Source: Candidatus Parvarchaeota archaeon (GTDB taxonomy: Archaea; Nanobdellota; Nanobdellia; JAAOXT01). From it: DNA of 64,000 bases. Shown piece by piece: positions 1-64,000 of the stretch. The notes beneath the pieces were generated by a model. That model saw only the letters and a program-made list of their open reading frames with translations, was not told the origin of the DNA and did not search any database. The translations under genes and the position numbers were made by a program. Every line of letters starts with the position of its first letter. The stretch's first letter is position 1. Where the stretch lies: the NCBI GenBank assembly GCA_017609605.1, contig JAFCDO010000007.1, positions 17,997 to 81,996 on the forward strand, written 5' to 3'.

Positions 1-222
1 CATCACGTTTCCCGATTGCTGTATCGTTTCTGCTTCGTTGCCACCTTTTTACAGGTTTTCGGCTTTTTTTTTGTTGGTGCACAAAAAGTTCATTACTTTT
101 TGGCACCCCAAAAATCCTTGGATTTTTGTTGGTGTGCGGAACTTCCTCAGTTCACAGGGAACCGTTAGCCTCTCAGCCCGCCCGGACGCGTTGATTTCAA
201 CGCGCCATAACGGAAATACCAC
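1..222 (-). ncRNA. rnpB: Candidate RNase P RNA, 5' portion (continues beyond window start)
   Basis: The minus-strand read has these in the order expected for type-A RNase P RNA: GAGGAAGTTCCGC (rc of 136-148; cf. CR-I GAGGAAAGTCC); hairpin GGGGTGCCAAAAAGTAATGAACTTTTTG (cf. GGGTGCCAGGTAACGCCTGG); GTGCACCAACAAAAAAAAAGCCG (cf. GTGCAACAGAGAGCAAACCGCC); GTAAAAAGGTGGCAAC (cf. GTGAAAGGGTGCGG). Region is GC-richer than its flanks. TTATAA box near 249-254. The 5' end is approximate. Confidence 0.45.
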
Positions 223-278
223 TTAGTAGTGGTCAATTCACGTATGTTATAATTCAAGAAAAATTGGGTTTAAAAGCT

Positions 279-653
279 TTACTCAACCACTAAACCTTCG
301 ACGTTTCTGAATCCCATCACGTCTTTTTCAGTGTCTACCGCGACTTTTATCAGTCTTCCCATGAGGTCTTCTGCTTTAAAACCTTTAAGCTTAACACCTA
401 TATCTGTTAGGAATTGCCTGCATCTTTCTTTTCCAATAATGTCGCAGTCACTGAATTCAACCAGATTATCAGGGTTTTCCATTCTAACGCTTAATTCTTT
501 CATCCCATAAGCATTTTTTCCGCAACTCGCTCCTATTACTTTCCATTCTTCTATGTGCGGGTGTAAAATTTGTTTGAAGTAATCAGCGTCGTTTCCGCTG
601 TCTTCTACGTATTCTTTAGTTAGTGTTTCGTAAGGACGATAAACCTTCATCAC
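279..653 (-). CDS. Hypothetical protein (124 aa)
   Basis: Clean ORF in a coding-dense region; no motif recognised. Confidence 0.5.
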   Translation of the reverse strand: MMKVYRPYETLTKEYVEDSGNDADYFKQILHPHIEEWKVIGASCGKNAYGMKELSVRMENPDNLVEFSDCDIIGKERCRQFLTDIGVKLKGFKAEDLMGRLIKVAVDTEKDVMGFRNVEGLVVE

Positions 654-694
654 TTTTTAATAAAAATAATCCTGTTTTTAACATTTTTGTTTTC

Positions 695-2209
695 TTATTT
701 GAACACGTAGACAGTCAAATTCTTTCCTTCAATTTTTGAATCATGGGTGGGAACGATTTTTTCGATGAATTTTTTGACTTGCTCGTCTTGCTCATAAAAA
801 CTAAGGTAAACTTTTTTGTAACCCATTGACGAGGCTTGTTTTATAGTGTTTTTTATTGCTTTACCTATTTGTTCTTCTCTTTGGTTTTCGGGAATGGTTG
901 GCGTGTCGTATTGAGGGACTTTGAAATAAGGCATTTTGAACGGGTCACTAGTGGTTTTCATGTTCATTTGTTCTAGCATGAGCGTTTCAGGACTTGCCAT
1001 GCCATAATCTATTTGGTTGTTCAGCATGTAAATTATTAGGTCATCTTCTTGAGCTTCAATTAGTCTTGCTGTTTCTTCCAAGTCAGTTATCACAATCCCT
1101 TTTTGTTGTTCCACGATTCCGGTGTACATGGAGGTCAGGCCTATAAGTATGATGATTGGAACAAAAACTTTGTTTTTTTTGATTAGTGAGGCGCTGCCTT
1201 GAGCAACCCAAACGCTTAGAGGTAGCAGGACTTGCAGTATATATCTAAATCTTTTGTGTGGCAGCAAGTCTCCGAACACTATGGTTCCGAGAAGAAAAGC
1301 GAGCATTAGAATACTGGTTTTCCTGTCTTTTTTGTGAAGCGTGTAAGCGCCGTAAACAATTATTGGTGTGAACAATCCTAGTTGGAGTAAGAGTTCTTTT
1401 TCGTAGAATGGGAACAAGTTTTCGTTGGTGCTGGAGCCCAAGTCGACCAGTCTTTCAAGGAAGCCCGCGGTTATCAGTGACATGTGATACCAGGGAGTCA
1501 CTAGCATTAATGCAATGATTATTTGGGGTGTGAAACGCTTCAATAACGTAAAATCAAGCTTTTTTTGGAATAAAGCTTTTAGGATGAAATAAGTGATTAC
1601 TATGGAAACGATTATTGGTAGTGCAAGGTTTCTGCTGAAAGTAATTCCTCCTAGCAGGAGTCCTTGGAAAAAGGTTTTCTTCCACGAGAATTTTTCGTCT
1701 TTGAAGAAGTAGTACAGCCACGCGAACGTAAGCCCGAGTTTGGCGTTATCCTGAACGACTTCCGTTGACAGTTGAATAAATATGGGTAGGGTTGAGATGA
1801 AGAGCATTGCAATGATTCCTTGTTTTTCTCCGAGCTTGTCTCTGGTGAAAGCGTACGCGAACCAGAGAGTGATTGCTCCGAATAGGATTGAAGGCAGGGT
1901 TGACGTCACCACGTTCTGACCCCATAAAATGTAGAATGGGATTGTGGTGAACTCGTATAATTGAGGGTATTTGAACATTGAGTAAATGACTGGGAAGCGC
2001 GTGTGGTAGCGGGCAATGAATTCAAGGTAGTCCCAACTCCCTGTTTCCAAACCATAATTGATGTAATCTATGTAGACGATTCCTGGCATGGCGTGCACGG
2101 CTTCGTCCCAGGCTAAAGTCTTGTCTGGGTTGATGAGGAAGATTAATGAAACCGAGATTAAGGTTATGAACGCTAGTGCAATTTTGTCGTAACGTTTCAT
2201 TCTATTCAT
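695..2209 (-). CDS. Polytopic membrane glycosyltransferase, GT39/GT83 (PMT/ArnT-like) family
   Basis: 504 aa with many hydrophobic segments. N-terminal TM followed by the loop motif AWDEAVHAMPG (DE-type motif of PMT/ArnT-like enzymes). Soluble C-terminal domain. Confidence 0.55.
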   Translation of the reverse strand: MNRMKRYDKIALAFITLISVSLIFLINPDKTLAWDEAVHAMPGIVYIDYINYGLETGSWDYLEFIARYHTRFPVIYSMFKYPQLYEFTTIPFYILWGQNVVTSTLPSILFGAITLWFAYAFTRDKLGEKQGIIAMLFISTLPIFIQLSTEVVQDNAKLGLTFAWLYYFFKDEKFSWKKTFFQGLLLGGITFSRNLALPIIVSIVITYFILKALFQKKLDFTLLKRFTPQIIIALMLVTPWYHMSLITAGFLERLVDLGSSTNENLFPFYEKELLLQLGLFTPIIVYGAYTLHKKDRKTSILMLAFLLGTIVFGDLLPHKRFRYILQVLLPLSVWVAQGSASLIKKNKVFVPIIILIGLTSMYTGIVEQQKGIVITDLEETARLIEAQEDDLIIYMLNNQIDYGMASPETLMLEQMNMKTTSDPFKMPYFKVPQYDTPTIPENQREEQIGKAIKNTIKQASSMGYKKVYLSFYEQDEQVKKFIEKIVPTHDSKIEGKNLTVYVFK

Positions 2210-2300
2210 TTAGTTTTCAATGTTTTTTATTGCTATCGCTACCCGTTGTTAAAAAAAAGAAAAAATTTAACCCTTGTTTTAAATCCTGGGTTAATTGGGA

Positions 2301-2392
2301 TTATCGATGAAGACTAGCATGAAGTGGTAGTAAAACTTTGATTTAGTTATCGATGAAGACTAGCATGAAGTGGTAGTAAAACTTTGATTTAG
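2301..2392. repeat. Perfect 46-bp direct tandem duplication (2301-2346 = 2347-2392) carrying the 3' half of the 23S processing stem
   Basis: ttatcgatgaagactagcatgaagtggtagtaaaactttgatttag occurs twice back to back. Its core is the reverse complement of 5584-5610. Confidence 0.95.
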
Positions 2393-2455
2393 AGCTGTGC
2401 CCTAAAATGGTTCCTCCAAAAAAATGTTTTTCTTGAAATGTATTTCTTTTTTTTT

Positions 2456-5400
2456 GTTGATTTTCGAGCGATTAGTGGTGGCGAGCTGAACACGTTACCG
2501 TGCTTACACTCCCACTCTATCAAACCCGTCTTTTAACGGGTGCTCTCAAACATTGCTTCTTTTCGCGGAGGGTTTCGAGCTTAGATGCTTTCAGCTCTTA
2601 TCCCGTAGCGCGTAGCTGCCCAGCTTAACGCCCTGTCGGACGACTGGTTGACCAGAGGCGTCGATTCTTCGTTCCTCTCGTACTAAAAGAACCTTCCACT
2701 CAAGCAATGAACACTTCCAGCAGTTAGAAACCGAACTGAGTCGCCCCGTTCTGAACCCAGCTCACGATCCCTTTTAATCGGTGGACACCCGCACCCTTGG
2801 CCGCTTACAGCCAAGCCTTTCTTGGGTTTGAGCTAGTGTAATCGGGTGAGGTTAAAAAATCAGCGGGTGACGCTGAATTTAGTCCTCTCTAGATATACGA
2901 CTAGATTGTATAGTTTTTAGTCAAGTAAGACCCGTTTTCTGCACGGCCAGGATAGGAAGAGCCGACAGCGGGGTACCAAGCCTCGAGGTCGATAGGAGCT
3001 TTTGCCCGAGACAAGCCTGTTATCCCCAGGGTAGCTTTTCTGTCATTCCAAGCCCTCAATAATAAGAGTCTTGGAGTTCGCTATGTCCGGCTTTCGCCCC
3101 TGCAATCCTCTCTGAACGGAATGCAGTCAAGCCAGCTTTTGCCATTACACTCTACGTAGGATTTCTGACCCTACTGAGCTGACCTTTGAGCGCCGGTGAT
3201 GTTTTATCGCCGGCGTGCCGCCCCAGCCAAACTGCCCACCAACCGCTGTTCCCTTTCGGGTTAGACGTGTAAGTTTTGAAGAGTGGTGTTGCATTGGTGA
3301 CTTGGACAAAACCGAAATCTTGTCTTCGACGTCTCCCACTTACTCTACGCAACAAAACCCGCAAATCAACGACAGGCTGCAGTAAAGCTCCTGGGGTCTT
3401 TTTGACCCGCTGGAAGTCCCTGGCCTTTGCACCAGGATAGTGTGTTCGCAGGGTCTCGGTCGGGGACAGTGGGAACCTGGTTACGCCGTTCGCAAAGCCG
3501 CCAATTAAACGGCAAGGCATTGCGCTTGCTTAAGAAGGTCATAGTTACCTCCGCCGTTTACTGGTCCTTGGATCCGTTGAAACAGATGTTCAGATACCAG
3601 CACTGGGCAGGCGTCGGCGACTATTCAAGCTGTTTCCAGTTAGCAGTCACCTATGTTTTTGATAAACAGTCCGGCTCCCCTAGTCAGTGCCCCCAGTTAC
3701 AGCCATCAAACGATGACCGTTGCTGGGACTCTTTCTACCGAAGATACAGAGCTAATTTGCCGATTTCCCTCGACTCGAGTTATTCCCTACACTCCTTCCC
3801 CTGCTCAGGGAGGGCACCAGTGTTGGTTCTGGGTACGGTCACACGAGATCCTTACCATGAATTTTTCACGGGATCCAAGACTTGATTAAACCCCTCATAC
3901 AAGGGGCTGGGTTGATTTTATCAGGTTCTCACCGTTACAATACTCCCCTGACGCATACAACCAAACAGGGCGACGACCCTGTAAAACCTATCTCGAACCG
4001 TTTCATGGTCTTGTGTTGCCACGCGTACTCGTGTGGTGCAAGAATATTAACTTGCTTCCCTTTTCGGTCTTTCCCGGTTAGGGTTGACCTTAGGACCGAC
4101 TAACCCTTGGATGACGACCATTGCCAAGGAAACCTTGCCCTTACGGAGGAAAGGATTCTCACCTTTCTAAGTTGCTACTACCGACAGGATTCTTACTTCT
4201 GAACGGTCCACAAGTCCTTACGGCCTTGCTTCTGCCCGAACAGAACACCTCGCTACCTGACCGCGCTTACGCGCGACCACCATGGTCTCGGCGGTTTGCT
4301 TAGCCCCGTCCATTTTCAGGGCATCCAACCTCGGCGGGTGAGCTGTTACGCTTTCTTTAAAGGATGGCTGCTTCTAAGCCTACCTTCCCGCTGTTTTAGG
4401 ATTAAAACCCTTTTGATGCACTTAGCAAACACTTAAGGGCCTTAACCATGGTCTGTGTTGTTCCACTCTCGGGATCCCGGCTTACCCGGAACCCCCGACT
4501 CCCGCCATCTACGATTATCAAGGCTTCGGAGTTTGAAAGAATACCGACTCCGTTAGGAGCCTAAACATCCGATCAGTAGCTCTACACCTTGATACATCTC
4601 CAGCGAGGCTGGACTAGGGTCCACTTCGCGAGGAACTAGCTATTGCCGGGCACGATTGGTATTTCGCCCCTACACCCAAGTCAGAGGATCGCATGCACAC
4701 AGAACCCCTTCAGACCTCCATCCCCCGATAGGGGGACTTCATCTTGCTCAGGCGTAGTTCGTCCGGCTTCGAGTCGTGCACTAGTGACTTAGGCGCTATT
4801 AACACCACGCCCCTCACCCAATAAAGGGTTGCGGGCTTCTCGCTTTCGCTTCGACTTTCGTCTCGCCACTAACACACATTCCCTGTCTCGTTATCCAAAA
4901 GGAACTCTGCAACCATGAAACTTACGTTTCTTTCTGGCCGCAGATTTACCATAACTACTCGGTTTCAGATTCTTTTCACTCCCTTATTTAGGGTTTTTTT
5001 CAACTTTCCCTCACGGTACTTATTACTCTATCGGTCTCGAGAACTATTTAGGGTTAGAAGTTATTGACTCCTAAATTCACACGAGAATCCCAACTCGTGC
5101 TACTCAGGGTACAACTTTTGGCTTGTCAGTTTGCTCTTACAAGACTTTCACTTTCTTTGGTGGAACGTTCCAGTTCACTTCAGATTCATTGACAAGTCAG
5201 TATAGTTGCCCATAACACCACATCTGGACTAAATTGCTTCAGCCCATTCAGTTTGCCCTGTTCCGCTTTCGCTCGCCGTTACTGACGGAATCTCTAATTG
5301 ATTTCTTTTCCTGCGGGTACTAAGATGTTTCAATTCCCCGCGTTACCCCTTAAAACCTCCGAAGAGGCTTAAGTAACCTCGAAAGGTTAAGATGCCTTAT

Positions 5401-5516
5401 TCAGGAATCCCCGGATCAAAGAATGCATGCTTCTCCCCGGGGCTTATCGCAGCTTGCCACGCCCTTCCTCGAATCTCGAGCCTAGTCATCCACCGAATAG
5501 CGTAGTTAATCAACTT
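2456..5516 (-). rRNA. rrl: 23S (LSU) rRNA, including a ~128-nt insertion
   Basis: The reverse complement contains universal LSU blocks: GGATAACAGGC, GAGCTGGGTTCAGAAC, AGTACGAGAGGAAC (sarcin-ricin region), GCTGAAAGCATCTAAG, and a 5' start GGTGGATGACTAGGCTCGAG...GGCAAGCTGCGATAAGCC. The 5' GTTGATT and 3' AATCAAC pair as helix 1. Only short nonsense ORFs on both strands. Confidence 0.95.
2801..2928 (-). other. Insertion (putative archaeal rRNA intron or expansion segment) in 23S domain V
   Basis: The conserved run ...CCTGG..GCAGAAAACGGGTC | CCAAGGGTGCGGGTGTCCACCGATTAAAAGGGATCGTGAGCTGGG (cf. E. coli GGTCCCAAGGGTATGGCTGTTCGCCATTTAAAGTGGTACGCGAGCTGGG) is interrupted by ~128 AT-rich nt. Boundaries are +/- a few nt. 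Confidence 0.5.
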
Positions 5517-5583
5517 ATTTTTTTTTGTATTTCAAAAGATTTTTTTGTGTTAAACCTTTTGAGGAACACACTCTACTTCCATT

Positions 5584-5610
5584 GTTACTACCACTTATGC
5601 TAGCTTCATG
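5584..5610 (-). other. 5' leader half of the 23S rRNA processing stem
   Basis: gttactaccacttatgctagcttcatg is complementary to the core of each 46-bp repeat copy (helices of 6, 7 and 12 bp separated by single-nt bulges). It lies ~67 nt from the 23S 5' end; the proximal repeat copy lies ~73 nt from the 3' end. Confidence 0.75.
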
Positions 5611-5899
5611 ATTATTAAATCCGCTTTCACTCAACCATCCGTTTGGGTGTCTGAGCATAGACACTGCTTGATTAATCTCTCTAAATCTCGTAAATTAAAT
5701 AAATAGAATCTCAGAGTTGCCTCATCACCGATTTTTTTGAACGATCTGTTTCCGTTCAACCAATGCCAATCAGGAATACTTTATTACTGTTTAAAAAGGT
5801 TTCGTTGGAAAATTTTTTGGAATAGGTTCAGCGCCCCCTTTTTTCTAAACTAAACTACAGTAATATTTAAAAATATGTTGTAATATAAAGTATGACACT

Positions 5900-6184
5900 A
5901 TGTTGGATAAATATCAAAGAATGGTTCTTGAGGACAAAAAATACCTTGACGTTTTCAAACTGCTCGCTCAAAACGGGATAAAAATAACTTTAAAAGAATT
6001 GGCTGAGAGGGGGAAAAAACCATCTTTTTTTATAAAGCGAGATATGGAACCTCTTGTTGATGTGGATTTGGTTCATTACAATCCAGAGGACAGGATTTAT
6101 TGGTTGTCTGAGGCGGGAGAGATTGCAAGGGAAAAAATTGAGGTCGGAGAGATTACAATAGGGGGACTTGAATTAAGGGTTTGA
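5900..6184 (+). CDS. Small winged-helix-like protein (94 aa), hypothetical
   Basis: ORF with an A/T-rich box ~30 nt upstream (atttaaaaat). The segment ITLKELAERGKKPSFFIKRDMEPLVDVDLV resembles a wHTH recognition helix plus wing. Confidence 0.45.
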   Translation: MLDKYQRMVLEDKKYLDVFKLLAQNGIKITLKELAERGKKPSFFIKRDMEPLVDVDLVHYNPEDRIYWLSEAGEIAREKIEVGEITIGGLELRV

Positions 6185-6349
6185 TAATTTTTTGAAATTA
6201 TGAAAGATTACGAGTTTGACGTAGTTCTCCAGATTACATGATTTAAAGGGTGTCTCTTGATAGGTTACGGGCACGAGATTACTTTTTGTCTAAAAGAGTT
6301 TTGCTCAAACGGTTTAGAAACATTTTAAAAAGAACAATTAGTCCTATTT

Positions 6350-6811
6350 TTGGAAATGGACGAAACTGAAGAGATATTTGGAAAGGTTACAAAAAGCCAT
6401 GCGAGTTATTTTGAGAAAATCCATTATACTGACGCGCTCAGAGAGCTTGCAGAAGAAGTTCCTGTTATAATTAGACAATCTCTAAAAATTCTTAGTGATG
6501 GAAAGGATTGGGAGTGGAAGAATTTGGGCCTGTTATTTTACTTGCTGAAACACGGAGAGTCCCGCTTGGACAAGATGGCCGAAGACTTAAGCATTCCTGA
6601 AGAAGATTTAGAAATCGGGCTTAGACCCTTAGTGAGTTCAGCTTTGGTTTCTTGTTTTCCTCGTGGTAGAGGAGATGATTATAAACCTGTAGATGACGAT
6701 TTTAGACATTTTTTTGTTTACGCGCCTTCAATAATGGGAGAAGATATAGTGATTGGTTTGATAGAAGCGTACACGCCACGTTTAAAGGTTAACGTTGTTG
6801 ACAAGAAATGA
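6350..6811 (+). CDS. Hypothetical protein with wHTH-like segment (153 aa)
   Basis: ORF whose stop overlaps the next start (ATGA at 6808-6811). LLFYLLKHGESRLDKMAEDLSIPEEDLEIGLRPLVSSALV is HTH-like. Confidence 0.45.
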   Translation: MEMDETEEIFGKVTKSHASYFEKIHYTDALRELAEEVPVIIRQSLKILSDGKDWEWKNLGLLFYLLKHGESRLDKMAEDLSIPEEDLEIGLRPLVSSALVSCFPRGRGDDYKPVDDDFRHFFVYAPSIMGEDIVIGLIEAYTPRLKVNVVDKK

Positions 6812-7140
6812 CCGTGACGATTGATTCAGTGGTGAGGATTCAGGGACATCACTTGAAACATTTGCAAAGATTTGTTAATGGAAAAGAATTGTTCTATAAC
6901 CCTAAGAAAGGAGAAGGTTTTAGGGAAAACGAATCCAGCATTTTTGAAAAAATTTTGGGGCAGAAAGTTGAAGTGTTATTAACTGACGAGATGGATGATG
7001 TTTGTAGACGTTGTATGATGAAGGAAAATAGTTGTTATTCTTTTGGAACCGCGCTTTATGATCAGAACGTTGCGAAAAAATTAGGTTTAGAAATTGGCAG
7101 AGCTTATTCTTCAAAAGAAATCATAAAGGTATTACAATAA
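6808..7140 (+). CDS. Hypothetical protein, possibly DUF1284-like (110 aa)
   Basis: Translationally coupled to the upstream ORF. N-terminal IQGHHL plus CRRC...C is reminiscent of DUF1284 (RGHHLLC...). Weak. Confidence 0.35.
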   Translation: MTVTIDSVVRIQGHHLKHLQRFVNGKELFYNPKKGEGFRENESSIFEKILGQKVEVLLTDEMDDVCRRCMMKENSCYSFGTALYDQNVAKKLGLEIGRAYSSKEIIKVLQ

Positions 7141-7338
7141 GGTTTAAAGGCATTATCTTTTTTTTATGTGCAAGTGAAAAATTGAAGGTGTAAAGGAGAT
7201 TTGTTCTGAAAAAGGAGTATACAAGCGTTCTGGAAAGGTTCCGTTAAGCGTTTATGACGATTTTATTTAACACCCAAAAAGCTTATTTTTGTTGTATTAC
7301 AGTAATTATTATTAATAACAAACGCGTCGGTCATTAAG

Positions 7339-7971
7339 ATGAGCAAACAAAGTTTTTTTTCTAGGTTTATATCAGCATTTAAGATATTTTTCAAGAGAAA
7401 AAAAAAGCTTGCTTTAGGCATTTATGGTCCTACAAACGCTGGAAAAACCACTCTTGCGAACAAGATAAGTATGGATTGGACTGGAGAGGAAGTTGGAGCG
7501 GTTAGCAGGATTCCTCATGAGACCAGACGAGTTCAGAACAAAGAGAATGTGCTCGTAGAATGGGAAGGCAAGAAATTAGTCATAAACCTTATTGACACGC
7601 CGGGAATCGCTACTAGAGTGGATTACGAGGACTTTACCAAGTTCAAACTTAAAAAAAAGGAGTCTCAAGAAAGAGCGAGAGAAGCCACGCAAGGAATAAT
7701 TGAAGCGATTAAGTGGTTGGACAATATGGAGTGCGTTCTGGCGGTTATGGATGCGACTAAGAACCCGTTAACCCAGGTTAATTTAACTATTCTCGGAAAC
7801 CTTGAGGCGAGAGGAATTCCGGTAATCGTTGTTGCTAACAAAATTGATTTGAAAAAAGCCAATCTTAAAAGGATTGAGTCAGCTTTCCCGCAGTACACTG
7901 TTGTCGGTATTTCTGCAAAGGACGGGAAGAACATAGAAGGTTTGTATAAAGCAATATTTGATACAGCGTAA
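7339..7971 (+). CDS. Small GTP-binding protein (TRAFAC-class GTPase)
   Basis: G1 GPTNAGKTT, G3 DTPG, G4 NKID, G5 SAK, all present in canonical order. Confidence 0.85.
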   Translation: MSKQSFFSRFISAFKIFFKRKKKLALGIYGPTNAGKTTLANKISMDWTGEEVGAVSRIPHETRRVQNKENVLVEWEGKKLVINLIDTPGIATRVDYEDFTKFKLKKKESQERAREATQGIIEAIKWLDNMECVLAVMDATKNPLTQVNLTILGNLEARGIPVIVVANKIDLKKANLKRIESAFPQYTVVGISAKDGKNIEGLYKAIFDTA

Positions 7972-7983
7972 AATTTTTTGTGC

Positions 7984-8388
7984 ATGAAAAAAAAGAGGAG
8001 AAAAACTAAGAAAATGGATAAGTTAACACTACACTTTATTCCCTTCGAAAGATTCATTAATTTGTCAAGCGATGACAAAACTAGCACGATTCTTGAGTAC
8101 ACTAAGAAAGGTAAAATCATAATCATTGAATCCTATCTTGACCCTAAAGAGCAGGCCACGCTCATAACAAATGTTATGGGCAATATTGATGGCAAGTACA
8201 GCGGGGTTGAAATGATATCTTTTACCAGAAAAGATTTTCAGAAAGATAACTCGTTTTATGTTAGATTAAGGAACGCAGCCATAGACTTGCTTTCCGGAAA
8301 AAAAGCGGGATTAACCATTGTAGGACCAGCAAATATTGTTAAAAAAATAGAGCGGAATCCTGAAATGATAATGCTCTCAATAAAGTGA
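7984..8388 (+). CDS. Conserved archaeal protein, DUF2073-like (GTPase-associated)
   Basis: ORF directly after the GTPase. ATG at 7984 (the track start at 7978 is TTG). Family assignment comes from recalled gene neighbourhood, not from a motif. Confidence 0.4.
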   Translation: MKKKRRKTKKMDKLTLHFIPFERFINLSSDDKTSTILEYTKKGKIIIIESYLDPKEQATLITNVMGNIDGKYSGVEMISFTRKDFQKDNSFYVRLRNAAIDLLSGKKAGLTIVGPANIVKKIERNPEMIMLSIK

Positions 8389-8395
8389 TTTTTCA

Positions 8396-8752
8396 ATGCC
8401 TCATAGATGTGTTCGTTGTGGAAAAATGTACCCGGATGGCGCGCCAGAATTACTTACTGGTTGTGTTGACTGCAAGTCCAGGTTTTTCTTCTTCATTAAA
8501 AAAGAGAATTTAAAGAAAGTCAAGTTACCCGAATTAACTTCTAAGGAAGCGGATCAGGTTGAGAAGGATATTAGAAAGATTATTGGCGTGGAGGATGATG
8601 ATAAGCCTATCGTGCTGGACCTGGAAACAGTTCAAGTCATCAAACCAGGGAAGTACGTTATTGATTTGGTGAAAGCGTTCAGCGAGTCAGGGCCAGTGAT
8701 TTACAAGTTGAAAGAGGGCAAGTACATGATAGACCTTACGCCGAGCAAGTGA
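8396..8752 (+). CDS. Zn-ribbon protein, DUF2072-like
   Basis: N-terminal CVRCGKMYPDGAPELLTGCVDCKSRFFFF is a CxxC...CxxC ribbon. Third member of the GTPase triad. Confidence 0.5.
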   Translation: MPHRCVRCGKMYPDGAPELLTGCVDCKSRFFFFIKKENLKKVKLPELTSKEADQVEKDIRKIIGVEDDDKPIVLDLETVQVIKPGKYVIDLVKAFSESGPVIYKLKEGKYMIDLTPSK

Positions 8753-8799
8753 AAAAGAATCGAAACTCTTAAAAGAGAACGTGTGAAAACAGTTCTTTG

Positions 8800-9054
8800 A
8801 TGAAAATCGGGATTGATACTCTGGTCAATGATTTTTTGGACGATGTTTACCCTAAATATTGTAAGCTTTCAAGTTTTATCAAGCCGGACAGGTTAGTTTT
8901 GAAGATAAAGCAAAACTTGGGTCAGAGTTCGCTTGAAGAAATGCAAAAAAAAGGGTTAAATGGTTTTTTAGACGAGTTCGTTGACATTTGTGGAGATTGC
9001 GCTTACCTGCACAAAGAGTGCTGGGGCGCGAGGTACACGCAAAAAACGGAATAA
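8800..9054 (+). CDS. Hypothetical small Cys-containing protein (84 aa)
   Basis: ORF with ATG at 8800; C-terminal CGDCAYLHKEC. Confidence 0.4.
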   Translation: MKIGIDTLVNDFLDDVYPKYCKLSSFIKPDRLVLKIKQNLGQSSLEEMQKKGLNGFLDEFVDICGDCAYLHKECWGARYTQKTE

Positions 9055-9068
9055 TTATAACATCTACA

Positions 9069-9974
9069 ATGTTTTTTTGTTTAGTTATGGGCTTTTTTGG
9101 CAGAAGAAAATTAAACAAGTTCAATCAAATGGGACTAATCCCTGCAGGAAACGTTCCGGAAGAAGAGTTCGTCAAACAGGCCGAAAAAAGATTGAGGATG
9201 ACGAAAACGTTAAGAGAACTTTTAGAGCTAACAAAAGCGCACGATATTGATTTAAGTCATGTATTTGAATGCGTGGGTTTTGAGTACATTAAAGAAAGGT
9301 TTCCAATCAAGAAAAGTGAAGATTTTGAAATAATCAAAAGAAAAGAACAAATCTCCCCACTAGGCGTTAAAAAACCAGTTTTTAACGAAGTCATACTTAA
9401 AGACGAGCGAATAAATACGTGGGGTAAACGTAGTTACGGAAAATTCTTAACACTTTTTGATTTTATCGCGTACGAAGAGACTGGTTGGAGAGAACACGGC
9501 GAAATTAAAAAAAATCGAATAGTTCTTCATGAAAACATTCATGCCATAAGAACCAATTTTATCGAGCCAGCAGAGTACATGCCCGAAGTATTAGAACTTC
9601 CAGAAATTGTTTGGGGTGGGGCGGAAGCCATAGAGATATATGAAAAGAGCAGATGGGATGAAGAAGAAAAGAGGGGTCAAAAGTTTTCTACCCCCAGTTT
9701 TTTTGACGTGGCTTGTTCTTACATGATTATTAGGGATTCCAGTCCTGATTTGAATGTTAGCGCCATGGCTGTCAGGATGACTGCTGAAGAAATTTGTTAC
9801 GCGTCCAGAAAAGCGGTGAGCGGCGACAATTATCACGCGGGGTTTTTCATAGGTTTTGGAAAACTGACTGGTAGAATTGAGCAAACACTGGACCAGACAA
9901 TTCTTGAAATGCGTGACGAAGGACTAATGCTTGAGTACCGGGCAAAAATGATTCTTGACGTTGGAAGAATGTGA
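9069..9974 (+). CDS. Hypothetical protein with an HExxH motif (putative Zn-metallopeptidase-like)
   Basis: Most plausible start is ATG 9069 (MFFCLVMGFFGRRK). Contains VLHENIHAIR (HExxH). No other family signature recognised. Confidence 0.45.
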   Translation: MFFCLVMGFFGRRKLNKFNQMGLIPAGNVPEEEFVKQAEKRLRMTKTLRELLELTKAHDIDLSHVFECVGFEYIKERFPIKKSEDFEIIKRKEQISPLGVKKPVFNEVILKDERINTWGKRSYGKFLTLFDFIAYEETGWREHGEIKKNRIVLHENIHAIRTNFIEPAEYMPEVLELPEIVWGGAEAIEIYEKSRWDEEEKRGQKFSTPSFFDVACSYMIIRDSSPDLNVSAMAVRMTAEEICYASRKAVSGDNYHAGFFIGFGKLTGRIEQTLDQTILEMRDEGLMLEYRAKMILDVGRM

Positions 9975-10149
9975 ATGTGCCATCAATTTTCATAAGAAAA
10001 AACTCAAAAAAGAAAAAAATTTGGTATTGTTGATCCGTCGTTCCAAGCTATAACTCAAAAAAATGGCGTCAGTCTAATAATTAAATTTCGGAACCAATTT
10101 CGCTATATTTATAAACGCTATTTAATCGTTTATTAAACTGTGAGGTTAT

Positions 10150-10596
10150 ATGTCAATAGATGATTTAGTTACCCAAAATTTGTCAAGTGAGTTAATCATA
10201 TTTAGCCACGAGAGGAGTGATGATGACTATTTGAGAATTACAGCTTCGCCCAAATCAGGAACATTTGTGGAGGATACCAAAAATATTTTAAGGCTTTATG
10301 AGGTGTTTATGAGAAATTCGTTGTATGAACATGATTACTCTCATAGAGAGATTCTAGAATTCGCTGGAGACGAAAAGAAAAAAATATTCTTCCTGCCTTC
10401 CCAAGTAGACCCAAAAATATTAGGATTGACGTTAAAGGCTGTGAAAAATCTATCAGAAATTTTCGTGGACCGAGATAAATTCAGTAGTCTTGTGGAAAGT
10501 ATTGAAAATGAAGTGGCGTTCTCAATGATGCAGAACATTCCAATAAATTCTAGAAAAATCATGTCAGAAGTAGGAATCTTCGCAACAGAGTACTAA
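10150..10596 (+). CDS. Hypothetical protein (148 aa)
   Basis: Clean ORF, no motif. Confidence 0.45.
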   Translation: MSIDDLVTQNLSSELIIFSHERSDDDYLRITASPKSGTFVEDTKNILRLYEVFMRNSLYEHDYSHREILEFAGDEKKKIFFLPSQVDPKILGLTLKAVKNLSEIFVDRDKFSSLVESIENEVAFSMMQNIPINSRKIMSEVGIFATEY

Positions 10597-10820
10597 ACTA
10601 AATTAAGATTGTAATTCTCCTTCCGAACTTTTTTTTGAGGGCTTCAATAAGAGATTCTTTAAGCCACTTTTTTCGTTAACGTGCTCAAAAAACTAGAGTT
10701 TTTTGGCGTTTCAGAAACAATTTTTGTTTCTGCTGGTTTTTGCGACGAAGTCGGAAAAACACTCGAACCGATGATTTTCTGTGTGCCGAAACCTTTGATT
10801 GGTTTCGAGCAGGGTAGGAG

Positions 10821-10894
10821 TGGACCCGACGCGATTCGAACGCGTAGCCTCCTCCGTGCAAGGGAGGCGATCTGCCAGATTGATCTACGGGCCC
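10821..10894 (-). tRNA. tRNA-Ala (UGC)
   Basis: rc = GGGCCCGTAGATCAATCTGGCAGATCGCCTCCCTTGCACGGAGGAGGCTACGCGTTCGAATCGCGTCGGGTCCA. Cloverleaf folds. Anticodon loop CTTGCAC. G3:U70 Ala identity pair present. No encoded CCA. Confidence 0.95.
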
Positions 10895-11260
10895 AAAACT
10901 TCGAATCACTTTGGGAAGTGATTCAACCTTATTGAGCAATCATTTCTTGAGAATGTTGGTTTTAAAAGTGTTTTGTTGAGAGAAAAATTGCTTCTTTGAA
11001 TTATGGCTTTCGCAGATTCGCAATTAAATTGAGGGATTGCCAAAACTCTTACGAGTCGTCTGGCAATCCATTAAATGTTTTTTTTCCCTCCGAGTTGTAT
11101 TCTCGATTTGACTCATCTTATTTCTATAATCCCTTTGCTAAGGACAAGTCTAATATCTCTTTATTGCGCGCTTTACTTATATATTTTATCGTAAAAGAAG
11201 AGTATTTGAAGTTTTTTTTTCAAGAAATTTTTTATAGTACTAACGATAATACTTGTTTTG

Positions 11261-11872
11261 ATGGAACGCTTATTAATCGGTTTAGGGGTAGTTGCAGGCG
11301 TAATAATTGTCGCGTTGCTCGTCGTGAACTATCTATTAACCCCGTACGGACTTACTGTTTTTGATGTGATAACAATTCTGTTCAACTCTTTTTCGAGTTC
11401 AGCGTCTCTCCAATCATTTGATTCCATATCTTCTGAAGATTTAGGGGAAGAGGTTTACAACCAGTTGAGAGATGATAGAATAGATGCGATTAATACTGTT
11501 GAATCGTGGAGGGCGGACGTGGAGGATGTTAATAATGACCCTGAAATGGTTTCAGCAATTAAAGCAGAGTTTGGAGAAGAGTTCACGCTTTACATGTTTT
11601 CTTATTATTATGCTGACCAGTTTAGTTTTAAGGTTTTTGAGTGGACCATGTCGCAAGAAAATGGTTTGATAACGGTTTTTGAGGAGGGCATGCCGGAGAG
11701 TTACGACGCGACTGTGGAATTAAATAACGAGTTGGTTATTCCTTTGCTTGAAGGAGAGTTAACGGAAGACGAATTGCTCAGTCAGGTAAAGCAAGGGAAC
11801 GTGAAAATTATTCCGATAACAATGCTTTCAAAAGCAGTCAGTCTTTTCCAGCGTTTTTCTTCAACAAGTTAA
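11261..11872 (+). CDS. Membrane-anchored acidic protein, hypothetical
   Basis: N-terminal TM LLIGLGVVAGVIIVALLVVNYLL followed by an acidic soluble domain. Confidence 0.45.
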   Translation: MERLLIGLGVVAGVIIVALLVVNYLLTPYGLTVFDVITILFNSFSSSASLQSFDSISSEDLGEEVYNQLRDDRIDAINTVESWRADVEDVNNDPEMVSAIKAEFGEEFTLYMFSYYYADQFSFKVFEWTMSQENGLITVFEEGMPESYDATVELNNELVIPLLEGELTEDELLSQVKQGNVKIIPITMLSKAVSLFQRFSSTS

Positions 11873-12551
11873 TGATTTCAAGTAATTCTGGAAACTTGTT
11901 TATTGAAAAGTTGTGGAATTCGAATTCATGGCCGAAAACTTGACCGTACTTGGCTAGCACGGTAATCATGCCAAGCCTGTTGGCTCCTGCAATATCTCTT
12001 TCAGGGTTGTCACCTACAAAAATGACTTGTTTCGACTTAACCTTCAGCGCTTTCAACGCCTTCCTGAATGGAAGCGGGTGGGGTTTGGCCTTGCTGTTTC
12101 GGCTTCTGCCAATGACGACGTCGAAATAGCCTTGCAATCTTAGACCGCAAATCCTAAGCCAGGCTTGCATTACTGGAGCGTCGCTGACCACTCCTAATTT
12201 TAAACCCATTTTTTTTAGTTTTTCGAGAATTATTTTCACGTTAGGATAAGGTTTTATGTATCCTTCTTTTATCCTGCGGTACGCCACGATGCCAGAGCAC
12301 ATTATTTTGTAATCTATTTTTCCAATCGCTTTTTTTAGGAATTTTTGAAATATTCGCTGGTACTCAATGCCATGGGTTTTGTAGAGTTCGAACATTAATT
12401 CAATCGCTTTTTTTTTGTCCATACTTAAACCGTTCACTATCATGGCGTCAACAGCTGCTTCCACGCTTTTGTTCTTCATCGTCGTGTAATCGATTAGCGT
12501 GTTGTCAAGGTCGAAGAGAACTGCTTTAATCATGATAAAAAAATAGTTCAC
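11838..12551 (-). CDS. HAD-superfamily hydrolase (phosphatase)
   Basis: Motif I VLFDLDNTLIDY; motif III/IV ...VGDNPERDIAGANRLGM. The start may be the internal Met (MIKAVLFD, 12533). Confidence 0.8.
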   Translation of the reverse strand: MNYFFIMIKAVLFDLDNTLIDYTTMKNKSVEAAVDAMIVNGLSMDKKKAIELMFELYKTHGIEYQRIFQKFLKKAIGKIDYKIMCSGIVAYRRIKEGYIKPYPNVKIILEKLKKMGLKLGVVSDAPVMQAWLRICGLRLQGYFDVVIGRSRNSKAKPHPLPFRKALKALKVKSKQVIFVGDNPERDIAGANRLGMITVLAKYGQVFGHEFEFHNFSINKFPELLEIINLLKKNAGKD

Positions 12552-12608
12552 GAGTTTTTAATTATCTTGTGGTTAGGCAAGCCTAGTTATTGTTAGAATG
12601 AAAGAGTT

Positions 12609-12635
12609 GCATGAATCTTTGTGTAGCGTCCAACC
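12609..12635 (-). other. 3' trailer half of the 16S processing stem
   Basis: gcatgaatctttgtgtagcgtccaacc is complementary to 14214-14240 (12-bp and 6-bp helices flanking a 9/9-nt internal region). Confidence 0.7.
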
Positions 12636-12703
12636 CTCCTGTTGGAGTGATAATTTGTTTTCCCGTTTTCTGCACACGGACCTCACTATCAAAAAATTTT
12701 TTT

Positions 12704-14173
<1,470 letters not shown>

Positions 14174-14213
14174 TATAACGGGTTTACTACTCTTTTTTTT
14201 TTCACAACAAATA

Positions 14214-14240
14214 GGTTGGATATCGCCTAAAGATTCATGC
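14214..14240 (-). other. 5' leader half of the 16S processing stem
   Basis: ggttggatatcgcctaaagattcatgc; see 12609-12635. Confidence 0.7.
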
Positions 14241-14485
14241 ATCATACCCACCGTTGGTGGGCACTCATCCTGACTTGAACAGAAGCCTTTTTTTTTGGCA
14301 CGAAAAAAACAGGTTTTTATTGGGAAGAGTAATTTTTCATAGACACTACAAGATGCAGTGATTCTCGAATTACCCGCCGGAAATATTCAATAATCCTTTT
14401 TTTTTTCATGATCTTAAATTGCTACAGTTTCAGATCAATTCTATAGGATGAGAGGTTTTCTTTATAAAGTTTTGTATTAAAAAAA

Positions 14486-14710
14486 ATGTTTTTAAGCTCG
14501 TTTTGTGTAAAGATTGACGTGAAAGAGGAAAACAAGAATCTTTTGGTGGCAGGAGTTTTAGGAGGATTGGGTGGGGGCTTGGCTCTTTTCATAATCTTCA
14601 GTTTCTTTTTGCAAAACGAGTCAGCTTGGACTTATCTGATTTTCTTTCCAGTGTTTTATACGCTTACTTATTTTTTGTTCGGAAAGTTTTTGAATCGTGT
14701 CTCTGTTTGA
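14486..14710 (+). CDS. Small membrane protein (74 aa), hypothetical
   Basis: Two predicted TM segments (LLVAGVLGGLGGGLALFIIFSFF; WTYLIFFPVFYTLTYFLF). TTTATAAA box at 14461-14468. Confidence 0.35.
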   Translation: MFLSSFCVKIDVKEENKNLLVAGVLGGLGGGLALFIIFSFFLQNESAWTYLIFFPVFYTLTYFLFGKFLNRVSV

Positions 14711-14915
14711 TTTTGTTGAGCAAAGCAGTAAAGTTGTCATCGGACTCAATCACTTCTTTCTGATAGACAGCTATGTACCTGTTTGGGTAGTTCTCAACCA
14801 GTTCTTTCCATTGTTGGTTCACCCAAGTTGTATTATCACTAATCTCCTTAAAATCTCGAATAACTTGTTCGGGATTCGCTAACATATCCTCTATCATTTC
14901 TTCAGTTGATGGCAT
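14664..14915 (-). CDS. Small protein, DUF5678-like (antitoxin-like fold family), hypothetical
   Basis: 83 aa. The pattern W..QW.EL...YPNRYIAVYQKEVIESDDN resembles the DUF5678 core. Weak. Confidence 0.4.
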   Translation of the reverse strand: MPSTEEMIEDMLANPEQVIRDFKEISDNTTWVNQQWKELVENYPNRYIAVYQKEVIESDDNFTALLNKIKQRHDSKTFRTKNK

Positions 14916-14958
14916 ACTAATACTTACGAGTGATAGTTATAAAAACGTTATGCAAGGC

Positions 14959-15428
14959 TTAATCCAGAAGGTCTTCGACGGTTAACACGTTGTGTAAGAG
15001 AAATTTTGGTTCTTGTAATCCTCGTTTGACAATCACGTGATATCCAAGGATTTCAGCACCCGTTTTTTTAATGATGTCTCCTATTTCTCTCAGACTTTGT
15101 TATCTTTTTCAGTTGGGACGTAACCGTCAATAAACTCTTTTCTGCCATGGTTTTTTGGAGTGTTTCTTACCATTGCTAGTTCAAACCCTTTCATAGAACA
15201 GAGCTTAACAGCTAATGGCAGTCCTCCGTAACCAGATGCGGCAATGCAAGTAGTTTTTTTGTCCATTTTACTCCATAATAGGCGACACATTAGTTTTAGA
15301 ATGTTAGAGTAGCCAAACGCTTTCTTGATGTCAACATAGAAATCAGAGGCTTCAACGTTTTTTAATCTCACTGGCTCTTTGTAAATCACTTCCAGTTCTT
15401 TTAGTCTTTTAACAAGTTCGCTTTTCAT
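14959..15428 (-). pseudogene. Type I phosphoribosyltransferase (PyrE-like), disrupted: PRPP loop missing plus frameshift
   Basis: The N-terminal 112 aa (ASDFYVDIKK..., IAASGYGGLPLA, MVRNTPKNHGRKEFIDGY...DNKV*) stop exactly where the VxxDDVxTTG PRPP motif should begin. The next frame (15090-14959) reads REIGDIIKKTGAEILGYHVIVKRG...VEDLLD*, which is the normal C-terminus. Confidence 0.6.
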
Positions 15429-15439
15429 TAATTTTTGAG

Positions 15440-15569
15440 TGTAGGGGCTGGGATTCGAACCCAGGAACCCACTAAGAGACAGGGTTTCTCACTAAAACTT
15501 TTTGATTAAACTTTTTCGCAAAAAGTTTAGTCCTAAGCCCTGCGCCGTTGGCCACTTGGCTACCCCTAC
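15440..15569 (-). tRNA. tRNA-Leu (UAG) with 46-nt intron at 37/38
   Basis: rc = GTAGGGGTAGCCAAGTGGCCAACGGCGCAGGGCTTAGG[ACTAAAC...GTGAGAA]ACCCTGTCTCTTAGTGGGTTCCTGGGTTCGAATCCCAGCCCCTACA. Long variable arm. Bulge-helix-bulge: CTTA/TGAG central helix with 3-nt bulges at both junctions. Confidence 0.9.
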
Positions 15570-15655
15570 AATGATAAATTAATTCGTAAAAGAATGTTTA
15601 AAAGCGTTTTGGTGGAGAAAAGTTTAATACGCTGATTAGTCTATTAGATCTTATC

Positions 15656-16114
15656 ATGCTTTATAGAGATGAGGTTAAGAAAGAATGGGGTGCTGTGCGC
15701 AAGAAGATAGGTTTACCAAGCATTAATGAGTTTGAAAGTTTTTTGTGTGTGGATTTGAGGCTTCCAGTTGTTGAGAGCGCTTTGCTACTTCTTAAAAGCA
15801 GGGTAGCAAGTTTTGAAGGGTTAATATACAGCACTTTAACTAAGAGGAGTTATTTCTTTGATGTTGAAGAGAGTTTTCTCACATCATCTGAGAAAAAAGT
15901 TTTGAAGAAAAAGCTGAAAAAAATTGCATGTTTGATTAATAATGTATCATCAGCGCTTTGTGGTTCTAAAAACAAAAAACTGATGGTTCTGGAAAGCACT
16001 TATGAGACTGTTAAACAAGATTTGTACCCTTTCTTTAAAGATCATTACAAAAAAATGAGTTCAAAGTGGAAAAGTAAAGAGGAAAAAAAGAAACCTGATT
16101 CATCTTTTGGTTAA
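15656..16114 (+). CDS. Hypothetical Lys-rich protein (152 aa)
   Basis: Clean ORF, no motif. Confidence 0.45.
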   Translation: MLYRDEVKKEWGAVRKKIGLPSINEFESFLCVDLRLPVVESALLLLKSRVASFEGLIYSTLTKRSYFFDVEESFLTSSEKKVLKKKLKKIACLINNVSSALCGSKNKKLMVLESTYETVKQDLYPFFKDHYKKMSSKWKSKEEKKKPDSSFG

Positions 16115-16173
16115 CATCAACCTTCTTTTTTCCAAAGAAGAAACCTTGATTAAAAACTTGAGAACTTCAATGA

Positions 16174-16308
16174 TTACTTAGCTCTTTCTCTTTGCTTTCT
16201 TCTCTTGCGCTTTCTTTCCCTGATTTTTTTCTTACGAGTCTTCCACCTACACCTGTGGCTTCCTCGTCTTCCAATCGTTTTCTTCCAGTTCCTTGAGCTT
16301 CTCTTCAT
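16174..16308 (-). CDS. Possible very basic 44-aa protein (below ORF-track cutoff)
   Basis: ATG 16308 ... TAA 16174 gives MKRSSRNWKKTIGRRGSHRCRWKTRKKKIRERKRKRRKQRERAK. Composition resembles small ribosomal or nucleic-acid-binding proteins. Sits in an otherwise empty 210-nt gap. Confidence 0.3.
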   Translation of the reverse strand: MKRSSRNWKKTIGRRGSHRCRWKTRKKKIRERKRKRRKQRERAK

Positions 16309-16325
16309 TTGTGCGTTAAGAAGTA

Positions 16326-16988
16326 TTAACCTTCTTTTTTAAACCTTTTCCTTAGAAACCTGTTGTAAGCTTTTAGGAACCCGCCTTTGACGTGTTGTAG
16401 AATGGGTGGACTGTACTTACCGAAAGATTGGGTTTTTCCTCTTTTTACTGCTTCCAGTACAGCGTTCACAGTTTTTTTTGAATCCACAAGCGTGAAAGCA
16501 TTGCCTAATTCTTTGTAGAAATGAGCGTCACTGCCTCCAACTTTTGGAAGCCCGTGTTTTTCAGCGAAAACGTCCGCGTTACTTGAAGCTAAAGGCCAGA
16601 GTGTTCGAGCATTCCGGGTCTCCACCGCGTGAATGAACTTTGGGTTGAGCCTTCCCCGGTTAATAGCTATTCTCATGTAATCATAAGGGTGAGGAACTAT
16701 TACCACGCCTCCTTGTTTGATGATTTCTTTGGCAGTTATTTCAGCGCTCATCAAAGGTTTTATTGAAGTCTTGATGTTCAATCCTAACAAGTGGCCTTGT
16801 TTAGTGCTGATTTCTTCCCCATAAATCGTTAAGAAATCTTTAACCTTGACTATTTCAGGAATGGCGTCGTGGTCCACGAACGCTGCCCCGTCAAAGCCTT
16901 TGCTTTTCAGGATTCGAACAGCTTTTTTGACCTCGATCCGCGAGTGGTCTCCTTGAAGCGTGTGAACGTGAAAATCAAATTTTAGCAT
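16326..16988 (-). CDS. PHP-domain metal-dependent phosphoesterase
   Basis: N-terminal FDFHVHT, internal VVIVPHPYD, GGSDAHF: typical PHP His/Asp motifs. Confidence 0.75.
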   Translation of the reverse strand: MLKFDFHVHTLQGDHSRIEVKKAVRILKSKGFDGAAFVDHDAIPEIVKVKDFLTIYGEEISTKQGHLLGLNIKTSIKPLMSAEITAKEIIKQGGVVIVPHPYDYMRIAINRGRLNPKFIHAVETRNARTLWPLASSNADVFAEKHGLPKVGGSDAHFYKELGNAFTLVDSKKTVNAVLEAVKRGKTQSFGKYSPPILQHVKGGFLKAYNRFLRKRFKKEG

Positions 16989-16995
16989 GGTGTCA

Positions 16996-17286
16996 TCAAA
17001 CCTTCTTATTCTTTTTATTGTTTTGCTTAGAGCCTCGTTTCCTTTTTCTGCGGAATTCTTTCTTTATCGCTGAAAAAATCTCTTTACCCATTAGTATCGC
17101 GCCAATGTTTCCAGTAATCCAAGGCAGGAAGAAGAGAAATGTTCCAATCCATACAACGCCCATGCCGAGGAGGATTATGCCCGTAAAACCTACAGGGTAT
17201 CCTGTGAGCCAGAGGATAAAACCGATTTTTCCAAGTTTTGGCAACCCTTTGATTATTCCAAGAATTTTTTTTATTTTTTCTTTCAC
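16996..17286 (-). CDS. Small membrane protein with basic tail (96 aa)
   Basis: Two TM segments followed by a KRKRGSKQNNKKNKK tail. Confidence 0.4.
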   Translation of the reverse strand: MKEKIKKILGIIKGLPKLGKIGFILWLTGYPVGFTGIILLGMGVVWIGTFLFFLPWITGNIGAILMGKEIFSAIKKEFRRKRKRGSKQNNKKNKKV

Positions 17287-17362
17287 GGGTTAAACTATCT
17301 AGGAGTTAAGAGTAATAAAGGTTTTTAAAGACAAGAGATAATTTTAGGTTAATTGATATTAA

Positions 17363-18094
17363 ATGAAAGATGAAAAGAAAAAAAAAATAGTTAGGAATGT
17401 TTATGGTAAGATAGCGAGAGGAAGTGGTTGCTGTAGTGGGTGTGATTCTGAACAAATAGCTAAAACTATTGGTTACTCTGACGAAGAGATTCAAACTGCT
17501 CCAGAAGCCAATCAGGGTTTGGGGTGCGGAAACCCAACTGCAATTGGAAATATAAGGAAGGGAGACATTGTTCTGGACCTTGGCTCGGGAACAGGTTTTG
17601 ACTGTTTTTTGGCCGCTAAAAAAGTGGGTTCTTCAGGTAAAATTATTGGTGTTGACATGACCGAAGACATGATAAGAAAGGCAAAAGGTTTCGCTGAGAA
17701 ACACAATTTTAGTAATGTAGAATTTAGATTAGGGGACATTGAAAATTTACCCGTTGAAAGGAATTCAATTGATGTTATAATCAGTAATTGCGTGATTAAT
17801 CTTTCTCCCGATAAAAGAAAAGTTTTCAAGGAGGCGCATAGAGTTTTGAAGTCTGGAGGGAGAATGTATGTTTCAGACATTGTTTTATTGGAAGAGCTTT
17901 CAGAGGAGAAAAAAAATGATGCAAACCTATTCGCAGGATGCGTTAGTGGAGCATTAATGAAAGAAAATTATATTAAAATGATTGAGAGTTCAGGGTTTAA
18001 AGTTAAAATCATGTCCGAAAACAAAGAGATAAGTAAGACACAGTACGACGGAATTTTGCTTGAAAGCTTGAGCGTGGAAGCACTAAAACTTTAA
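17363..18094 (+). CDS. arsM: Arsenite S-adenosylmethionine methyltransferase-like (ArsM family)
   Basis: VRNVYGKIA...GCCSGC... then GLGCGNPTA, the SAM motif VLDLGSGTGFDCF, and NCVINLSPDK, as in ArsM/AS3MT. Confidence 0.75.
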   Translation: MKDEKKKKIVRNVYGKIARGSGCCSGCDSEQIAKTIGYSDEEIQTAPEANQGLGCGNPTAIGNIRKGDIVLDLGSGTGFDCFLAAKKVGSSGKIIGVDMTEDMIRKAKGFAEKHNFSNVEFRLGDIENLPVERNSIDVIISNCVINLSPDKRKVFKEAHRVLKSGGRMYVSDIVLLEELSEEKKNDANLFAGCVSGALMKENYIKMIESSGFKVKIMSENKEISKTQYDGILLESLSVEALKL

Positions 18095-18275
18095 AAAAAG
18101 TTATTTTGTCAATCACCATTTTTATCTACATGGAGAAATTATAGGAATATTTGAAAAATGTTTAAGTCGTGGTCTTTGCTTTTTTTTTTGGGGGGGGGTT
18201 AAATAATAATTGATTAAAATCCATTTTTTCTAAAAAAGAAAAGTCTTAAAACGAACATTTTCTGAAGTTTTTCTT

Positions 18276-19397
18276 ATGAGTTTAATGACTGACGATTCAG
18301 GAGATTTCTATTTATCTCCTGGCAAGGTGGTTTCGTATGTACTATCCAGTTTTTCGAGCGAGGATAGAATGAGTTTTGATACTGAATCATTTTTTTCAGG
18401 GCGTGAAGGTTTTATTGTTAAAGAAATGGTTAGAAAAAATGTTCGGAAAAATGGTTACTTTTACACAGATTATGAGGGCGGCGAAGGAGGGAAGGTTCTT
18501 TTCAAAATAATTCCAAATGTTTATAGAGGCCCAATTGAAATAGAAGAAGCTGTTTTGGATACAAAAGGTCTTGAAAGTTTTTTAAAACCGACTACGAATT
18601 TTGATTTTGAAACAGAGTCCGTTGTAAAAGTCTCTAAGAAAATATCTTCAAGTCTTAACGAGTCAGAAAAACTGAATCCTCTTATTGTCAGTGACAGAAT
18701 TGTTGACTGGATTCAGGATAATATAGAATACTGTTCAGTTCCTAAAAGTAGTGTTGAGCACGTTGCTGGCTGGGTTGAAACACTTTCTTCTGAGCAGAAA
18801 AGAGACTCTTTCACGATTCTTAATACAAGTTATAATATTAGAAGTGATATACTGAAAAAGGTTGCGAGACATATTCGTTTACCAAACAATGTCACAGATG
18901 ATTTTGAGATTGCTAAATTCGTTATGAATAAAGCAGGAAATATTGGAGGAGTATTCAAGTTTTTCTGGCTTGGCGAAGAAATGACTGCTAGCAGAACTTT
19001 AGAGAGTGGTATGGGAAAATGTACTGGGCAGGCACGTCTTTTCGTGGCTTTAACGAGAAGTCTTGGGATTCCATGTCAAAACGCGGGGGGTTATCTAGGG
19101 GGTTTTGACGGCGGGAATCATGCTTGGGCGAACGTTTTTGCACACCCTTACGGTTGGGTTGAATTTGATCCAACGAACGGAGAAATAAAAGAATGTGACA
19201 GAAAATATTATGGATACAAATTTTTTAAAGAAAGAGGAAGTTATCCAAAGTTAAGTTTAATTGAGCGTGAGAACTCATCAAATCAAGATCTTGAAGAGAT
19301 TATTGAACTTCTCGAGAATAATCAAGGAATCCTGCATAGGCTTATAGGAAGAAAAAAGCACGCGAAAGACATAGAATTCCTGCAGGGTTTAAGATAA
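18276..19397 (+). CDS. Transglutaminase-like cysteine protease-fold protein
   Basis: Core GMGKCTGQARLFVALTRSLGIPC ... GNHAWANVF ... WVEFDPTNG supplies the Cys-His-Asp triad. Confidence 0.75.
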   Translation: MSLMTDDSGDFYLSPGKVVSYVLSSFSSEDRMSFDTESFFSGREGFIVKEMVRKNVRKNGYFYTDYEGGEGGKVLFKIIPNVYRGPIEIEEAVLDTKGLESFLKPTTNFDFETESVVKVSKKISSSLNESEKLNPLIVSDRIVDWIQDNIEYCSVPKSSVEHVAGWVETLSSEQKRDSFTILNTSYNIRSDILKKVARHIRLPNNVTDDFEIAKFVMNKAGNIGGVFKFFWLGEEMTASRTLESGMGKCTGQARLFVALTRSLGIPCQNAGGYLGGFDGGNHAWANVFAHPYGWVEFDPTNGEIKECDRKYYGYKFFKERGSYPKLSLIERENSSNQDLEEIIELLENNQGILHRLIGRKKHAKDIEFLQGLR

Positions 19398-19414
19398 AAA
19401 AAAGAAATGAGGGA

Positions 19415-19789
19415 TTAGACGCCGCATATAGTTTTGATAATTACTCCTTTTTCGTAAACAGTGATTTCGTCATATTTGTTGTAATCATCAATTATTGTAA
19501 CGAAATAGAATGAGTCAGTTAGGGTTGTTACAGATTGAACACTTTGGTTTAAATCTTGTTCTTTTAGGTAGTCGTTTACGAATTGTTCAACTTCATTTTT
19601 GTTATTAAGAATAGTAGTTTTTTCGTACAGTACAGAGGAGTCCGGGCTTGAATCATCACACCAACAATTTGGGACTTCAGATTCAAACACGTCGCACACG
19701 TCGTTGGAGACATTATTACCTTCTTGTGCAGTGCAACCACTAAGCAGGATTATTACAACCATACTGAGGAAAAGTTTTTTCACAAACAA
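19415..19789 (-). CDS. Secreted lipoprotein-like hypothetical protein
   Basis: N-terminus MFVKKLFLSMVVIILLSGCTAQ (lipobox LSGC). Confidence 0.5.
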   Translation of the reverse strand: MFVKKLFLSMVVIILLSGCTAQEGNNVSNDVCDVFESEVPNCWCDDSSPDSSVLYEKTTILNNKNEVEQFVNDYLKEQDLNQSVQSVTTLTDSFYFVTIIDDYNKYDEITVYEKGVIIKTICGV

Positions 19790-19842
19790 TTATGTGGGAT
19801 AAGTGATTAATAAAACTATTTTCAAGAAAAAAAAAGGTGGAA

Positions 19843-19917
19843 TGCCCCCACCGGGATTTGAACCCGGGTCACAAGCTTGAAAGGCTCGCATGCTTGACCG
19901 TACTACACTATGAGGGC
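19843..19917 (-). tRNA. tRNA-Glu (UUC)
   Basis: rc = GCCCTCATAGTGTAGTACGGTCAAGCATGCGAGCCTTTCAAGCTTGTGACCCGGGTTCAAATCCCGGTGGGGGCA. Anticodon loop CTTTCAA. Confidence 0.9.
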
Positions 19918-19920
19918 GGA

Positions 19921-20035
19921 TGGGCCTGTCGTGATTCGAACACGAGACCCCCGGCTCTCTTAGAGCGAGGGAACCCTTTTATGGGGATTCACTGTCATAT
20001 AAGACCGGTGCTCCACCAGGCTAAGCTACAGGCCC
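19921..20035 (-). tRNA. tRNA-Ile (UAU) with 41-nt intron at 37/38
   Basis: rc = GGGCCTGTAGCTTAGCCTGGTGGAGCACCGGTCTTATA[TGACAG...CTAAGAG]AGCCGGGGGTCTCGTGTTCGAATCACGACAGGCCCA. Canonical 3-4-3 bulge-helix-bulge (CTTA/TAAG central helix). Mature length 74 nt. Confidence 0.8.
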
Positions 20036-20066
20036 GTAAACCAATAACCTTTTCTCTCTTCTTTAA

Positions 20067-20351
20067 TTACACAGTTTTTAAATCTTTTTCTCCCGAAACC
20101 CGATACAATTTCTGGAAGTAAGCAAGAGATAACAGTATAGACCTAGCTAAATCCCCCTTGATTTCGTCAAAACCTTCTACTTGATCATCAACGGACTTTT
20201 TCAAATGACAACCAGTGATTTGCAGTGATTCCCTAACGTACGGCAAATCTCTTGGAAGCGAGTTAGCAAGTTTTTCCAACCTGTTCAAATCCTTCTTTTT
20301 AATTATCCCCAAAATATCTTCAACACAGAATTCATCGTCAATCGAAACCAT
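20067..20351 (-). CDS. Hypothetical protein (94 aa)
   Basis: Clean ORF, no motif. Confidence 0.4.
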   Translation of the reverse strand: MVSIDDEFCVEDILGIIKKKDLNRLEKLANSLPRDLPYVRESLQITGCHLKKSVDDQVEGFDEIKGDLARSILLSLAYFQKLYRVSGEKDLKTV

Positions 20352-20450
20352 AACAAAGGATTAAAGAGCGTGTTAGATTAATAATTTTATTGTAGTGTTC
20401 GCCGTAAGTTTTTTAAAACCGAAAAAGCGTTTTTTATGAGAAACAATTAC

Positions 20451-20522
20451 GCCCGGGTAGCTTAATGGTGGAGCGACGGACTGTTAATCCGTAGGTCGCA
20501 GGTTCGACCCCTGTCCCGGGCG
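20451..20522 (+). tRNA. tRNA-Asn (GUU)
   Basis: GCCCGGGTAGCTTAATGGTGGAGCGACGGACTGTTAATCCGTAGGTCGCAGGTTCGACCCCTGTCCCGGGCG; anticodon loop CTGTTAA. Confidence 0.92.
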
Positions 20523-20575
20523 CTCAAAACCAAACAAAACATTAAAAAGAAATGGCTCACAATTAATTCTAATAA

Positions 20576-23053
20576 ATGTTATCCGACAAAGAACTGAAAA
20601 AAAAGTATGGTAAAGAATACTCGCTCAACCCGGACAAGTATTACCCAACCAAGTTCATCAAAAGCCAAAAGTTCGTAAGAGGAAAGTGCGAGAAATGCGG
20701 CAAACACTTCTGGAACCTCAACCCGGAAAGAAAAGTTTGTGGGGACACGGCTTGCACAGAAGGATATGGTTTCATAAACAACTCACCAGCAAAAGTTAAG
20801 CTAACCTACCCCGAAGTGTGGAAATCATTTTCCAAAACCCTCCAAAAAAAAGGTTACACACCAATCAAAAGATATCCTGTGGTTGCTCGCTGGAGGGATG
20901 ACATACCCTTCGTTGAAGCATCAATAGACGATTTCATACCCCACGTGATAAACGGTGTAGTCAAACCCCCTGCGAACCAGCTCACAGTCCCACAATTCTG
21001 TTTAAGGTTCAACGATATATCAAACGTTGGAATAACCGGGGCGCACTACACAGGATTCATCATGATCGGCCAACACAGGTTCGAAAAACCTGAAAACTAC
21101 GACCCTGACGCGTACTTAGAACACCTTTACGCGTGGTTCAACCAAACGCTCGGCATCCCCGCTAAAGAATTCACTTTTCACGAGGATATCTGGGCGGGTT
21201 CAGGCAACTTCGGGCCCTGCGTAGAAATCTTTTCAAGAGGAGTCGAGCTAGCAAACCAAGTCTATATGCAGTTCAAACAAACCAAGAACGGGTTCAAAGA
21301 CCTAAACCTCAAAGTTCTGGACATGGGGATGGGGCACGAAAGAATCTCATGGTTCACCAACGGGACACCCCAATCATACGAGACAACGTTCCCGCACGTA
21401 ATCAAAAAACTAAAAAAGAAAACGGGAATAACGGTTGACGAGAAAATACTAGAAGCATTCATGCCCTATTCAGGATTCCTCAACTCCGACGAAGTCGAAG
21501 ACGTTGAAAAAGTGTGGAAAACCATATCCAAAAAAATAAGTGTCAGCGTTGAAAAAATCAAAAAAACAATTCTTCCTCTTCAAGCAATTTATTCAATAGC
21601 AGATCACACGAGAAGCCTATTACTAGCGATAAGCGACGGGGCGCTGCCCTCAAACACGGGAGGAGGCTACAACCTAAGAGTCATTTTCAGGAGAAGCATG
21701 GACTTCTTATCCAAACACGGCTGGAACATAAACCTTGCAGAAGTGTGCGAATGGCACGTGAAAGACCTTGAAAAACTCTTCCCAAGAATTGGAGAAAACA
21801 TTGAAGAAGTTAAAGAAATAATTGGCGTGGAAGTCAAGAAGTACGAAAAAACCAAGAAGAGAATGAAAAGCATAATCAAAACCATCAAAGGAATAGTTTC
21901 AACAGAAAAAATGATAGAGCTTTACGACTCTCACGGCATCAACCCGGAAACACTGGTTAAGGAAGGAGTTCAAGCCAAAATCCCTAAACGCTTCTTTGAA
22001 ATGGTTGCGGAAAGACACGGAAAAGTCAAGAAGAAAAAAGAAGAAAAAAGGTTCGATGTCCAAGGCATTCCGAAAACAAAGAAAATTTACTACAATGATT
22101 ACAGCAAGGTCGAGTTCAAAGCTAAAGTCCTAAAAACTTCAGGGGACAAAGTAATCCTGGATAAAACAGGTTTCTACCCCACGTCAGGGGGACAGATTCA
22201 TGATAAAGGATTCATCGCTGAAAGAGAAGTAGTAGAAGTTTTCGACGAGGAAGGAGTCGTAATCCACGTCATCAAAGGGAAACCACCCAAAAAAGGAGAG
22301 GAAGTCTTCTGTAAAATTGATTGGGAGCGCAGAAAGCAACTAGCCCAACACCACACAGCAGTCCACGTCATCAACGGGGCTGCAAGAAAAATCTTGGGAA
22401 ACCACGTGTGGCAAGCAGGCGCTGACAAAAACACTCAGCGAGCAAGAATAGACATAACGCACTACGAAAACCCGTCGCCAGAACAATTAAAAAAAATCGA
22501 AGTGTTAGCGAATCAAATCATAAAAAAATCTATTCCTGTCCAAAGTTTTTTCTTAGGCAAAGGTTTAGCTGAAAAAAAATACGGTTTCCGCGTCTACCAG
22601 GGAGGAGCCATACCAGGAAGCAAGCTAAGAATAATCAAAATAGGAGAATTTGACGTCGAGGCGTGCGGAGGCACGCACGTGAAAAACACAAAACAAGTCG
22701 GTGAAGTCAAGATAGTTGAAGTCAAAAGAATACAAGACGGAGTAATCAGGCTAGTGCTGAAAGCGGGCGAAGCTCTTGAAAAACGCTCAAAAGAGCTTAA
22801 AGAGTTAGCTGACGAAATCACTGAATTATTGGGTTGCAATTACTCCAAAATACCTGAAAAAACAGGGGAACTGTTCAAGGCTTGGAAGAAAAAACGTAAA
22901 GGAAAACCGTTCGAGTTCAAAAAAGGAAAACCCGGCAAAGGAAGCATACAAAACCTTAAAGAAACTTTGGACGAAGCCGCGAGCCTCTTAAAAGTCAGGA
23001 AAGAGCACCTGCCAAACACTGTAAAAAGATTCTTAAAAGACTTAAAAAAATGA
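20576..23053 (+). CDS. alaS: Alanyl-tRNA synthetase (archaeal type)
   Basis: 825 aa. Class II core; editing-domain motifs HHTAVHVINGAARKILG and EACGGTHV. The archaeal N-terminal Cys cluster CEKCGKHFW...CGDTAC is present. Confidence 0.9.
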   Translation: MLSDKELKKKYGKEYSLNPDKYYPTKFIKSQKFVRGKCEKCGKHFWNLNPERKVCGDTACTEGYGFINNSPAKVKLTYPEVWKSFSKTLQKKGYTPIKRYPVVARWRDDIPFVEASIDDFIPHVINGVVKPPANQLTVPQFCLRFNDISNVGITGAHYTGFIMIGQHRFEKPENYDPDAYLEHLYAWFNQTLGIPAKEFTFHEDIWAGSGNFGPCVEIFSRGVELANQVYMQFKQTKNGFKDLNLKVLDMGMGHERISWFTNGTPQSYETTFPHVIKKLKKKTGITVDEKILEAFMPYSGFLNSDEVEDVEKVWKTISKKISVSVEKIKKTILPLQAIYSIADHTRSLLLAISDGALPSNTGGGYNLRVIFRRSMDFLSKHGWNINLAEVCEWHVKDLEKLFPRIGENIEEVKEIIGVEVKKYEKTKKRMKSIIKTIKGIVSTEKMIELYDSHGINPETLVKEGVQAKIPKRFFEMVAERHGKVKKKKEEKRFDVQGIPKTKKIYYNDYSKVEFKAKVLKTSGDKVILDKTGFYPTSGGQIHDKGFIAEREVVEVFDEEGVVIHVIKGKPPKKGEEVFCKIDWERRKQLAQHHTAVHVINGAARKILGNHVWQAGADKNTQRARIDITHYENPSPEQLKKIEVLANQIIKKSIPVQSFFLGKGLAEKKYGFRVYQGGAIPGSKLRIIKIGEFDVEACGGTHVKNTKQVGEVKIVEVKRIQDGVIRLVLKAGEALEKRSKELKELADEITELLGCNYSKIPEKTGELFKAWKKKRKGKPFEFKKGKPGKGSIQNLKETLDEAASLLKVRKEHLPNTVKRFLKDLKK

Positions 23054-23518
23054 CGAGACAAAGCTTCCCACAAAACTGGATGCTAGCACGACCAAGAACC
23101 CGATGATAAGGTGTTCTCCAACAGTTTTCCAAATACTTTTCTCATTCTCTTTAGCGATTTTAAAACTGAAAAAAGCTAGAAGGGAGAAACCCCACAACAC
23201 GCTCAAAAAAACGGCGACGGATAAATCAAGAAAAAGAACAGGCACGACGAACGACAAACCAATCAAGAACTTAGCCAAAAAAGTTGAAACAGTAGCTTCC
23301 CAAACACTTTTCTCTTCGTTACCCCCAGCTTCCTGCGACACGTGAATACCCAAAGAATCAGATAAGGCATCAGCCAAAGCAATAATCAGCAAACCTCCAA
23401 CAACAACACTGCTGGAATTAGTTCCGGCGCTCAAGCCAACCAATAAACCCAAAGGAGTGATGACCCCTGAAGTCAAGCCAAAACCTAAGCCAGTCCAAAA
23501 AGATTTCTTCACAAACAA
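23042..23518 (-). CDS. VIT1/CCC1-family-like membrane protein
   Basis: 158 aa, about 5 TM. GLTSGVITPLGLLVGL and LADALSDSLGIHVSQE resemble the VIT membrane domain. Confidence 0.45.
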   Translation of the reverse strand: MFVKKSFWTGLGFGLTSGVITPLGLLVGLSAGTNSSSVVVGGLLIIALADALSDSLGIHVSQEAGGNEEKSVWEATVSTFLAKFLIGLSFVVPVLFLDLSVAVFLSVLWGFSLLAFFSFKIAKENEKSIWKTVGEHLIIGFLVVLASSFVGSFVSSFF

Positions 23519-23556
23519 TTAATAAGAAACCACTTATTAAAAAAGCTTAACCCATA

Positions 23557-24441
23557 ATGAAACCTGCCTTAAAAAAACTATGCCAGGAACTCGGATGCCC
23601 TGACCTAATCAACTCTTTAAAACAAGAACTGCCCAGATACATCCGCGCCAACCAACTAATAATCAAATCAGAAAAATTGAAAAAAATTCTTGAAAAAAAA
23701 GGTTGGACACTAAAAAAAATTGCTTGGAACGATTACGGGTTCAAAGTCGTAAAAGCGCCGTGCAAGCTGGGAAACAATTTGGAGCACGCTATGGGAATGT
23801 ACTACGTGCAAAACGCTTCAAGCATGATACCACCCCAAGTCCTAAACCCCTTGCCAGGGGAAAGAGTTCTGGATCTTTGCGCGTCACCCGGCTCAAAAAC
23901 CACGCAGATAAGCATGCTTATGAAAAACAAAGGAGTGGTGGTGGCGAACGATTACCTGCCAAAAAAAATAGTTTCTCTCCTGAGAAACGTTCAAAGATGC
24001 AGGGTGACGAACGTGATAGGAAACCTTTCAAGAGGAGAACAACTTTCCTTTAAAGAAGAGTTTGACAAAGTCCTGGTCGACGCTCCCTGCACAGGATTAG
24101 GAGCAGTTCATAAAGACCCGAAAATATTGAAGACGTGGAGTCTCTCAAGCATCAAAAAATTGTGCGCTAAACAAAAAAAGTTGGTGGAAGCAGGGTTCAA
24201 AGCCCTCAAAAAAGGAGGGGTAATGGTTTACTCGACCTGCACGTTAAGCGTGGAAGAAAACGAAGGAATAGTCAACCATTTAATAAAACTCGGAGCAAAA
24301 GTTGAAAGCATAAAAATCAAAGGCTTGAAAACCAGGCCAGGAATCATCAGAGATTATAATCCTCAAGTCAAAAAAACGGTTAGGGTTTACCCAATGGACA
24401 ATCAAAGTGAAGCATTCTTCATAGCGAGGATAAAAAAATGA
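23557..24441 (+). CDS. RNA cytosine-C5 methyltransferase (NOL1/NOP2/Sun, RsmB/Trm4-like)
   Basis: SAM motif VLDLCASPGSKTTQI; catalytic DAPCTGLG and YSTCTLS motifs. Confidence 0.88.
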   Translation: MKPALKKLCQELGCPDLINSLKQELPRYIRANQLIIKSEKLKKILEKKGWTLKKIAWNDYGFKVVKAPCKLGNNLEHAMGMYYVQNASSMIPPQVLNPLPGERVLDLCASPGSKTTQISMLMKNKGVVVANDYLPKKIVSLLRNVQRCRVTNVIGNLSRGEQLSFKEEFDKVLVDAPCTGLGAVHKDPKILKTWSLSSIKKLCAKQKKLVEAGFKALKKGGVMVYSTCTLSVEENEGIVNHLIKLGAKVESIKIKGLKTRPGIIRDYNPQVKKTVRVYPMDNQSEAFFIARIKK

Positions 24442-24872
24442 AGTTTGAATACATGAACACTAACGAAGTCAAAAAAATCAACGATTTCCTCGAGCAAAGG
24501 TTCGGCATAAGACTTGAACAATACTATTATCTTAAACAAAGAGACAGGATCTGGGTTTTTTCAGGCGGGCACGAAAAATTGGAAAAACTCAGGCCAGGAT
24601 TCACCGGGTTCAGGTTAGGAATAATTGACAAACGAAGAAGTTTCAAACCATCACAGGAATCATCAACCCTCATCAAAGCAAGGAAAAACGTTCTCGAATT
24701 AAGTGAAGAAGAAGCGCGAGACTGGCTGGCAGGAAAAGATTTGAAAAAAAACGGGGTTGACGGGTGGTTCCTGCTAAGAACTAAAACAGGTTTCTTCGGG
24801 GTTGGAAAAAGGGTTCAAGGATTTTTCAGGAACATAGTTCCAAAAAGGTCCAGGGTCATAGGTTTCTTTTAG
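24438..24872 (+). CDS. Hypothetical protein, translationally coupled to the m5C methyltransferase
   Basis: ATGA overlap at 24438-24441. May be a detached RNA-binding (PUA-like) module, but no motif was verified. Confidence 0.45.
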   Translation: MKFEYMNTNEVKKINDFLEQRFGIRLEQYYYLKQRDRIWVFSGGHEKLEKLRPGFTGFRLGIIDKRRSFKPSQESSTLIKARKNVLELSEEEARDWLAGKDLKKNGVDGWFLLRTKTGFFGVGKRVQGFFRNIVPKRSRVIGFF

Positions 24873-26745
24873 ATTTCAACACGCCAATGATTTTTTTGGC
24901 AGCGGTTTCAGGAGTGCTTCCAAAGATGACCCTGCTCCCAACCAGTTTTTCCAAATCCTTAGTGAGAACGCGAGTAGCGATTTTCGAACCCTTAATCGAT
25001 AAAGCCGGGTTGACGTGAGTCGTGACACCCAAATCAAGAAAGTACACGCCTATTGCCAGCGCTTTTTCGGCCATGTACTCTGGAGCACTGCAAGCAATCG
25101 GCAAGTCTGGCAGAGAAGTATTCGAGGCCTCTGAGAGTTGAGTGAACAAGGCGCCGATTCTTGAACAGTCAACGCACGAACCCATGTGCCATGCGGGAGG
25201 CAGGGCCTCCAAACCATTTGCTTCACCCACTTTTTCCAAAAAATGTTTGAGACCGTTGCCCGCAAGCTTCACGGCTTTCGGGTTCATCAAGTCCGCCTGA
25301 GCCGCGGCGTGAGCCCAGCAACCGGTGCCCACCACTAACACGTTATTTTTTATCAGGATTCTTGTAAGCTCTTCTTGAAACGCTTGTCCTCTGAGCTTAG
25401 CGTTCCTGCAACCCACTACAGCGACTATTCCGAGAACGTTTCCGGATTTCATCTCATCTATAAGGGGTTTAAAAGGATTTTTTTTATCAAGCTTTGATAG
25501 TAAAGTTTTTATGGCTTCAACCGAAAAACCGCCGTAAAGCTCTGAAACTTTTTCAGGGATTAAAACGTTTTTACCTTTTCTTTTTTTGAAAACTTTCACG
25601 GCTTCTTTAATGATTTGTTTAGCAGAATGATCAGCGTTCTCAACTTCAAAAGGCAGGTGTAAGGCTCCAGGAATCTTGACAAAATCTATCGTGGTTATCA
25701 AACGAGTATTGTAACAAGACGCGATGTCCTGAAGAGAAGGGTAAATGCATTGAAGGTCGACGACAGTGGCGTCAACAGCTCCAGTGACCAAAGCCATTTC
25801 TTGTTGCATGACGTGACCAGCCATGGGCACTCCCTGGCGCATTAGCAGTTCATTTCCAGTGCAGCACATGCCGACAACGTTTATGCCTTTCGCCCCAACT
25901 TTTTTGGCGTGCAAACCCATTTTTCGCGACCACTCCAAAACCTTTTCTGACAGCAACGGGAGGTGGCCGTGAACAATGATGTTAACCCAATCCTTTTTCA
26001 AAACCCCCAAATTGGCAGTGGACTTGGTGAGGTAGGGCGTGCCGAAAATGATGTCCTGCACGTCGGTTGCGAGAGACATGCCAGCAAACCCGTCCACCAA
26101 GCCGAGTTTGAGCACGGATAATAGCACGTTAACAGGGTCGGCGTCGTTGCCCATAGTTGTTTGGTGTAGGGCATGCGAGATTTCAGCGTCAGCGTTCACT
26201 GGAAGAATGTCGAGTTTTGACCAGGCCTTCATTCTTTCCTCGTTCGCCCTGACCTTGAACCAGTTAAGCGTCAAACCCTCTCTTTGTTTGAGCAATCCTT
26301 CCTGTCTCCTGAACTCTTCCAGCGCTTCCAAGACAACGCTTTTAGCGACTTGTTTGACGCTTTTCCTGAAAGTTTTTAAACCCAGTTTGCGCGCCACAAA
26401 AAAGAGTTTTTCCTTATCTTTTATGGGATAGGAATTGGTTTTTCCTTCACTGATTTTTAATAATGCTAGTAAGACTTCTTTCGCGTGGTCCGTGTGGCAC
26501 GCGGTTCCCGCGGCGACGTGTCTTAACAAGTTTCTGGTAACGATTAAGTCCGCGTTCGCCCCGCAAACCCCTTCTTCCTGTTTTCCAGGGATGATGCGGC
26601 AAGGACCTTGAAAACAGTTCTTACAGCACACGTCTCCCAAGCCGAACACGCATTGAGGTTGTTGTTCTTCAAAACGGTCAAACACGAGTTTTGCCTTGTC
26701 CCTACGAGCTTTTAAAATAATTTTTGGGTCAACCCAAGAATTCAT
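24856..26745 (-). CDS. cooS: Anaerobic Ni-Fe carbon monoxide dehydrogenase catalytic subunit (CooS family)
   Basis: N-terminus QQPQCVFGLGDVCCKNCFQGPCRI...GVCGANADLIVTRNLL..AAGTACHTDHA (B/D-cluster Cys pattern). Candidate C-cluster ligand motifs: HGHLP, GMCCTGNE, DLQCIYPS, VVGCRNA, GTGCWAH, MGSCVDCSR. Confidence 0.85.
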   Translation of the reverse strand: MNSWVDPKIILKARRDKAKLVFDRFEEQQPQCVFGLGDVCCKNCFQGPCRIIPGKQEEGVCGANADLIVTRNLLRHVAAGTACHTDHAKEVLLALLKISEGKTNSYPIKDKEKLFFVARKLGLKTFRKSVKQVAKSVVLEALEEFRRQEGLLKQREGLTLNWFKVRANEERMKAWSKLDILPVNADAEISHALHQTTMGNDADPVNVLLSVLKLGLVDGFAGMSLATDVQDIIFGTPYLTKSTANLGVLKKDWVNIIVHGHLPLLSEKVLEWSRKMGLHAKKVGAKGINVVGMCCTGNELLMRQGVPMAGHVMQQEMALVTGAVDATVVDLQCIYPSLQDIASCYNTRLITTIDFVKIPGALHLPFEVENADHSAKQIIKEAVKVFKKRKGKNVLIPEKVSELYGGFSVEAIKTLLSKLDKKNPFKPLIDEMKSGNVLGIVAVVGCRNAKLRGQAFQEELTRILIKNNVLVVGTGCWAHAAAQADLMNPKAVKLAGNGLKHFLEKVGEANGLEALPPAWHMGSCVDCSRIGALFTQLSEASNTSLPDLPIACSAPEYMAEKALAIGVYFLDLGVTTHVNPALSIKGSKIATRVLTKDLEKLVGSRVIFGSTPETAAKKIIGVLKSKRNL

Positions 26746-26780
26746 GTGATAGTAATAAGAGAAAGGTTTTATTTATTCCT

Positions 26781-27884
26781 TTAGTCTAGCCAGTCCTTGT
26801 TTTCAATCTTGGTTGGCACGTAATTCTTGACCGCGAAGTCAACACCTTTTGTAACCATTGAATCCAATTCTATCTTGTAACCAAAGTTTTTGAGGTCCTT
26901 TAACTCTTTCTGCCATTCCTTGGTCTTGAACCAGTCGTACTTTTTTATTTCATCTAACCTCTTCATGTCTGATTTGGTTGCTTTGATTAACGCGGTTTTA
27001 GGTACACTGAAATTCTCGTAATCACTGACTTTTAAGCCGAGGAACTTGGCGTCAGGAACAGCGCACTTCTCGCTGAAGTAAGCGAGGTTGATGCTTCCTT
27101 GCTTGTACACGCTGTAAATGTAATAACCGTAAGCATCCATGTCCATCATCACGTAAACAGGGAGTTTGAGCTCATCATGAATCCTTTGAAGCAAGCGTCT
27201 TTCAGCGCGAGCGGGCTGGCCTTTACCAGTTATTATGATGCAATTATTCTTATCCCAAAATTTTAGTCGGTTGAAAATGTTCCACATAGCGTATTTTTCG
27301 ATGACGAGCACGTAATCCGCACTGCAATGTTTGAAGTCAATAGTGTTTTTCTCAACGATTGCGGGCACGCTGTAACCCGCGCTTCCCATCTTAGCTAAAT
27401 TAATGTCGTCCCCGCTGGTCTTATCCCTTATAGTTAAAGGCCCTGCAATGACTCCTTTTGGCGTGGCAATGAGGTTTAACTCTTCTCTTAGAGCGTCAAT
27501 AATGACTTCAATGTCCTCGATCAACGGGTCTGTTTCCTTCTGAGCGTCAAAAGTGTTTTCATTCGAGTTCGGTAAAGTTCTTTTCAACGCGTAATAAATC
27601 TGCCTTATGCTTAGAGGAGGCTTATCTTGCTCTAATAGTTCCTTGCAAAGAGACGCTATGAGCATGGTTTGCATGAACTTCTTGGACTGGTTAAGGTTGA
27701 AAAAACTTCTTTTCTGAACCTTGTTACCCAATCTTATCAAACGGTCTTTTTCGTCGAAGTAAACGTTGTTAAGTGAGCGCAGCCTAACATTTATCTCAGG
27801 GTTTTTCTTTTTTTCAAGTTGTTCAAGAACTTCTTCTCCAAGTTTTGCAAGCTTTTTAATAGTGCTAGAATGGTCTATTTTCAT
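26781..27884 (-). CDS. top6A: DNA topoisomerase VI subunit A (Spo11-like)
   Basis: [10 protein letters not shown] (catalytic Tyr region); Toprim motifs [14 protein letters not shown] and [14 protein letters not shown]. Confidence 0.92.
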
Positions 27885-29458
27885 TGTTTTCCTTCCTTCA
27901 CTTTTATCATGGCTTTAGTGTTTTTCATCAAGGATTCTTCAATCAGTTCAGCGATTTTTTCTTTATTCCCTCTCGTCAGGTCAGCGATAGCTCCTGCCAA
28001 CTCTTTGGAGTATCTGGTGAAAGCGTCAATCCTTGCCTGATCCCTTTGACGCCTGTACTGTCTTTTCAAGTAATTCCTAAGGTGCCTAGCGCATTCCTGC
28101 AAAGCCAGTTTTATCTCTTTGACTATAATAGGGTAGGAAGCGATGGCGGCTTTCGACTCTGAAGTGAAAGGAACCCAGACACTAGCCATGTGGATAGCAA
28201 CGGTTAATGGGCCGTAAGGCACGCCTCTACCCCCGGTTTGGCTTAAACCGTAACGCCTCCAATCAATTTCTCCAATGGAACGAGTTATGGCGCAAGCACT
28301 CTTCTCGTACAAGAGAGGCACGCGGTTGGCGAACCTCATGATTTCCGCCTGCCCTTCTGACTTTAGGTTTCCGCCAAAAGCAATTCCTGCTTCTATCTGG
28401 AAAGGCATTCCCCTGTAAACGCTAGCTGGTCTGGTGACTGTCACGACCAGTTCTGCAGACAATTCTGTTTTCATGCTTGCTTCCAAAGAATTAGCTCCAA
28501 TAGGTGACAGGCAGTCTAGTGGGGGCACCATGAGTTTTTCGGTTTGAAGCGTTTTTATGAGTTTTTCAGCCTGTTCACGCGTTAAAGTGTAAGGTCGGGT
28601 GGCGTTGTGCAATTCCGCTTTTTTCAGAACCCTTTTAGCAGTGGTGGAACCAACCCTGCTGAACTCGCCTGTGAGAAAGCTCTGAATCGTTTTTTTGCTG
28701 GTTGTTTTGAGCATTCTCATGAAGATTCCGAGCTCGACTCCGTAAGGGTGTGGTTTGATTTCTTTAGGCATTTTTGGCAGTTTGTTCGTGGTTCTATTAA
28801 AAATGAATTTGGATGGGGTCGGGTCGTTAAAAATTATTTGAGCGCTAGGGTTGACAATGCTCGTCCTTCTCAAGTACTCGTAAATCGATGAGCTTCCTTT
28901 GGATACGAATTGAGCTTCCATCTCCATTTCTACTCTGGTGCCGTGAGGTAGGCGGAAGTCAAGGTCTATTTCTTCTTTTATTATCTGAGGCTCGTTTTTG
29001 AGAATGTCAAGCTTGAGTTCTACGCGGTGAGCTGGTTTGTTAGGCCCCGTCTTGGTGGTCACGACAGTGGGCTTGCCAGTGGTTAGTTGTGAGTAAAGGC
29101 CTGCAGCTGTTATCCCTATTCCTTGCTGGCCTCTCGACTGGATTAGCGCGTGGAATTTTGACCCGTACAAGAGTTTTGCGAAAATCTTAGGAATCTGTTT
29201 TTTCATTATTCCTGGACCATTATCCTGGATTATCACTCGGTAACGATCTGTGCCAGTTTGTTTTATCGTGACAGTTATTTCAGCGGGAATCCTTGCTTCT
29301 TCGCAAGCGTCCAGGCCGTTGTCAACTCCTTCTTTAACAGCGGTTAATATTGATTTCCTTTTGGAATCAAATCCTAGTAAGTGCCTGTTCTTTTCAAAGA
29401 ATTCAGCTATACTTATGTCTCTTTGTTTTTTTGCTAATTCCTCTGCAATCGGTGCCAT
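27881..29458 (-). CDS. top6B: DNA topoisomerase VI subunit B (GHKL ATPase)
   Basis: [17 protein letters not shown], Bergerat-fold motifs [33 protein letters not shown] overlap with top6A. Confidence 0.92.
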
Positions 29459-29465
29459 CTTTTTC

Positions 29466-29972
29466 TTAAAACCTAACTTTTTTTAACATTTGTTTGCGTT
29501 TGATTATTTTATAAGCCGTTCCGTGCTTGGACCCGGAGAGCAGTGAATTAATCACTTCTCTAGCGTCCAGAACGTTTTCCATTCGACCCATTATCCCAAT
29601 GGTTTTGCCGAAAACACTGATTTTCGTGTTTGTCAGTTTTTCAACGTTTCTTTTCGCTTTTCCTTTCTCGCCGATAACCCTGCCACGCAATCGGATCATA
29701 TCGTTTTTCGATTTTCCTGCGAAATCTTTTATTTCAATTATTTCTAAGGTCGTGTCATCCCCTGTTAGGAGCAGTGCTTCGTGCGGCTTGAATCCCCGGG
29801 CAACTGCTTTAACAACTTTTTGAGCGTTGTAAGCTTGTATTGATTCTCCTTCAATCGTTACTTCGCCTTCAGGAGTTATCGTGATGTGAGTATCAGTTTT
29901 TTCCTCAATTTTTTTTTTGATCCTCTCCAAATTCTTTAAGTTCTCTTTTGGAATTATTATGCTTTCTATCAT
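29466..29972 (-). CDS. KH-domain RNA-binding protein (archaeal Dim2/Pno1-like)
   Basis: Two KH-like units with GxxG ([12 protein letters not shown]). Conserved position next to the Rio kinase. Confidence 0.7.
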
Positions 29973-30658
29973 TTGAGTTTGTCAATTATCCTCTTTTCAT
30001 TCTTGGTTTTCACACCGAGTTTTGAAAACCAGGCGTTCACGTTTTTTATGTCCCGCTCCAAAAGTTTTTGGAATAACGGGTGTTCCTTAAGGATTCCTTG
30101 CGAAAAATCAATTATGACTGGTTTCTCTTCGTTGTTTAAAACGTTGTATTCGCTTAAGTCACCATGAACAAGACATTCCTTTTTATAAAGCTTTTTTATG
30201 CTGGAGAGCATGCTTTTATACCATGCTCCAGGATCGCGTGGATGGGCGTCTTTGGCTCTCTGGGAGGGGTTTTCGTTCTTTCCAATGAACTCCATTATCA
30301 GCACGTTTTTATTGAATTTTATTGGTTCTGGACAATCAACTCCAGCTCTTCTTGCTTTGGCCAGGTTGGAGAATTCTTTTTCAGCCCACGCGTAAATAAT
30401 GTTTGGGAAGCTTTTCTTGACGTGGAAGAATCTTGGGTCCCCGTACAAGTAATCCCACATTTTATCAAACTTTAATTTTTCAATCATGTAGATTTTGATG
30501 GCTAATGGTTTGCCGTCTTTTTCGGCTAGAAAAACTGTTGATTCTTTGCCTGACGAGATCACGCCTTTTATAGAGTCATAATATTTTTTGCGTCTTAACA
30601 AGCTCAGACTTCTAACTGTTCTTCTATCAAAAACGTCTCCGAAAACTTTTCCAGCCAT
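29969..30658 (-). CDS. rio1: RIO-type serine protein kinase (Rio1-like)
   Basis: ISSGKESTVFLA (nucleotide loop), LVHGDLSEYNVL (catalytic loop), IIDFSQG (metal-binding loop). Confidence 0.88.
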   Translation of the reverse strand: MAGKVFGDVFDRRTVRSLSLLRRKKYYDSIKGVISSGKESTVFLAEKDGKPLAIKIYMIEKLKFDKMWDYLYGDPRFFHVKKSFPNIIYAWAEKEFSNLAKARRAGVDCPEPIKFNKNVLIMEFIGKNENPSQRAKDAHPRDPGAWYKSMLSSIKKLYKKECLVHGDLSEYNVLNNEEKPVIIDFSQGILKEHPLFQKLLERDIKNVNAWFSKLGVKTKNEKRIIDKLK

Positions 30659-30695
30659 TGCTTAATTATGTATTGATTCCTTAATAAAAAGTCTT

Positions 30696-31037
30696 TTAGA
30701 ACTCTTCAAGCTCTTTTAAGAAACCTTTATTTCTGAGCCAAGCAATCTGTGATTTAGAATACTTGTAAATAACGTCTCCTCTTTTGTCGCCTTCAAGGTC
30801 CCATGGTTTCACGAGAACGACGTGGTGGGGTCTAACCCACATTCTTCTCAGAAACCTTCCGGGAATCCGGCAGTTCCTCACTTTTTCGTCAGCGCAGCGA
30901 ACATACATTTTCGCGTGGCTTAAAAGCTGTTCGACAATGCCAATCACTTCATTGTCTCTGGGAGTCCTGACCCTGACTATCTCGCCAGAACCGACGACTT
31001 CTCTGTGTTTTTCCCCTGATTTTTGTTTAATGACCAT
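30696..31037 (-). CDS. eif1a: Translation initiation factor aIF-1A
   Basis: S1-like OB core VIGIVEQLLSHAKMYVRCADEKVRNCRIPGRFLRRMWVRPHHVVLVKPW. Confidence 0.9.
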   Translation of the reverse strand: MVIKQKSGEKHREVVGSGEIVRVRTPRDNEVIGIVEQLLSHAKMYVRCADEKVRNCRIPGRFLRRMWVRPHHVVLVKPWDLEGDKRGDVIYKYSKSQIAWLRNKGFLKELEEF

Positions 31038-31064
31038 TTCTTTTTAGGATTAGAGCCTTAAGTT

Positions 31065-31373
31065 TTATATAATCTTGGCGGTTTGCGCGTGCGGGACTCC
31101 TTGGAAGAGTATAACGTTATTCTTTTCGATTAGGCCTGCCTTGACTCCGATTTGAACCGCTTCTTCTCCGAAAAAGTTTGTTGTAGTGGCGTGCTCCAAC
31201 TCTTTTAGAATCCTTTCTTCCCCCGCTTTTTCTCCTTTATAGAATCTAGGGTTGATGAAAACTTTTGCGCCTTCGCTTTCCAAAGTTTTTCCAAGTATAT
31301 TGGCGTCACAGACAGCAACGATTTTTTCGTAAATCCCTCCTTGAAAAACTTCGTGAACTTTAACGTACATCAT
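31065..31373 (-). CDS. DUF424-family protein
   Basis: 102 aa, IVAVCDANILGK...FYKGE...GVPHAQ. Typical archaeal partner of the aIF2-beta gene. Confidence 0.6.
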   Translation of the reverse strand: MMYVKVHEVFQGGIYEKIVAVCDANILGKTLESEGAKVFINPRFYKGEKAGEERILKELEHATTTNFFGEEAVQIGVKAGLIEKNNVILFQGVPHAQTAKII

Positions 31374-31777
31374 TTTAGTGATTTAACTGATTGTTTTGCG
31401 CCGCAGACACCGCATTTCATGAAAGTAATCCTGTCTTCACGGATTAGTTTGGTTTCTGGTTTTTTACATTCATTACAGTAAACATATTCGTCTAAGAACT
31501 TGTCAAACAAATCTTGCAATCTTTTTCTGCCAAATCTTCCTATGAATATAGCTGAATGGTCCTTTAATTCTCCAGCAGTTGCAAGCCCTCTTAGAAAGAA
31601 TTTAAAAACCTGTTCTTTTTTTCTGTTAATCGTGTTGCATATTTGCGAAAAGTTTGTTAGTACCGTCTTGTTTCCTTGCTGAATTGATTGGATTAAAGGA
31701 ATGTTGAATCTGGATGTTTCAGAGCTAACGCTGGGAAGAGATTCGTAAGCTTTTTTCAACATTTTTTCGTAATCCAT
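31370..31777 (-). CDS. eif2b: Translation initiation factor aIF-2 beta subunit
   Basis: C-terminal Zn ribbon YVYCNECKKPETKL...FMKCGVCGA; N-terminal DYEKMLKKAYESLP. Confidence 0.9.
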   Translation of the reverse strand: MDYEKMLKKAYESLPSVSSETSRFNIPLIQSIQQGNKTVLTNFSQICNTINRKKEQVFKFFLRGLATAGELKDHSAIFIGRFGRKRLQDLFDKFLDEYVYCNECKKPETKLIREDRITFMKCGVCGAKQSVKSLK

Positions 31778-31785
31778 CTTTTTTT

Positions 31786-32367
31786 TTATTCCAACATTTT
31801 TAGCGTGTTAGGTTTTGGCTCGAAAACCACTCCTTTCTCTAATAGTTCGCTAACAATGTTTTCAACGTCCTTTTTAGCGAGCCCCGATTCCTCAACAATT
31901 TCATCAAAACTAGTGCCATTATCCGAAAATTTTTTGAGCACTTTTAAAACTTGGTTTTTTGATGTTTCAGGCACTTCCTCTTTTTTGCTGAGCTCAATCT
32001 TCCTTAACAGCCAAGAATTAGGGTTTAAGACCTTTTTTATGCTTATCGGTGATAAATAAACATTTTTTTCGAATTCGCGCACCCCTGCTATCACGTTAAC
32101 CATATCCCCAACAAGAATGCCCTCCATTTTTTTGGTGTTTTCTTTAAAAAATCTTAGGCTTATGACTCCTGTCCCGTCATCAATGTTTGAGAACACGAAC
32201 ATTCTTTCTTTATTTTCGAATTTGTGCATGACTGTTCCGATAACGTTGATTCTTCCAATCTTTTTGCCATCAATTAAAACCAGTTCTTTGCCGTTTTCCT
32301 TTATTGGAACGCCTGATTTGATTGTTTTGACGTCGCATTTTAGCGCGGTTGGTTGTTTGGTATGCAT
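31786..32367 (-). CDS. OB-fold plus C-terminal winged-helix protein (RPA32/Stn1-like ssDNA-binding subunit)
   Basis: OB core GRINVIGTV...IDDGTGVISLRFF...GDMVNVIAGVREF. C-terminal wHTH VLKVLKKF...FDEIVEESGLAKKDVENIVSELLEKGVVFE. Immediately downstream of mcm. Confidence 0.55.
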   Translation of the reverse strand: MHTKQPTALKCDVKTIKSGVPIKENGKELVLIDGKKIGRINVIGTVMHKFENKERMFVFSNIDDGTGVISLRFFKENTKKMEGILVGDMVNVIAGVREFEKNVYLSPISIKKVLNPNSWLLRKIELSKKEEVPETSKNQVLKVLKKFSDNGTSFDEIVEESGLAKKDVENIVSELLEKGVVFEPKPNTLKMLE

Positions 32368-32369
32368 TT

Positions 32370-34400
32370 TTAGATTACTCTCCTGATAAAACCAGGTCTT
32401 GGCTCAAATATTTCTCCTTGTTGCCTCATCTTTTTCAAAATCTCTTCTGTTTTAGCAGGGTCCACTCCTTTTTCAGCGGATTCCCTGGTAATTTCTTCTA
32501 TTGGAATTCCTTCTTTGTATTGGCTTTCGAGAATTTTTATCACGTCTTGAATTGTCATTATCCTGTTGCGCTGCAGAGAAGTTATTCCTGATACGAGGCG
32601 GTCAATGTCCAGTTCTCCTGTTTCAGGGTCTGTGCCCACTTGTTTCAAACAGAAAGTAAGAAGTCTTATGGCTCGTTCAGAATCTTTCTTATCGCACACT
32701 TTGTTAAGCTTCACGCGAGCACTGGCTTCAGTCATTCTTATCAGTCCTTCAAGTTGTCTGGCGTTTATGGGAATAGCTCGGGTCCTGGCTTCGGTGTCGG
32801 TTACAGCTTTGTTTCTGATGTTAACGTAAAAATCAATGATGGTTTTTGACGCTGCATCGCTGAGGACGGGTTTTGAATTTTTTTTGGCGTAAGTCAAATA
32901 CTTTCTTAAAAAAGCTGAGTCAATAGTGCTTCTTTCAAGTTCAGGGTTCTTATGGGATTCAATAATGTGAGTGGCAATCCTGGTGTCCTCCTCCTTAGCT
33001 GGAACGTCTCTTATAGGGAATATGAGGTCAAAACGGTTTAGTAGAGTGGTCGGCAAATCTATCTGGTCAGGGATGGGGGTGTAAGGATCAAATCGTCCTA
33101 GTTTGGGGTTGGCTGCAGCGAGCACAGTGGTTTGAGCCATTAGGGTTGCGTGAATATTGGCCTTGTTAATAGTAACGGTTTGTTGCTCAAGTGCTTCGTG
33201 CATGGCAACCCTGTCGTCCTTGTTCATCTTGTCTAGTTCGTCAATGCAGGCAATGCCTTTGTTGGCTAGGACTAGCGCGCCAGCTTCAAGACTCCATCCT
33301 TTGAGAAATTCGTCTTTTACCACGCTCGCAGTCAAGCCCGCGGAAGTCGTTCCTTTACCGCTAACGTAAACTGCTTTGGGAGTCATTCCTGAAACATATT
33401 TAAGTATTTGTGATTTCCCGGTTCCAGGGTCTCCTATGAGAAGAATGTGCATATCCCCCCTAATCTTGGTTCCATCAACCATTTTTTTTTGCACGCCCCC
33501 AAACATTTGAAGAACAATGGCTTCTTTGACTTCTTTGTGACCGAAAATTGTTGGGGCAATAGATTTTATGAAAGTGTCATAGACTTTTTTGGACTTTGAC
33601 AATTCTTTAATTCTCTTCAAATCCCCCTCATCAACTACCATTAATTGATCGTAATCTTCTTCCATGGCCACGACGTTGTTAGCTTCTACAATGATGTCAT
33701 ACCGGGTCGATTTTTTTCCTGATGAATCAGTTATGGGGATTTCTTTAACTATTCCTATAACAGAGACTCTTGAACCTGGAGTGACTGTTTTCTCTATTTT
33801 CGGGTCTACAAGGTCTGCCTGCAAGAAAACGCTTATCCTTTTTGGTTGTTCTCCACCTATCATGAGTTCAGGAGCTTCTTCAACCACAATTCTTTGAGTG
33901 TCCACGAGTTCTTGGTCATGAACTTTAAACCTGCCTTTTCTACCGCAAGTGCACCTGCTCGGCTCCTTGATGCTTAAACCTGTTTGCTCGACTAAGATGT
34001 GTGTTCCGCAACTAGGACACTCATAAGTTATCATGGACGCGACTGGTCGGACGTCGCTGGCCTGCCTTATCATCCCGTCAAAAAAAAGAAGTTTTTTCAA
34101 GTGCTTGCTCCTGATATCCCGTATCCTTACTTTTTGACTGTCAGGAATATTCAAAAAACGAGGTATGGGTTTGAAACTCTCAACGGAAGGCAGGTCGATT
34201 TCTTCTATAGCTTTATGAAACTTTTTGATTATGTCCAAAGGTTTTTCGAGAAGTTTATCCGCTAATTCAGGCTCTTCTTCCTCAAGTTTTTTGTAATCTA
34301 TTATGATGAGGTTGTTCTGGTTTTTCAACGCTAAGAGTAAGTTTTTGTAGTAACATCTTCTTATGAAATCTTCCAGGACGCTTACATCATTTTCTTTCAT
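32370..34400 (-). CDS. mcm: MCM replicative helicase
   Basis: Zn motif CPSCG...CTCG; Walker A GDPGTGKSQ; Walker B CIDELDKM; Arg-finger region LNRFDLIF; C-terminal wHTH. Confidence 0.95.
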   Translation of the reverse strand: MKENDVSVLEDFIRRCYYKNLLLALKNQNNLIIIDYKKLEEEEPELADKLLEKPLDIIKKFHKAIEEIDLPSVESFKPIPRFLNIPDSQKVRIRDIRSKHLKKLLFFDGMIRQASDVRPVASMITYECPSCGTHILVEQTGLSIKEPSRCTCGRKGRFKVHDQELVDTQRIVVEEAPELMIGGEQPKRISVFLQADLVDPKIEKTVTPGSRVSVIGIVKEIPITDSSGKKSTRYDIIVEANNVVAMEEDYDQLMVVDEGDLKRIKELSKSKKVYDTFIKSIAPTIFGHKEVKEAIVLQMFGGVQKKMVDGTKIRGDMHILLIGDPGTGKSQILKYVSGMTPKAVYVSGKGTTSAGLTASVVKDEFLKGWSLEAGALVLANKGIACIDELDKMNKDDRVAMHEALEQQTVTINKANIHATLMAQTTVLAAANPKLGRFDPYTPIPDQIDLPTTLLNRFDLIFPIRDVPAKEEDTRIATHIIESHKNPELERSTIDSAFLRKYLTYAKKNSKPVLSDAASKTIIDFYVNIRNKAVTDTEARTRAIPINARQLEGLIRMTEASARVKLNKVCDKKDSERAIRLLTFCLKQVGTDPETGELDIDRLVSGITSLQRNRIMTIQDVIKILESQYKEGIPIEEITRESAEKGVDPAKTEEILKKMRQQGEIFEPRPGFIRRVI

Positions 34401-34939
34401 TTCTTTTTGAGATCAATTAGGGTTTTGTATAATTCCTTGACAGTTTTTTTGATTTCTCGCTCGTTTTTCGCTCCAGTGCAAACTATTTTTCCAGTTCCGA
34501 ATAATAGAATAGTTACTCGAGAGTTCGGCACTTTGTAAACCAGTCCTGGAAATTGTTCAGGCTCGTACTCTGAAGATTCTAACTGGAATGCCAATTCGTT
34601 TAAGTTAAGTTTTAATCCGAGGTCTCCTGAGGCGACCATGTTCTGAATTTCTATGTCAGGTTCTTTAGTTACTTTAACTCCTATAGTTGAGATTTCTTTA
34701 ATTATTTTTTGAACTGCTTCATGAACAATTGGAATTGTTCTAGCGCCAGTGCAGACAATCTTTCCCGAGCTGAAAAGCAGGGCAGAAACCTTCGGGTCTT
34801 TTAGTCTCAGGACCAGTCCTGGAAATTGTTCAGGTTGGTATTCAGTGTTTATTAGTTCTGCGGAAGCTTTTTCCAAAGGTATTTTTGAGTGTATGTTGAC
34901 GCTTGCAACGATGTTCACAACAGTTGTTGTTATAGCCAT
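34397..34939 (-). CDS. tbp: TATA-box binding protein
   Basis: Two direct repeats: EQFPGLVLRL..LLFSSGKIVCTGA and EQFPGLVYKV..LLFGTGKIVCTGA. Confidence 0.95.
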   Translation of the reverse strand: MAITTTVVNIVASVNIHSKIPLEKASAELINTEYQPEQFPGLVLRLKDPKVSALLFSSGKIVCTGARTIPIVHEAVQKIIKEISTIGVKVTKEPDIEIQNMVASGDLGLKLNLNELAFQLESSEYEPEQFPGLVYKVPNSRVTILLFGTGKIVCTGAKNEREIKKTVKELYKTLIDLKKK

Positions 34940-34999
34940 ATTTTTTTTTCACCATTTATTTTTTTTTTTGCTCCGTAATAGGTGAGCAAAATTTATAAA

Positions 35000-35013
35000 C
35001 CCTTTATAAAGGG
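35000..35013. promoter_or_regulatory. Perfect 14-bp palindrome containing a TATA-like core, in the tbp / TRAM divergent intergenic region
   Basis: ccctttataaaggg is its own reverse complement. A second atttataaa lies directly 5' of it (34991-34999). Confidence 0.3.
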
Positions 35014-35123
35014 AAGTGAAAAGTCTTTTCTTTAAAACATTGTGGTATTTGTTGACATAGTTTTATTAACAAGGAAGAATACTATATTACTTCAAGAAAA
35101 AAAAATGTTTTTCGGGTGACCTA

Positions 35124-35333
35124 ATGGAATTTGATAAGTTCATCCCCGTGCGAGTTGGGGACAAGCATGAAGTGAAAATAATGAGTCAAGGCGAAAAAGG
35201 CGATGGCATTGTTAAAATTAACGGTTACATTGTTTTCGTTCCTGAAGCAGAGGCAAGCAAGAAGTATAATATAGAGATTACGAAAACGTTTCCGAGATTT
35301 GGTTTCGGAAAAGTGCTTAATGAAGTAGATTAA
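35124..35333 (+). CDS. TRAM-domain protein
   Basis: 69 aa; VGDKHEVKI..QGEKGDGIVKINGYIVFVP...YNIEITK..PRFGFGKVL is the TRAM beta-barrel pattern. Confidence 0.8.
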   Translation: MEFDKFIPVRVGDKHEVKIMSQGEKGDGIVKINGYIVFVPEAEASKKYNIEITKTFPRFGFGKVLNEVD

Positions 35334-35410
35334 AAATTATTTTTTTCTTTTCTTTTTTTATCTTGTATAAGATAAATATTAATAAACTCCTTCATTTTTT
35401 CATTAATCTT

Positions 35411-36376
35411 ATGGAGATATGGACTGAGAAGTACCGGCCGAAAAAACTTGATGAAATAATCGGGCAAAAAAACGTTGTTAAAAGACTTAAACAATTTGTT
35501 AAGAACAAGAACCTTCCCCACGTGCTTTTCGCGGGCCCAGCAGGGATTGGGAAAACCTCTTGCGCTCTCGCCATAGCCCAGCAACTTTACGGAGATGACT
35601 GGTCTCTTAATTTCTTCGAACTTAATGCGAGCGATGAGAGAGGAATAGATGTTATTCGCGGAAAAATCAAGGATTTCGCTCGAACCATGCCTTTAGGAGA
35701 AGCACCTTTCAAAATAATAATGCTCGACGAGTCAGATGCTTTGACGCGCGAAGCCCAGCAAGCCTTGAGAAGAATGATGGAAAAATACACTAGAACTTGC
35801 AGGTTCATTCTTTCGTGCAATTACTCTTCAAAAATTATTGACCCAATACAATCCAGGTGCGCTGTTTTCAGGTTCAAGCCTATTGACAAAGAAGACATAT
35901 TGATGCATTTAAGCGAAATTGCTAAGAAGGAGAAACTCAAGATATCTTCAGACGTAAAAGTTAATGAGAATCCGGTTTTCCTAGCCATCCATGACGCTTC
36001 AGAAGGAGACATGCGTAAAGCAATAAACCTTCTGCAGTCGTGCTCGGTGGTGGAGGGAAAGATAACCTCAGACACGGTTTTTGAAGTAGCTTCTTACGCT
36101 AGACCCTCTGAAATTAAGAGGGTGGTGGAGCAAGCAGTTTCAGGCAAACTCGTCGAAGCAAGAAATCTTTTGTTCGACACCATGCTAAAATATGGTTTAA
36201 GCGGGCTGGACGCGGTCAAGCAACTGCAAAAAATGGTGATGCAATTGGACATGCCCGCTCAAAAAACGGCTTTGGCTGTTCAAAAAGTGGCTGAGTGCGA
36301 GTTCCGGTTAGTGGAAGGAGCTGATCCTTACATACAATTGGAAGCCCTGCTCGCAGGTTTTATGCTATTAAAATGA
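35411..36376 (+). CDS. rfcS: Replication factor C small subunit
   Basis: Start MEIWTEKYRPKKLDEIIGQ (ATG 35411; the longer track ORF adds 16 implausible aa). GPAGIGKTS, LDESDALT, QSRCAVFRF (SRC motif). Confidence 0.95.
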   Translation: MEIWTEKYRPKKLDEIIGQKNVVKRLKQFVKNKNLPHVLFAGPAGIGKTSCALAIAQQLYGDDWSLNFFELNASDERGIDVIRGKIKDFARTMPLGEAPFKIIMLDESDALTREAQQALRRMMEKYTRTCRFILSCNYSSKIIDPIQSRCAVFRFKPIDKEDILMHLSEIAKKEKLKISSDVKVNENPVFLAIHDASEGDMRKAINLLQSCSVVEGKITSDTVFEVASYARPSEIKRVVEQAVSGKLVEARNLLFDTMLKYGLSGLDAVKQLQKMVMQLDMPAQKTALAVQKVAECEFRLVEGADPYIQLEALLAGFMLLK

Positions 36377-37584
36377 GTTCTGAACCTTGGGTTAGGAAAT
36401 ACTTTCCTAACAACTCAAAAGGAATTGTTGGAAACAAAAAAGTAGTGCAAAGACTCTTAGAATTCGTGCAAGACTACAAGAAACAGAAGAAAAAAGCGGT
36501 GCTCTTGGTTGGAGGCACGGGAGTTGGCAAAACCGCGAGTGTTTACGCCGTCGCGGCAGAGTTGAACTATGAACTCTTGGAAATCAATTCTTCTCAAGTG
36601 ATGAATGCGGACTCAGTGAAAAACGTGATTGGCAACGCGGCTAACACCATGAGTTTAACTGGCAGGGGAAAAATTATTCTAATTGATGACGTGGACGCTT
36701 TTTCAGGAAGAAAAGATAGAGGAGGAATAAGCGAAATAATTGATGTCATAAAGAAAAGCGGAAACCCGATAATATTGACTGCGCTCAACCAATGGAACCA
36801 GAAATTAAGAACTCTTAAGAATCACGCGGAAGTCCTTCAATTCAGGAAACTCATGAAATCCCAAATAAAAGTCTTGCTGAAGCTAATAGCTGACAGTGAA
36901 GAACTATGTTTAGAGCAAGGAGTTATAGAATTAGTGGCAGAAAAATCCGGGGGGGACATGAGAGCAGCCATAACTGACTTGGAAGTCCTGACAACAGGAG
37001 GAAAAGTGTTGCAACAAGACGTTGAAACCCTTGGTTACAGGGAGAAAACGCTGGGAGTGTTCGAGGTCTTGGATAAAATGTTTCATTCGCAGGATTATCA
37101 TGAGATTGTTAAAGCTGTGAGGAACTCTGACGTCAATCTTGATGAACTGTTGTTATGGGTTGCGGAAAACCTTCCTCGTCGCGTTAAAGACAGGGATTCG
37201 TTGATAAAAGCTTATGAAACCTTGGCTGAAGCAGACCTTTTTCGCGCCAGGATTAGGAAGCGTCAGCACTGGAGGTTTCTGGTTTACGTTCAAGACTTGT
37301 TAGTGCTCGCAGTCATGCTTGCTGAGAAGGACAGGGGTTGGTTTAGGACTGAGCGGCCTTCCAAGATAGCAAAGCTTTGGAAAACTAAGTCCGAGCGAAA
37401 CGTTCGCGCAAGCATTAGCGCAGCCTTTGCCGAGAACTGTCACACGAGCGCGAGGCAGGCAGAAAAAATTTACCTTCCTTTTTTAAAAACTTTAAGTCTT
37501 GTGAACTGGAAAAAAGCGAGTGAGCTCTGCGCCAGCTTAAAACTAGGTGAGAAAGAAGTTGAATGGCTGAAAAATTCTACTTGA
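36373..37584 (+). CDS. rfcL: Replication factor C large subunit
   Basis: PWVRKYFPNN, Walker A GGTGVGKTA, Walker B ILIDDVDA. ATGA overlap with rfcS. Confidence 0.85.
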   Translation: MSSEPWVRKYFPNNSKGIVGNKKVVQRLLEFVQDYKKQKKKAVLLVGGTGVGKTASVYAVAAELNYELLEINSSQVMNADSVKNVIGNAANTMSLTGRGKIILIDDVDAFSGRKDRGGISEIIDVIKKSGNPIILTALNQWNQKLRTLKNHAEVLQFRKLMKSQIKVLLKLIADSEELCLEQGVIELVAEKSGGDMRAAITDLEVLTTGGKVLQQDVETLGYREKTLGVFEVLDKMFHSQDYHEIVKAVRNSDVNLDELLLWVAENLPRRVKDRDSLIKAYETLAEADLFRARIRKRQHWRFLVYVQDLLVLAVMLAEKDRGWFRTERPSKIAKLWKTKSERNVRASISAAFAENCHTSARQAEKIYLPFLKTLSLVNWKKASELCASLKLGEKEVEWLKNST

Positions 37585-38539
37585 CAGCTTTTCTTATGGC
37601 AATGCCTTTCAAGGTTCCGATGATGCAGTCTTTGTTTGAACCGCAGCCAGCGGCGTTGCCCGAGCCTATGGAGGATTGTTTTAGACAAGCAGCCCGGAAG
37701 TTATAACTAACTGAAGAGCACTTGCTGGCGTCACCGGTGAACGAGACGTACTCGATAATGCATAAATCGGTCTCGCACGCTGAAACGTTGCCTTCAAGAG
37801 CGGCTCTACAAGCAACGGAATTATCGCATACCTCAACGTTGTCAGTCATTTTAGCGACGTGATATTTCAAGCCGTAATCATCCATGTTCCCATACCTGTA
37901 CAATTGACTTGAACTGCATAAATCTGATATCGAGCACAAATCGTACAAGTAGTGCTCGCACGACCTGCTGCCGGAATCGCATAAAGACTCGTTAATCGTG
38001 GCAAATGCTAATAAGTCATAGCACTTATCCTTATTGTCACTGTTTGATTGGTTGCAGTAATCAGCACTTCCTTCAACGAGGGCTTTACACATGTTGTAGT
38101 AACCGCCTGAAAAAGAAGCGCACTCATCATTGCTTTCTTCGCTAATCTCTTCACCTGTGAGGAAGGTTGTTTTGCAGTGCTGGGTTCCTTCAAGAATGGT
38201 TGGATAACCCATGATGTCGCTCACGCCCAGTTTTTCGTAATCAATTCCTTCGCGAATAATTCTGCAATCAACACGGTGAGTAGGGTAATTGTAAGTGACT
38301 TCGCACACAGAAGTGATTCCTTCAATTCCTGCGACAGAAACGTGATACGTTTTTTCTCCCAGAATCGTGACATTGATTCCGTTAATCATTGCTTTGGATG
38401 GTTGGCAATTCTCGAGAGCTGTGTTCATGCACGCCTTATCATTTCCGCAGTCAGTAAGTTCCACAAGTTGCTCGCTGGCGCATCCCGCGAAAATAACTGT
38501 GATGAATAATAACATGAATGGCAAGGATTTTTTAACCAT
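37577..38539 (-). CDS. Cysteine-rich secreted lipoprotein (last gene of the pilus-like operon)
   Basis: Likely start MVKKSLPFMLLFITVIFAGCASEQ (lipobox FAGC; ATG 38539). By my count, 23 Cys in ~320 aa, spaced fairly regularly. Confidence 0.6.
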   Translation of the reverse strand: MVKKSLPFMLLFITVIFAGCASEQLVELTDCGNDKACMNTALENCQPSKAMINGINVTILGEKTYHVSVAGIEGITSVCEVTYNYPTHRVDCRIIREGIDYEKLGVSDIMGYPTILEGTQHCKTTFLTGEEISEESNDECASFSGGYYNMCKALVEGSADYCNQSNSDNKDKCYDLLAFATINESLCDSGSRSCEHYLYDLCSISDLCSSSQLYRYGNMDDYGLKYHVAKMTDNVEVCDNSVACRAALEGNVSACETDLCIIEYVSFTGDASKCSSVSYNFRAACLKQSSIGSGNAAGCGSNKDCIIGTLKGIAIRKAVK

Positions 38540-38577
38540 TGTAAAGAAAATTATGTGAGAAGTTCTATAAAAAACTA

Positions 38578-41500
38578 TCACTGATATCTTTCTTCCGTGT
38601 ATTCGAAGTTATCAAAGTGATAAGTGGTTTTGGTCATGGTTTTCGAAGGTGTTGTGTACTCGCTACCTAGAAAACGCACAAAATCTTCCACACGACTCCA
38701 CGAACCAGTTTTTTCGGCGTACAAGTAAAAAACGTTCTCCCTAACCGAAGGGTATAATTTGAGCTTTAAGTAAGATTCCGTGGCGTCATCCTTGAAACTT
38801 GCTGTAGAGTTATGCGCAATCAATAAATCGCACGGCACTATCACCGCGAAAACATAAGAGTTATCCCTCCTGCCAGCAAAAGTCCAGCCATTACTGCATT
38901 TGAAAGAAGATTTTGAAACCTTAGCCACGGTATCGTTAAGCACTCCTTCAACCCTGCCAAAAACCTTCCAAAAATGATCCGCTGAACCGTTAAGCCTGAC
39001 GCGAGGACTGAACTCCACGATTCTTGAAGCGTTCACAGGAACCTGGGCATCAATTTTTATGAAAGGGGAATAAGAACTGATGCTGAAAGAATAATTTAGT
39101 TGAGGAGTGGTTCCCGAGCCAGCGTTAACCGTTGCGAACAACTTGCCAAAACGAGTGAGTACGGGGCTTGAAAGAGCAGAGCTATAACTCGCGGACACGT
39201 CGCTCATGTCAGTTATCCTAGTTTCAATGTCAAAGGTTCCAGAATCATAAAACCAGTTAGCTCCTTCTGACTGAAAATCCTTATTGGAGAAATCCCAAGA
39301 CCATAAAGAGTTTGAAACATTCGTTCCGCTAACAATCAAGTTAGACGATTGGTCATCCGAACAATCCTTATCAGAATAATAAGCGAAAAAACTGGTTTTA
39401 CCATCCTCAAAATCGTTCAGGAAAGTTATGTTCAAGCGAGGATTGGAAGGGTTAAACCAATAATTCTTAGACTCGCTCACACTCCAACCATCACTGAGAA
39501 GAACTTCCAGTTCAGCCCCTGCCGAGAGTGAAGTCGGGTCAAGCCAATAAAACCTTCCAAAAGGTTCTTTAAAACCCGTGAAGTTAAGCTCACCCCAGGA
39601 TTGACTAATTGATTGGGAGTTGAGAGTGTTACCTTCATAATCCAGTATTCGAATAGTGGTGGCCGAGCCAGCGGATATTAATCGCAAAGACATGTTGATG
39701 AACGAATCGTTCTCGCCTGCGCGGAACAATAATTTAGGAGCAGGTCCTTTGACCGCAAAGTTTTTCTCGTTCAAAACCAGTTTTGGCAGGCTCGAAGTAA
39801 TGTTAAACCATTCGGATCCAGCAACGCTCACGTTATACTCTCCTGAAACGCCTTTCGAATCAATCGTGTAAGCGGTCCCGTTCCCCTCAAGGTTTGAAGG
39901 AGTGGTCGTGGACCCGTCAGGATAAGATACATTAAAACTTATTACTTCATTATTTGATTGATTGGTCACTGTCACGGTAAAATTGGTTCCGTTAACGTTG
40001 TAAACAGTGAAGTTAGGTCTTAGCGAGCCGTTAAAATAAGTGGTCAGGACGCTGGACCCAGTGTGGTAAAAGCTTGGCTGAGTCAACTTTGTTTTAAAGT
40101 ACTCGTCGACCACGCGAATGCAAGTGGGCCTGGTTTGAGCCTCAAAACCCAGTTCTACACTAATCGTCGCGTTATCAACTGGTTCTGAATCAACTGTAAA
40201 ACCAATCCTCCCAATAAACATGGTTTCACTGACTTGATTGAGTTTTGAGGTCGAGTTAGTCATGGTGGCTGAAGAACTGAAATCTTTAGTGGGAAAACTT
40301 ATTTTAGCACTGTTATCAGCGTTGTAATAAATTAGAAACGTGTTGTTAGCGTTTGCTGAAAGGTTAACGAGTAATGAAATGTTTCCCAACGAAGCGCTCT
40401 CATCCTCCCAAGATAATTGCCAAGGAATCATGACATGACTCTGGTCGAACACCGCAAAATTAATGGTTCCTGAAGGGACTTGAAAGTCTTTTGAACTGGA
40501 AGTGGAGAACGAAAAGTTGTAAACCCCGTTTTCCACTGCGGAACCAGTGTTAGTGAGATTTATGCTAGTCCTGTTCCACTGTTGTTTGCTCCAGTCATCT
40601 TTGTCAACCTGTTTTTCTATTTTTTCGTTAAAAGTGGAATAACTAGTTTCCAAGGAATAACCTTCATTAATCCCGGAAACTTTCAGGTAATCCAGTGCCG
40701 AAGAAATTTTGGAGTTAACGCTTTCCTCATCATTGACGTGTATGTTGAACTGGTGGCCTAACAAGAAATTGCTGGTTTTTGAGCCGTTAAGGGATTCTCC
40801 AAGCATCAAGTAAACAATGGCGTTCACCTGGTCAGAAGAAGAGCCTCGACCAGTGATGTTAGTGAAGTCATTGACGTCCGAGGCCTCCAGTAATCCCTGA
40901 GAGGGTTGAGAGGAGTCGAAACCCCAGTCAGAAATGTTGGTTAAAAAAACTTTCGCCTCGGTCGGAGTCGTCTTGGCGAACAAACCCCAAAGCCTTCCCG
41001 TTCCAGACGCTGAGCTGGTTGAAGCTCCACTGCAAAAATCGCTTATTGTCCCCCCATCAACGTCATCGTAATCCCAGTTGTGCTCGCAAGCATGGTTGAA
41101 AAGTATTGAGAGGTCGTCTAAACCGGAAGTCGAAGTAGAATTTTTTATAGTGATGTTTGCCATGACGTAATCGTTGAAGAAGAAGTATTCAATCTTTGAA
41201 AACACTGGAGTGCTAGCAGGATTGTTGAAATTATAGGCATAGATTTTTGCGTAACCGAAAACGGGCCCGCTGGAGTAATCGCTAAGAGTGGTTGTCCCGG
41301 ATTCCTGCTCGTTCCAAGCGTTGAAAAAACCTTGGCTTCCCACCCACTCATGACTGTTTTGTTTGGATTTGAAACTCGAAATCACTCCTCCTTGATTGAG
41401 ATCCACTTCCGCTAAGTAAGAAGGAGTGTTGATTATTAGTTTGGTGCCGTCTTTTTCAACGCTTGTCGTGTTAACAGTTTCTTCTGATGGTATGACGTAG

Positions 41501-41961
41501 TCTTGAGAGGATAAGGAATTGTAGTAGACGTTGATGGTTTGGTTCGCGAGCCCGGTGTAGTTCAGCGTGGCGTAAAGAACTCCTTGTTTCGCGGTCAGGT
41601 TCTCCCAATGCACTTGGAAAACTTTTTGCTTCGGGGCAAAAACCATTAATGAGTTCGTGTCAGTATCGTTTCTCAAGTCAAAACCAATTTTTATTAATCG
41701 GTTGGCTGACTCGTTCAGGACTTCTTGAACCTCTATTTTCAAACGATAACTTTTTTTGATTTCGTTCCAGTTAAAGGTTTCCGAAACTTTATTCAAGAAA
41801 CCTTTTAGGTTGTATGCTTTATTCAAGCTTATCCGCTGAAACTCCAGTGTCGAGACCTTCAACCCTGGAGGCAGGACTAAATAACTAATTATCGCGGACA
41901 TAGTTATTATCACGATTATTCCTGTTATCACGAAGAACTGGCCTTTCACCACAAGTACCAC
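38578..41961 (-). CDS. Giant (1127 aa) pilin-like surface protein with class III signal-like N-terminus
   Basis: N-terminus MVLVVKG|QFFVITGIIVIITMSAIISYLVL ([KR]G followed by ~22 hydrophobic aa). The rest is S/T/N-rich and dense in N-x-S/T sequons (NLTA, NYTG, NQTI, NTTS, NSTS, NITG, NGSK ...). Confidence 0.7.
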   Translation of the reverse strand: MVLVVKGQFFVITGIIVIITMSAIISYLVLPPGLKVSTLEFQRISLNKAYNLKGFLNKVSETFNWNEIKKSYRLKIEVQEVLNESANRLIKIGFDLRNDTDTNSLMVFAPKQKVFQVHWENLTAKQGVLYATLNYTGLANQTINVYYNSLSSQDYVIPSEETVNTTSVEKDGTKLIINTPSYLAEVDLNQGGVISSFKSKQNSHEWVGSQGFFNAWNEQESGTTTLSDYSSGPVFGYAKIYAYNFNNPASTPVFSKIEYFFFNDYVMANITIKNSTSTSGLDDLSILFNHACEHNWDYDDVDGGTISDFCSGASTSSASGTGRLWGLFAKTTPTEAKVFLTNISDWGFDSSQPSQGLLEASDVNDFTNITGRGSSSDQVNAIVYLMLGESLNGSKTSNFLLGHQFNIHVNDEESVNSKISSALDYLKVSGINEGYSLETSYSTFNEKIEKQVDKDDWSKQQWNRTSINLTNTGSAVENGVYNFSFSTSSSKDFQVPSGTINFAVFDQSHVMIPWQLSWEDESASLGNISLLVNLSANANNTFLIYYNADNSAKISFPTKDFSSSATMTNSTSKLNQVSETMFIGRIGFTVDSEPVDNATISVELGFEAQTRPTCIRVVDEYFKTKLTQPSFYHTGSSVLTTYFNGSLRPNFTVYNVNGTNFTVTVTNQSNNEVISFNVSYPDGSTTTPSNLEGNGTAYTIDSKGVSGEYNVSVAGSEWFNITSSLPKLVLNEKNFAVKGPAPKLLFRAGENDSFINMSLRLISAGSATTIRILDYEGNTLNSQSISQSWGELNFTGFKEPFGRFYWLDPTSLSAGAELEVLLSDGWSVSESKNYWFNPSNPRLNITFLNDFEDGKTSFFAYYSDKDCSDDQSSNLIVSGTNVSNSLWSWDFSNKDFQSEGANWFYDSGTFDIETRITDMSDVSASYSSALSSPVLTRFGKLFATVNAGSGTTPQLNYSFSISSYSPFIKIDAQVPVNASRIVEFSPRVRLNGSADHFWKVFGRVEGVLNDTVAKVSKSSFKCSNGWTFAGRRDNSYVFAVIVPCDLLIAHNSTASFKDDATESYLKLKLYPSVRENVFYLYAEKTGSWSRVEDFVRFLGSEYTTPSKTMTKTTYHFDNFEYTEERYQ

Positions 41962-43046
41962 ATCCTAAGAAGGACTTTAGAATAATCTTTTTCAAGATTT
42001 ACCAGCCTGCTGATAGAGTGAACATTTGATTTAGGAGAATCCTTTAGTATTGGAGGGGTTCCATCCCTATTATCCTTTTCAAAATTGATTGTTATGTTGG
42101 TGTTGTCATAACTTGTGTTGAGCGTCGAATTATAATCATCAGTGTCAGAAGTCCCTATTGAGTACGAGAGGTAAAACTCTTTGTTGCTGTGATTCATTAA
42201 TGGAATGAAGAATTGCACGTCCGCTCTCGTGGAGTTCTGAGGTTCCCCAACAGATGTTGCAACGCTGGAGTTAACGAGTAAGGAGTTCACGTAAAGTCCT
42301 GCGTTGTTAGAATTGTAAGAAGTGGATCCCCCAGCGTAATAAAAGTAAGCCAAGGTTTTAGTGTTAGCTGGAAGCAAAGATAAGCTGACGTTGACTGTGA
42401 CGTTCATATCGCTCCCGAAAACAGTTTGATTGGTCACGTTAAGCCTGTATAATGTATCATCAACCTGGAAAACGAACGCTGACTTGTTAACTGTTTCACC
42501 GTTAGTTTTTAAAGATAAATTTGTTATTCCAATGACGCCGTTCTCGACTCGCGTGTTGTTAGTTATCAAGTATATGGGAACGCTGTACCAGTTCCAGTCA
42601 ACATTCCTGTCAAAAGAATACCCGTCAGAGAATACGTGCACAGAGTTTTTATCCACGTACGAAGGAAAATTGAAGGTTAAGGCAACCGCCTGATCAAAAT
42701 GATTAATTGTTTTGTTAGTCCCGGCATCCCACGTCCCGCCAGTGGAGTTCAAAGTAATTTTTGAGAAATATTCTGCCCGCACTTGATACCCGAACCGTTC
42801 AGGCATTATGTAGTATAACTTGTTTTCAAGTGAGCGCAAGTCATATTTTTCTAAATCCTGGCTGAGAAGACCTGTTTCATCCAAAGAGTTTAATAGCACT
42901 CTGCCAAGCCTTGAAGGGTTTCTTTGAAAACTTTCGGTAGGCGTGTAAACTCTTTGAGTGAAGTAAACGTAAGAACCCATAAAAAAAAGGATGGTTAGGA
43001 TGGCCTCCATTGATTTCATAAAACCTTTATTATTCATATTATCCAC
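41946..43046 (-). CDS. Pilin-like protein (366 aa) with class III signal-like N-terminus
   Basis: MDNMNNKG|FMKSMEAILTILFFMGSYVYF; sequon-rich extracellular part. Overlaps both neighbours (13 and 16 nt). Confidence 0.6.
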   Translation of the reverse strand: MDNMNNKGFMKSMEAILTILFFMGSYVYFTQRVYTPTESFQRNPSRLGRVLLNSLDETGLLSQDLEKYDLRSLENKLYYIMPERFGYQVRAEYFSKITLNSTGGTWDAGTNKTINHFDQAVALTFNFPSYVDKNSVHVFSDGYSFDRNVDWNWYSVPIYLITNNTRVENGVIGITNLSLKTNGETVNKSAFVFQVDDTLYRLNVTNQTVFGSDMNVTVNVSLSLLPANTKTLAYFYYAGGSTSYNSNNAGLYVNSLLVNSSVATSVGEPQNSTRADVQFFIPLMNHSNKEFYLSYSIGTSDTDDYNSTLNTSYDNTNITINFEKDNRDGTPPILKDSPKSNVHSISRLVNLEKDYSKVLLRMWYLW

Positions 43047-43828
43047 GCGTTAACCTTAACTTTTGATAAGTATTTATTGTTGTTTTCAACAACGTTCGTG
43101 AAAAACTCTTGGTAAACATAATCCTGATAACCCGTGCCAGTTGTTCCGCAGGAATCGTTCATTTTTAGGTCGCCAACATAAAATTTTGATAAATCCATTC
43201 CTTGATTTGTATTAGTGTTCGTGAGAACGACCAAATATTTTTGGGAATGCGAGGTAACAAAAATGATGGTGTCCTCATCCCCCGCGGATAAGGAAAGGTT
43301 GAAGGAAAAAACTTGGTTGTTAAAAAAATCGGTTGAGTTGGAAATGTCATCTTCGGATTCAATTTCTGAATTGGTGGATGACACGTAAACGTTTTTAGGG
43401 AAAACCAAGTCAAACGAGGCGTTGCCGCTTCCAGTTGTTCTGCCCGCGCTAATGTTAAAATCGTAGCCGTTAATTATGAACCTGACCTGACCTTCACCGA
43501 AATCGCTTCCAAGAGTGTAGTTAGCGTTTTGAGGTAGGGTGAAGCCTAACAAGTTGTATTCTAAGGAAAGGTTTGAGACAAAATCAAATTCTTTAGTGCA
43601 TAGGGATTGGAATTCTTCCGAAGTCATGGAATACTTTTCAAGAGAGGATACGATACTGGTTATTTTTTTTTCGCGGAGCTCGAATTCGCTGGAGTCAGAG
43701 AAGGGGGTGACAAGTCTTAGCAAAAAGTTGATTAGGAAAATTATGAAAAACAGGAATATCAGGTAAGCGACTATGGCGTCAACGTCAACCTGCCCCCGTG
43801 ACCGCGAGCTGTATTTTTCGTGATTCAT
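43034..43828 (-). CDS. Pilin-like protein (264 aa) with class III signal-like N-terminus
   Basis: MNHEKYSSRSRG|QVDVDAIVAYLIFLFFIIFLINFLL; overlaps the upstream gene by 44 nt. Confidence 0.55.
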   Translation of the reverse strand: MNHEKYSSRSRGQVDVDAIVAYLIFLFFIIFLINFLLRLVTPFSDSSEFELREKKITSIVSSLEKYSMTSEEFQSLCTKEFDFVSNLSLEYNLLGFTLPQNANYTLGSDFGEGQVRFIINGYDFNISAGRTTGSGNASFDLVFPKNVYVSSTNSEIESEDDISNSTDFFNNQVFSFNLSLSAGDEDTIIFVTSHSQKYLVVLTNTNTNQGMDLSKFYVGDLKMNDSCGTTGTGYQDYVYQEFFTNVVENNNKYLSKVKVNAWII

Positions 43829-44906
43829 CCTTTTCTCCTTCCATTTTTGCGATTACAAGTACTTCATAAACCCCTACTTCTTGCGGAGCTATCAACGAGT
43901 AAGAGAACTCTCCTTGTTCGTCAGTTTTTATTACTTCGGTCAGGTTCTCTAAGATTATGAATATTTGAGTGTTTGAAACAGGGCTTCCTTCAAGCACTAT
44001 GCTCCCAGTCAGCTCCGTTTTTTCTCCAGAGGAGAGCACGTTATCACTTAGCTCAGCGTTGAAGTCAATGATTTTCGGGTAGATGAGCACTGAGAAAGCC
44101 ACTAACGCTATAACCAGCATTATGAAGGAATGCTTTACTCCCGCGACCACGCTTCCATCCTTGGCCTCTCCTGCCACTAATCCATTCATGAAAGATTGTA
44201 TGGTCATTGTTAGGAAAAAAAGTATTTTAAAATAACCTACAGAAGGCGCGCTCCCTCCGCTGATGAATAACGCTCCTCCAGCCCCCCCTCCAACGGATAG
44301 TAAGGGGATGAGGATTCTGTAAAGGGCTACGATTATGCCGATGAACAAGAGATTGATGATGTAAATAATGGTTATTTGCTCTTTGAGAATAGATTGTCTT
44401 TCATTGGCTATTTTTTTGAGCAGACGAGTAGCTTCAGATACTGAGCCCATAGCGTCTGAAATAGCGCCTCCAGCGTAGTAGGCTTGAATGACTATTCCTA
44501 TGGCTCTTCGTATGAAAATGCTTTTTTTATTTCTCTTCGCGAAGTTCTTGATAACGTTTGGCAGAGGGATTCCCCACGACAATTGGTTCGCCATTTTTTT
44601 CACGTCTTCATTTAAAGCCCCGTAATCAGTTTTTGTAGCGTTGAGAATGGCTATTGGTAGAGTCATGCCCGCTTCATGAGCATCCGAAAGGTTTCTGAGA
44701 AATTTGGGCAGGTTATCCTCTTTTTCGGACATTTTTTGTTGATAAGTGAATTTTAGTATTGACCATGGAACCAAGAATATCGATATTCCTATAACTATTC
44801 CGTAACCCACTACGAGGATGTCTCCTTGAGATATTATCACTGCGCCTAGGCATACGAATATGGCGATTGTTCCGAAAACAAGGGTTATTATGTCTTCTTG
44901 GTCCAT
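43785..44906 (-). CDS. FlaJ/TadC-like platform protein, second T2SSF half, with C-terminal extracytoplasmic beta-sandwich-like domain
   Basis: T2SSF pattern LPKFLRNLSDAHEAGMTLPIAILNA...LSWGIPLPNVIKNFAKR plus TM bundles. C-terminal TGSIVLEGSPVSNTQIFI...TDEQGEFSYSLIAPQEVGVYEVLVIA resembles a CarboxypepD_reg/Ig-like fold. Confidence 0.75.
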   Translation of the reverse strand: MDQEDIITLVFGTIAIFVCLGAVIISQGDILVVGYGIVIGISIFLVPWSILKFTYQQKMSEKEDNLPKFLRNLSDAHEAGMTLPIAILNATKTDYGALNEDVKKMANQLSWGIPLPNVIKNFAKRNKKSIFIRRAIGIVIQAYYAGGAISDAMGSVSEATRLLKKIANERQSILKEQITIIYIINLLFIGIIVALYRILIPLLSVGGGAGGALFISGGSAPSVGYFKILFFLTMTIQSFMNGLVAGEAKDGSVVAGVKHSFIMLVIALVAFSVLIYPKIIDFNAELSDNVLSSGEKTELTGSIVLEGSPVSNTQIFIILENLTEVIKTDEQGEFSYSLIAPQEVGVYEVLVIAKMEGEKDESRKIQLAVTGAG

Positions 44907-44912
44907 TTTTTT

Positions 44913-45788
44913 TTATGTCTCCGTTGGTGAAATCATTTTTAGCATCAATATGAACGCTGCGCTCAGGAAGGGCAGTCCAATAGTCACGAGTATTATTTGC
45001 ACTGTTTGGAGTTGTTGCGCGTACCCTCCGAGCAAGCTCATAATAGTTGTTAGCACGAGGATGAATACTGAACCTACTATGACAGCGGTTATGTACATTT
45101 CCATGAATATGCTTAGCGTCTTCACGTATTCTTGGAGTTTTCTCCTGTAATCTATGACGAAGTCGTCGCCTTTTTGGATTAGGAATCTTTTCAGGTCGGC
45201 TCCAGTGGACATTGTTGTTTTCATACCCCACAAAAGTTCTTTTAACCCTTCGCTCGGCGATGATTCAGCGGCTCTTGCCAGCGCTTCCGAAATGTCCATT
45301 CCGTAGCGGTCAATAGCGTACCAAATTTTTTGGAAAATCCTGGCGATTTCTCCGAACTCTTCGAAGTCGCCTATTATCTTGAAAATCTTGTAAGTTGGCA
45401 GTCCTGTTCCCGCGAGCGTGGCCATGTAGATGGCTGCGAAGTGGATTCCGTTATCAATTTTCTTTTTTTTCGAAGCAGATACTTGTGAAGGGTAAAAATA
45501 GAACAGGCTGAAAATTAGTATGGTTAGAAAGCTTCCAACGAAGAATGAGAACAGCGCGCTGACCAAAACGTCCCCTGTTAGAATTGAGAAAACGATTGTT
45601 AAGGTTATGAAGGATATAATGAAACCTAATAATGAGAAGAAAACGGCGAGTGAGAAGTACTCTTCAACGGTCAGGTGTATTTCTGCTTTTTGCAGGTCGC
45701 TGGCAATGTCTTTTATCAAATGCCTATACTTTTTGACGTGTCTGCCGAACCACCTGTAGGATTGGAATATTAGTTGTCTGCCTTTCAT
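44913..45788 (-). CDS. FlaJ/TadB-like platform protein, first T2SSF half
   Basis: GEIARIFQKIWYAIDRYGMDISEALARAAESSPSEGLKELLWGMKTTMSTGADLKRFL is the T2SSF signature. Same reading frame as 43785-44906, separated only by TAA + 2 codons. Confidence 0.75.
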   Translation of the reverse strand: MKGRQLIFQSYRWFGRHVKKYRHLIKDIASDLQKAEIHLTVEEYFSLAVFFSLLGFIISFITLTIVFSILTGDVLVSALFSFFVGSFLTILIFSLFYFYPSQVSASKKKKIDNGIHFAAIYMATLAGTGLPTYKIFKIIGDFEEFGEIARIFQKIWYAIDRYGMDISEALARAAESSPSEGLKELLWGMKTTMSTGADLKRFLIQKGDDFVIDYRRKLQEYVKTLSIFMEMYITAVIVGSVFILVLTTIMSLLGGYAQQLQTVQIILVTIGLPFLSAAFILMLKMISPTET

Positions 45789-45834
45789 GTATTGATTAAT
45801 ATCTTTAGAATTATATTCTTTTATAATTACTCTT

Positions 45835-47709
45835 TCAAGTTCGCGCTGACTGTTTTGAAGGATATTTTTTCATCAGTTGCGTTAAGTATTTTGGGTTGGA
45901 GTAGAACATGGCTATGATGTTCGCAACTTCTTTGTAACCTTTTATTTCTTGTAATTGCATCCATTTAAGGACTTCTATTCGAAAAGCGAGGTCGGAGCGT
46001 AAAACTTCTATTGAGTAACCCATTTTTTCCTTTATTTTATCAAGAATGGTTGACTTGTAGGATTTGAACGTGTCTGTTGAAGGATTCCATTTGAAAGAAG
46101 TGTTGGTGGTTAGTTGTTGGGTGGAAAACTCGTATTGTAGGATTTCAACAACGGATTTAACCTTTCTCACGTACACTCCTTCTCTTCGGGTTAGGGCTAA
46201 GAACACGACAACGTCCAGCGCTTCTAGCATTACTTTCGGAAGGTTTATTGGTTTATTAGTGAGGCGGCCGATAACGGATTGTATGCTGTCAGCGTGAAGG
46301 GTTCCCATTGAAGGGTGCCCCGTGCTCATTCCTTGGAACATGACGTAAGCTTCTTCTCCACGAACCTCTCCCACTATGATGTAGTCAGGTCTTTGACGCA
46401 GTGACGATTTTAGCAAGTCGAACATTGTCACTTCACCGTAGCTTTTGGTTCCGAAGCCAGCTCTTGCGACTTGAGGTATCCAGTTCGGGTGGGGTAGCAT
46501 GAGTTCTGGCGTGTCTTCTATGCTGACTATTTTCAGCGCTGGCTTTATGAATAGGGATAAAGAGTTCAGAAAAGACGTTTTTCCTGTGGCTGTGGCTCCG
46601 GCGATGAGCACGGATAACTTGTTTTCTATGACTAGCCACAAATAAGCAAGGATTTCCGCGTTAACCGTTTTGAAATCCATTTGGTTGATGGGAGTTAATG
46701 GTTCTTTGGTGAATTTACGGATAGTGAAGTTTGAGCCTTTCCTCGCTATGTCCGTGCCGTAGGTTGCTTGCACACGACTGCCGTCCGCCAGGGATCCGTC
46801 GAGAAGTGGTGACGCGATGGATAAGGACCTGCCAGTTTTTTGAGCCAGTCTTAGCACGAAACCGTCTAACTTCTCTTTTTCTTCAAATATGACGTTGGTT
46901 TGGAGTTCCCCGTATAAAGGGTTGCGATGATATATGAAAATGGGGATGCTTGACCCGTCGCAACTGATGTCTTCTATATTCTTGTCATGCATCATGGCTT
47001 CGATTTTGCCAAGCCCGATAAAATCTCTGTAAATATAGTATTCGAACTTTAGTTTTTGCGCTTCAGTGATTTTAAGTCCTTCTTCCTTGATTATTTCTTC
47101 AAAAGTGTCTATGAGGTATTGGATCGCTTTTTCGGATCGGACTTCCGCGAAGTTTATGTTAAGTTTTTCTTCAATTGTTTGTTTTAAATCCTCCAGTTTA
47201 GCTTTTTCTTTAGGAGTTATTGGGGGTTCTGAAATGAAGTATGAAAGAGCTTGTAATTCTTCATTCCATTTGATTATGCCGTAAGCGAACGTGGAGGTCT
47301 TGCCACCCAAGTTGAGGGTTATCAGCGGGAAAACGTCGTAGACTTTTCTTTTTTTGGCAAGAACTTCTTCGGGGACGATGCGAGCTTTTCCTGGGAGGTT
47401 GCTGAATAATTCGAGTTTTTGATGAACTTTTTTTTTCTCTTCTTCTTCAATTTCTTTTTCTTCTTTCTTGACAGGTTCTTTCTCTTCTTTTTTTGGTGGT
47501 TCTTCTTTGATTTCAACTTTTTCTTCTGTTTTGATTTCTTCATCGATTTTGGTTGTTTCTTCAACTAATTCTTCTTTCAGAGGTTTTGTTTCTGGCGCTG
47601 GAAGAACTTTTTCATTTTCAGGAAGCTTCTCTTTTTCAATCTTTTTTTTGGAGGCTTCTCTAGCTTTTCTTAATTTTTTACCTATCTTGGATAATTTTAG
47701 TCCAGCCAT
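45835..47709 (-). CDS. FlaI/PilB/VirB11-family secretion ATPase with K/E-rich N-terminal extension
   Basis: Walker A GATATGKTSFLNSL, Walker B/Asp box PDYIIVGEVRGEEA, His box GHPSMGTLHA. The first ~95 aa are low-complexity KE-rich. Confidence 0.9.
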   Translation of the reverse strand: MAGLKLSKIGKKLRKAREASKKKIEKEKLPENEKVLPAPETKPLKEELVEETTKIDEEIKTEEKVEIKEEPPKKEEKEPVKKEEKEIEEEEKKKVHQKLELFSNLPGKARIVPEEVLAKKRKVYDVFPLITLNLGGKTSTFAYGIIKWNEELQALSYFISEPPITPKEKAKLEDLKQTIEEKLNINFAEVRSEKAIQYLIDTFEEIIKEEGLKITEAQKLKFEYYIYRDFIGLGKIEAMMHDKNIEDISCDGSSIPIFIYHRNPLYGELQTNVIFEEKEKLDGFVLRLAQKTGRSLSIASPLLDGSLADGSRVQATYGTDIARKGSNFTIRKFTKEPLTPINQMDFKTVNAEILAYLWLVIENKLSVLIAGATATGKTSFLNSLSLFIKPALKIVSIEDTPELMLPHPNWIPQVARAGFGTKSYGEVTMFDLLKSSLRQRPDYIIVGEVRGEEAYVMFQGMSTGHPSMGTLHADSIQSVIGRLTNKPINLPKVMLEALDVVVFLALTRREGVYVRKVKSVVEILQYEFSTQQLTTNTSFKWNPSTDTFKSYKSTILDKIKEKMGYSIEVLRSDLAFRIEVLKWMQLQEIKGYKEVANIIAMFYSNPKYLTQLMKKYPSKQSART

Positions 47710-47735
47710 TTTTTTTGTTGGGGGGAGTATTGTTT

Positions 47736-48494
47736 TTAGTCTATGCTTAGTTTTAAGATGATTTCTGTTGAGCCCGCGTCACTTGTTTTTTTGGTATCTA
47801 TACTATTGAATCTTATGTTTAAAGTGTGGTCTCCCTGACCCGTCTCGCAGTTTGAATCGCATTGTAGCACGTAGCTTATTTCTTTGCCAAAACTGTCTTT
47901 TAGCGCGCGGTATTTCAGTTTTATCAGGACTTTTTGGAAATCTCCTGAGGGAATGCTTTTCCCTATAACCACTCCTGCTGGGTCCCTACCAACCACTCCC
48001 GTGTTTTCAATGTCTTTTCCCAGTATGACCGCGCTTGTCCCATCCGTTTGGATGGAGCCGATAATGTATTCTACGCTTGCTTTGGTTATGGTGTTGAATT
48101 GGGTTGCGCAATCCGAGTCCACGATCATGTCCGTGCTGTTCATACATAGTGAAGTGTAGGTTCCTTGAGCAGTGCTGTTGTAAACGCTTATCTGGTATTC
48201 CACTCCTTCGAACACTGCTGTCCCGTTTTTAGGGTTTTGAAACCCTGTTCGTGTCGGGCAGGTCGTGCAATCGCTTGAAGTGTTGACGCTGGTCAAGTTC
48301 TTTTTGGTGGGCATTTGCGTGCCTGATAATGGCACCCAATAGTTCACAGCTATTACGGGAACTCTTGTGCTGGTATCCCATTGGACCGTTCCGTTGTAGA
48401 TTCGCAGGTTTTCTCCTGCGTTTAGTCCTATTTTTATGGTCATAGAGCTTTTGGAGTTGCCAACGTATCGGATAGCGCTGTCAATTTCAGTCAT
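47736..48494 (-). CDS. Hypothetical Cys-containing protein of the pilus-like operon (252 aa)
   Basis: ORF between the pilin and the ATPase. No signal peptide from the annotated ATG. Confidence 0.5.
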   Translation of the reverse strand: MTEIDSAIRYVGNSKSSMTIKIGLNAGENLRIYNGTVQWDTSTRVPVIAVNYWVPLSGTQMPTKKNLTSVNTSSDCTTCPTRTGFQNPKNGTAVFEGVEYQISVYNSTAQGTYTSLCMNSTDMIVDSDCATQFNTITKASVEYIIGSIQTDGTSAVILGKDIENTGVVGRDPAGVVIGKSIPSGDFQKVLIKLKYRALKDSFGKEISYVLQCDSNCETGQGDHTLNIRFNSIDTKKTSDAGSTEIILKLSID

Positions 48495-48626
48495 TTTTGC
48501 GATTACGTTGTCTATGTGTGCTTTGTCAGTGCTTTTTTCGATTAGGGGTTTGCCCCAAATGATTGTTGCAGCGACTATAGTTTTCGCATTATTGATAATT
48601 TAGAAGTTTTAGGATTATTAATGTTT

Positions 48627-49139
48627 TTAGGATGCGTGCCCTTCTTGTACTGTGCAGGTTGCTGTTCCACTTGAGCCTACAGGACTGGTAAATTTTAGTG
48701 AGTAATCAGTGGTGGAATCTATCCCGTTTTTCATTTCGTCGAAACCTACGTTTAGTGTTGTGAAACCGTTTGAGTCAACTGATGCAAGACTGGTGGTATT
48801 GGTTTCCAAGTCGTTTCCTTCCGAGTTCCTTAGTATGGCGTACCAGGTTCCAGCCTTGATTTTTTCGACTCCGTTGTTCTGTATTATCACGGTTATGTTT
48901 CCTTGCGTTGCGGATCCCGCTGTTTGGTTTCTGCAGATGAGGCTTATAACGCTTAGGCTTGACCCACTGCTTCCTAGGGTTTGACTGACTTGCGCGCTGG
49001 TAGAAGTTTCTATTTGGGTGCTGAGACTGCTCATCCAGAAGTAAGCTCCTGCCGCGGCGGCTACTGTCATCATGAGCAATAAGACTGTGGCGATTACGGG
49101 GGTTATACCTTTTTTGTTGATTCTAATCACTGGTCTCAT
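48627..49139 (-). CDS. Archaeal type IV pilin (class III signal peptide)
   Basis: MRPVIRINKKG|ITPVIATVLLLMMTVAAAAGAYFW is the classic archaeal pilin N-terminal domain (KG|xxPVIAxxLL). S/T/N-rich globular part. Confidence 0.85.
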   Translation of the reverse strand: MRPVIRINKKGITPVIATVLLLMMTVAAAAGAYFWMSSLSTQIETSTSAQVSQTLGSSGSSLSVISLICRNQTAGSATQGNITVIIQNNGVEKIKAGTWYAILRNSEGNDLETNTTSLASVDSNGFTTLNVGFDEMKNGIDSTTDYSLKFTSPVGSSGTATCTVQEGHAS

Positions 49140-49294
49140 TTGTCATCCTATATTAGGAGGTTTTGGGTATTTAGTTGTTTCTGGAGCGGGAAGAGGTTGC
49201 TTTAAGGAAGGTTCTATCGAAACAGGTTCTTCTAATGGAGTGGATTGCTCAAATGATGAGCTGGCTTGTTCGTTGAGGGTTTTGAGCTGGGATA

Positions 49295-49621
49295 TTATTT
49301 CATCCAATTTTTTCGGAAATTCTTCGCCACTTTTTTCTTCTTCATCTTCTTCTTCGCTTTGAGTAGGTCGACCATTTCAGTTATTTGCTCGACCATATCA
49401 CTGATTTTTATCATTAATTCAACCATTTTTGATTGTAGGGAAATGTTCATTCCTGCTAGTTTGCTTATTTGCACGCTTAATTCGCTTATCCCGATGCGAA
49501 GGTCCATCATGTTTATGTCTGGGACTGTTTCTTCATTTTCTTCTTTTTCCATTTTAGCAAGTTCTTCTTGTATGGATTTTAATGGAGACAAGCTTAAGTC
49601 AGAGTATTTTTTTTTAGTCAT
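49295..49621 (-). CDS. Coiled-coil protein, first gene of the pilus-like operon; probably continues to 49143 after a frame change
   Basis: Heptad-like MDLRIGISELSVQISKLAGMNISLQSKMVELMIKISDMVEQITEMVDLL. See the finding on the open -1 frame. Confidence 0.5.
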   Translation of the reverse strand: MTKKKYSDLSLSPLKSIQEELAKMEKEENEETVPDINMMDLRIGISELSVQISKLAGMNISLQSKMVELMIKISDMVEQITEMVDLLKAKKKMKKKKVAKNFRKNWMK

Positions 49622-49717
49622 GGTTACTGCTTTATTAGAATGAAAATGGTTCTTAATAAAGTTTTGTTGTGAGCTTTTTCGTAACTCTTAAATAATGCTA
49701 GAGCGGTTTTGGAATTA

Positions 49718-50416
49718 ATGAAAATTGACACTCATGTTCACACTGTTTACGGCTCGTTTAGCGAAAAATATTGTTCTCATAGAACTGGAGGGCTTGAAGT
49801 ACTGGACAGCGCTGTTGAAAAAGGTTTGGATGCGGTAGTTCTTATGGATAAATTTTTACCTTTAGAATCTTATGATTATGTGAGTTCTCAGAATGATTCT
49901 GGATTGAAAGTTTTTCTGGGTCAGGAAGTTATGTGCCCTGAATGTCATGTAGGAGTTATCCCGAGGTCTTTGGATTTTATTCCTTTTGAACCAACATCTT
50001 CTGTTGATGAGGTCCTATCGAGTGATCAAGAATTAGTTTTTATTCTTTTTCATCCATTGTTTGTTTGGGATTTTGCGGAGGAAAGAGCTGACCCGATAGG
50101 TTTTGATGGGGTGGAATTGTACAACGCTCAAGTTCCAGCAGTGTTTTCTTCAAGGAACATTATGAGGACTTACGAGACGTTTAAAGGGTTTCGCGGTTTT
50201 TCAAACCCGTTTTTTGGTTTAACAGCTGGTTCTGATAATCATGATAGCAAATTGAGTGGATTGCACACTGTTTTTCCGGAAATTAGTTCTCAGCAAGAGT
50301 TGTTCGAGGCGGTTAAGCAAGGTAAATTTTATCCTGTGTCTAAAACCATTCCTTTTTATAGGACTCAGCAGAATGTTAGCATGATTGCTGATTACTTTTC
50401 CGTTAAATTTAAATGA
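49718..50416 (+). CDS. PHP-domain protein (second paralog)
   Basis: MKIDTHVHTVYGS (ATG 49718; the track start is TTG 49709); FHPLF...GSDNHD motifs. Confidence 0.6.
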   Translation: MKIDTHVHTVYGSFSEKYCSHRTGGLEVLDSAVEKGLDAVVLMDKFLPLESYDYVSSQNDSGLKVFLGQEVMCPECHVGVIPRSLDFIPFEPTSSVDEVLSSDQELVFILFHPLFVWDFAEERADPIGFDGVELYNAQVPAVFSSRNIMRTYETFKGFRGFSNPFFGLTAGSDNHDSKLSGLHTVFPEISSQQELFEAVKQGKFYPVSKTIPFYRTQQNVSMIADYFSVKFK

Positions 50417-50445
50417 ATTTTTTTAAAATAAAAAGGTTTGGGCTG

Positions 50446-52080
50446 TCACATCATTCCACCCATGCCTCCCATGCCTTGTGGTGGCATTGGTGGCATGCTC
50501 GTCTTGCTGGCAGCTATGACGTCGTCGATGCGCAAAATCATTATTGAGACTTCGCTTGCGGACTGTATTGCTTGAGTTTTGACTTTTAAAGGCTCTATGA
50601 CTCCTTTTTCCCACATGTCCACTGACTTATTCGCGAAAACGTCGACTCCTGCCCATAAATTGTTTTTTTCGTGTTCTGCTTTGAGTTGCACTAGCGTGTC
50701 GATTGGGTCGAATCCTGCGTTTTCGGCGAGAGTTCTTGGAATGACTTCTAAAGCTTCTGCAAAGGCTTTTACCGCGAGTTGTTCCCTTCCTTGGAGGGTT
50801 TGAGCGTATTTGATTAGTTCTTTGGATACTTCCATTTCTGGCGCGCCGCCGCCTGCAACCACTCTTTTGTCTTTTACCACGCTTGCCAGGTCGCCTAGCG
50901 CGTCTTTCACGGCTCTTTCGACTTCGTCTATTACGTGGTTGGTTCCTCCTCTTACTAAAATGGTGACTGCTTTCGGGTTCTTGCATCTGCGTACGAATGT
51001 CATCTCGTCTCCAGCAATTTTTTGCTGTTCTATTAATCCTGCGAAGCCTAGGTCGGTTGTCGTGATTTCTTCCAGGTTGTTCAGTACTTTTCCGCTAGTT
51101 GCTTTGGCCAGTTTTTCCATGTCGCTTTTTTTAACCCGTCTTATCGCAAGGATTCCTGCTTTGGACAAGTGGTATTGGGCTATGTCGTCGATTCCTTTTT
51201 GGCAGAAAATCACGTTCGCCCCGCTTTTCTTGACTTTTTCAACCATTTCTTTGAGCATTTTTTCTTCTTGCTCCACGAATTCTTGTAGTTGTGTTGGGCT
51301 TGTAATGTTTATTTTAGCGTCGGTTTCTGGTTCTTTGACTTCCAGTGCAGTATCAAGTAATAGTATTTTAGCTTTCTCAACTTTTTTGGGCATGTCTGAG
51401 TGAACGCCTTCTTTGTCTATTAATAACCCGTTGATGAGTTCTGAGTCGTCGATGCCGCCACCCGTTTTTTTCTCGACTTTTATGTTGTCAAGGTCGAGCG
51501 TGTAGCCGTCCCCGTTTTTTTCGGTTACTTGTTTTATAGCTGTCACGAGTATTTTTGAGAGTTTGTCTTTGCTCATCTCAGCGTTTTTTCCGGTCATCGC
51601 GGTAATAGCAATTTTTTCGAGAATGTCTGAGTCGTTAACGTCAATAATTTTTCCTATTTTGTTGAGTATTTCTATGGCTTTTTCGCTGGCCATCCTGTAT
51701 CCTTTGGAAATGACGCTGGAGTGAATGTTTTGGTCTAGCAAGTCTTCTGCTTTTTTGAGCAGTTCCCCGGCTATGACGACGGATGTTGTCGTGCCGTCAC
51801 CAACTTCTTCTTCTTGGGTTTTTGCTATTTCGACCATCATTTTAGCTGCTGGGTGTTCAATTTCCATTTCTTCTAGGATTGTTACCCCGTCATTGGTTAC
51901 TACGACGTCTCCTAATGAGTCTACAAGCATTTTGTCCATGCCTTTTGGCCCGAGAGTTGTTCGAACAGTGTCAGCAATGACTCTTGCTGCTAGGATGTTT
52001 GTTCTTTGAGCGTTCCTTCCCATATTTCTTTGAAACCCTTCTGGTAGGACGATAATTGGTTGGTTTGTTCCGTTTGTCAT
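50446..52080 (-). CDS. ths: Thermosome subunit (group II chaperonin)
   Basis: [36 protein letters not shown]-terminal GMGGMGGMM. Confidence 0.95.
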
Positions 52081-52202
52081 TTTTAATTATTCACCTTTTT
52101 TTTTATTGAGCATTAAAGATTTTTTATTTTTGTTTTGGAATTGGAATGAAGCAGGGTTTTTAAAGGTTTTTGGTTTTTATGTATGGTTAAGTAGCCTTTT
52201 TT

Positions 52203-52874
52203 TTATTCGTTTTTGACCAGGAATAATGAGTGGTCTTTTTCAAAGGGTTCTAAGCGTTTTTTGTCAATTATTTTAAAGTGCTTTCTTAACTCTTTTTCGA
52301 CTTCATCGAACACGGTTTGCGGTTTTTTGGTCACGTCAATGCTTCTGGCTTTTACAGCTATCATGGCGTAACCCCCTTTTTTGAGGAAGCGCTTGTTTTT
52401 GATGAAAATTCTTGCCTGATCTTTTTGAGCGATGTCTTGGAAGATGAAGTCTGCTTGCACCACTAAGTTCTCGTAGTTCTTTGTTAACGCGGCGCTTTCA
52501 AGAATTGGAGCCAAGTTCTTTCTTTCTTCGGCGAGGAACACGAGGTCTCTCATAACTCTTGGCGCGATTTCAACGCAGTACACTAATCCCGATGACCCCA
52601 CTATGTCTGATACGTGGCTCACAGTGGTTCCGCTAGCGCTTCCCAAGTAAAGCACGATGTTTCCCTGGTTTATAGGTATTTTTTTGATTCCTTTGTGTAT
52701 GGCGGCGCCTAGCTTGCTTCGATTCGGATTCCAAACCCGGTACTCCTTGTTTTTTACTTTCAGAACGGGTTCCCCATAAACCGTTTTTTCAGGAGTCAAG
52801 TTTTTCGTTGCAAGAACTTTTCTTTTCTTGTTTAGAATCCATAAACAATTGTCAACCACGCGGGAAACTTTCAT
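52203..52874 (-). CDS. flpA: Fibrillarin (rRNA/tRNA 2'-O-methyltransferase)
   Basis: YRVWNPNRSKLGAAI, VLYLGSASGTTVSHVSDIVG, VYCVEIAPRVMRDL. Confidence 0.95.
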   Translation of the reverse strand: MKVSRVVDNCLWILNKKRKVLATKNLTPEKTVYGEPVLKVKNKEYRVWNPNRSKLGAAIHKGIKKIPINQGNIVLYLGSASGTTVSHVSDIVGSSGLVYCVEIAPRVMRDLVFLAEERKNLAPILESAALTKNYENLVVQADFIFQDIAQKDQARIFIKNKRFLKKGGYAMIAVKARSIDVTKKPQTVFDEVEKELRKHFKIIDKKRLEPFEKDHSLFLVKNE

Positions 52875-53833
52875 TTCAGTTTTTCCTCTAATTCTTTAAT
52901 AAGTTTTTTACTAATATCCTTTTTATCAGGGCTGAAGTAATCAACTTTTGTCGCAGTCACTATTTTGCTGGCAAGCGCTCGCGCCATGCGACCCCTGTCT
53001 TTTCTGCTTGCTTTTTGCATTAGGGGGTGTTGCAGGATTACTCCATGCTTCGGAGGTTTTGCGCCGGTTCTTAAATGTCTGAACAATGCTTTTTCGGCTC
53101 CGAGCACTTGCACTGTGCTTGAGCTCATGAAAGCCAGTTTTTTCAGGCTTCCAGCAATGCTTAAGAGTTTGGATCCGAGTGAAGGGGTGGCGACTTTTGA
53201 CAGGTTTGGAACAATTTTTTCCATGCTTGTTTCCATGTCAGCGCGCATTTCTTCCCGAGTTTTTATCAATTGATTGCAGGATTCAGCAAATTTCTGGATT
53301 ATTTTCGTGTTCATACCATCAGCACCCATACCTGTTTTAGGGCTCCCAGTTTTCTTGGATACATGGATTCGTTCAGGGTTTTCCGAAAGTATTTTGAACA
53401 TTTTGTCCATGTTACCAATTTTTTTTAAGCTTTCAGGATAGTGGAGCCCGTACCATTCATTTATTCGCTCGTACAGCTTGTTGATGGTGTTGTTGATGTC
53501 TTCGATAGCATTGGCTAATTGGATTATTTCTAAGTCTTTGGAATAACTGTTTTTTACCTTGATTTTGGTTAACTCCAAGCAGAACTTGTTCATGTATTCC
53601 GAGAATTCACTGGAGGTCTGAAATTTTTGTTTTACAACACTTTTTTCTGGTTCTTCAGGAATTATTTCAAATTTTCCGAGGGTTTTCTTAAACTCTTCTT
53701 TTAAAACCTTATCTTTACCTTCAGAGTACTCTTTAGGGCTTATGATAACATCTTTTTTTTTAAGAACCTTTCCTTGAGGAGTTATGGCGTAAAGCCCGAA
53801 AGGAAGGGTTTTAATCATTGCACGCTGAGTCAT
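52871..53833 (-). CDS. nop5: Nop5 (Nop56/58) C/D box sRNP core protein
   Basis: Nop domain GSKLLSIAGSLKKLAFMSSSTVQVLGAEKALFRHL...KHGVILQHP. ATGA overlap with flpA. Rather short at 320 aa. Confidence 0.9.
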   Translation of the reverse strand: MTQRAMIKTLPFGLYAITPQGKVLKKKDVIISPKEYSEGKDKVLKEEFKKTLGKFEIIPEEPEKSVVKQKFQTSSEFSEYMNKFCLELTKIKVKNSYSKDLEIIQLANAIEDINNTINKLYERINEWYGLHYPESLKKIGNMDKMFKILSENPERIHVSKKTGSPKTGMGADGMNTKIIQKFAESCNQLIKTREEMRADMETSMEKIVPNLSKVATPSLGSKLLSIAGSLKKLAFMSSSTVQVLGAEKALFRHLRTGAKPPKHGVILQHPLMQKASRKDRGRMARALASKIVTATKVDYFSPDKKDISKKLIKELEEKLK

Positions 53834-53880
53834 TGAAATAACTAAAAATTTATATTAGCTTAAATACTTATTGAGTTGCT

Positions 53881-54570
53881 ATGACAGTTAGGATTTCAAC
53901 AGGCATTCCTGGAATGGATAAACTCATTGAAGGAGGTTTCAATGTTGGCGACATAATTCTTGTTTCGGGAGGCACGGGTACAGGTAAAACAATTTTTGGA
54001 CTTCAGTTCCTTTATAACAATAAGGATTTTAATGGTCTTTACATATCTTTTGAGGAGAGCAAGGAAGATTTGTTCAGGGATGGGAAACAGTTCGGCTGGG
54101 ATTTAGAGGAGATGGAGAAGACAGGTAAACTGAAAGTTGTTTATTATCCTCCTTTCGAGTTTGATAAACTCTTAGATCAATTAGAGGACATAATTGTTAA
54201 GACAAAAGCTAAACGAATCGTGATTGATTCAGCAAGCATTTTCGGTCTTTACGTTAAGGACTTGTACGAGCTTAGAAGGAAAATATACAAGCTGTCCAAA
54301 GTGATAAAAAAAACGGGTTGTACTTGTCTTGTCATCAGCGAGATTGTTGGCGAATCCTCTTCTGAATCCCTTGCTGGTAAGTACTCGCGTTTCGGCGTCG
54401 AGGAGTTCGTCGCTGATGGAGTGATAATCTTTCATTACACGGGTTTGGGGGGGGACTTTGACAGGACGGTTCAAGTACTCAAAATGAGGAGAACAAATCA
54501 GAAGAGAGGGTTGTTTCCCATGAAAATTGGTAAGAAAGGTATTGTAGTGAAGCCGAACGTTTCTGGATAA
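53881..54570 (+). CDS. KaiC/RadA-like single-domain RecA-superfamily ATPase
   Basis: ISTGIPGMDKLIEGGF, Walker A SGGTGTGKT, Walker B RIVIDSAS. Confidence 0.8.
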   Translation: MTVRISTGIPGMDKLIEGGFNVGDIILVSGGTGTGKTIFGLQFLYNNKDFNGLYISFEESKEDLFRDGKQFGWDLEEMEKTGKLKVVYYPPFEFDKLLDQLEDIIVKTKAKRIVIDSASIFGLYVKDLYELRRKIYKLSKVIKKTGCTCLVISEIVGESSSESLAGKYSRFGVEEFVADGVIIFHYTGLGGDFDRTVQVLKMRRTNQKRGLFPMKIGKKGIVVKPNVSG

Positions 54571-54574
54571 TTAA

Positions 54575-54973
54575 ATGGGGTCTGATAATCAAAGCGCGAG
54601 AATAAGGAATTATGCTATCGCTGGTTTTTGTATTGTCCTCGCGGTTCTGGCAGTGACGTCATTTTTGAAAATATTGTCGTTGGGTCTTGGAGCACCGCAG
54701 ATTAATACTCGGTCGGAGTGCAGTAACGATTCTGCCAACGTTTTTATTGGCGCGAACGAAGACCTCAAAAACGTGAAATGTGTGGCTCTTGATAAGGAAT
54801 TATTTGATATATCGGAAATCGTTATAGGGGATTTATCGAAGAACGATGAAGATGTTTGCAGGTTCAAGTTGTCAAAAAATACGACGGAGCCGTTAAGATT
54901 TGAAGTGCAGTATAATGGTAAAGTCAAGAGAGAGGTTTGCGAATGGCAACATTACCCTAGGTATGCGGATTAA
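54575..54973 (+). CDS. Membrane-anchored hypothetical protein (132 aa)
   Basis: N-terminal TM YAIAGFCIVLAVLAVTSFL; 4 extracytoplasmic Cys. Starts 4 nt after the KaiC-like gene. Confidence 0.45.
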   Translation: MGSDNQSARIRNYAIAGFCIVLAVLAVTSFLKILSLGLGAPQINTRSECSNDSANVFIGANEDLKNVKCVALDKELFDISEIVIGDLSKNDEDVCRFKLSKNTTEPLRFEVQYNGKVKREVCEWQHYPRYAD

Positions 54974-55037
54974 CTCTTAAATACGGGCAGAACCATTAGT
55001 TTTATAAATTAATGAATATGTAGGTTGCAAGAAAAAA

Positions 55038-55316
55038 ATGAAGGTCGAAGTCATAACTGATAAGAAAAACGAGCTTAAGTTTAAGATAAGCGGCGCTGAC
55101 CCGCATTCTTTCTGCAATCTTTTGAGAGTGGAGTTATTGGAAGACTTGGACGTGATCACCGCGGGTTATATGAAAGAACACCCTTTGTATGATTACGCGA
55201 TTTTTACTCTTAAAACAAAAAATAAGAAGCCGATAACAGTTCTGAAAGCAGGTATTAAAAAAATAGTTAAGGATTTAGACGTTTTTGAGAAAAAAGTTAA
55301 GGCAGTCGTGAAATAA
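55038..55316 (+). CDS. rpoL: DNA-directed RNA polymerase subunit L (Rpo11)
   Basis: ELKFKISGADPHSFCNLLRVELLEDLDVITAGYMKEHPL is the Rpb11/RpoL pattern. Confidence 0.85.
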   Translation: MKVEVITDKKNELKFKISGADPHSFCNLLRVELLEDLDVITAGYMKEHPLYDYAIFTLKTKNKKPITVLKAGIKKIVKDLDVFEKKVKAVVK

Positions 55317-55414
55317 AAAAAAGAGTTTTTTTTCAGCGTTTGACTATCAAATGATTTAATTGAAAGCGAGGAAAAGCTTTAATTACTGCTGATTTTTATT
55401 AGTTTGATTTTAGG

Positions 55415-55999
55415 ATGAAATTGAAAAAATCTTTAAAGAAATTTTGGGATTTCTTATGGCATGGGGAGAGCGTTTGGTCTTACCTCGCGTTCATAATATT
55501 TAGTTTCATAACCTTGTCAATTCTTTACCAATTATTTTTGTTCTTTCTCGGTTTTTTCGGGGTTGAAGACTTGTTCGTCGTAATCACTGGTAGCATGCTT
55601 CATTCAGGGGACATTGAGAGTCCTTATTATGAATGGATGGAACTGCACGGTTTTAATCGTTCTCAGCTTGACTCCTGGATTTTTTCTGACGGCTTGAACT
55701 TGGGTGATTTGATGGTAATAATGAAAGTCAACCCAGAGGAATTGGAGGTTGGAGACGTGATTGTTTATAACCCGGAGGGAGCGGAATACAAAATTATTCA
55801 CAGAGTAATATTTATAAACGAGAGTGATGGTAACTTGTCTTTCACCACAAAAGGAGACGCTAATTTCGGCGTGCTAAGCTTTGAGCGAGAACTTTCTTGT
55901 AACGAAGTTGTTGGGCGCGCGGAGCACCGCGTTCCTTTTGTAGGGATCCCAAAAATGATTGTTACGCGTGTTTGGATGATTATTAAAGGCGGTGTTTGA
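55415..55999 (+). CDS. Signal peptidase I (archaeal Sec11/S26B type)
   Basis: N-terminal TM, catalytic-Ser box ITGSML, GDVIVY, His box IIHRVI, TKGDAN. Confidence 0.75.
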   Translation: MKLKKSLKKFWDFLWHGESVWSYLAFIIFSFITLSILYQLFLFFLGFFGVEDLFVVITGSMLHSGDIESPYYEWMELHGFNRSQLDSWIFSDGLNLGDLMVIMKVNPEELEVGDVIVYNPEGAEYKIIHRVIFINESDGNLSFTTKGDANFGVLSFERELSCNEVVGRAEHRVPFVGIPKMIVTRVWMIIKGGV

Positions 56000-56006
56000 A
56001 CTAAAG

Positions 56007-56309
56007 ATGGAATTTTGTAAGAAGTGCGAAGGCTTGTTAGTATGTTCTGAAGGAAAAGTTTTTTGTATGCGTTGCGGGACGAGCACTAAGACCAAGTTAA
56101 ACGTTTTGAAGGAGAAGGGAATGAGTTCTAAAATTATATTGGTTGTGGACGAAGATTTGGATAAGACTTTGCCGAAGACCAAAGCGCATTGTCCTGAGTG
56201 CGGTAACGTGGAAGCGTATTATTGGTTGAAGCAGACGAGGAGTCCTGACGAGCCTCCAACAACTTTTTTCAAATGCGTGAAGTGCAAGAAGATTTGGAGA
56301 GAGTACTGA
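56007..56309 (+). CDS. tfs: Transcription factor S / RNAP subunit M (TFS)
   Basis: N-terminal ribbon FCKKCEGLL...CMRCG; C-terminal TFIIS ribbon CPECGNVEAYYWLKQTRSPDEPPTTFFKCVKCKKIW. Confidence 0.9.
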   Translation: MEFCKKCEGLLVCSEGKVFCMRCGTSTKTKLNVLKEKGMSSKIILVVDEDLDKTLPKTKAHCPECGNVEAYYWLKQTRSPDEPPTTFFKCVKCKKIWREY

Positions 56310-56351
56310 ACAATAATCCTTAAAAAAACTGGAGTAGTTCTTTGTTATTTA

Positions 56352-56687
56352 ATGGAAGATGCTCGCGAACCCGTGCCTGCAAGGGAAACAGTTATCAGTA
56401 ATATTAGTCCGGGTAAGGACTCGCGCTTGGCGTTGATTGGTACTGTTGTTGGTAAGGACGCGGACGTGACAGCTTTAACTTTGGATGATGGAACTGGAAC
56501 AATTATTGTTCTTCTTTCCAGCGATTCTTTGTTCGAGAAAATCCCTCTGGGGGTTTTTGTCCGAGTCGTAGGATTATTATTGCCTTTGGGTGATGATTTT
56601 GAGTTAAGAGCAGAAATTATTCAGGACATGAATGGATTGGATAAGGAACTGTTCTTTAAAGCGCGTAAGATGATAGGATTGGAGTGA
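56352..56687 (+). CDS. Small OB-fold protein (RPA14/RPA32-OB-like)
   Basis: LIGTVVGKD...LTLDDGTGTIIVLL...FVRVVG is the same OB signature as in 31786-32367. Sits between tfs and pcna. Confidence 0.45.
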   Translation: MEDAREPVPARETVISNISPGKDSRLALIGTVVGKDADVTALTLDDGTGTIIVLLSSDSLFEKIPLGVFVRVVGLLLPLGDDFELRAEIIQDMNGLDKELFFKARKMIGLE

Positions 56688-56728
56688 AATAAAGTTTATA
56701 AACTCAACCCATTTCAGGATTAATCGTA

Positions 56729-57481
56729 ATGTTTAAGGCAAGTCTTTCGAACGCAACTCTTTTCAAGGACGCGATGTCAACGATATCAAACTTGATTAAT
56801 GAGGGAACTTTTAAGATTAACAGGGAAGGCATAGAGTTAATCGCGATGGACCCTTCTAATGTTAGCATGATTATTTTTAAGTTTTTGTCCAGCGTTTTTG
56901 ATGATTATCAATTAGATAAGGACACCAAAATGACGATCAACGTTGATCAGTTGGTGCAAATTCTTCGGCGCGCGGGCGCCACGGACCGCGTTATTCTTGA
57001 GTTGGAGGAGGATAAGAACAGGTTCATTGTTAGGATGAAGGGGAGTAGTAATAGGACTTTTAGCGTTCCATTGATTCAGGAGGAGTTGAAGGAGCAGAGC
57101 GTTCCCAGCCTTGACTTCAAGAACCAGATTCAGGTGGAGACCAGCATTGTTAGGGAAGGAGTGATTGACGCTAACATGGTCAGTCATTGCGTGGTGTTCG
57201 AAGCCACTCCTGAAAAGTTTGTGATGCACGCTAAAGGCGACAATAATGATTCTACGCTGGAGTTGGTTAAGGGTTCGCCGGCACTGCACGTGTTGGACGT
57301 TTCAGAACCGGTTAAGGCTAAGTACTCGTTGGATTATCTTGATAAGATTACGAAGGCAGCGAAAATCGCTGACGTTCTTACAATAAAGTTTGGCACGGAT
57401 TACCCGTTGCAAATGGAGTACAAGGCCTTGGACAAGTTGCAAATGACTTTCATCCTAGCTCCAAGAGTGGAAACAGAATAA
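56729..57481 (+). CDS. pcn: PCNA sliding clamp
   Basis: 250 aa. N-terminus FKASLSNATLFKDAMSTISNLINEGTFKINREGIELIAMDPSNVSMI is typical of archaeal PCNA. Confidence 0.9.
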   Translation: MFKASLSNATLFKDAMSTISNLINEGTFKINREGIELIAMDPSNVSMIIFKFLSSVFDDYQLDKDTKMTINVDQLVQILRRAGATDRVILELEEDKNRFIVRMKGSSNRTFSVPLIQEELKEQSVPSLDFKNQIQVETSIVREGVIDANMVSHCVVFEATPEKFVMHAKGDNNDSTLELVKGSPALHVLDVSEPVKAKYSLDYLDKITKAAKIADVLTIKFGTDYPLQMEYKALDKLQMTFILAPRVETE

Positions 57482-57519
57482 AAAGTTTTAAAACAAGAAA
57501 TGCTACTAATTCAATAGTT

Positions 57520-58668
57520 ATGGCTTTAAAGATTCTCTACGCTAACGAATACAACCTTAACGTCGAGTACTTTAACTTCGGGGGCATCGCTAACACCTTA
57601 TTCGGAGAAATTCATTCCCTAAGAAATCTGAGCGCAGAAATAAGATTTATTTATTCTATGGATTGGGAACAACACCCATGGCATGAAAGCAAAGAATCAA
57701 GAACTATGAGAAGAGAGTCTTTCAAACAAAAAATTATTCAAGAAACAAAGAACTTCCAACCAGACATAATAATATTCCATTACGCAATGTACCAAACCAT
57801 AAAATCCCTACCAGAACTAATCAAACTAAGAAAACAAGGCATGTTCAAAGGAAAAATCGTGGTTTTCCTGCACGACGCGGTAAGCCCATTCCTCGAAGAC
57901 AACTCAATAGGAAAGAATAATTCTAATTACTGGTCGCAATCAGACCTGATTATATGCGTTTCAGACTTCTTAAAGAAAAAAGCAAAAAAAGTGAAAAACC
58001 ATTATAAAGTTTTGTACCCAAGCGTTGACGACGTTTTCATCCAAACAACCCAACAAGACGAAACAGTTGGCAGAACATTTCTAAGAGAAAAAGGGCTGAC
58101 CATAAACCCTGACGAAAAACTGGTCTGCTACATCGCCCGTTTTTATAAAGAAAAAGGATTCGAAACAGCCTTAAGAGTAGCAAAAAAACTAGCCGACCAG
58201 ACGAATTACAAATTATTGTTCGTCGGCGCAACAGGAAAACCAGAAGAAAACGAACTGATAAAAAAATTCTTCCCACAAAAATCGGGTAGAACACTAATCT
58301 TACCTTACACGACAAGTAAAAGAGAATTGAAGTATTATTACGCCGCGTCAGATATGATGATATCACCTTCAATCCACGAAGCCGCTGGAACCTCCATTTT
58401 AGAAGCGCTGGCGAGCGGGTGCAAAGTCGTGGCTAATGAGGTGGAAGGCGTCAAAGATAATCTCAAGAGAGTGAAAGGACTGAAACAAGGAAAAGATTAT
58501 TTCTTAATAAAGATTCCAAGATTTTTAGGAAGTGAGGAAAAATTAGCTAAAAAATATGTGAAAACCATCAAAAAAATTGGGAAGGGTTTCGCGATTTTTG
58601 ACGGAAAGCAATTATCCCACCAAACACGAGCGGAAAAACTGCTAAAAATACTTAAGAAACTAACGTGA
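57520..58668 (+). CDS. Glycosyltransferase, GT4 (group 1) family
   Basis: C-terminal GT-B motif SIHEAAGTSILEALASGCKVVANEVEG; YIARFYKEKGF. Confidence 0.75.
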   Translation: MALKILYANEYNLNVEYFNFGGIANTLFGEIHSLRNLSAEIRFIYSMDWEQHPWHESKESRTMRRESFKQKIIQETKNFQPDIIIFHYAMYQTIKSLPELIKLRKQGMFKGKIVVFLHDAVSPFLEDNSIGKNNSNYWSQSDLIICVSDFLKKKAKKVKNHYKVLYPSVDDVFIQTTQQDETVGRTFLREKGLTINPDEKLVCYIARFYKEKGFETALRVAKKLADQTNYKLLFVGATGKPEENELIKKFFPQKSGRTLILPYTTSKRELKYYYAASDMMISPSIHEAAGTSILEALASGCKVVANEVEGVKDNLKRVKGLKQGKDYFLIKIPRFLGSEEKLAKKYVKTIKKIGKGFAIFDGKQLSHQTRAEKLLKILKKLT

Positions 58669-58675
58669 AAAACCC

Positions 58676-58960
58676 TTATTTTTTGAGAATTTTTATGGCT
58701 TTGCCATTAATCAACGCGTCAGCCACTTTCTTTCTCGCCTTGTCAAGAATCCTGTGAAAAGTTGGTTGGGAAACACCCATTTTCTCAGCAGCTTCATCTT
58801 GGCTCAGACCAATAACGTCTGATAGTCTCAAAGCTTCAATTCCATCCAAGCCCAGTTCAACTTCTTCCAAGTCCCTGATAGGAACTCCTGCGGGCTTGTA
58901 ATAAGTTACTCCTGGCTCAAACAGGATTCTTCGTTTAATTCTTGGTCGCGACATTTTCAA
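58676..58960 (-). CDS. DUF134 (UPF0251) DNA-binding protein
   Basis: PRIKRRILFEPGVTYYKPAGVP...LDGIEALRL.D..GLSQDEAAEKMGVSQPTFHRILDKARKKVADAL. Confidence 0.85.
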   Translation of the reverse strand: MKMSRPRIKRRILFEPGVTYYKPAGVPIRDLEEVELGLDGIEALRLSDVIGLSQDEAAEKMGVSQPTFHRILDKARKKVADALINGKAIKILKK

Positions 58961-59005
58961 AAAATAATGAGGAAGAAAGGTTTAATAAAACCTTTCCTGA
59001 AAGAA

Positions 59006-59314
59006 TCAGTCTTCTTTCTTAAGAATCTTTAAATCTTCCTCAATAGATTTCTTCAAATCGTCAACTCCTTTTAACCGTTCTTCTAACAGTTTAGTTCTGT
59101 CTTCGTTTGAAATAGGGAAACTCATTCCTTGTCCTAAGCCGAGCCCTCGTCTCCTAACCCCTCTACCTCGTCCTCGTCCAAAGCCTCCACCTCTTCCTAA
59201 AAAAGGTTGCTGGTAGGATTCTCCTTCATTAGAGCAAGGTCCTTGTCTTCGACCGTTTGGTCCTGTTCCATAAGGACCTGTTCCATCTTGTCCTGGCATA
59301 TTAATCACCTCCAA
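59006..59314 (-). CDS. DUF5320-family protein
   Basis: MPGQDGTGPYGTGPNGRRQGPC, a Gly/Arg-rich middle, and a C-terminal coiled coil. Confidence 0.65.
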   Translation of the reverse strand: MEVINMPGQDGTGPYGTGPNGRRQGPCSNEGESYQQPFLGRGGGFGRGRGRGVRRRGLGLGQGMSFPISNEDRTKLLEERLKGVDDLKKSIEEDLKILKKED

Positions 59315-59435
59315 ATTATGAATAACTATTCATAACTACTATTTAAGTGTTTTGGATTATAATTCATTAAGTGGTTTTCTGAAAATAATTACTTCTCCGT
59401 TGACAATTCCGTTTATGATTATAGAATTTTATTAC

Positions 59436-59720
59436 TTATGCTCCACCCATCTGTCTGTTTCGGGTATACACTTCTAATGATTTTTCATCACCTGGGAAAA
59501 AAGAATTGAGACGTGAATCCAACCGGTAATTAGAAGGAATTCTTTCACTCGGCCTGCTGAAATAACCATAAGCACGTCTGAACCAAGATTTAACCCTCGC
59601 CATAAGAGTTTTCTTTTCCTCAACAGATTCCAACAGGCTCTCCAAGGTTTTTTCGTCGTCCAACATTTTAAACCACCTATTACAATAATCAGCAGTTGTT
59701 ATTTGAAAGCTTTTTCGCAT
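59436..59720 (-). CDS. Hypothetical protein (94 aa)
   Basis: Clean ORF, no motif. Confidence 0.4.
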   Translation of the reverse strand: MRKSFQITTADYCNRWFKMLDDEKTLESLLESVEEKKTLMARVKSWFRRAYGYFSRPSERIPSNYRLDSRLNSFFPGDEKSLEVYTRNRQMGGA

Positions 59721-59724
59721 AGCG

Positions 59725-59829
59725 TTAAGGTGCTTTAATCTTCACAGATTTCCCATTAATTATCGCGTCACTGACCTTCTTCCTAGCACTGCCAAGAATC
59801 CTATGCAAAGGGGGTTGCGAAACCCTCAT
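59725..59829 (-). pseudogene. C-terminal remnant of a second DUF134 gene (34 codons)
   Basis: The minus strand reads MRVSQPPLHRILGSARKKVSDAIINGKSVKIKAP*, colinear with MGVSQPTFHRILDKARKKVADALINGKAIKILKK* of 58676-58960. The N-terminal ~60 aa are absent; the upstream sequence is the stop of the next gene. Confidence 0.65.
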
Positions 59830-59832
59830 TTA

Positions 59833-60480
59833 TTATTCATTACTTCCGAAGATTAAAACTTTCAGCCCATACAAGATTCTTAATGAGAACTCCAGGATTT
59901 GAGTGAAAAGCAAGTATGAAATCACGTTTAACGCCATGTCAGGGAGTTGGGTAATCCTGTCAAAAACGTTGATTGACTGGAAGTAAGTGGGGTCTAATAG
60001 TATAAGGCCAATTAAAGTGAATGGAAGGATTTTTGCAAGGTCTTTAGCAATATCTTCCTTAAAGTAAGAAGTTATTCTAATCGCGGAAACAATTGCCATA
60101 GATAAAAGCATTATTTCAGGCACGCTCTGATTCTTAGACATGACTATCAATAACGCTGAAAGAGTTAGAAACCAAAAGAAAATGAATAATGGCAGGATGA
60201 TTAAATGTTTTACCACGTACATGAATATTGAGCCTGCTTTGCGCAGGTTAGGGTGATTACTAAATTCGTACTTGCTGAGATCCAATTTGAAAACATCTCT
60301 TTTTGATAGGAAGTTGTAGAATTTCCAGACGAAGAGAGCGTAAAACGCTAAGCCAAAAGTGTAAACCACTAATGGGAGGAGAAGGTCATAAGTATTGGAC
60401 GTGAAAAAATTTATCCATTCTTGACTCATGGATACAGCGTAGCCTGTTAAACCCATTATTGTCAAATTAAGCTGCAACAA
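59833..60480 (-). CDS. Polytopic membrane protein, hypothetical (215 aa)
   Basis: About 6 hydrophobic segments; no motif. Confidence 0.5.
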   Translation of the reverse strand: MLQLNLTIMGLTGYAVSMSQEWINFFTSNTYDLLLPLVVYTFGLAFYALFVWKFYNFLSKRDVFKLDLSKYEFSNHPNLRKAGSIFMYVVKHLIILPLFIFFWFLTLSALLIVMSKNQSVPEIMLLSMAIVSAIRITSYFKEDIAKDLAKILPFTLIGLILLDPTYFQSINVFDRITQLPDMALNVISYLLFTQILEFSLRILYGLKVLIFGSNE

Positions 60481-60533
60481 GTTTTAATAGTTTTAGGAAA
60501 AACAATAAAAACCCTGCTACTCTTGATTAAGTC

Positions 60534-60809
60534 ATGGTGTCAAAAGTTCATTGCGCGCACATACTTGTCAAAACTGAAGGAAAAGCCAAAGAACTCCTAG
60601 AAAAAATAAAGACCGGAGAGTCTTTCTCAAAACTTGCTCAAGAACACTCCCAATGCCCTTCAGGTAAAAAAGGAGGGAGCTTAGGGTGGTTTAGTAAAGG
60701 AATGATGGTCAAACCTTTTGAACAGGAAGCTTTCAAGCTCAAAAAAGGAGAACTGTCAGGAATCGTTAAAACCCAGTTCGGCTACCATTTAATCAAAAGA
60801 TTGGAGTGA
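60534..60809 (+). CDS. Parvulin-type peptidyl-prolyl cis-trans isomerase
   Basis: HCAHILV...CPSGKKGGSLGWFSKGMMVKPFEQEAF...GIVKTQFGYHLIK. Confidence 0.9.
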   Translation: MVSKVHCAHILVKTEGKAKELLEKIKTGESFSKLAQEHSQCPSGKKGGSLGWFSKGMMVKPFEQEAFKLKKGELSGIVKTQFGYHLIKRLE

Positions 60810-60813
60810 AGGC

Positions 60814-61455
60814 ATGAGAAAAAAAACATTTTTTTTAACAATCTTTTTTTTATTACTAAACACAACTTTTGGTTTAGAAGCAACATTGCTTGATGATGGG
60901 CGAACACTAATCAACGAAACGTACAGCCAGGAATACACGAGCAAACAAGGAACTCTGTGGACTGCGAGCTTCCAAAACTTCACAGACATAACCATAATCC
61001 TACCCGGTCAGGCAAGCATAAAGGGAATCCAAGCCAATTACGATTATTCCATAAAATACGAAAAAAACCTGATAGTATCAGTGGTTAACGCGGGCACAGA
61101 TTCTTATATCCAATTGGACTACGAACTGAAAAACCAAACAGACGACTCGCAAACCATAACACTGTTCATTCTAACACTAATCATCATCTTTTTAACAGTG
61201 TTTTTTTCAGCGAAACACTTTTCCAAAAAAAACAAACTTGACCTCAAGCAAATCAAAAAAGTTCTGAACCCCCGACAAGTCATGATAATCGAAACAATAA
61301 TGAAAGAAGGAGGAAGCCTGAACCAGAACAAACTCCACCGGCTAACAAAAATCCCGAAAGCCTCACTCTCAAGACACGTCAACGAACTCGCCGCTAAAGG
61401 AATCATAATCAAAGAAGACCTTGGAGGAACGAACCGGCTGATAATAAAAAAATAA
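60814..61455 (+). CDS. Membrane-anchored protein with C-terminal MarR/wHTH-like domain
   Basis: Signal/TM, extracytoplasmic domain, TM (ITLFILTLIIIFLTVFF), then RQVMIIETIMKEGGSLNQNKLHRLTKIPKASLSRHVNELAAKGII. Confidence 0.5.
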   Translation: MRKKTFFLTIFFLLLNTTFGLEATLLDDGRTLINETYSQEYTSKQGTLWTASFQNFTDITIILPGQASIKGIQANYDYSIKYEKNLIVSVVNAGTDSYIQLDYELKNQTDDSQTITLFILTLIIIFLTVFFSAKHFSKKNKLDLKQIKKVLNPRQVMIIETIMKEGGSLNQNKLHRLTKIPKASLSRHVNELAAKGIIIKEDLGGTNRLIIKK

Positions 61456-61528
61456 CGCGGAACAAGCGTTCCACCCAGCTCTTAATACCCGTTCCACCCA
61501 TTAAAAAAGAACAGGTGAAAAAAATCAA

Positions 61529-62182
61529 ATGAAACAAAAAACGATAACAGCCGTCCTCATGGCAGCACTCATACTCCTGCCAATGAGCGTGATGGCGGAA
61601 GAAACAACACAGGACGTTCAAGTCCTGCCAGGAAACCCGTTATACGGTTTCAAAAGAGTTCTTGAAAGAATCCAAACATGGTTCACTCTCGGAGCTGAAG
61701 AAAAAGCCCGTTTCCACTTGTTATTAGCGGAGAGAAGACTAGCTGAATTTAAAGAACTGCAAGAACAAAACATAACCAACTTTGATGACGAACTAATAAC
61801 GGACTACGAGAACCAGATGCAAGCAATGGAGCAGCAAATAAACCTGACAAACCATAACATAACCCAACAACTAGAACTAGCCATTGTTGAGTCAACAGCC
61901 AAGCACCAAGCAGTCATGCAAAGATTAAAGGAAAAAGTTATGGGAATGGAGAATCTTCCTGAAGAGGTAGTTCAGCAAAAGCTTGAATGGATTGAAAATA
62001 AAATAGAAAAACAAGAAATGAATCAGGAAAGATTCATGCAAAAACTAATGCAAAGAGTTGGCGAGAACCCGGGACAAAACTACTCCCTTCAAAAAGGATT
62101 TGGAAAAATGGGCGTGGGAAACGGGGTTTGGAAAGGGATCAAATATACAGGGGAAGGAAACTGTCCTTTAAATGAGGAATAA
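61529..62182 (+). CDS. Secreted helical protein, DUF5667-like
   Basis: Signal peptide TAVLMAALILLPMSVMA, then PGNPLYGFKRVLERIQ (DUF5667-type start). Confidence 0.45.
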   Translation: MKQKTITAVLMAALILLPMSVMAEETTQDVQVLPGNPLYGFKRVLERIQTWFTLGAEEKARFHLLLAERRLAEFKELQEQNITNFDDELITDYENQMQAMEQQINLTNHNITQQLELAIVESTAKHQAVMQRLKEKVMGMENLPEEVVQQKLEWIENKIEKQEMNQERFMQKLMQRVGENPGQNYSLQKGFGKMGVGNGVWKGIKYTGEGNCPLNEE

Positions 62183-62261
62183 AAAAACCTCACTCCTCTT
62201 TTCTTTTTTTTTGAAAAAAGAAAGATTAAAAAACACTGAAATCCAATAATCTCTTTTTAGA

Positions 62262-62815
62262 GTGGTAAAAGAAATTGTGATAACAGGCGGGCCTGGTTGT
62301 GGTAAAACAACTATTCTTGGATTATTAGCCCAAATGAGCGGAAAAGAATACTGCGGAGAAATAGAGGTTATAAGTGTTTGCGGGGAAGAAATGGTTCTTG
62401 TTCCAGAATCAGCCAGACGAGTCATAAAAAAACATCAGGCAAAAGGAGTTGAAGAACCTTGGTCAGATAGAGTGGCTTTTCAAACAGAAATAATCCTTGA
62501 CCAAATCCTCCTTGAACAAAAAGCTAAACAAGAAAACGGTGTTTTTATAGTTTATGACAGGGGGAGACCAGATGGTTGGACGTATTGTTTATTAGACGGT
62601 AAAAAAGCTCCTGAAGTTGAAAAACTTGCAAGACGAAACTATGATTTAGTAGTGTTTTTGGAAATGCCTCCAAAAACTTTGTATGAAAGCGACCTTGAAA
62701 GAAGCGAGGATTACGAGACCGCAATGTGTACGATGAAATGGGTTTTGAAATCAGAAACCTAGCTTTTATGGATAAAGAATTAAGATTGAAAAAATTTCTT
62801 GAGATGATTTGTTAA
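62262..62815 (+). pseudogene. AAA_28/NadR-like P-loop ATPase with apparent -1 frameshift near 62723
   Basis: Walker A GGPGCGKTT. Frame 0 stops at 62760-62762. The -1 frame from 62723 reads NVYDEMGFEIRNLAFMDKELRLKKFLEMIC* (to 62815), which looks like the normal family C-terminus. Confidence 0.5.
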
Positions 62816-62816
62816 A

Positions 62817-63743
62817 TCATCGTCCAAGAACCTTGAGCACGGCGGGCTGGACTTGCATTTTTCTCGAGACAACTCCTTTTAAAAAGATTAATCCGTTGTC
62901 AAACTTCTTTCCAAAAGCGTTCTCAACAAGTTTAATCTTTGGACCGTAACCCATGAGTTCAGTGTTGCCGTCATCAATGTCAGTGAACATGACTAAATGA
63001 AAAGCATAACCTTTTTTTTCACAAGATTTTTGTAAAGCAGGAAAAACCTTGTTCTTAACCTTGTCAACGTCTTTTTTATCAATCACTGGCACCTGGCTGA
63101 TAGCGATTTTAAAACCGTTCTGCACGTACTCTTTCAAATCAGTTCCAAGAATTTTTAAAGGCGTTTTCCTGACCAGCCCAGTACCTGCTTTAAGCATTTC
63201 AGACCCGAAAACCCTGTAATCCACTTCAGCAAGAGTGCTAAGAATCTTGACAGCTTTAACATCTTTTTTAGTAGTTGTAGGAGATTTCAGAAGCAAAGTA
63301 TCTGAAAGAATCCCTGCCAGGAGAAGACCAGCAATCTTTTTTGGGATAGGAATCCGTTCCTCAAAAAAACGGTCAGTGATGATAGTGCAAGTACTGCCCA
63401 AAACTTTAATCTCAAAGTTAATCGGAAGCACGGTTTCAACATTGTTTCCAACCCTGTGATGGTCAATGACTTCAATAACGTTAGCCTCTCCAATATCTTT
63501 TAGGGTCTGGTTTAGCTCGTTGTGGTCCACGAGAATCAAATCCTTACTTTTACAGGATTTCAATAAATCAGGAGTTTTTACCACAAACTTTTTGAGCACG
63601 AAACTCGTCTCGTCGTTGATAGGGTCAACGCGGGAGGGAACAGCGTTCCTGCCTAATTTTCGTAAGAGGTGGGCGTAGCCTATTGCACTGCAAATAGAGT
63701 CCGTGTCAGGATTCCTGTGACCTATAACAAAAACTTTTTTCAA
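62817..63743 (-). CDS. ppaC: Family II (Mn-dependent) inorganic pyrophosphatase, DHH-DHHA2
   Basis: VIGHRNPDTDSICSAIGYA, LVDHNE, VIDHHRVG, LAGILSDTLLLKSPTT; 308 aa. Confidence 0.85.
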   Translation of the reverse strand: MKKVFVIGHRNPDTDSICSAIGYAHLLRKLGRNAVPSRVDPINDETSFVLKKFVVKTPDLLKSCKSKDLILVDHNELNQTLKDIGEANVIEVIDHHRVGNNVETVLPINFEIKVLGSTCTIITDRFFEERIPIPKKIAGLLLAGILSDTLLLKSPTTTKKDVKAVKILSTLAEVDYRVFGSEMLKAGTGLVRKTPLKILGTDLKEYVQNGFKIAISQVPVIDKKDVDKVKNKVFPALQKSCEKKGYAFHLVMFTDIDDGNTELMGYGPKIKLVENAFGKKFDNGLIFLKGVVSRKMQVQPAVLKVLGR

Positions 63744-63788
63744 TTTTGAACAAAGAGTTATTAAACTAGGAAATCTATAAGTCTTTTT

Positions 63789-64000
63789 ATGGGTTTAAAG
63801 GAAAAAATTGTTGTTTGGCTGGTAAAGCGAATGAGTTACGAGCAAAAAGCGGAGATGATTAAAAAAGTGGCTCCTGAATTTTTCCAAACTCTGACTCCCG
63901 AGCAGAGAGTGGACCTTTTCAGGCAAATCATTCCAACATTGTTGAACGATGCTTTGGACGCTCAAACCATAGCGGATTTGATAATAGAGTTCCCTAAAAT
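63789..64000 (+). CDS. Hypothetical protein, 5' partial (runs off the window)
   Basis: ATG 63789, open to the window end (MGLKEKIVVWLVKRMSYEQKAEMIKK...). Confidence 0.35.
   Translation, partial: MGLKEKIVVWLVKRMSYEQKAEMIKKVAPEFFQTLTPEQRVDLFRQIIPTLLNDALDAQTIADLIIEFPK

Follow-up and report, generated by a model that had tools for sequence, protein, structure and literature searches.

The euryarchaeal 'clade 2' type IV pili, typified by the PilB3/PilB4 loci of Haloferax volcanii, possess a multi-pilin set of their own (Makarova, Koonin & Albers 2016, PMC4858521). Nanoarchaeal ATPases were reported in this clade, S-layer-like proteins are frequent in PilA-based loci, and two nanoarchaeal genomes are without a recognisable prepilin peptidase (Makarova 2016, PMC4858521). 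Type IV pilus loci with 'dark matter' pilins have been described in DPANN archaea (Makarova, Wolf & Koonin 2019, PMC6393860, Fig. 2A). A further classification distinguishes systems 1 and 2 and a subsystem 4A (Sivabalasarma & Albers 2026, bioRxiv 10.64898/2026.04.22.720090). The Epd pilus of Methanococcus, a representative of system 1, has a short major pilin without a globular domain and a dedicated peptidase (EpdA, arCOG2300, bioRxiv 10.64898/2026.04.22.720090; EppA in PMC3875500). In bacteria, modular pilins and minor pilins of the pilus tip are known (PilB and PilC of S. sanguinis, GspK, ComZ, and CofB; PMC8179133).

The locus investigated here lies in a stretch of 64 kb (the window) of a DPANN archaeon of the Nanoarchaeota/Woesearchaeota type and comprises ten genes (Table 1). 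Nine of them probably form a conserved type IV pilus operon with an enlarged minor-pilin set and a tip adhesin. The operon is a lineage-specific variant of a catalogued archaeal type IV pilus and no new class of machine. The preliminary description of this DNA had recognised no characterised pilus of similar composition, but the gene content fits multi-pilin type IV pili with two tadC genes (PMC4858521), loci with 'dark-matter pilins' (PMC6393860), and loci encoding large adhesin-like proteins (bioRxiv 10.64898/2026.04.22.720090).

The operon shares with the clade 2 pili a VirB11/PilB-family ATPase closest to GspE of A. fulgidus with a weak PilB3_C match, a major pilin of the PilA family, and two tadC-like genes. 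Common to both are also several additional pilin-like genes, among them one for an all-beta product of variable length, and a coiled-coil accessory protein, which is found in some clade 2 variants. In contrast to clade 2, the haloarchaeal families DUF7287 and DUF7289 are matched only below threshold by the window proteins, two proteins have 3–5 times the length of their counterparts (366 vs. 127 aa and 1127 vs. ~217 aa), and the platform has an additional C-terminal beta-domain. The DPANN 'dark matter' loci, too, encode TadC, an ATPase, and proteins with signal peptides that are unannotated but predicted to be pilins. Two platform genes are found in system 1, including the Epd pilus, and in subsystem 4A in DPANN, and an ATPase with an N-terminal extension together with large adhesin-like proteins in system 2. 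The window operon differs from these published systems in that it combines the split platform, the extended ATPase, and the large adhesin-like proteins, and in that the adhesin-like protein itself bears a class-III-type N-terminus. Unlike the Epd locus, it has no peptidase gene within the 64-kb window, and its pilin contains a C-terminal domain.

Organisation and conservation of the operon

Table 1. Genes of the pilus locus in the window, in the order of transcription
Gene	Coordinates	Strand	Assignment
g1	49140..49621	-	Coiled-coil-like, putative cytoplasmic accessory protein; ORF 49295-49621, 108 aa
g2	48627..49139	-	PilA-type archaeal pilin, 170 aa; presumed major subunit
g3	47736..48589	-	Fourth pilin-like gene, DUF7289-like N-terminus; remaining ORF 47736-48494, 252 aa
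g4	45835..47709	-	Assembly ATPase, PilB/GspE family, 624 aa
g5	44913..45788	-	TadC/FlaJ-type platform, N-terminal half, 291 aa
g6	43785..44906	-	TadC/FlaJ-type platform, C-terminal half, 373 aa
g7	43034..43828	-	DUF7287-like pilin-like protein, 264 aa
g8	41946..43046	-	Pilin-like protein, 366 aa
g9	38578..41961	-	Giant class-III-signal-type protein, 1127 aa; candidate tip adhesin
g10	37577..38581	-	Predicted lipoprotein, 23 Cys, 334 aa

All ten ORFs were found on the minus strand where the preliminary description had placed them, the N-termini given there are identical to the translations, and the overlaps of 44, 13, 16, and 4 nt are reproduced if the longest ORFs are taken. Internal starts are likelier for g8 and g10, however, and would shrink two of the overlaps. 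Compared with a 97.5%-identical relative (L001), every gene of the operon shows a dN/dS of 0–0.31, which indicates purifying selection and thus real genes. A KaiC-like ATPase gene is located 4 kb upstream of the operon. A crude scan of all ORFs in the 64-kb window for [KR][GAS] preceding a hydrophobic stretch picked out g2, g7, and g9. No more than two antisense ORFs and one membrane protein were matched outside the operon, so that the clustering of class-III-like N-termini in the operon is not due to chance.

The proposed synteny comparison across DPANN archaea revealed that the nine-gene operon is conserved in six related contigs. Genes g1 to g9 are syntenic in L001, L002, and L062; L003 carries the operon from g3 onward, and L063 and JGI 3300042731 carry it from the TadC end onward. 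Where the flanks are kept, the operon is located between the genes for the thermosome and RFC. The loci whose ATPases come closest (L001–L003, L059, L062, and L063) and the examined loci of Aenigmatarchaeota (L004, L016, L023, and L037) likewise have two tadC-like genes and a PilA-family pilin. Similarity to the Aenigmatarchaeota loci L016, L023, L037, and L005 extends to an ATPase with 45% identity, two TadC genes, PilA-type pilins, and an ordered set of a 232/271-aa DUF7287-like, a 127-aa, a 217-aa 'KGQFF', and a ~390-aa DUF7289-like family. The gene order 232-127-217 corresponds to g7-g8-g9, and the set and its order are kept beside the ATPase/TadC module across phyla. In contrast to the window lineage, the pilin-like proteins of Aenigmatarchaeota are small, and it is the counterpart of g3 that carries an adhesin-type Laminin_G_3 domain. 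The window lineage has g3 upstream of the ATPase gene, its bulk has shifted to g8 and g9, and it is missing a DUF7266-like fifth gene.

The first and the last gene of the locus deviate from the preliminary description. A coiled-coil gene is indeed present at the first position, but its 108-aa ORF is a frameshifted copy, caused by a 7-bp deletion at 49358 with a stop at 49295, of a gene encoding 161–162 aa in relatives. L001, L002, and L062 have homologs at the matching place, whereas searches of Pfam and NCBIfam assigned g1 to no family. The predicted lipoprotein g10 does contain 23 Cys residues and likely starts at 38539 (MVKKSLPFMLLFITVIFAGC), but it could not be retained as a part of the apparatus. 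Among 5.8 billion clusters it matched only itself, and no match was detected in any related locus. In the near-identical strain L001, the section corresponding to 37619–38543 is deleted with both ends of g10 remaining, and g10 is absent from four relatives in which g9 adjoins RFC. In L003, L063, and the P0003 contig, g9 is directly followed by RFC or a convergent gene. Because of this deletion and its absence from relatives, g10 is not a conserved component; as judged from the gene comparisons, it is a strain-specific passenger unrelated to the conserved operon.

Core machinery

The family-model searches suggested in the preliminary description gave matches above the cut-off for T2SSE, T2SSF, and the archaeal pilin model. 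The pilin g2 matched TIGR02537 (3.6e-10, 39.2 bits, cut-off 20), whereas the UpsA, Pilin_N, and Arch_flagellin models remained below their thresholds. It is conserved in L001, L002, and L062, and its N-terminal motif KKG|ITPVIATVLLL is kept in L002 and L062. The ATPase g4 matched T2SSE (1.7e-31, 109.6 bits, cut-off 24.9) and carries a K/E-rich N-terminal extension of ~140 aa. The platform had been described as a FlaJ-like protein in two pieces, which corresponds to two half-size genes with one T2SSF domain each (g5, 8.3e-14, 52.1 bits; g6, 6.1e-13, 49.3 bits; cut-off 25.2). They align to ArlJ positions 5–249 of 555 and 193–451 of 465, respectively, and jointly span an ArlJ-length profile. The C-terminal beta-domain of g6 (~95 aa, with a weak CarboxypepD_reg match at residues 300–362) is specific to the window lineage: g6 comprises 369–373 aa in L001–L003, L062, and L063 vs. 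~273 aa in Aenigmatarchaeota. The core assignments, PilA-type for the pilin, afGspE/PilB-like for the ATPase, and split TadC for the platform, are solid.

An archaellum or an archaellum-derived motility apparatus is extremely improbable; the preliminary description, too, had considered an adhesive pilus more likely. The best NCBIfam model for g4 is FlaI (ArlI), g2 weakly matches Arch_flagellin over almost the full profile, and the KaiC-like gene upstream would be in accordance with such an apparatus, but all scores are below the respective cut-offs (408 vs. 550 bits for ArlI, 19.2 vs. 29.5 for Arch_flagellin, and 32.6 vs. 215 for the KaiC-like gene with ArlH). The nearest solved structure to g4 is that of A. 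fulgidus GspE (2OAP, 403 bits) and not FlaI (263–266 bits), the platform is divided between two genes, and neither ArlF, ArlG, ArlC/D/E, and ArlX nor any other archaellum family was among the family-model matches. The archaellum was therefore rejected in favour of a type IV pilus.

Pilin-like proteins

Instead of the three pilin-like genes beyond the pilin counted in the preliminary description, the lineage has four, one of which is broken in the window. The '252-aa unknown' g3 is this fourth gene. It has lost its start and its class-III-like hydrophobic N-terminus by a deletion of 49 bp, located between 48581 and 48580, and the original start codon ATG at 48589 now encodes MRKL-stop. The N-terminus is intact in L001 (MRKAQATIVEIGLITGIIIAIVAATIIWG), L002 (MNKAQSNILAVVLMSG...), and L062 (300 aa; MRKGQSTIIEVGL...). 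The remaining 252 codons show no amino-acid change compared with L001 at a dS of 0.108. The sole recurring Pfam match of the family is DUF7289, detected in four of six tested members (E 1.5e-4 to 0.022), all under the 27-bit cut-off. Iterative HMM searches and hhalign connected g3 to the ~390-aa pilin-like family of Aenigmatarchaeota (probability 73%), which carries Laminin_G_3 (3.9e-18). The frame-breaking deletions in g1 and g3 arose very recently, unless they are artefacts of the assembly. Because both genes are disrupted, the pilus machine may be impaired in this genome.

The N-terminus of g7 reads RG|QVDVD and is followed by a hydrophobic helix. Its only recurring family is DUF7287, which was matched by g7 with 25.8 bits, just under the cut-off of 27, and by 5 of 10 family members; as all DUF728x matches, these stay below the curated cut-offs. 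A protein 60% identical to g7 (P0023) has a precomputed PF23958 match marked as weak. For g8, the likely start is MNNKG|FMKSME. An alignment (A4) resolved the protein into the 127-aa minor-pilin core of Aenigmatarchaeota (hhalign probability 80%, E 1.3e-5) and an insertion of ~230 aa rich in sequons, of which g8 has 15. Conserved are the N-terminal ~95 aa with an invariant E14 and a C-terminal strand with an invariant W363. DUF7288 was matched by only one of 11 members of the g8 family.

The giant protein g9 begins with KG|QFFVITG... and is predicted to contain two N-terminal helices followed by an all-beta region. A search of 1.84 billion representatives yielded no more than 14 relatives, and members of the family reach up to 2157 aa. 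All 11 whose sequences were read start with [KR][GAS]QFF and a hydrophobic stretch, and g9 is always the final conserved gene of the operon, after TadC and two pilin-like genes. Its N-terminus was connected to the 217-aa 'MKGQFFLISG' family (probability 79%) over the N-terminal 21 columns only. Residues 64–158 resemble a DUF2341-like module (hhalign 94%), and one relative (P0012) bears DUF2341 and Laminin_G_3. The gene has a dN/dS of 0.10 compared with the 97.5%-identical relative, and the protein contains 38 sequons and no C-terminal anchor. An acidic residue near position +5 is absent, as it is in GspK.

The structure check proposed earlier yielded poor models. For g7 and g9, they show beta strands after a helix at the N-terminus, and in the AF2 model of g7 helix 11–43 reached a pLDDT of 70–89, the remainder being poor. 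A confident pilin fold was not obtained; with low-confidence models (pLDDT 53 and 41) and Foldseek TM-scores of ≤0.19, the pilin fold of the large proteins stays at the level of a candidate. This result, the start MAFSHVDF without [KR]G in some g7-like proteins of Aenigmatarchaeota, and the lack of a prepilin peptidase in the window would be in line with ordinary membrane proteins, held by uncleaved N-terminal signal anchors and merely co-transcribed with a simple pilus built from g2 alone. The lack of the peptidase, already noted in the preliminary description, was confirmed for the 64-kb window by searches for GxGD in multi-TM ORFs and for Peptidase_A24. Such membrane anchoring is nevertheless quite improbable. 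The [KR][GA]-then-hydrophobic N-termini of the three large proteins proved to be conserved across relatives, and in these families, which otherwise evolve fast, no residues are better conserved than −2 [KR], −1 [GA], and +1 Q (g3, g7, and g9). In addition, the set and order of the genes beside the ATPase/TadC module are maintained across phyla, and the g7 and g3 families repeatedly match DUF7287 and DUF7289. Judging by these similarities, the 264-, 366-, and 1127-aa proteins are an enlarged minor-pilin-like set (DUF7287-like, 127-aa family, and 'KGQFF' family).

The composition of the large proteins, which had been described as glycoprotein-like, is of the extracellular type, with 3–4 N-glycosylation sequons per 100 aa vs. 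0–0.9 in cytoplasmic proteins. Alternatively to a pilus tip, the ATPase and TadC might insert g8 and g9, and perhaps g3 and g7 as well, either directly into the cell envelope or into a short pseudopilus, with g9 as an envelope or sheath protein. Analogues would be the bindosome of Sulfolobus and the S-layer-like proteins common in PilA-based archaeal loci (Makarova 2016, PMC4858521), and proteins with class III signals have been proposed to functionalise TFF machineries (Sivabalasarma & Albers, bioRxiv 10.64898/2026.04.22.720090). The very large, all-beta, sequon-rich g9 resembles archaeal surface-layer proteins, and BasE is the second-best NCBIfam match of the ATPase. We consider this surface display unlikely, since the operon encodes a genuine PilA-type pilin, g9 has no C-terminal anchor, and g8 retains a small pilin-like core hosting the inserted module. 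A bindosome (Bas) proper was rejected, with 206 vs. 1000 bits for BasE, 23.7 vs. 1300 bits for BasF, and no solute-binding domains in g3 and g7–g9.

Proposed function of the pilus

In the favoured pilus model, a hexameric PilB/GspE-type ATPase (g4) and the two-gene TadC platform (g5, g6) would polymerise the PilA-type pilin g2, whose class III signal peptide would first be removed by a prepilin peptidase encoded outside the window; g1 may serve as a cytoplasmic helical accessory protein. The proteins g3, g7, g8, and g9 with their class-III-type N-termini would represent the minor-pilin set of this lineage and, by analogy with bacterial minor and modular pilins, be incorporated to nucleate or prime and to cap the filament. 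DUF2341-like beta-sandwich modules with many N-glycosylation sequons, either inserted or appended, appear to have enlarged g8 and especially g9. Consequently, a large adhesin would be displayed at the pilus tip, a giant and probably glycosylated subunit, which could mediate adhesion and contact with a host.

In the bacterial modular pilins, too, a small pilin module with a class-III N-terminus carries a bulky extra module; in the window proteins, the pilin module is a candidate. The extra module is either appended to the pilin beta-sheet or inserted into it, the latter being the putative arrangement in g8. A predicted tip location and adhesion are further points of agreement. Unlike in bacteria, the machinery is archaeal, sequence homology is absent, and g9 with 1127 aa exceeds the 860-aa maximum of the survey (PMC8179133). 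Multi-pilin archaeal pili were already known; distinct in the window lineage are the unusually large accessory pilin-like subunits, which probably act as sticky tip proteins.

The pilus operon and its core machinery

The ten minus-strand ORFs of the operon (g1 to g10 in gene order) were recovered with the coordinates, lengths, overlaps and N-terminal sequences of the preliminary description, and a count yielded the 23 cysteines reported for the predicted lipoprotein g10. The closest copy of the ATPase g4 (97% identical) is located in the hydrothermal-vent Nanoarchaeota MAG L001 (JAAOXT010000015). MAGs of Nanoarchaeia and Woesearchaeota contain less similar copies (L002, 58%; L003, 53%), followed by copies of approximately 45% identity in Aenigmatarchaeota and others. 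An exact-sequence look-up of g4 and of P0001 returned no contig on record. The operon genes are real and under purifying selection, with dN/dS values against L001 of 0 to 0.31 over all of them and of 0.10 for the 1127-aa giant g9.

Features of the window, of its pilus operon and of the differences from L001 (window positions)
Feature	Position	Strand	Remarks
PMT_2-type glycosyltransferase	695–2209	−	8 TM
23S rRNA gene	2453–5517	−	
16S rRNA gene	12704–14173	−	
Rfam tRNA match	15440–15569	−	130 nt; not called by ARAGORN
Rfam tRNA match	19921–20035	−	115 nt; not called by ARAGORN
Region compared with L001	34918–56000		approximately 20 kb shared
RFC large subunit gene	36373–37584	+	
Pilus operon, g1 to g10	37577–49621	−	
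g10, predicted lipoprotein	37577–38581	−	334 aa
Segment absent from L001	37619–38543		925 bp, g10
g6, TadC platform	43785–44906	−	extension at residues ~280–373
g4, ATPase	45835–47709	−	extension at residues 1–140
In-frame indels in the g4 extension	47481 and 47448		6 nt and 3 nt
Deletion in g3	between 48581 and 48580		49 bp
Deletion in g1	49358		7 bp
KaiC-like ATPase	53881–54570	+	single domain
Signal peptidase I	55415–55999	+	TIGR02228
215-aa membrane protein	59833–60480		

The core of the apparatus consists of a PilB/GspE-type ATPase, a split TadC platform and a PilA-type pilin. Judged from its match to TIGR02537 (39.2 bits, cut-off 20), g2 is the PilA-type archaeal pilin. The family search identified g4 as a T2SSE ATPase with a weak PilB3_C match; it scored 403 bits against A. 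fulgidus GspE (2OAP) versus 263–266 bits against S. acidocaldarius FlaI. One T2SSF domain each was found in g5 and g6, which were assigned to a split platform because g5 matches the N-half of ArlJ and g6 the C-half. The 408 bits of g4 on the archaellum FlaI model are under the 550-bit cut-off, and ArlF, ArlG, ArlH, ArlC/D/E and ArlX were not found at the locus. Archaellum membership thus fails and is extremely improbable, in line with the preliminary description, which had considered a pilus more likely. Three of the four defining features of a type IV pilus (T4P) were found; the fourth, a prepilin peptidase, was, as described before, not found within the 64-kb window. The 215-aa membrane protein was rejected as a divergent prepilin peptidase, as it contains no GxGD motif and has no family match.

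The N-terminal extension of g4 is K/E-rich and of low complexity, and the strains differ here by two in-frame indels. The ~95-aa C-terminal extension of g6, with a weak CarboxypepD_reg/DUF6795 match at residues 300–362, is present in L001 to L003 and in the related contigs L062 and L063 (369–373 aa) and missing from the homologs of Aenigmatarchaeota (~273 aa); this extension probably forms an extracellular beta-domain of the platform. The KaiC-like ATPase (PF06745 at 1.4e-59) is encoded 4 kb upstream of the operon, and an equivalent position is kept in L001 and L062. It was rejected as ArlH (32.6 bits vs the 215-bit ArlH cut-off); KaiC-family ATPases are among the possible T4P regulators (Makarova, Koonin & Albers 2016, PMC4858521).

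The window is archaeal, and its 16S and 23S rRNA genes are separate and unlinked, with protein-coding ORFs and a tRNA-Ala gene in the approximately 7 kb between them; no 5S rRNA was reported in the window. The two tRNA matches are probably intron-containing tRNA genes. The archaeal signal peptidase I (64 bits, above cut-off) and the PMT_2-type enzyme are candidates for the processing and the glycosylation of secreted proteins.

Pilin-like proteins and the giant g9

A crude scan of every ORF of the 64-kb window for [KR][GAS] preceding a hydrophobic stretch picked g2, g7 and g9; the only picks outside the operon were two antisense ORFs and one membrane protein. The proteins g3, g7, g8 and g9 are co-conserved and possess class-III-type N-termini, in which, for almost every relative examined, a short basic segment leads into [KR][GA] and ~20 hydrophobic residues. 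These signal positions are the most conserved part of the otherwise fast-evolving proteins. Invariant residues are Q8-F9-F10 in g9, Q13 and D15 in g7 (with D17 near-invariant in the wider g7 alignment A2), and E14 and W363 in g8. An acidic residue near +5 is absent from g9, the largest of the set. Plain uncleaved membrane anchors are an improbable explanation of the large proteins.

Partners in the T4P loci of Aenigmatarchaeota were identified by iterative HMM searches and by hhalign against other loci. The partner of g3 is a ~390-aa pilin-like family (hhalign probability 73%, at most 5.5% to other families) with a KGISPV... N-terminus, Laminin_G_3 at 3.9e-18 and weak DUF7289. A 127-aa family corresponds to g8 (80%) and a 217-aa "MKGQFFLISG" family to the g9 N-terminus (79%, over 21 columns only), while the 232/271-aa partner of g7 was obtained by HMM iteration, with an hhalign value of only 9%. 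The gene order 232-127-217 in Aenigmatarchaeota equals g7-g8-g9. DUF7287, the sole recurring family, matched five of ten g7-family members, all below the curated cut-off, and a 60%-identical g7 homolog has it as a precomputed match, likewise below the cut-off. DUF7289 matched 4/6 tested g3-family members and DUF7288 just 1/11 g8-family members, again below the curated cut-offs. Pfam and NCBIfam gave no match for g1, g8, g9 and g10. According to the family alignment A4, g8 consists of a 127-aa core, i.e., the N-terminal ~95 aa and a C-terminal strand with the invariant Trp at its end, plus ~230 inserted residues.

HMMER, run exhaustively over 1.84 billion representatives, retrieved only 14 relatives of g9, most of them 900–2487 aa long, and all 11 relatives read start with [KR][GAS]QFF and a hydrophobic stretch. 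A word-indexed homolog search with g9 returned the query itself only, and a profile search against PDB sequences nothing meaningful. Residues 64–158 of g9 match a DUF2341-like module (hhalign 94%), which is also present in an Aenigmatarchaeota g7-like head; the relative P0012 contains DUF2341 and Laminin_G_3. N-glycosylation sequons reach 4.1 per 100 aa in g8 and 3.4 in g9 (cytoplasmic proteins: 0–0.9), about twice the composition-based expectation. A surface display or S-layer-like role of the large proteins is unlikely.

The AF2 model of g9 (11-sequence alignment; pLDDT 53, pTM 0.40) contained helices 3–29 and 36–62 and was otherwise all-beta; in that of g7 (pLDDT 41), helix 11–43 alone was confident, with further helices and then a beta-rich C-half behind it. 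These low-confidence models are too poor for fold assignment; they are compatible with a pilin "lollipop" shape without demonstrating a pilin fold. Foldseek PDB matches of g9 (pentameric channel N-domains, GH38 and beta-galactosidase beta-sandwiches) were disregarded because their TM-scores were at most 0.19.

Gene order and indels among relatives

The ten proteins were compared by phmmer with all ORFs of 61 loci. Genes g1 to g9 are syntenic in L001 and L002, and the L003 contig, which begins within the g3 homolog, carries the operon from there onward. The same gene order was found in L062 (Logan), L063 (JGI) and a contig of JGI 3300042731. It reads Nop56, fibrillarin, thermosome, coiled-coil gene, pilin, g3 (300 aa), ATPase, TadC, TadC, g7, g8 and g9 in L062; the latter two contigs cover only the segment from TadC to the giant gene, beyond which RFC-L and RFC-S lie in convergent orientation. 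The synteny of thermosome, pilus operon and RFC-L/RFC-S is kept in several relatives; in the window, the RFC large subunit gene and g10 are convergent, and their stop codons overlap by 8 nt.

The description of g3 as a 252-aa unknown had to be revised: it is a pilin-like gene, whose N-terminus is intact in L001 (MRKAQATIVEIGLITGIIIAIVAATIIWGKPL), L002 (MNKAQSNILAVVLMSGIAIVIVSAVLVWGKPL) and L062 (MRKGQSTIIEVGLITG). In the window, a 49-bp deletion has removed the hydrophobic N-terminus, and translation from the original start ends after MRKL. Rescue of g3 by a programmed frameshift or another start was rejected in favour of this deletion because the one in-frame stretch upstream (TIVAATIIWG) is shorter than a membrane helix requires and has no start codon. 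No microhomology was seen by eye at the deletion ends on the compared sequences. Since g3 shows no amino-acid change from L001 in 252 codons at a dS of 0.108, the deletion has arisen very recently, is polymorphic or is an artefact of the assembly. In g1, the 7-bp deletion shortens a 161–162-aa protein to 108 aa.

The lipoprotein g10, formerly counted as part of the apparatus, is not conserved in the relatives. L001 retains merely both g10 ends, the giant gene is directly followed by convergent genes in L003, L063 and the P0003 contig, and a word-indexed homolog search of 5.8 billion clusters gave no match except g10 itself. L002, the 58%-identity relative, encodes a g9 homolog of just 544 aa (17184–18467, + strand of its contig) and after it another Cys-containing membrane-anchored ORF (MRRKTMNSDIIKTIIIIGLGV...RCGDMCYGD...), in which similarity to g10 or to the g9 C-terminal half was not detectable. 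The operon end appears to be a variable slot. Throughout the region shared with the 97.5%-identical L001, frame-breaking intragenic indels occur only in the pilus operon (g1, g3 and g10, the last removed in L001); the remaining indels are intergenic or in-frame.

Relation to known pili and possible role

The preliminary observation was confirmed, its interpretation is partly supported, and the implied novelty of composition is not supported. The operon is of a kind already known among archaeal and DPANN T4P because its traits have been described. Euryarchaeal clade-2 T4P, in which nanoarchaeal ATPases are placed, have a PilA-family major pilin, an all-beta minor pilin of variable length (arCOG02911, 250–550 aa) and often two tadC genes; one variant contains an additional pilin set (Makarova, Koonin & Albers 2016, PMC4858521). 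Unannotated signal-peptide proteins in DPANN T4P loci were predicted as divergent pilins (Makarova et al. 2019, PMC6393860), and DPANN systems with two platforms have been reported, as have large adhesin-like proteins at system 2 loci (Sivabalasarma & Albers 2026, bioRxiv 10.64898/2026.04.22.720090). Particular to this operon are two minor-pilin-like proteins enlarged 3- to 5-fold by DUF2341-like modules, the rare giant family itself with its class-III-type N-terminus, and the additional C-terminal domain on the platform. The enlargement of archaeal minor pilins by inserted beta-sandwich modules parallels the bacterial modular pilins; g9 exceeds the 860-aa maximum of the bacterial survey (PMC8179133).

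By analogy with established type IV filaments and with the minor and modular pilins of bacteria (PMC8179133), a peptidase from another part of the genome would cleave after G/A, the four minor subunits would prime assembly and finish at the tip, and the bulky g8 and g9 modules would serve as adhesin. The host cell as its target, consistent with DPANN biology (PMC6142677), is speculation. Members of the g9 family, given here as 544 to 2157 aa, combine the class-III signal with DUF2341/LamG-type modules, as the last operon gene of a narrow Nanoarchaeota/Woesearchaeota lineage; that they are DPANN-specific, tip-displayed modular pilin adhesins fixing host-cell choice and, jointly, that the indels in g1, g3 and g10 reflect on/off or specificity switching instead of assembly noise is conceivable, if doubtful.

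The operon reveals no new machine type. DPANN archaea rely on physical host contact, and to our knowledge few of the molecules making this contact have been described. The operon provides a concrete, lineage-conserved candidate set of a PilA-type pilus and four minor-pilin-like proteins, with the rare giant class-III-signal protein family as the main candidate.
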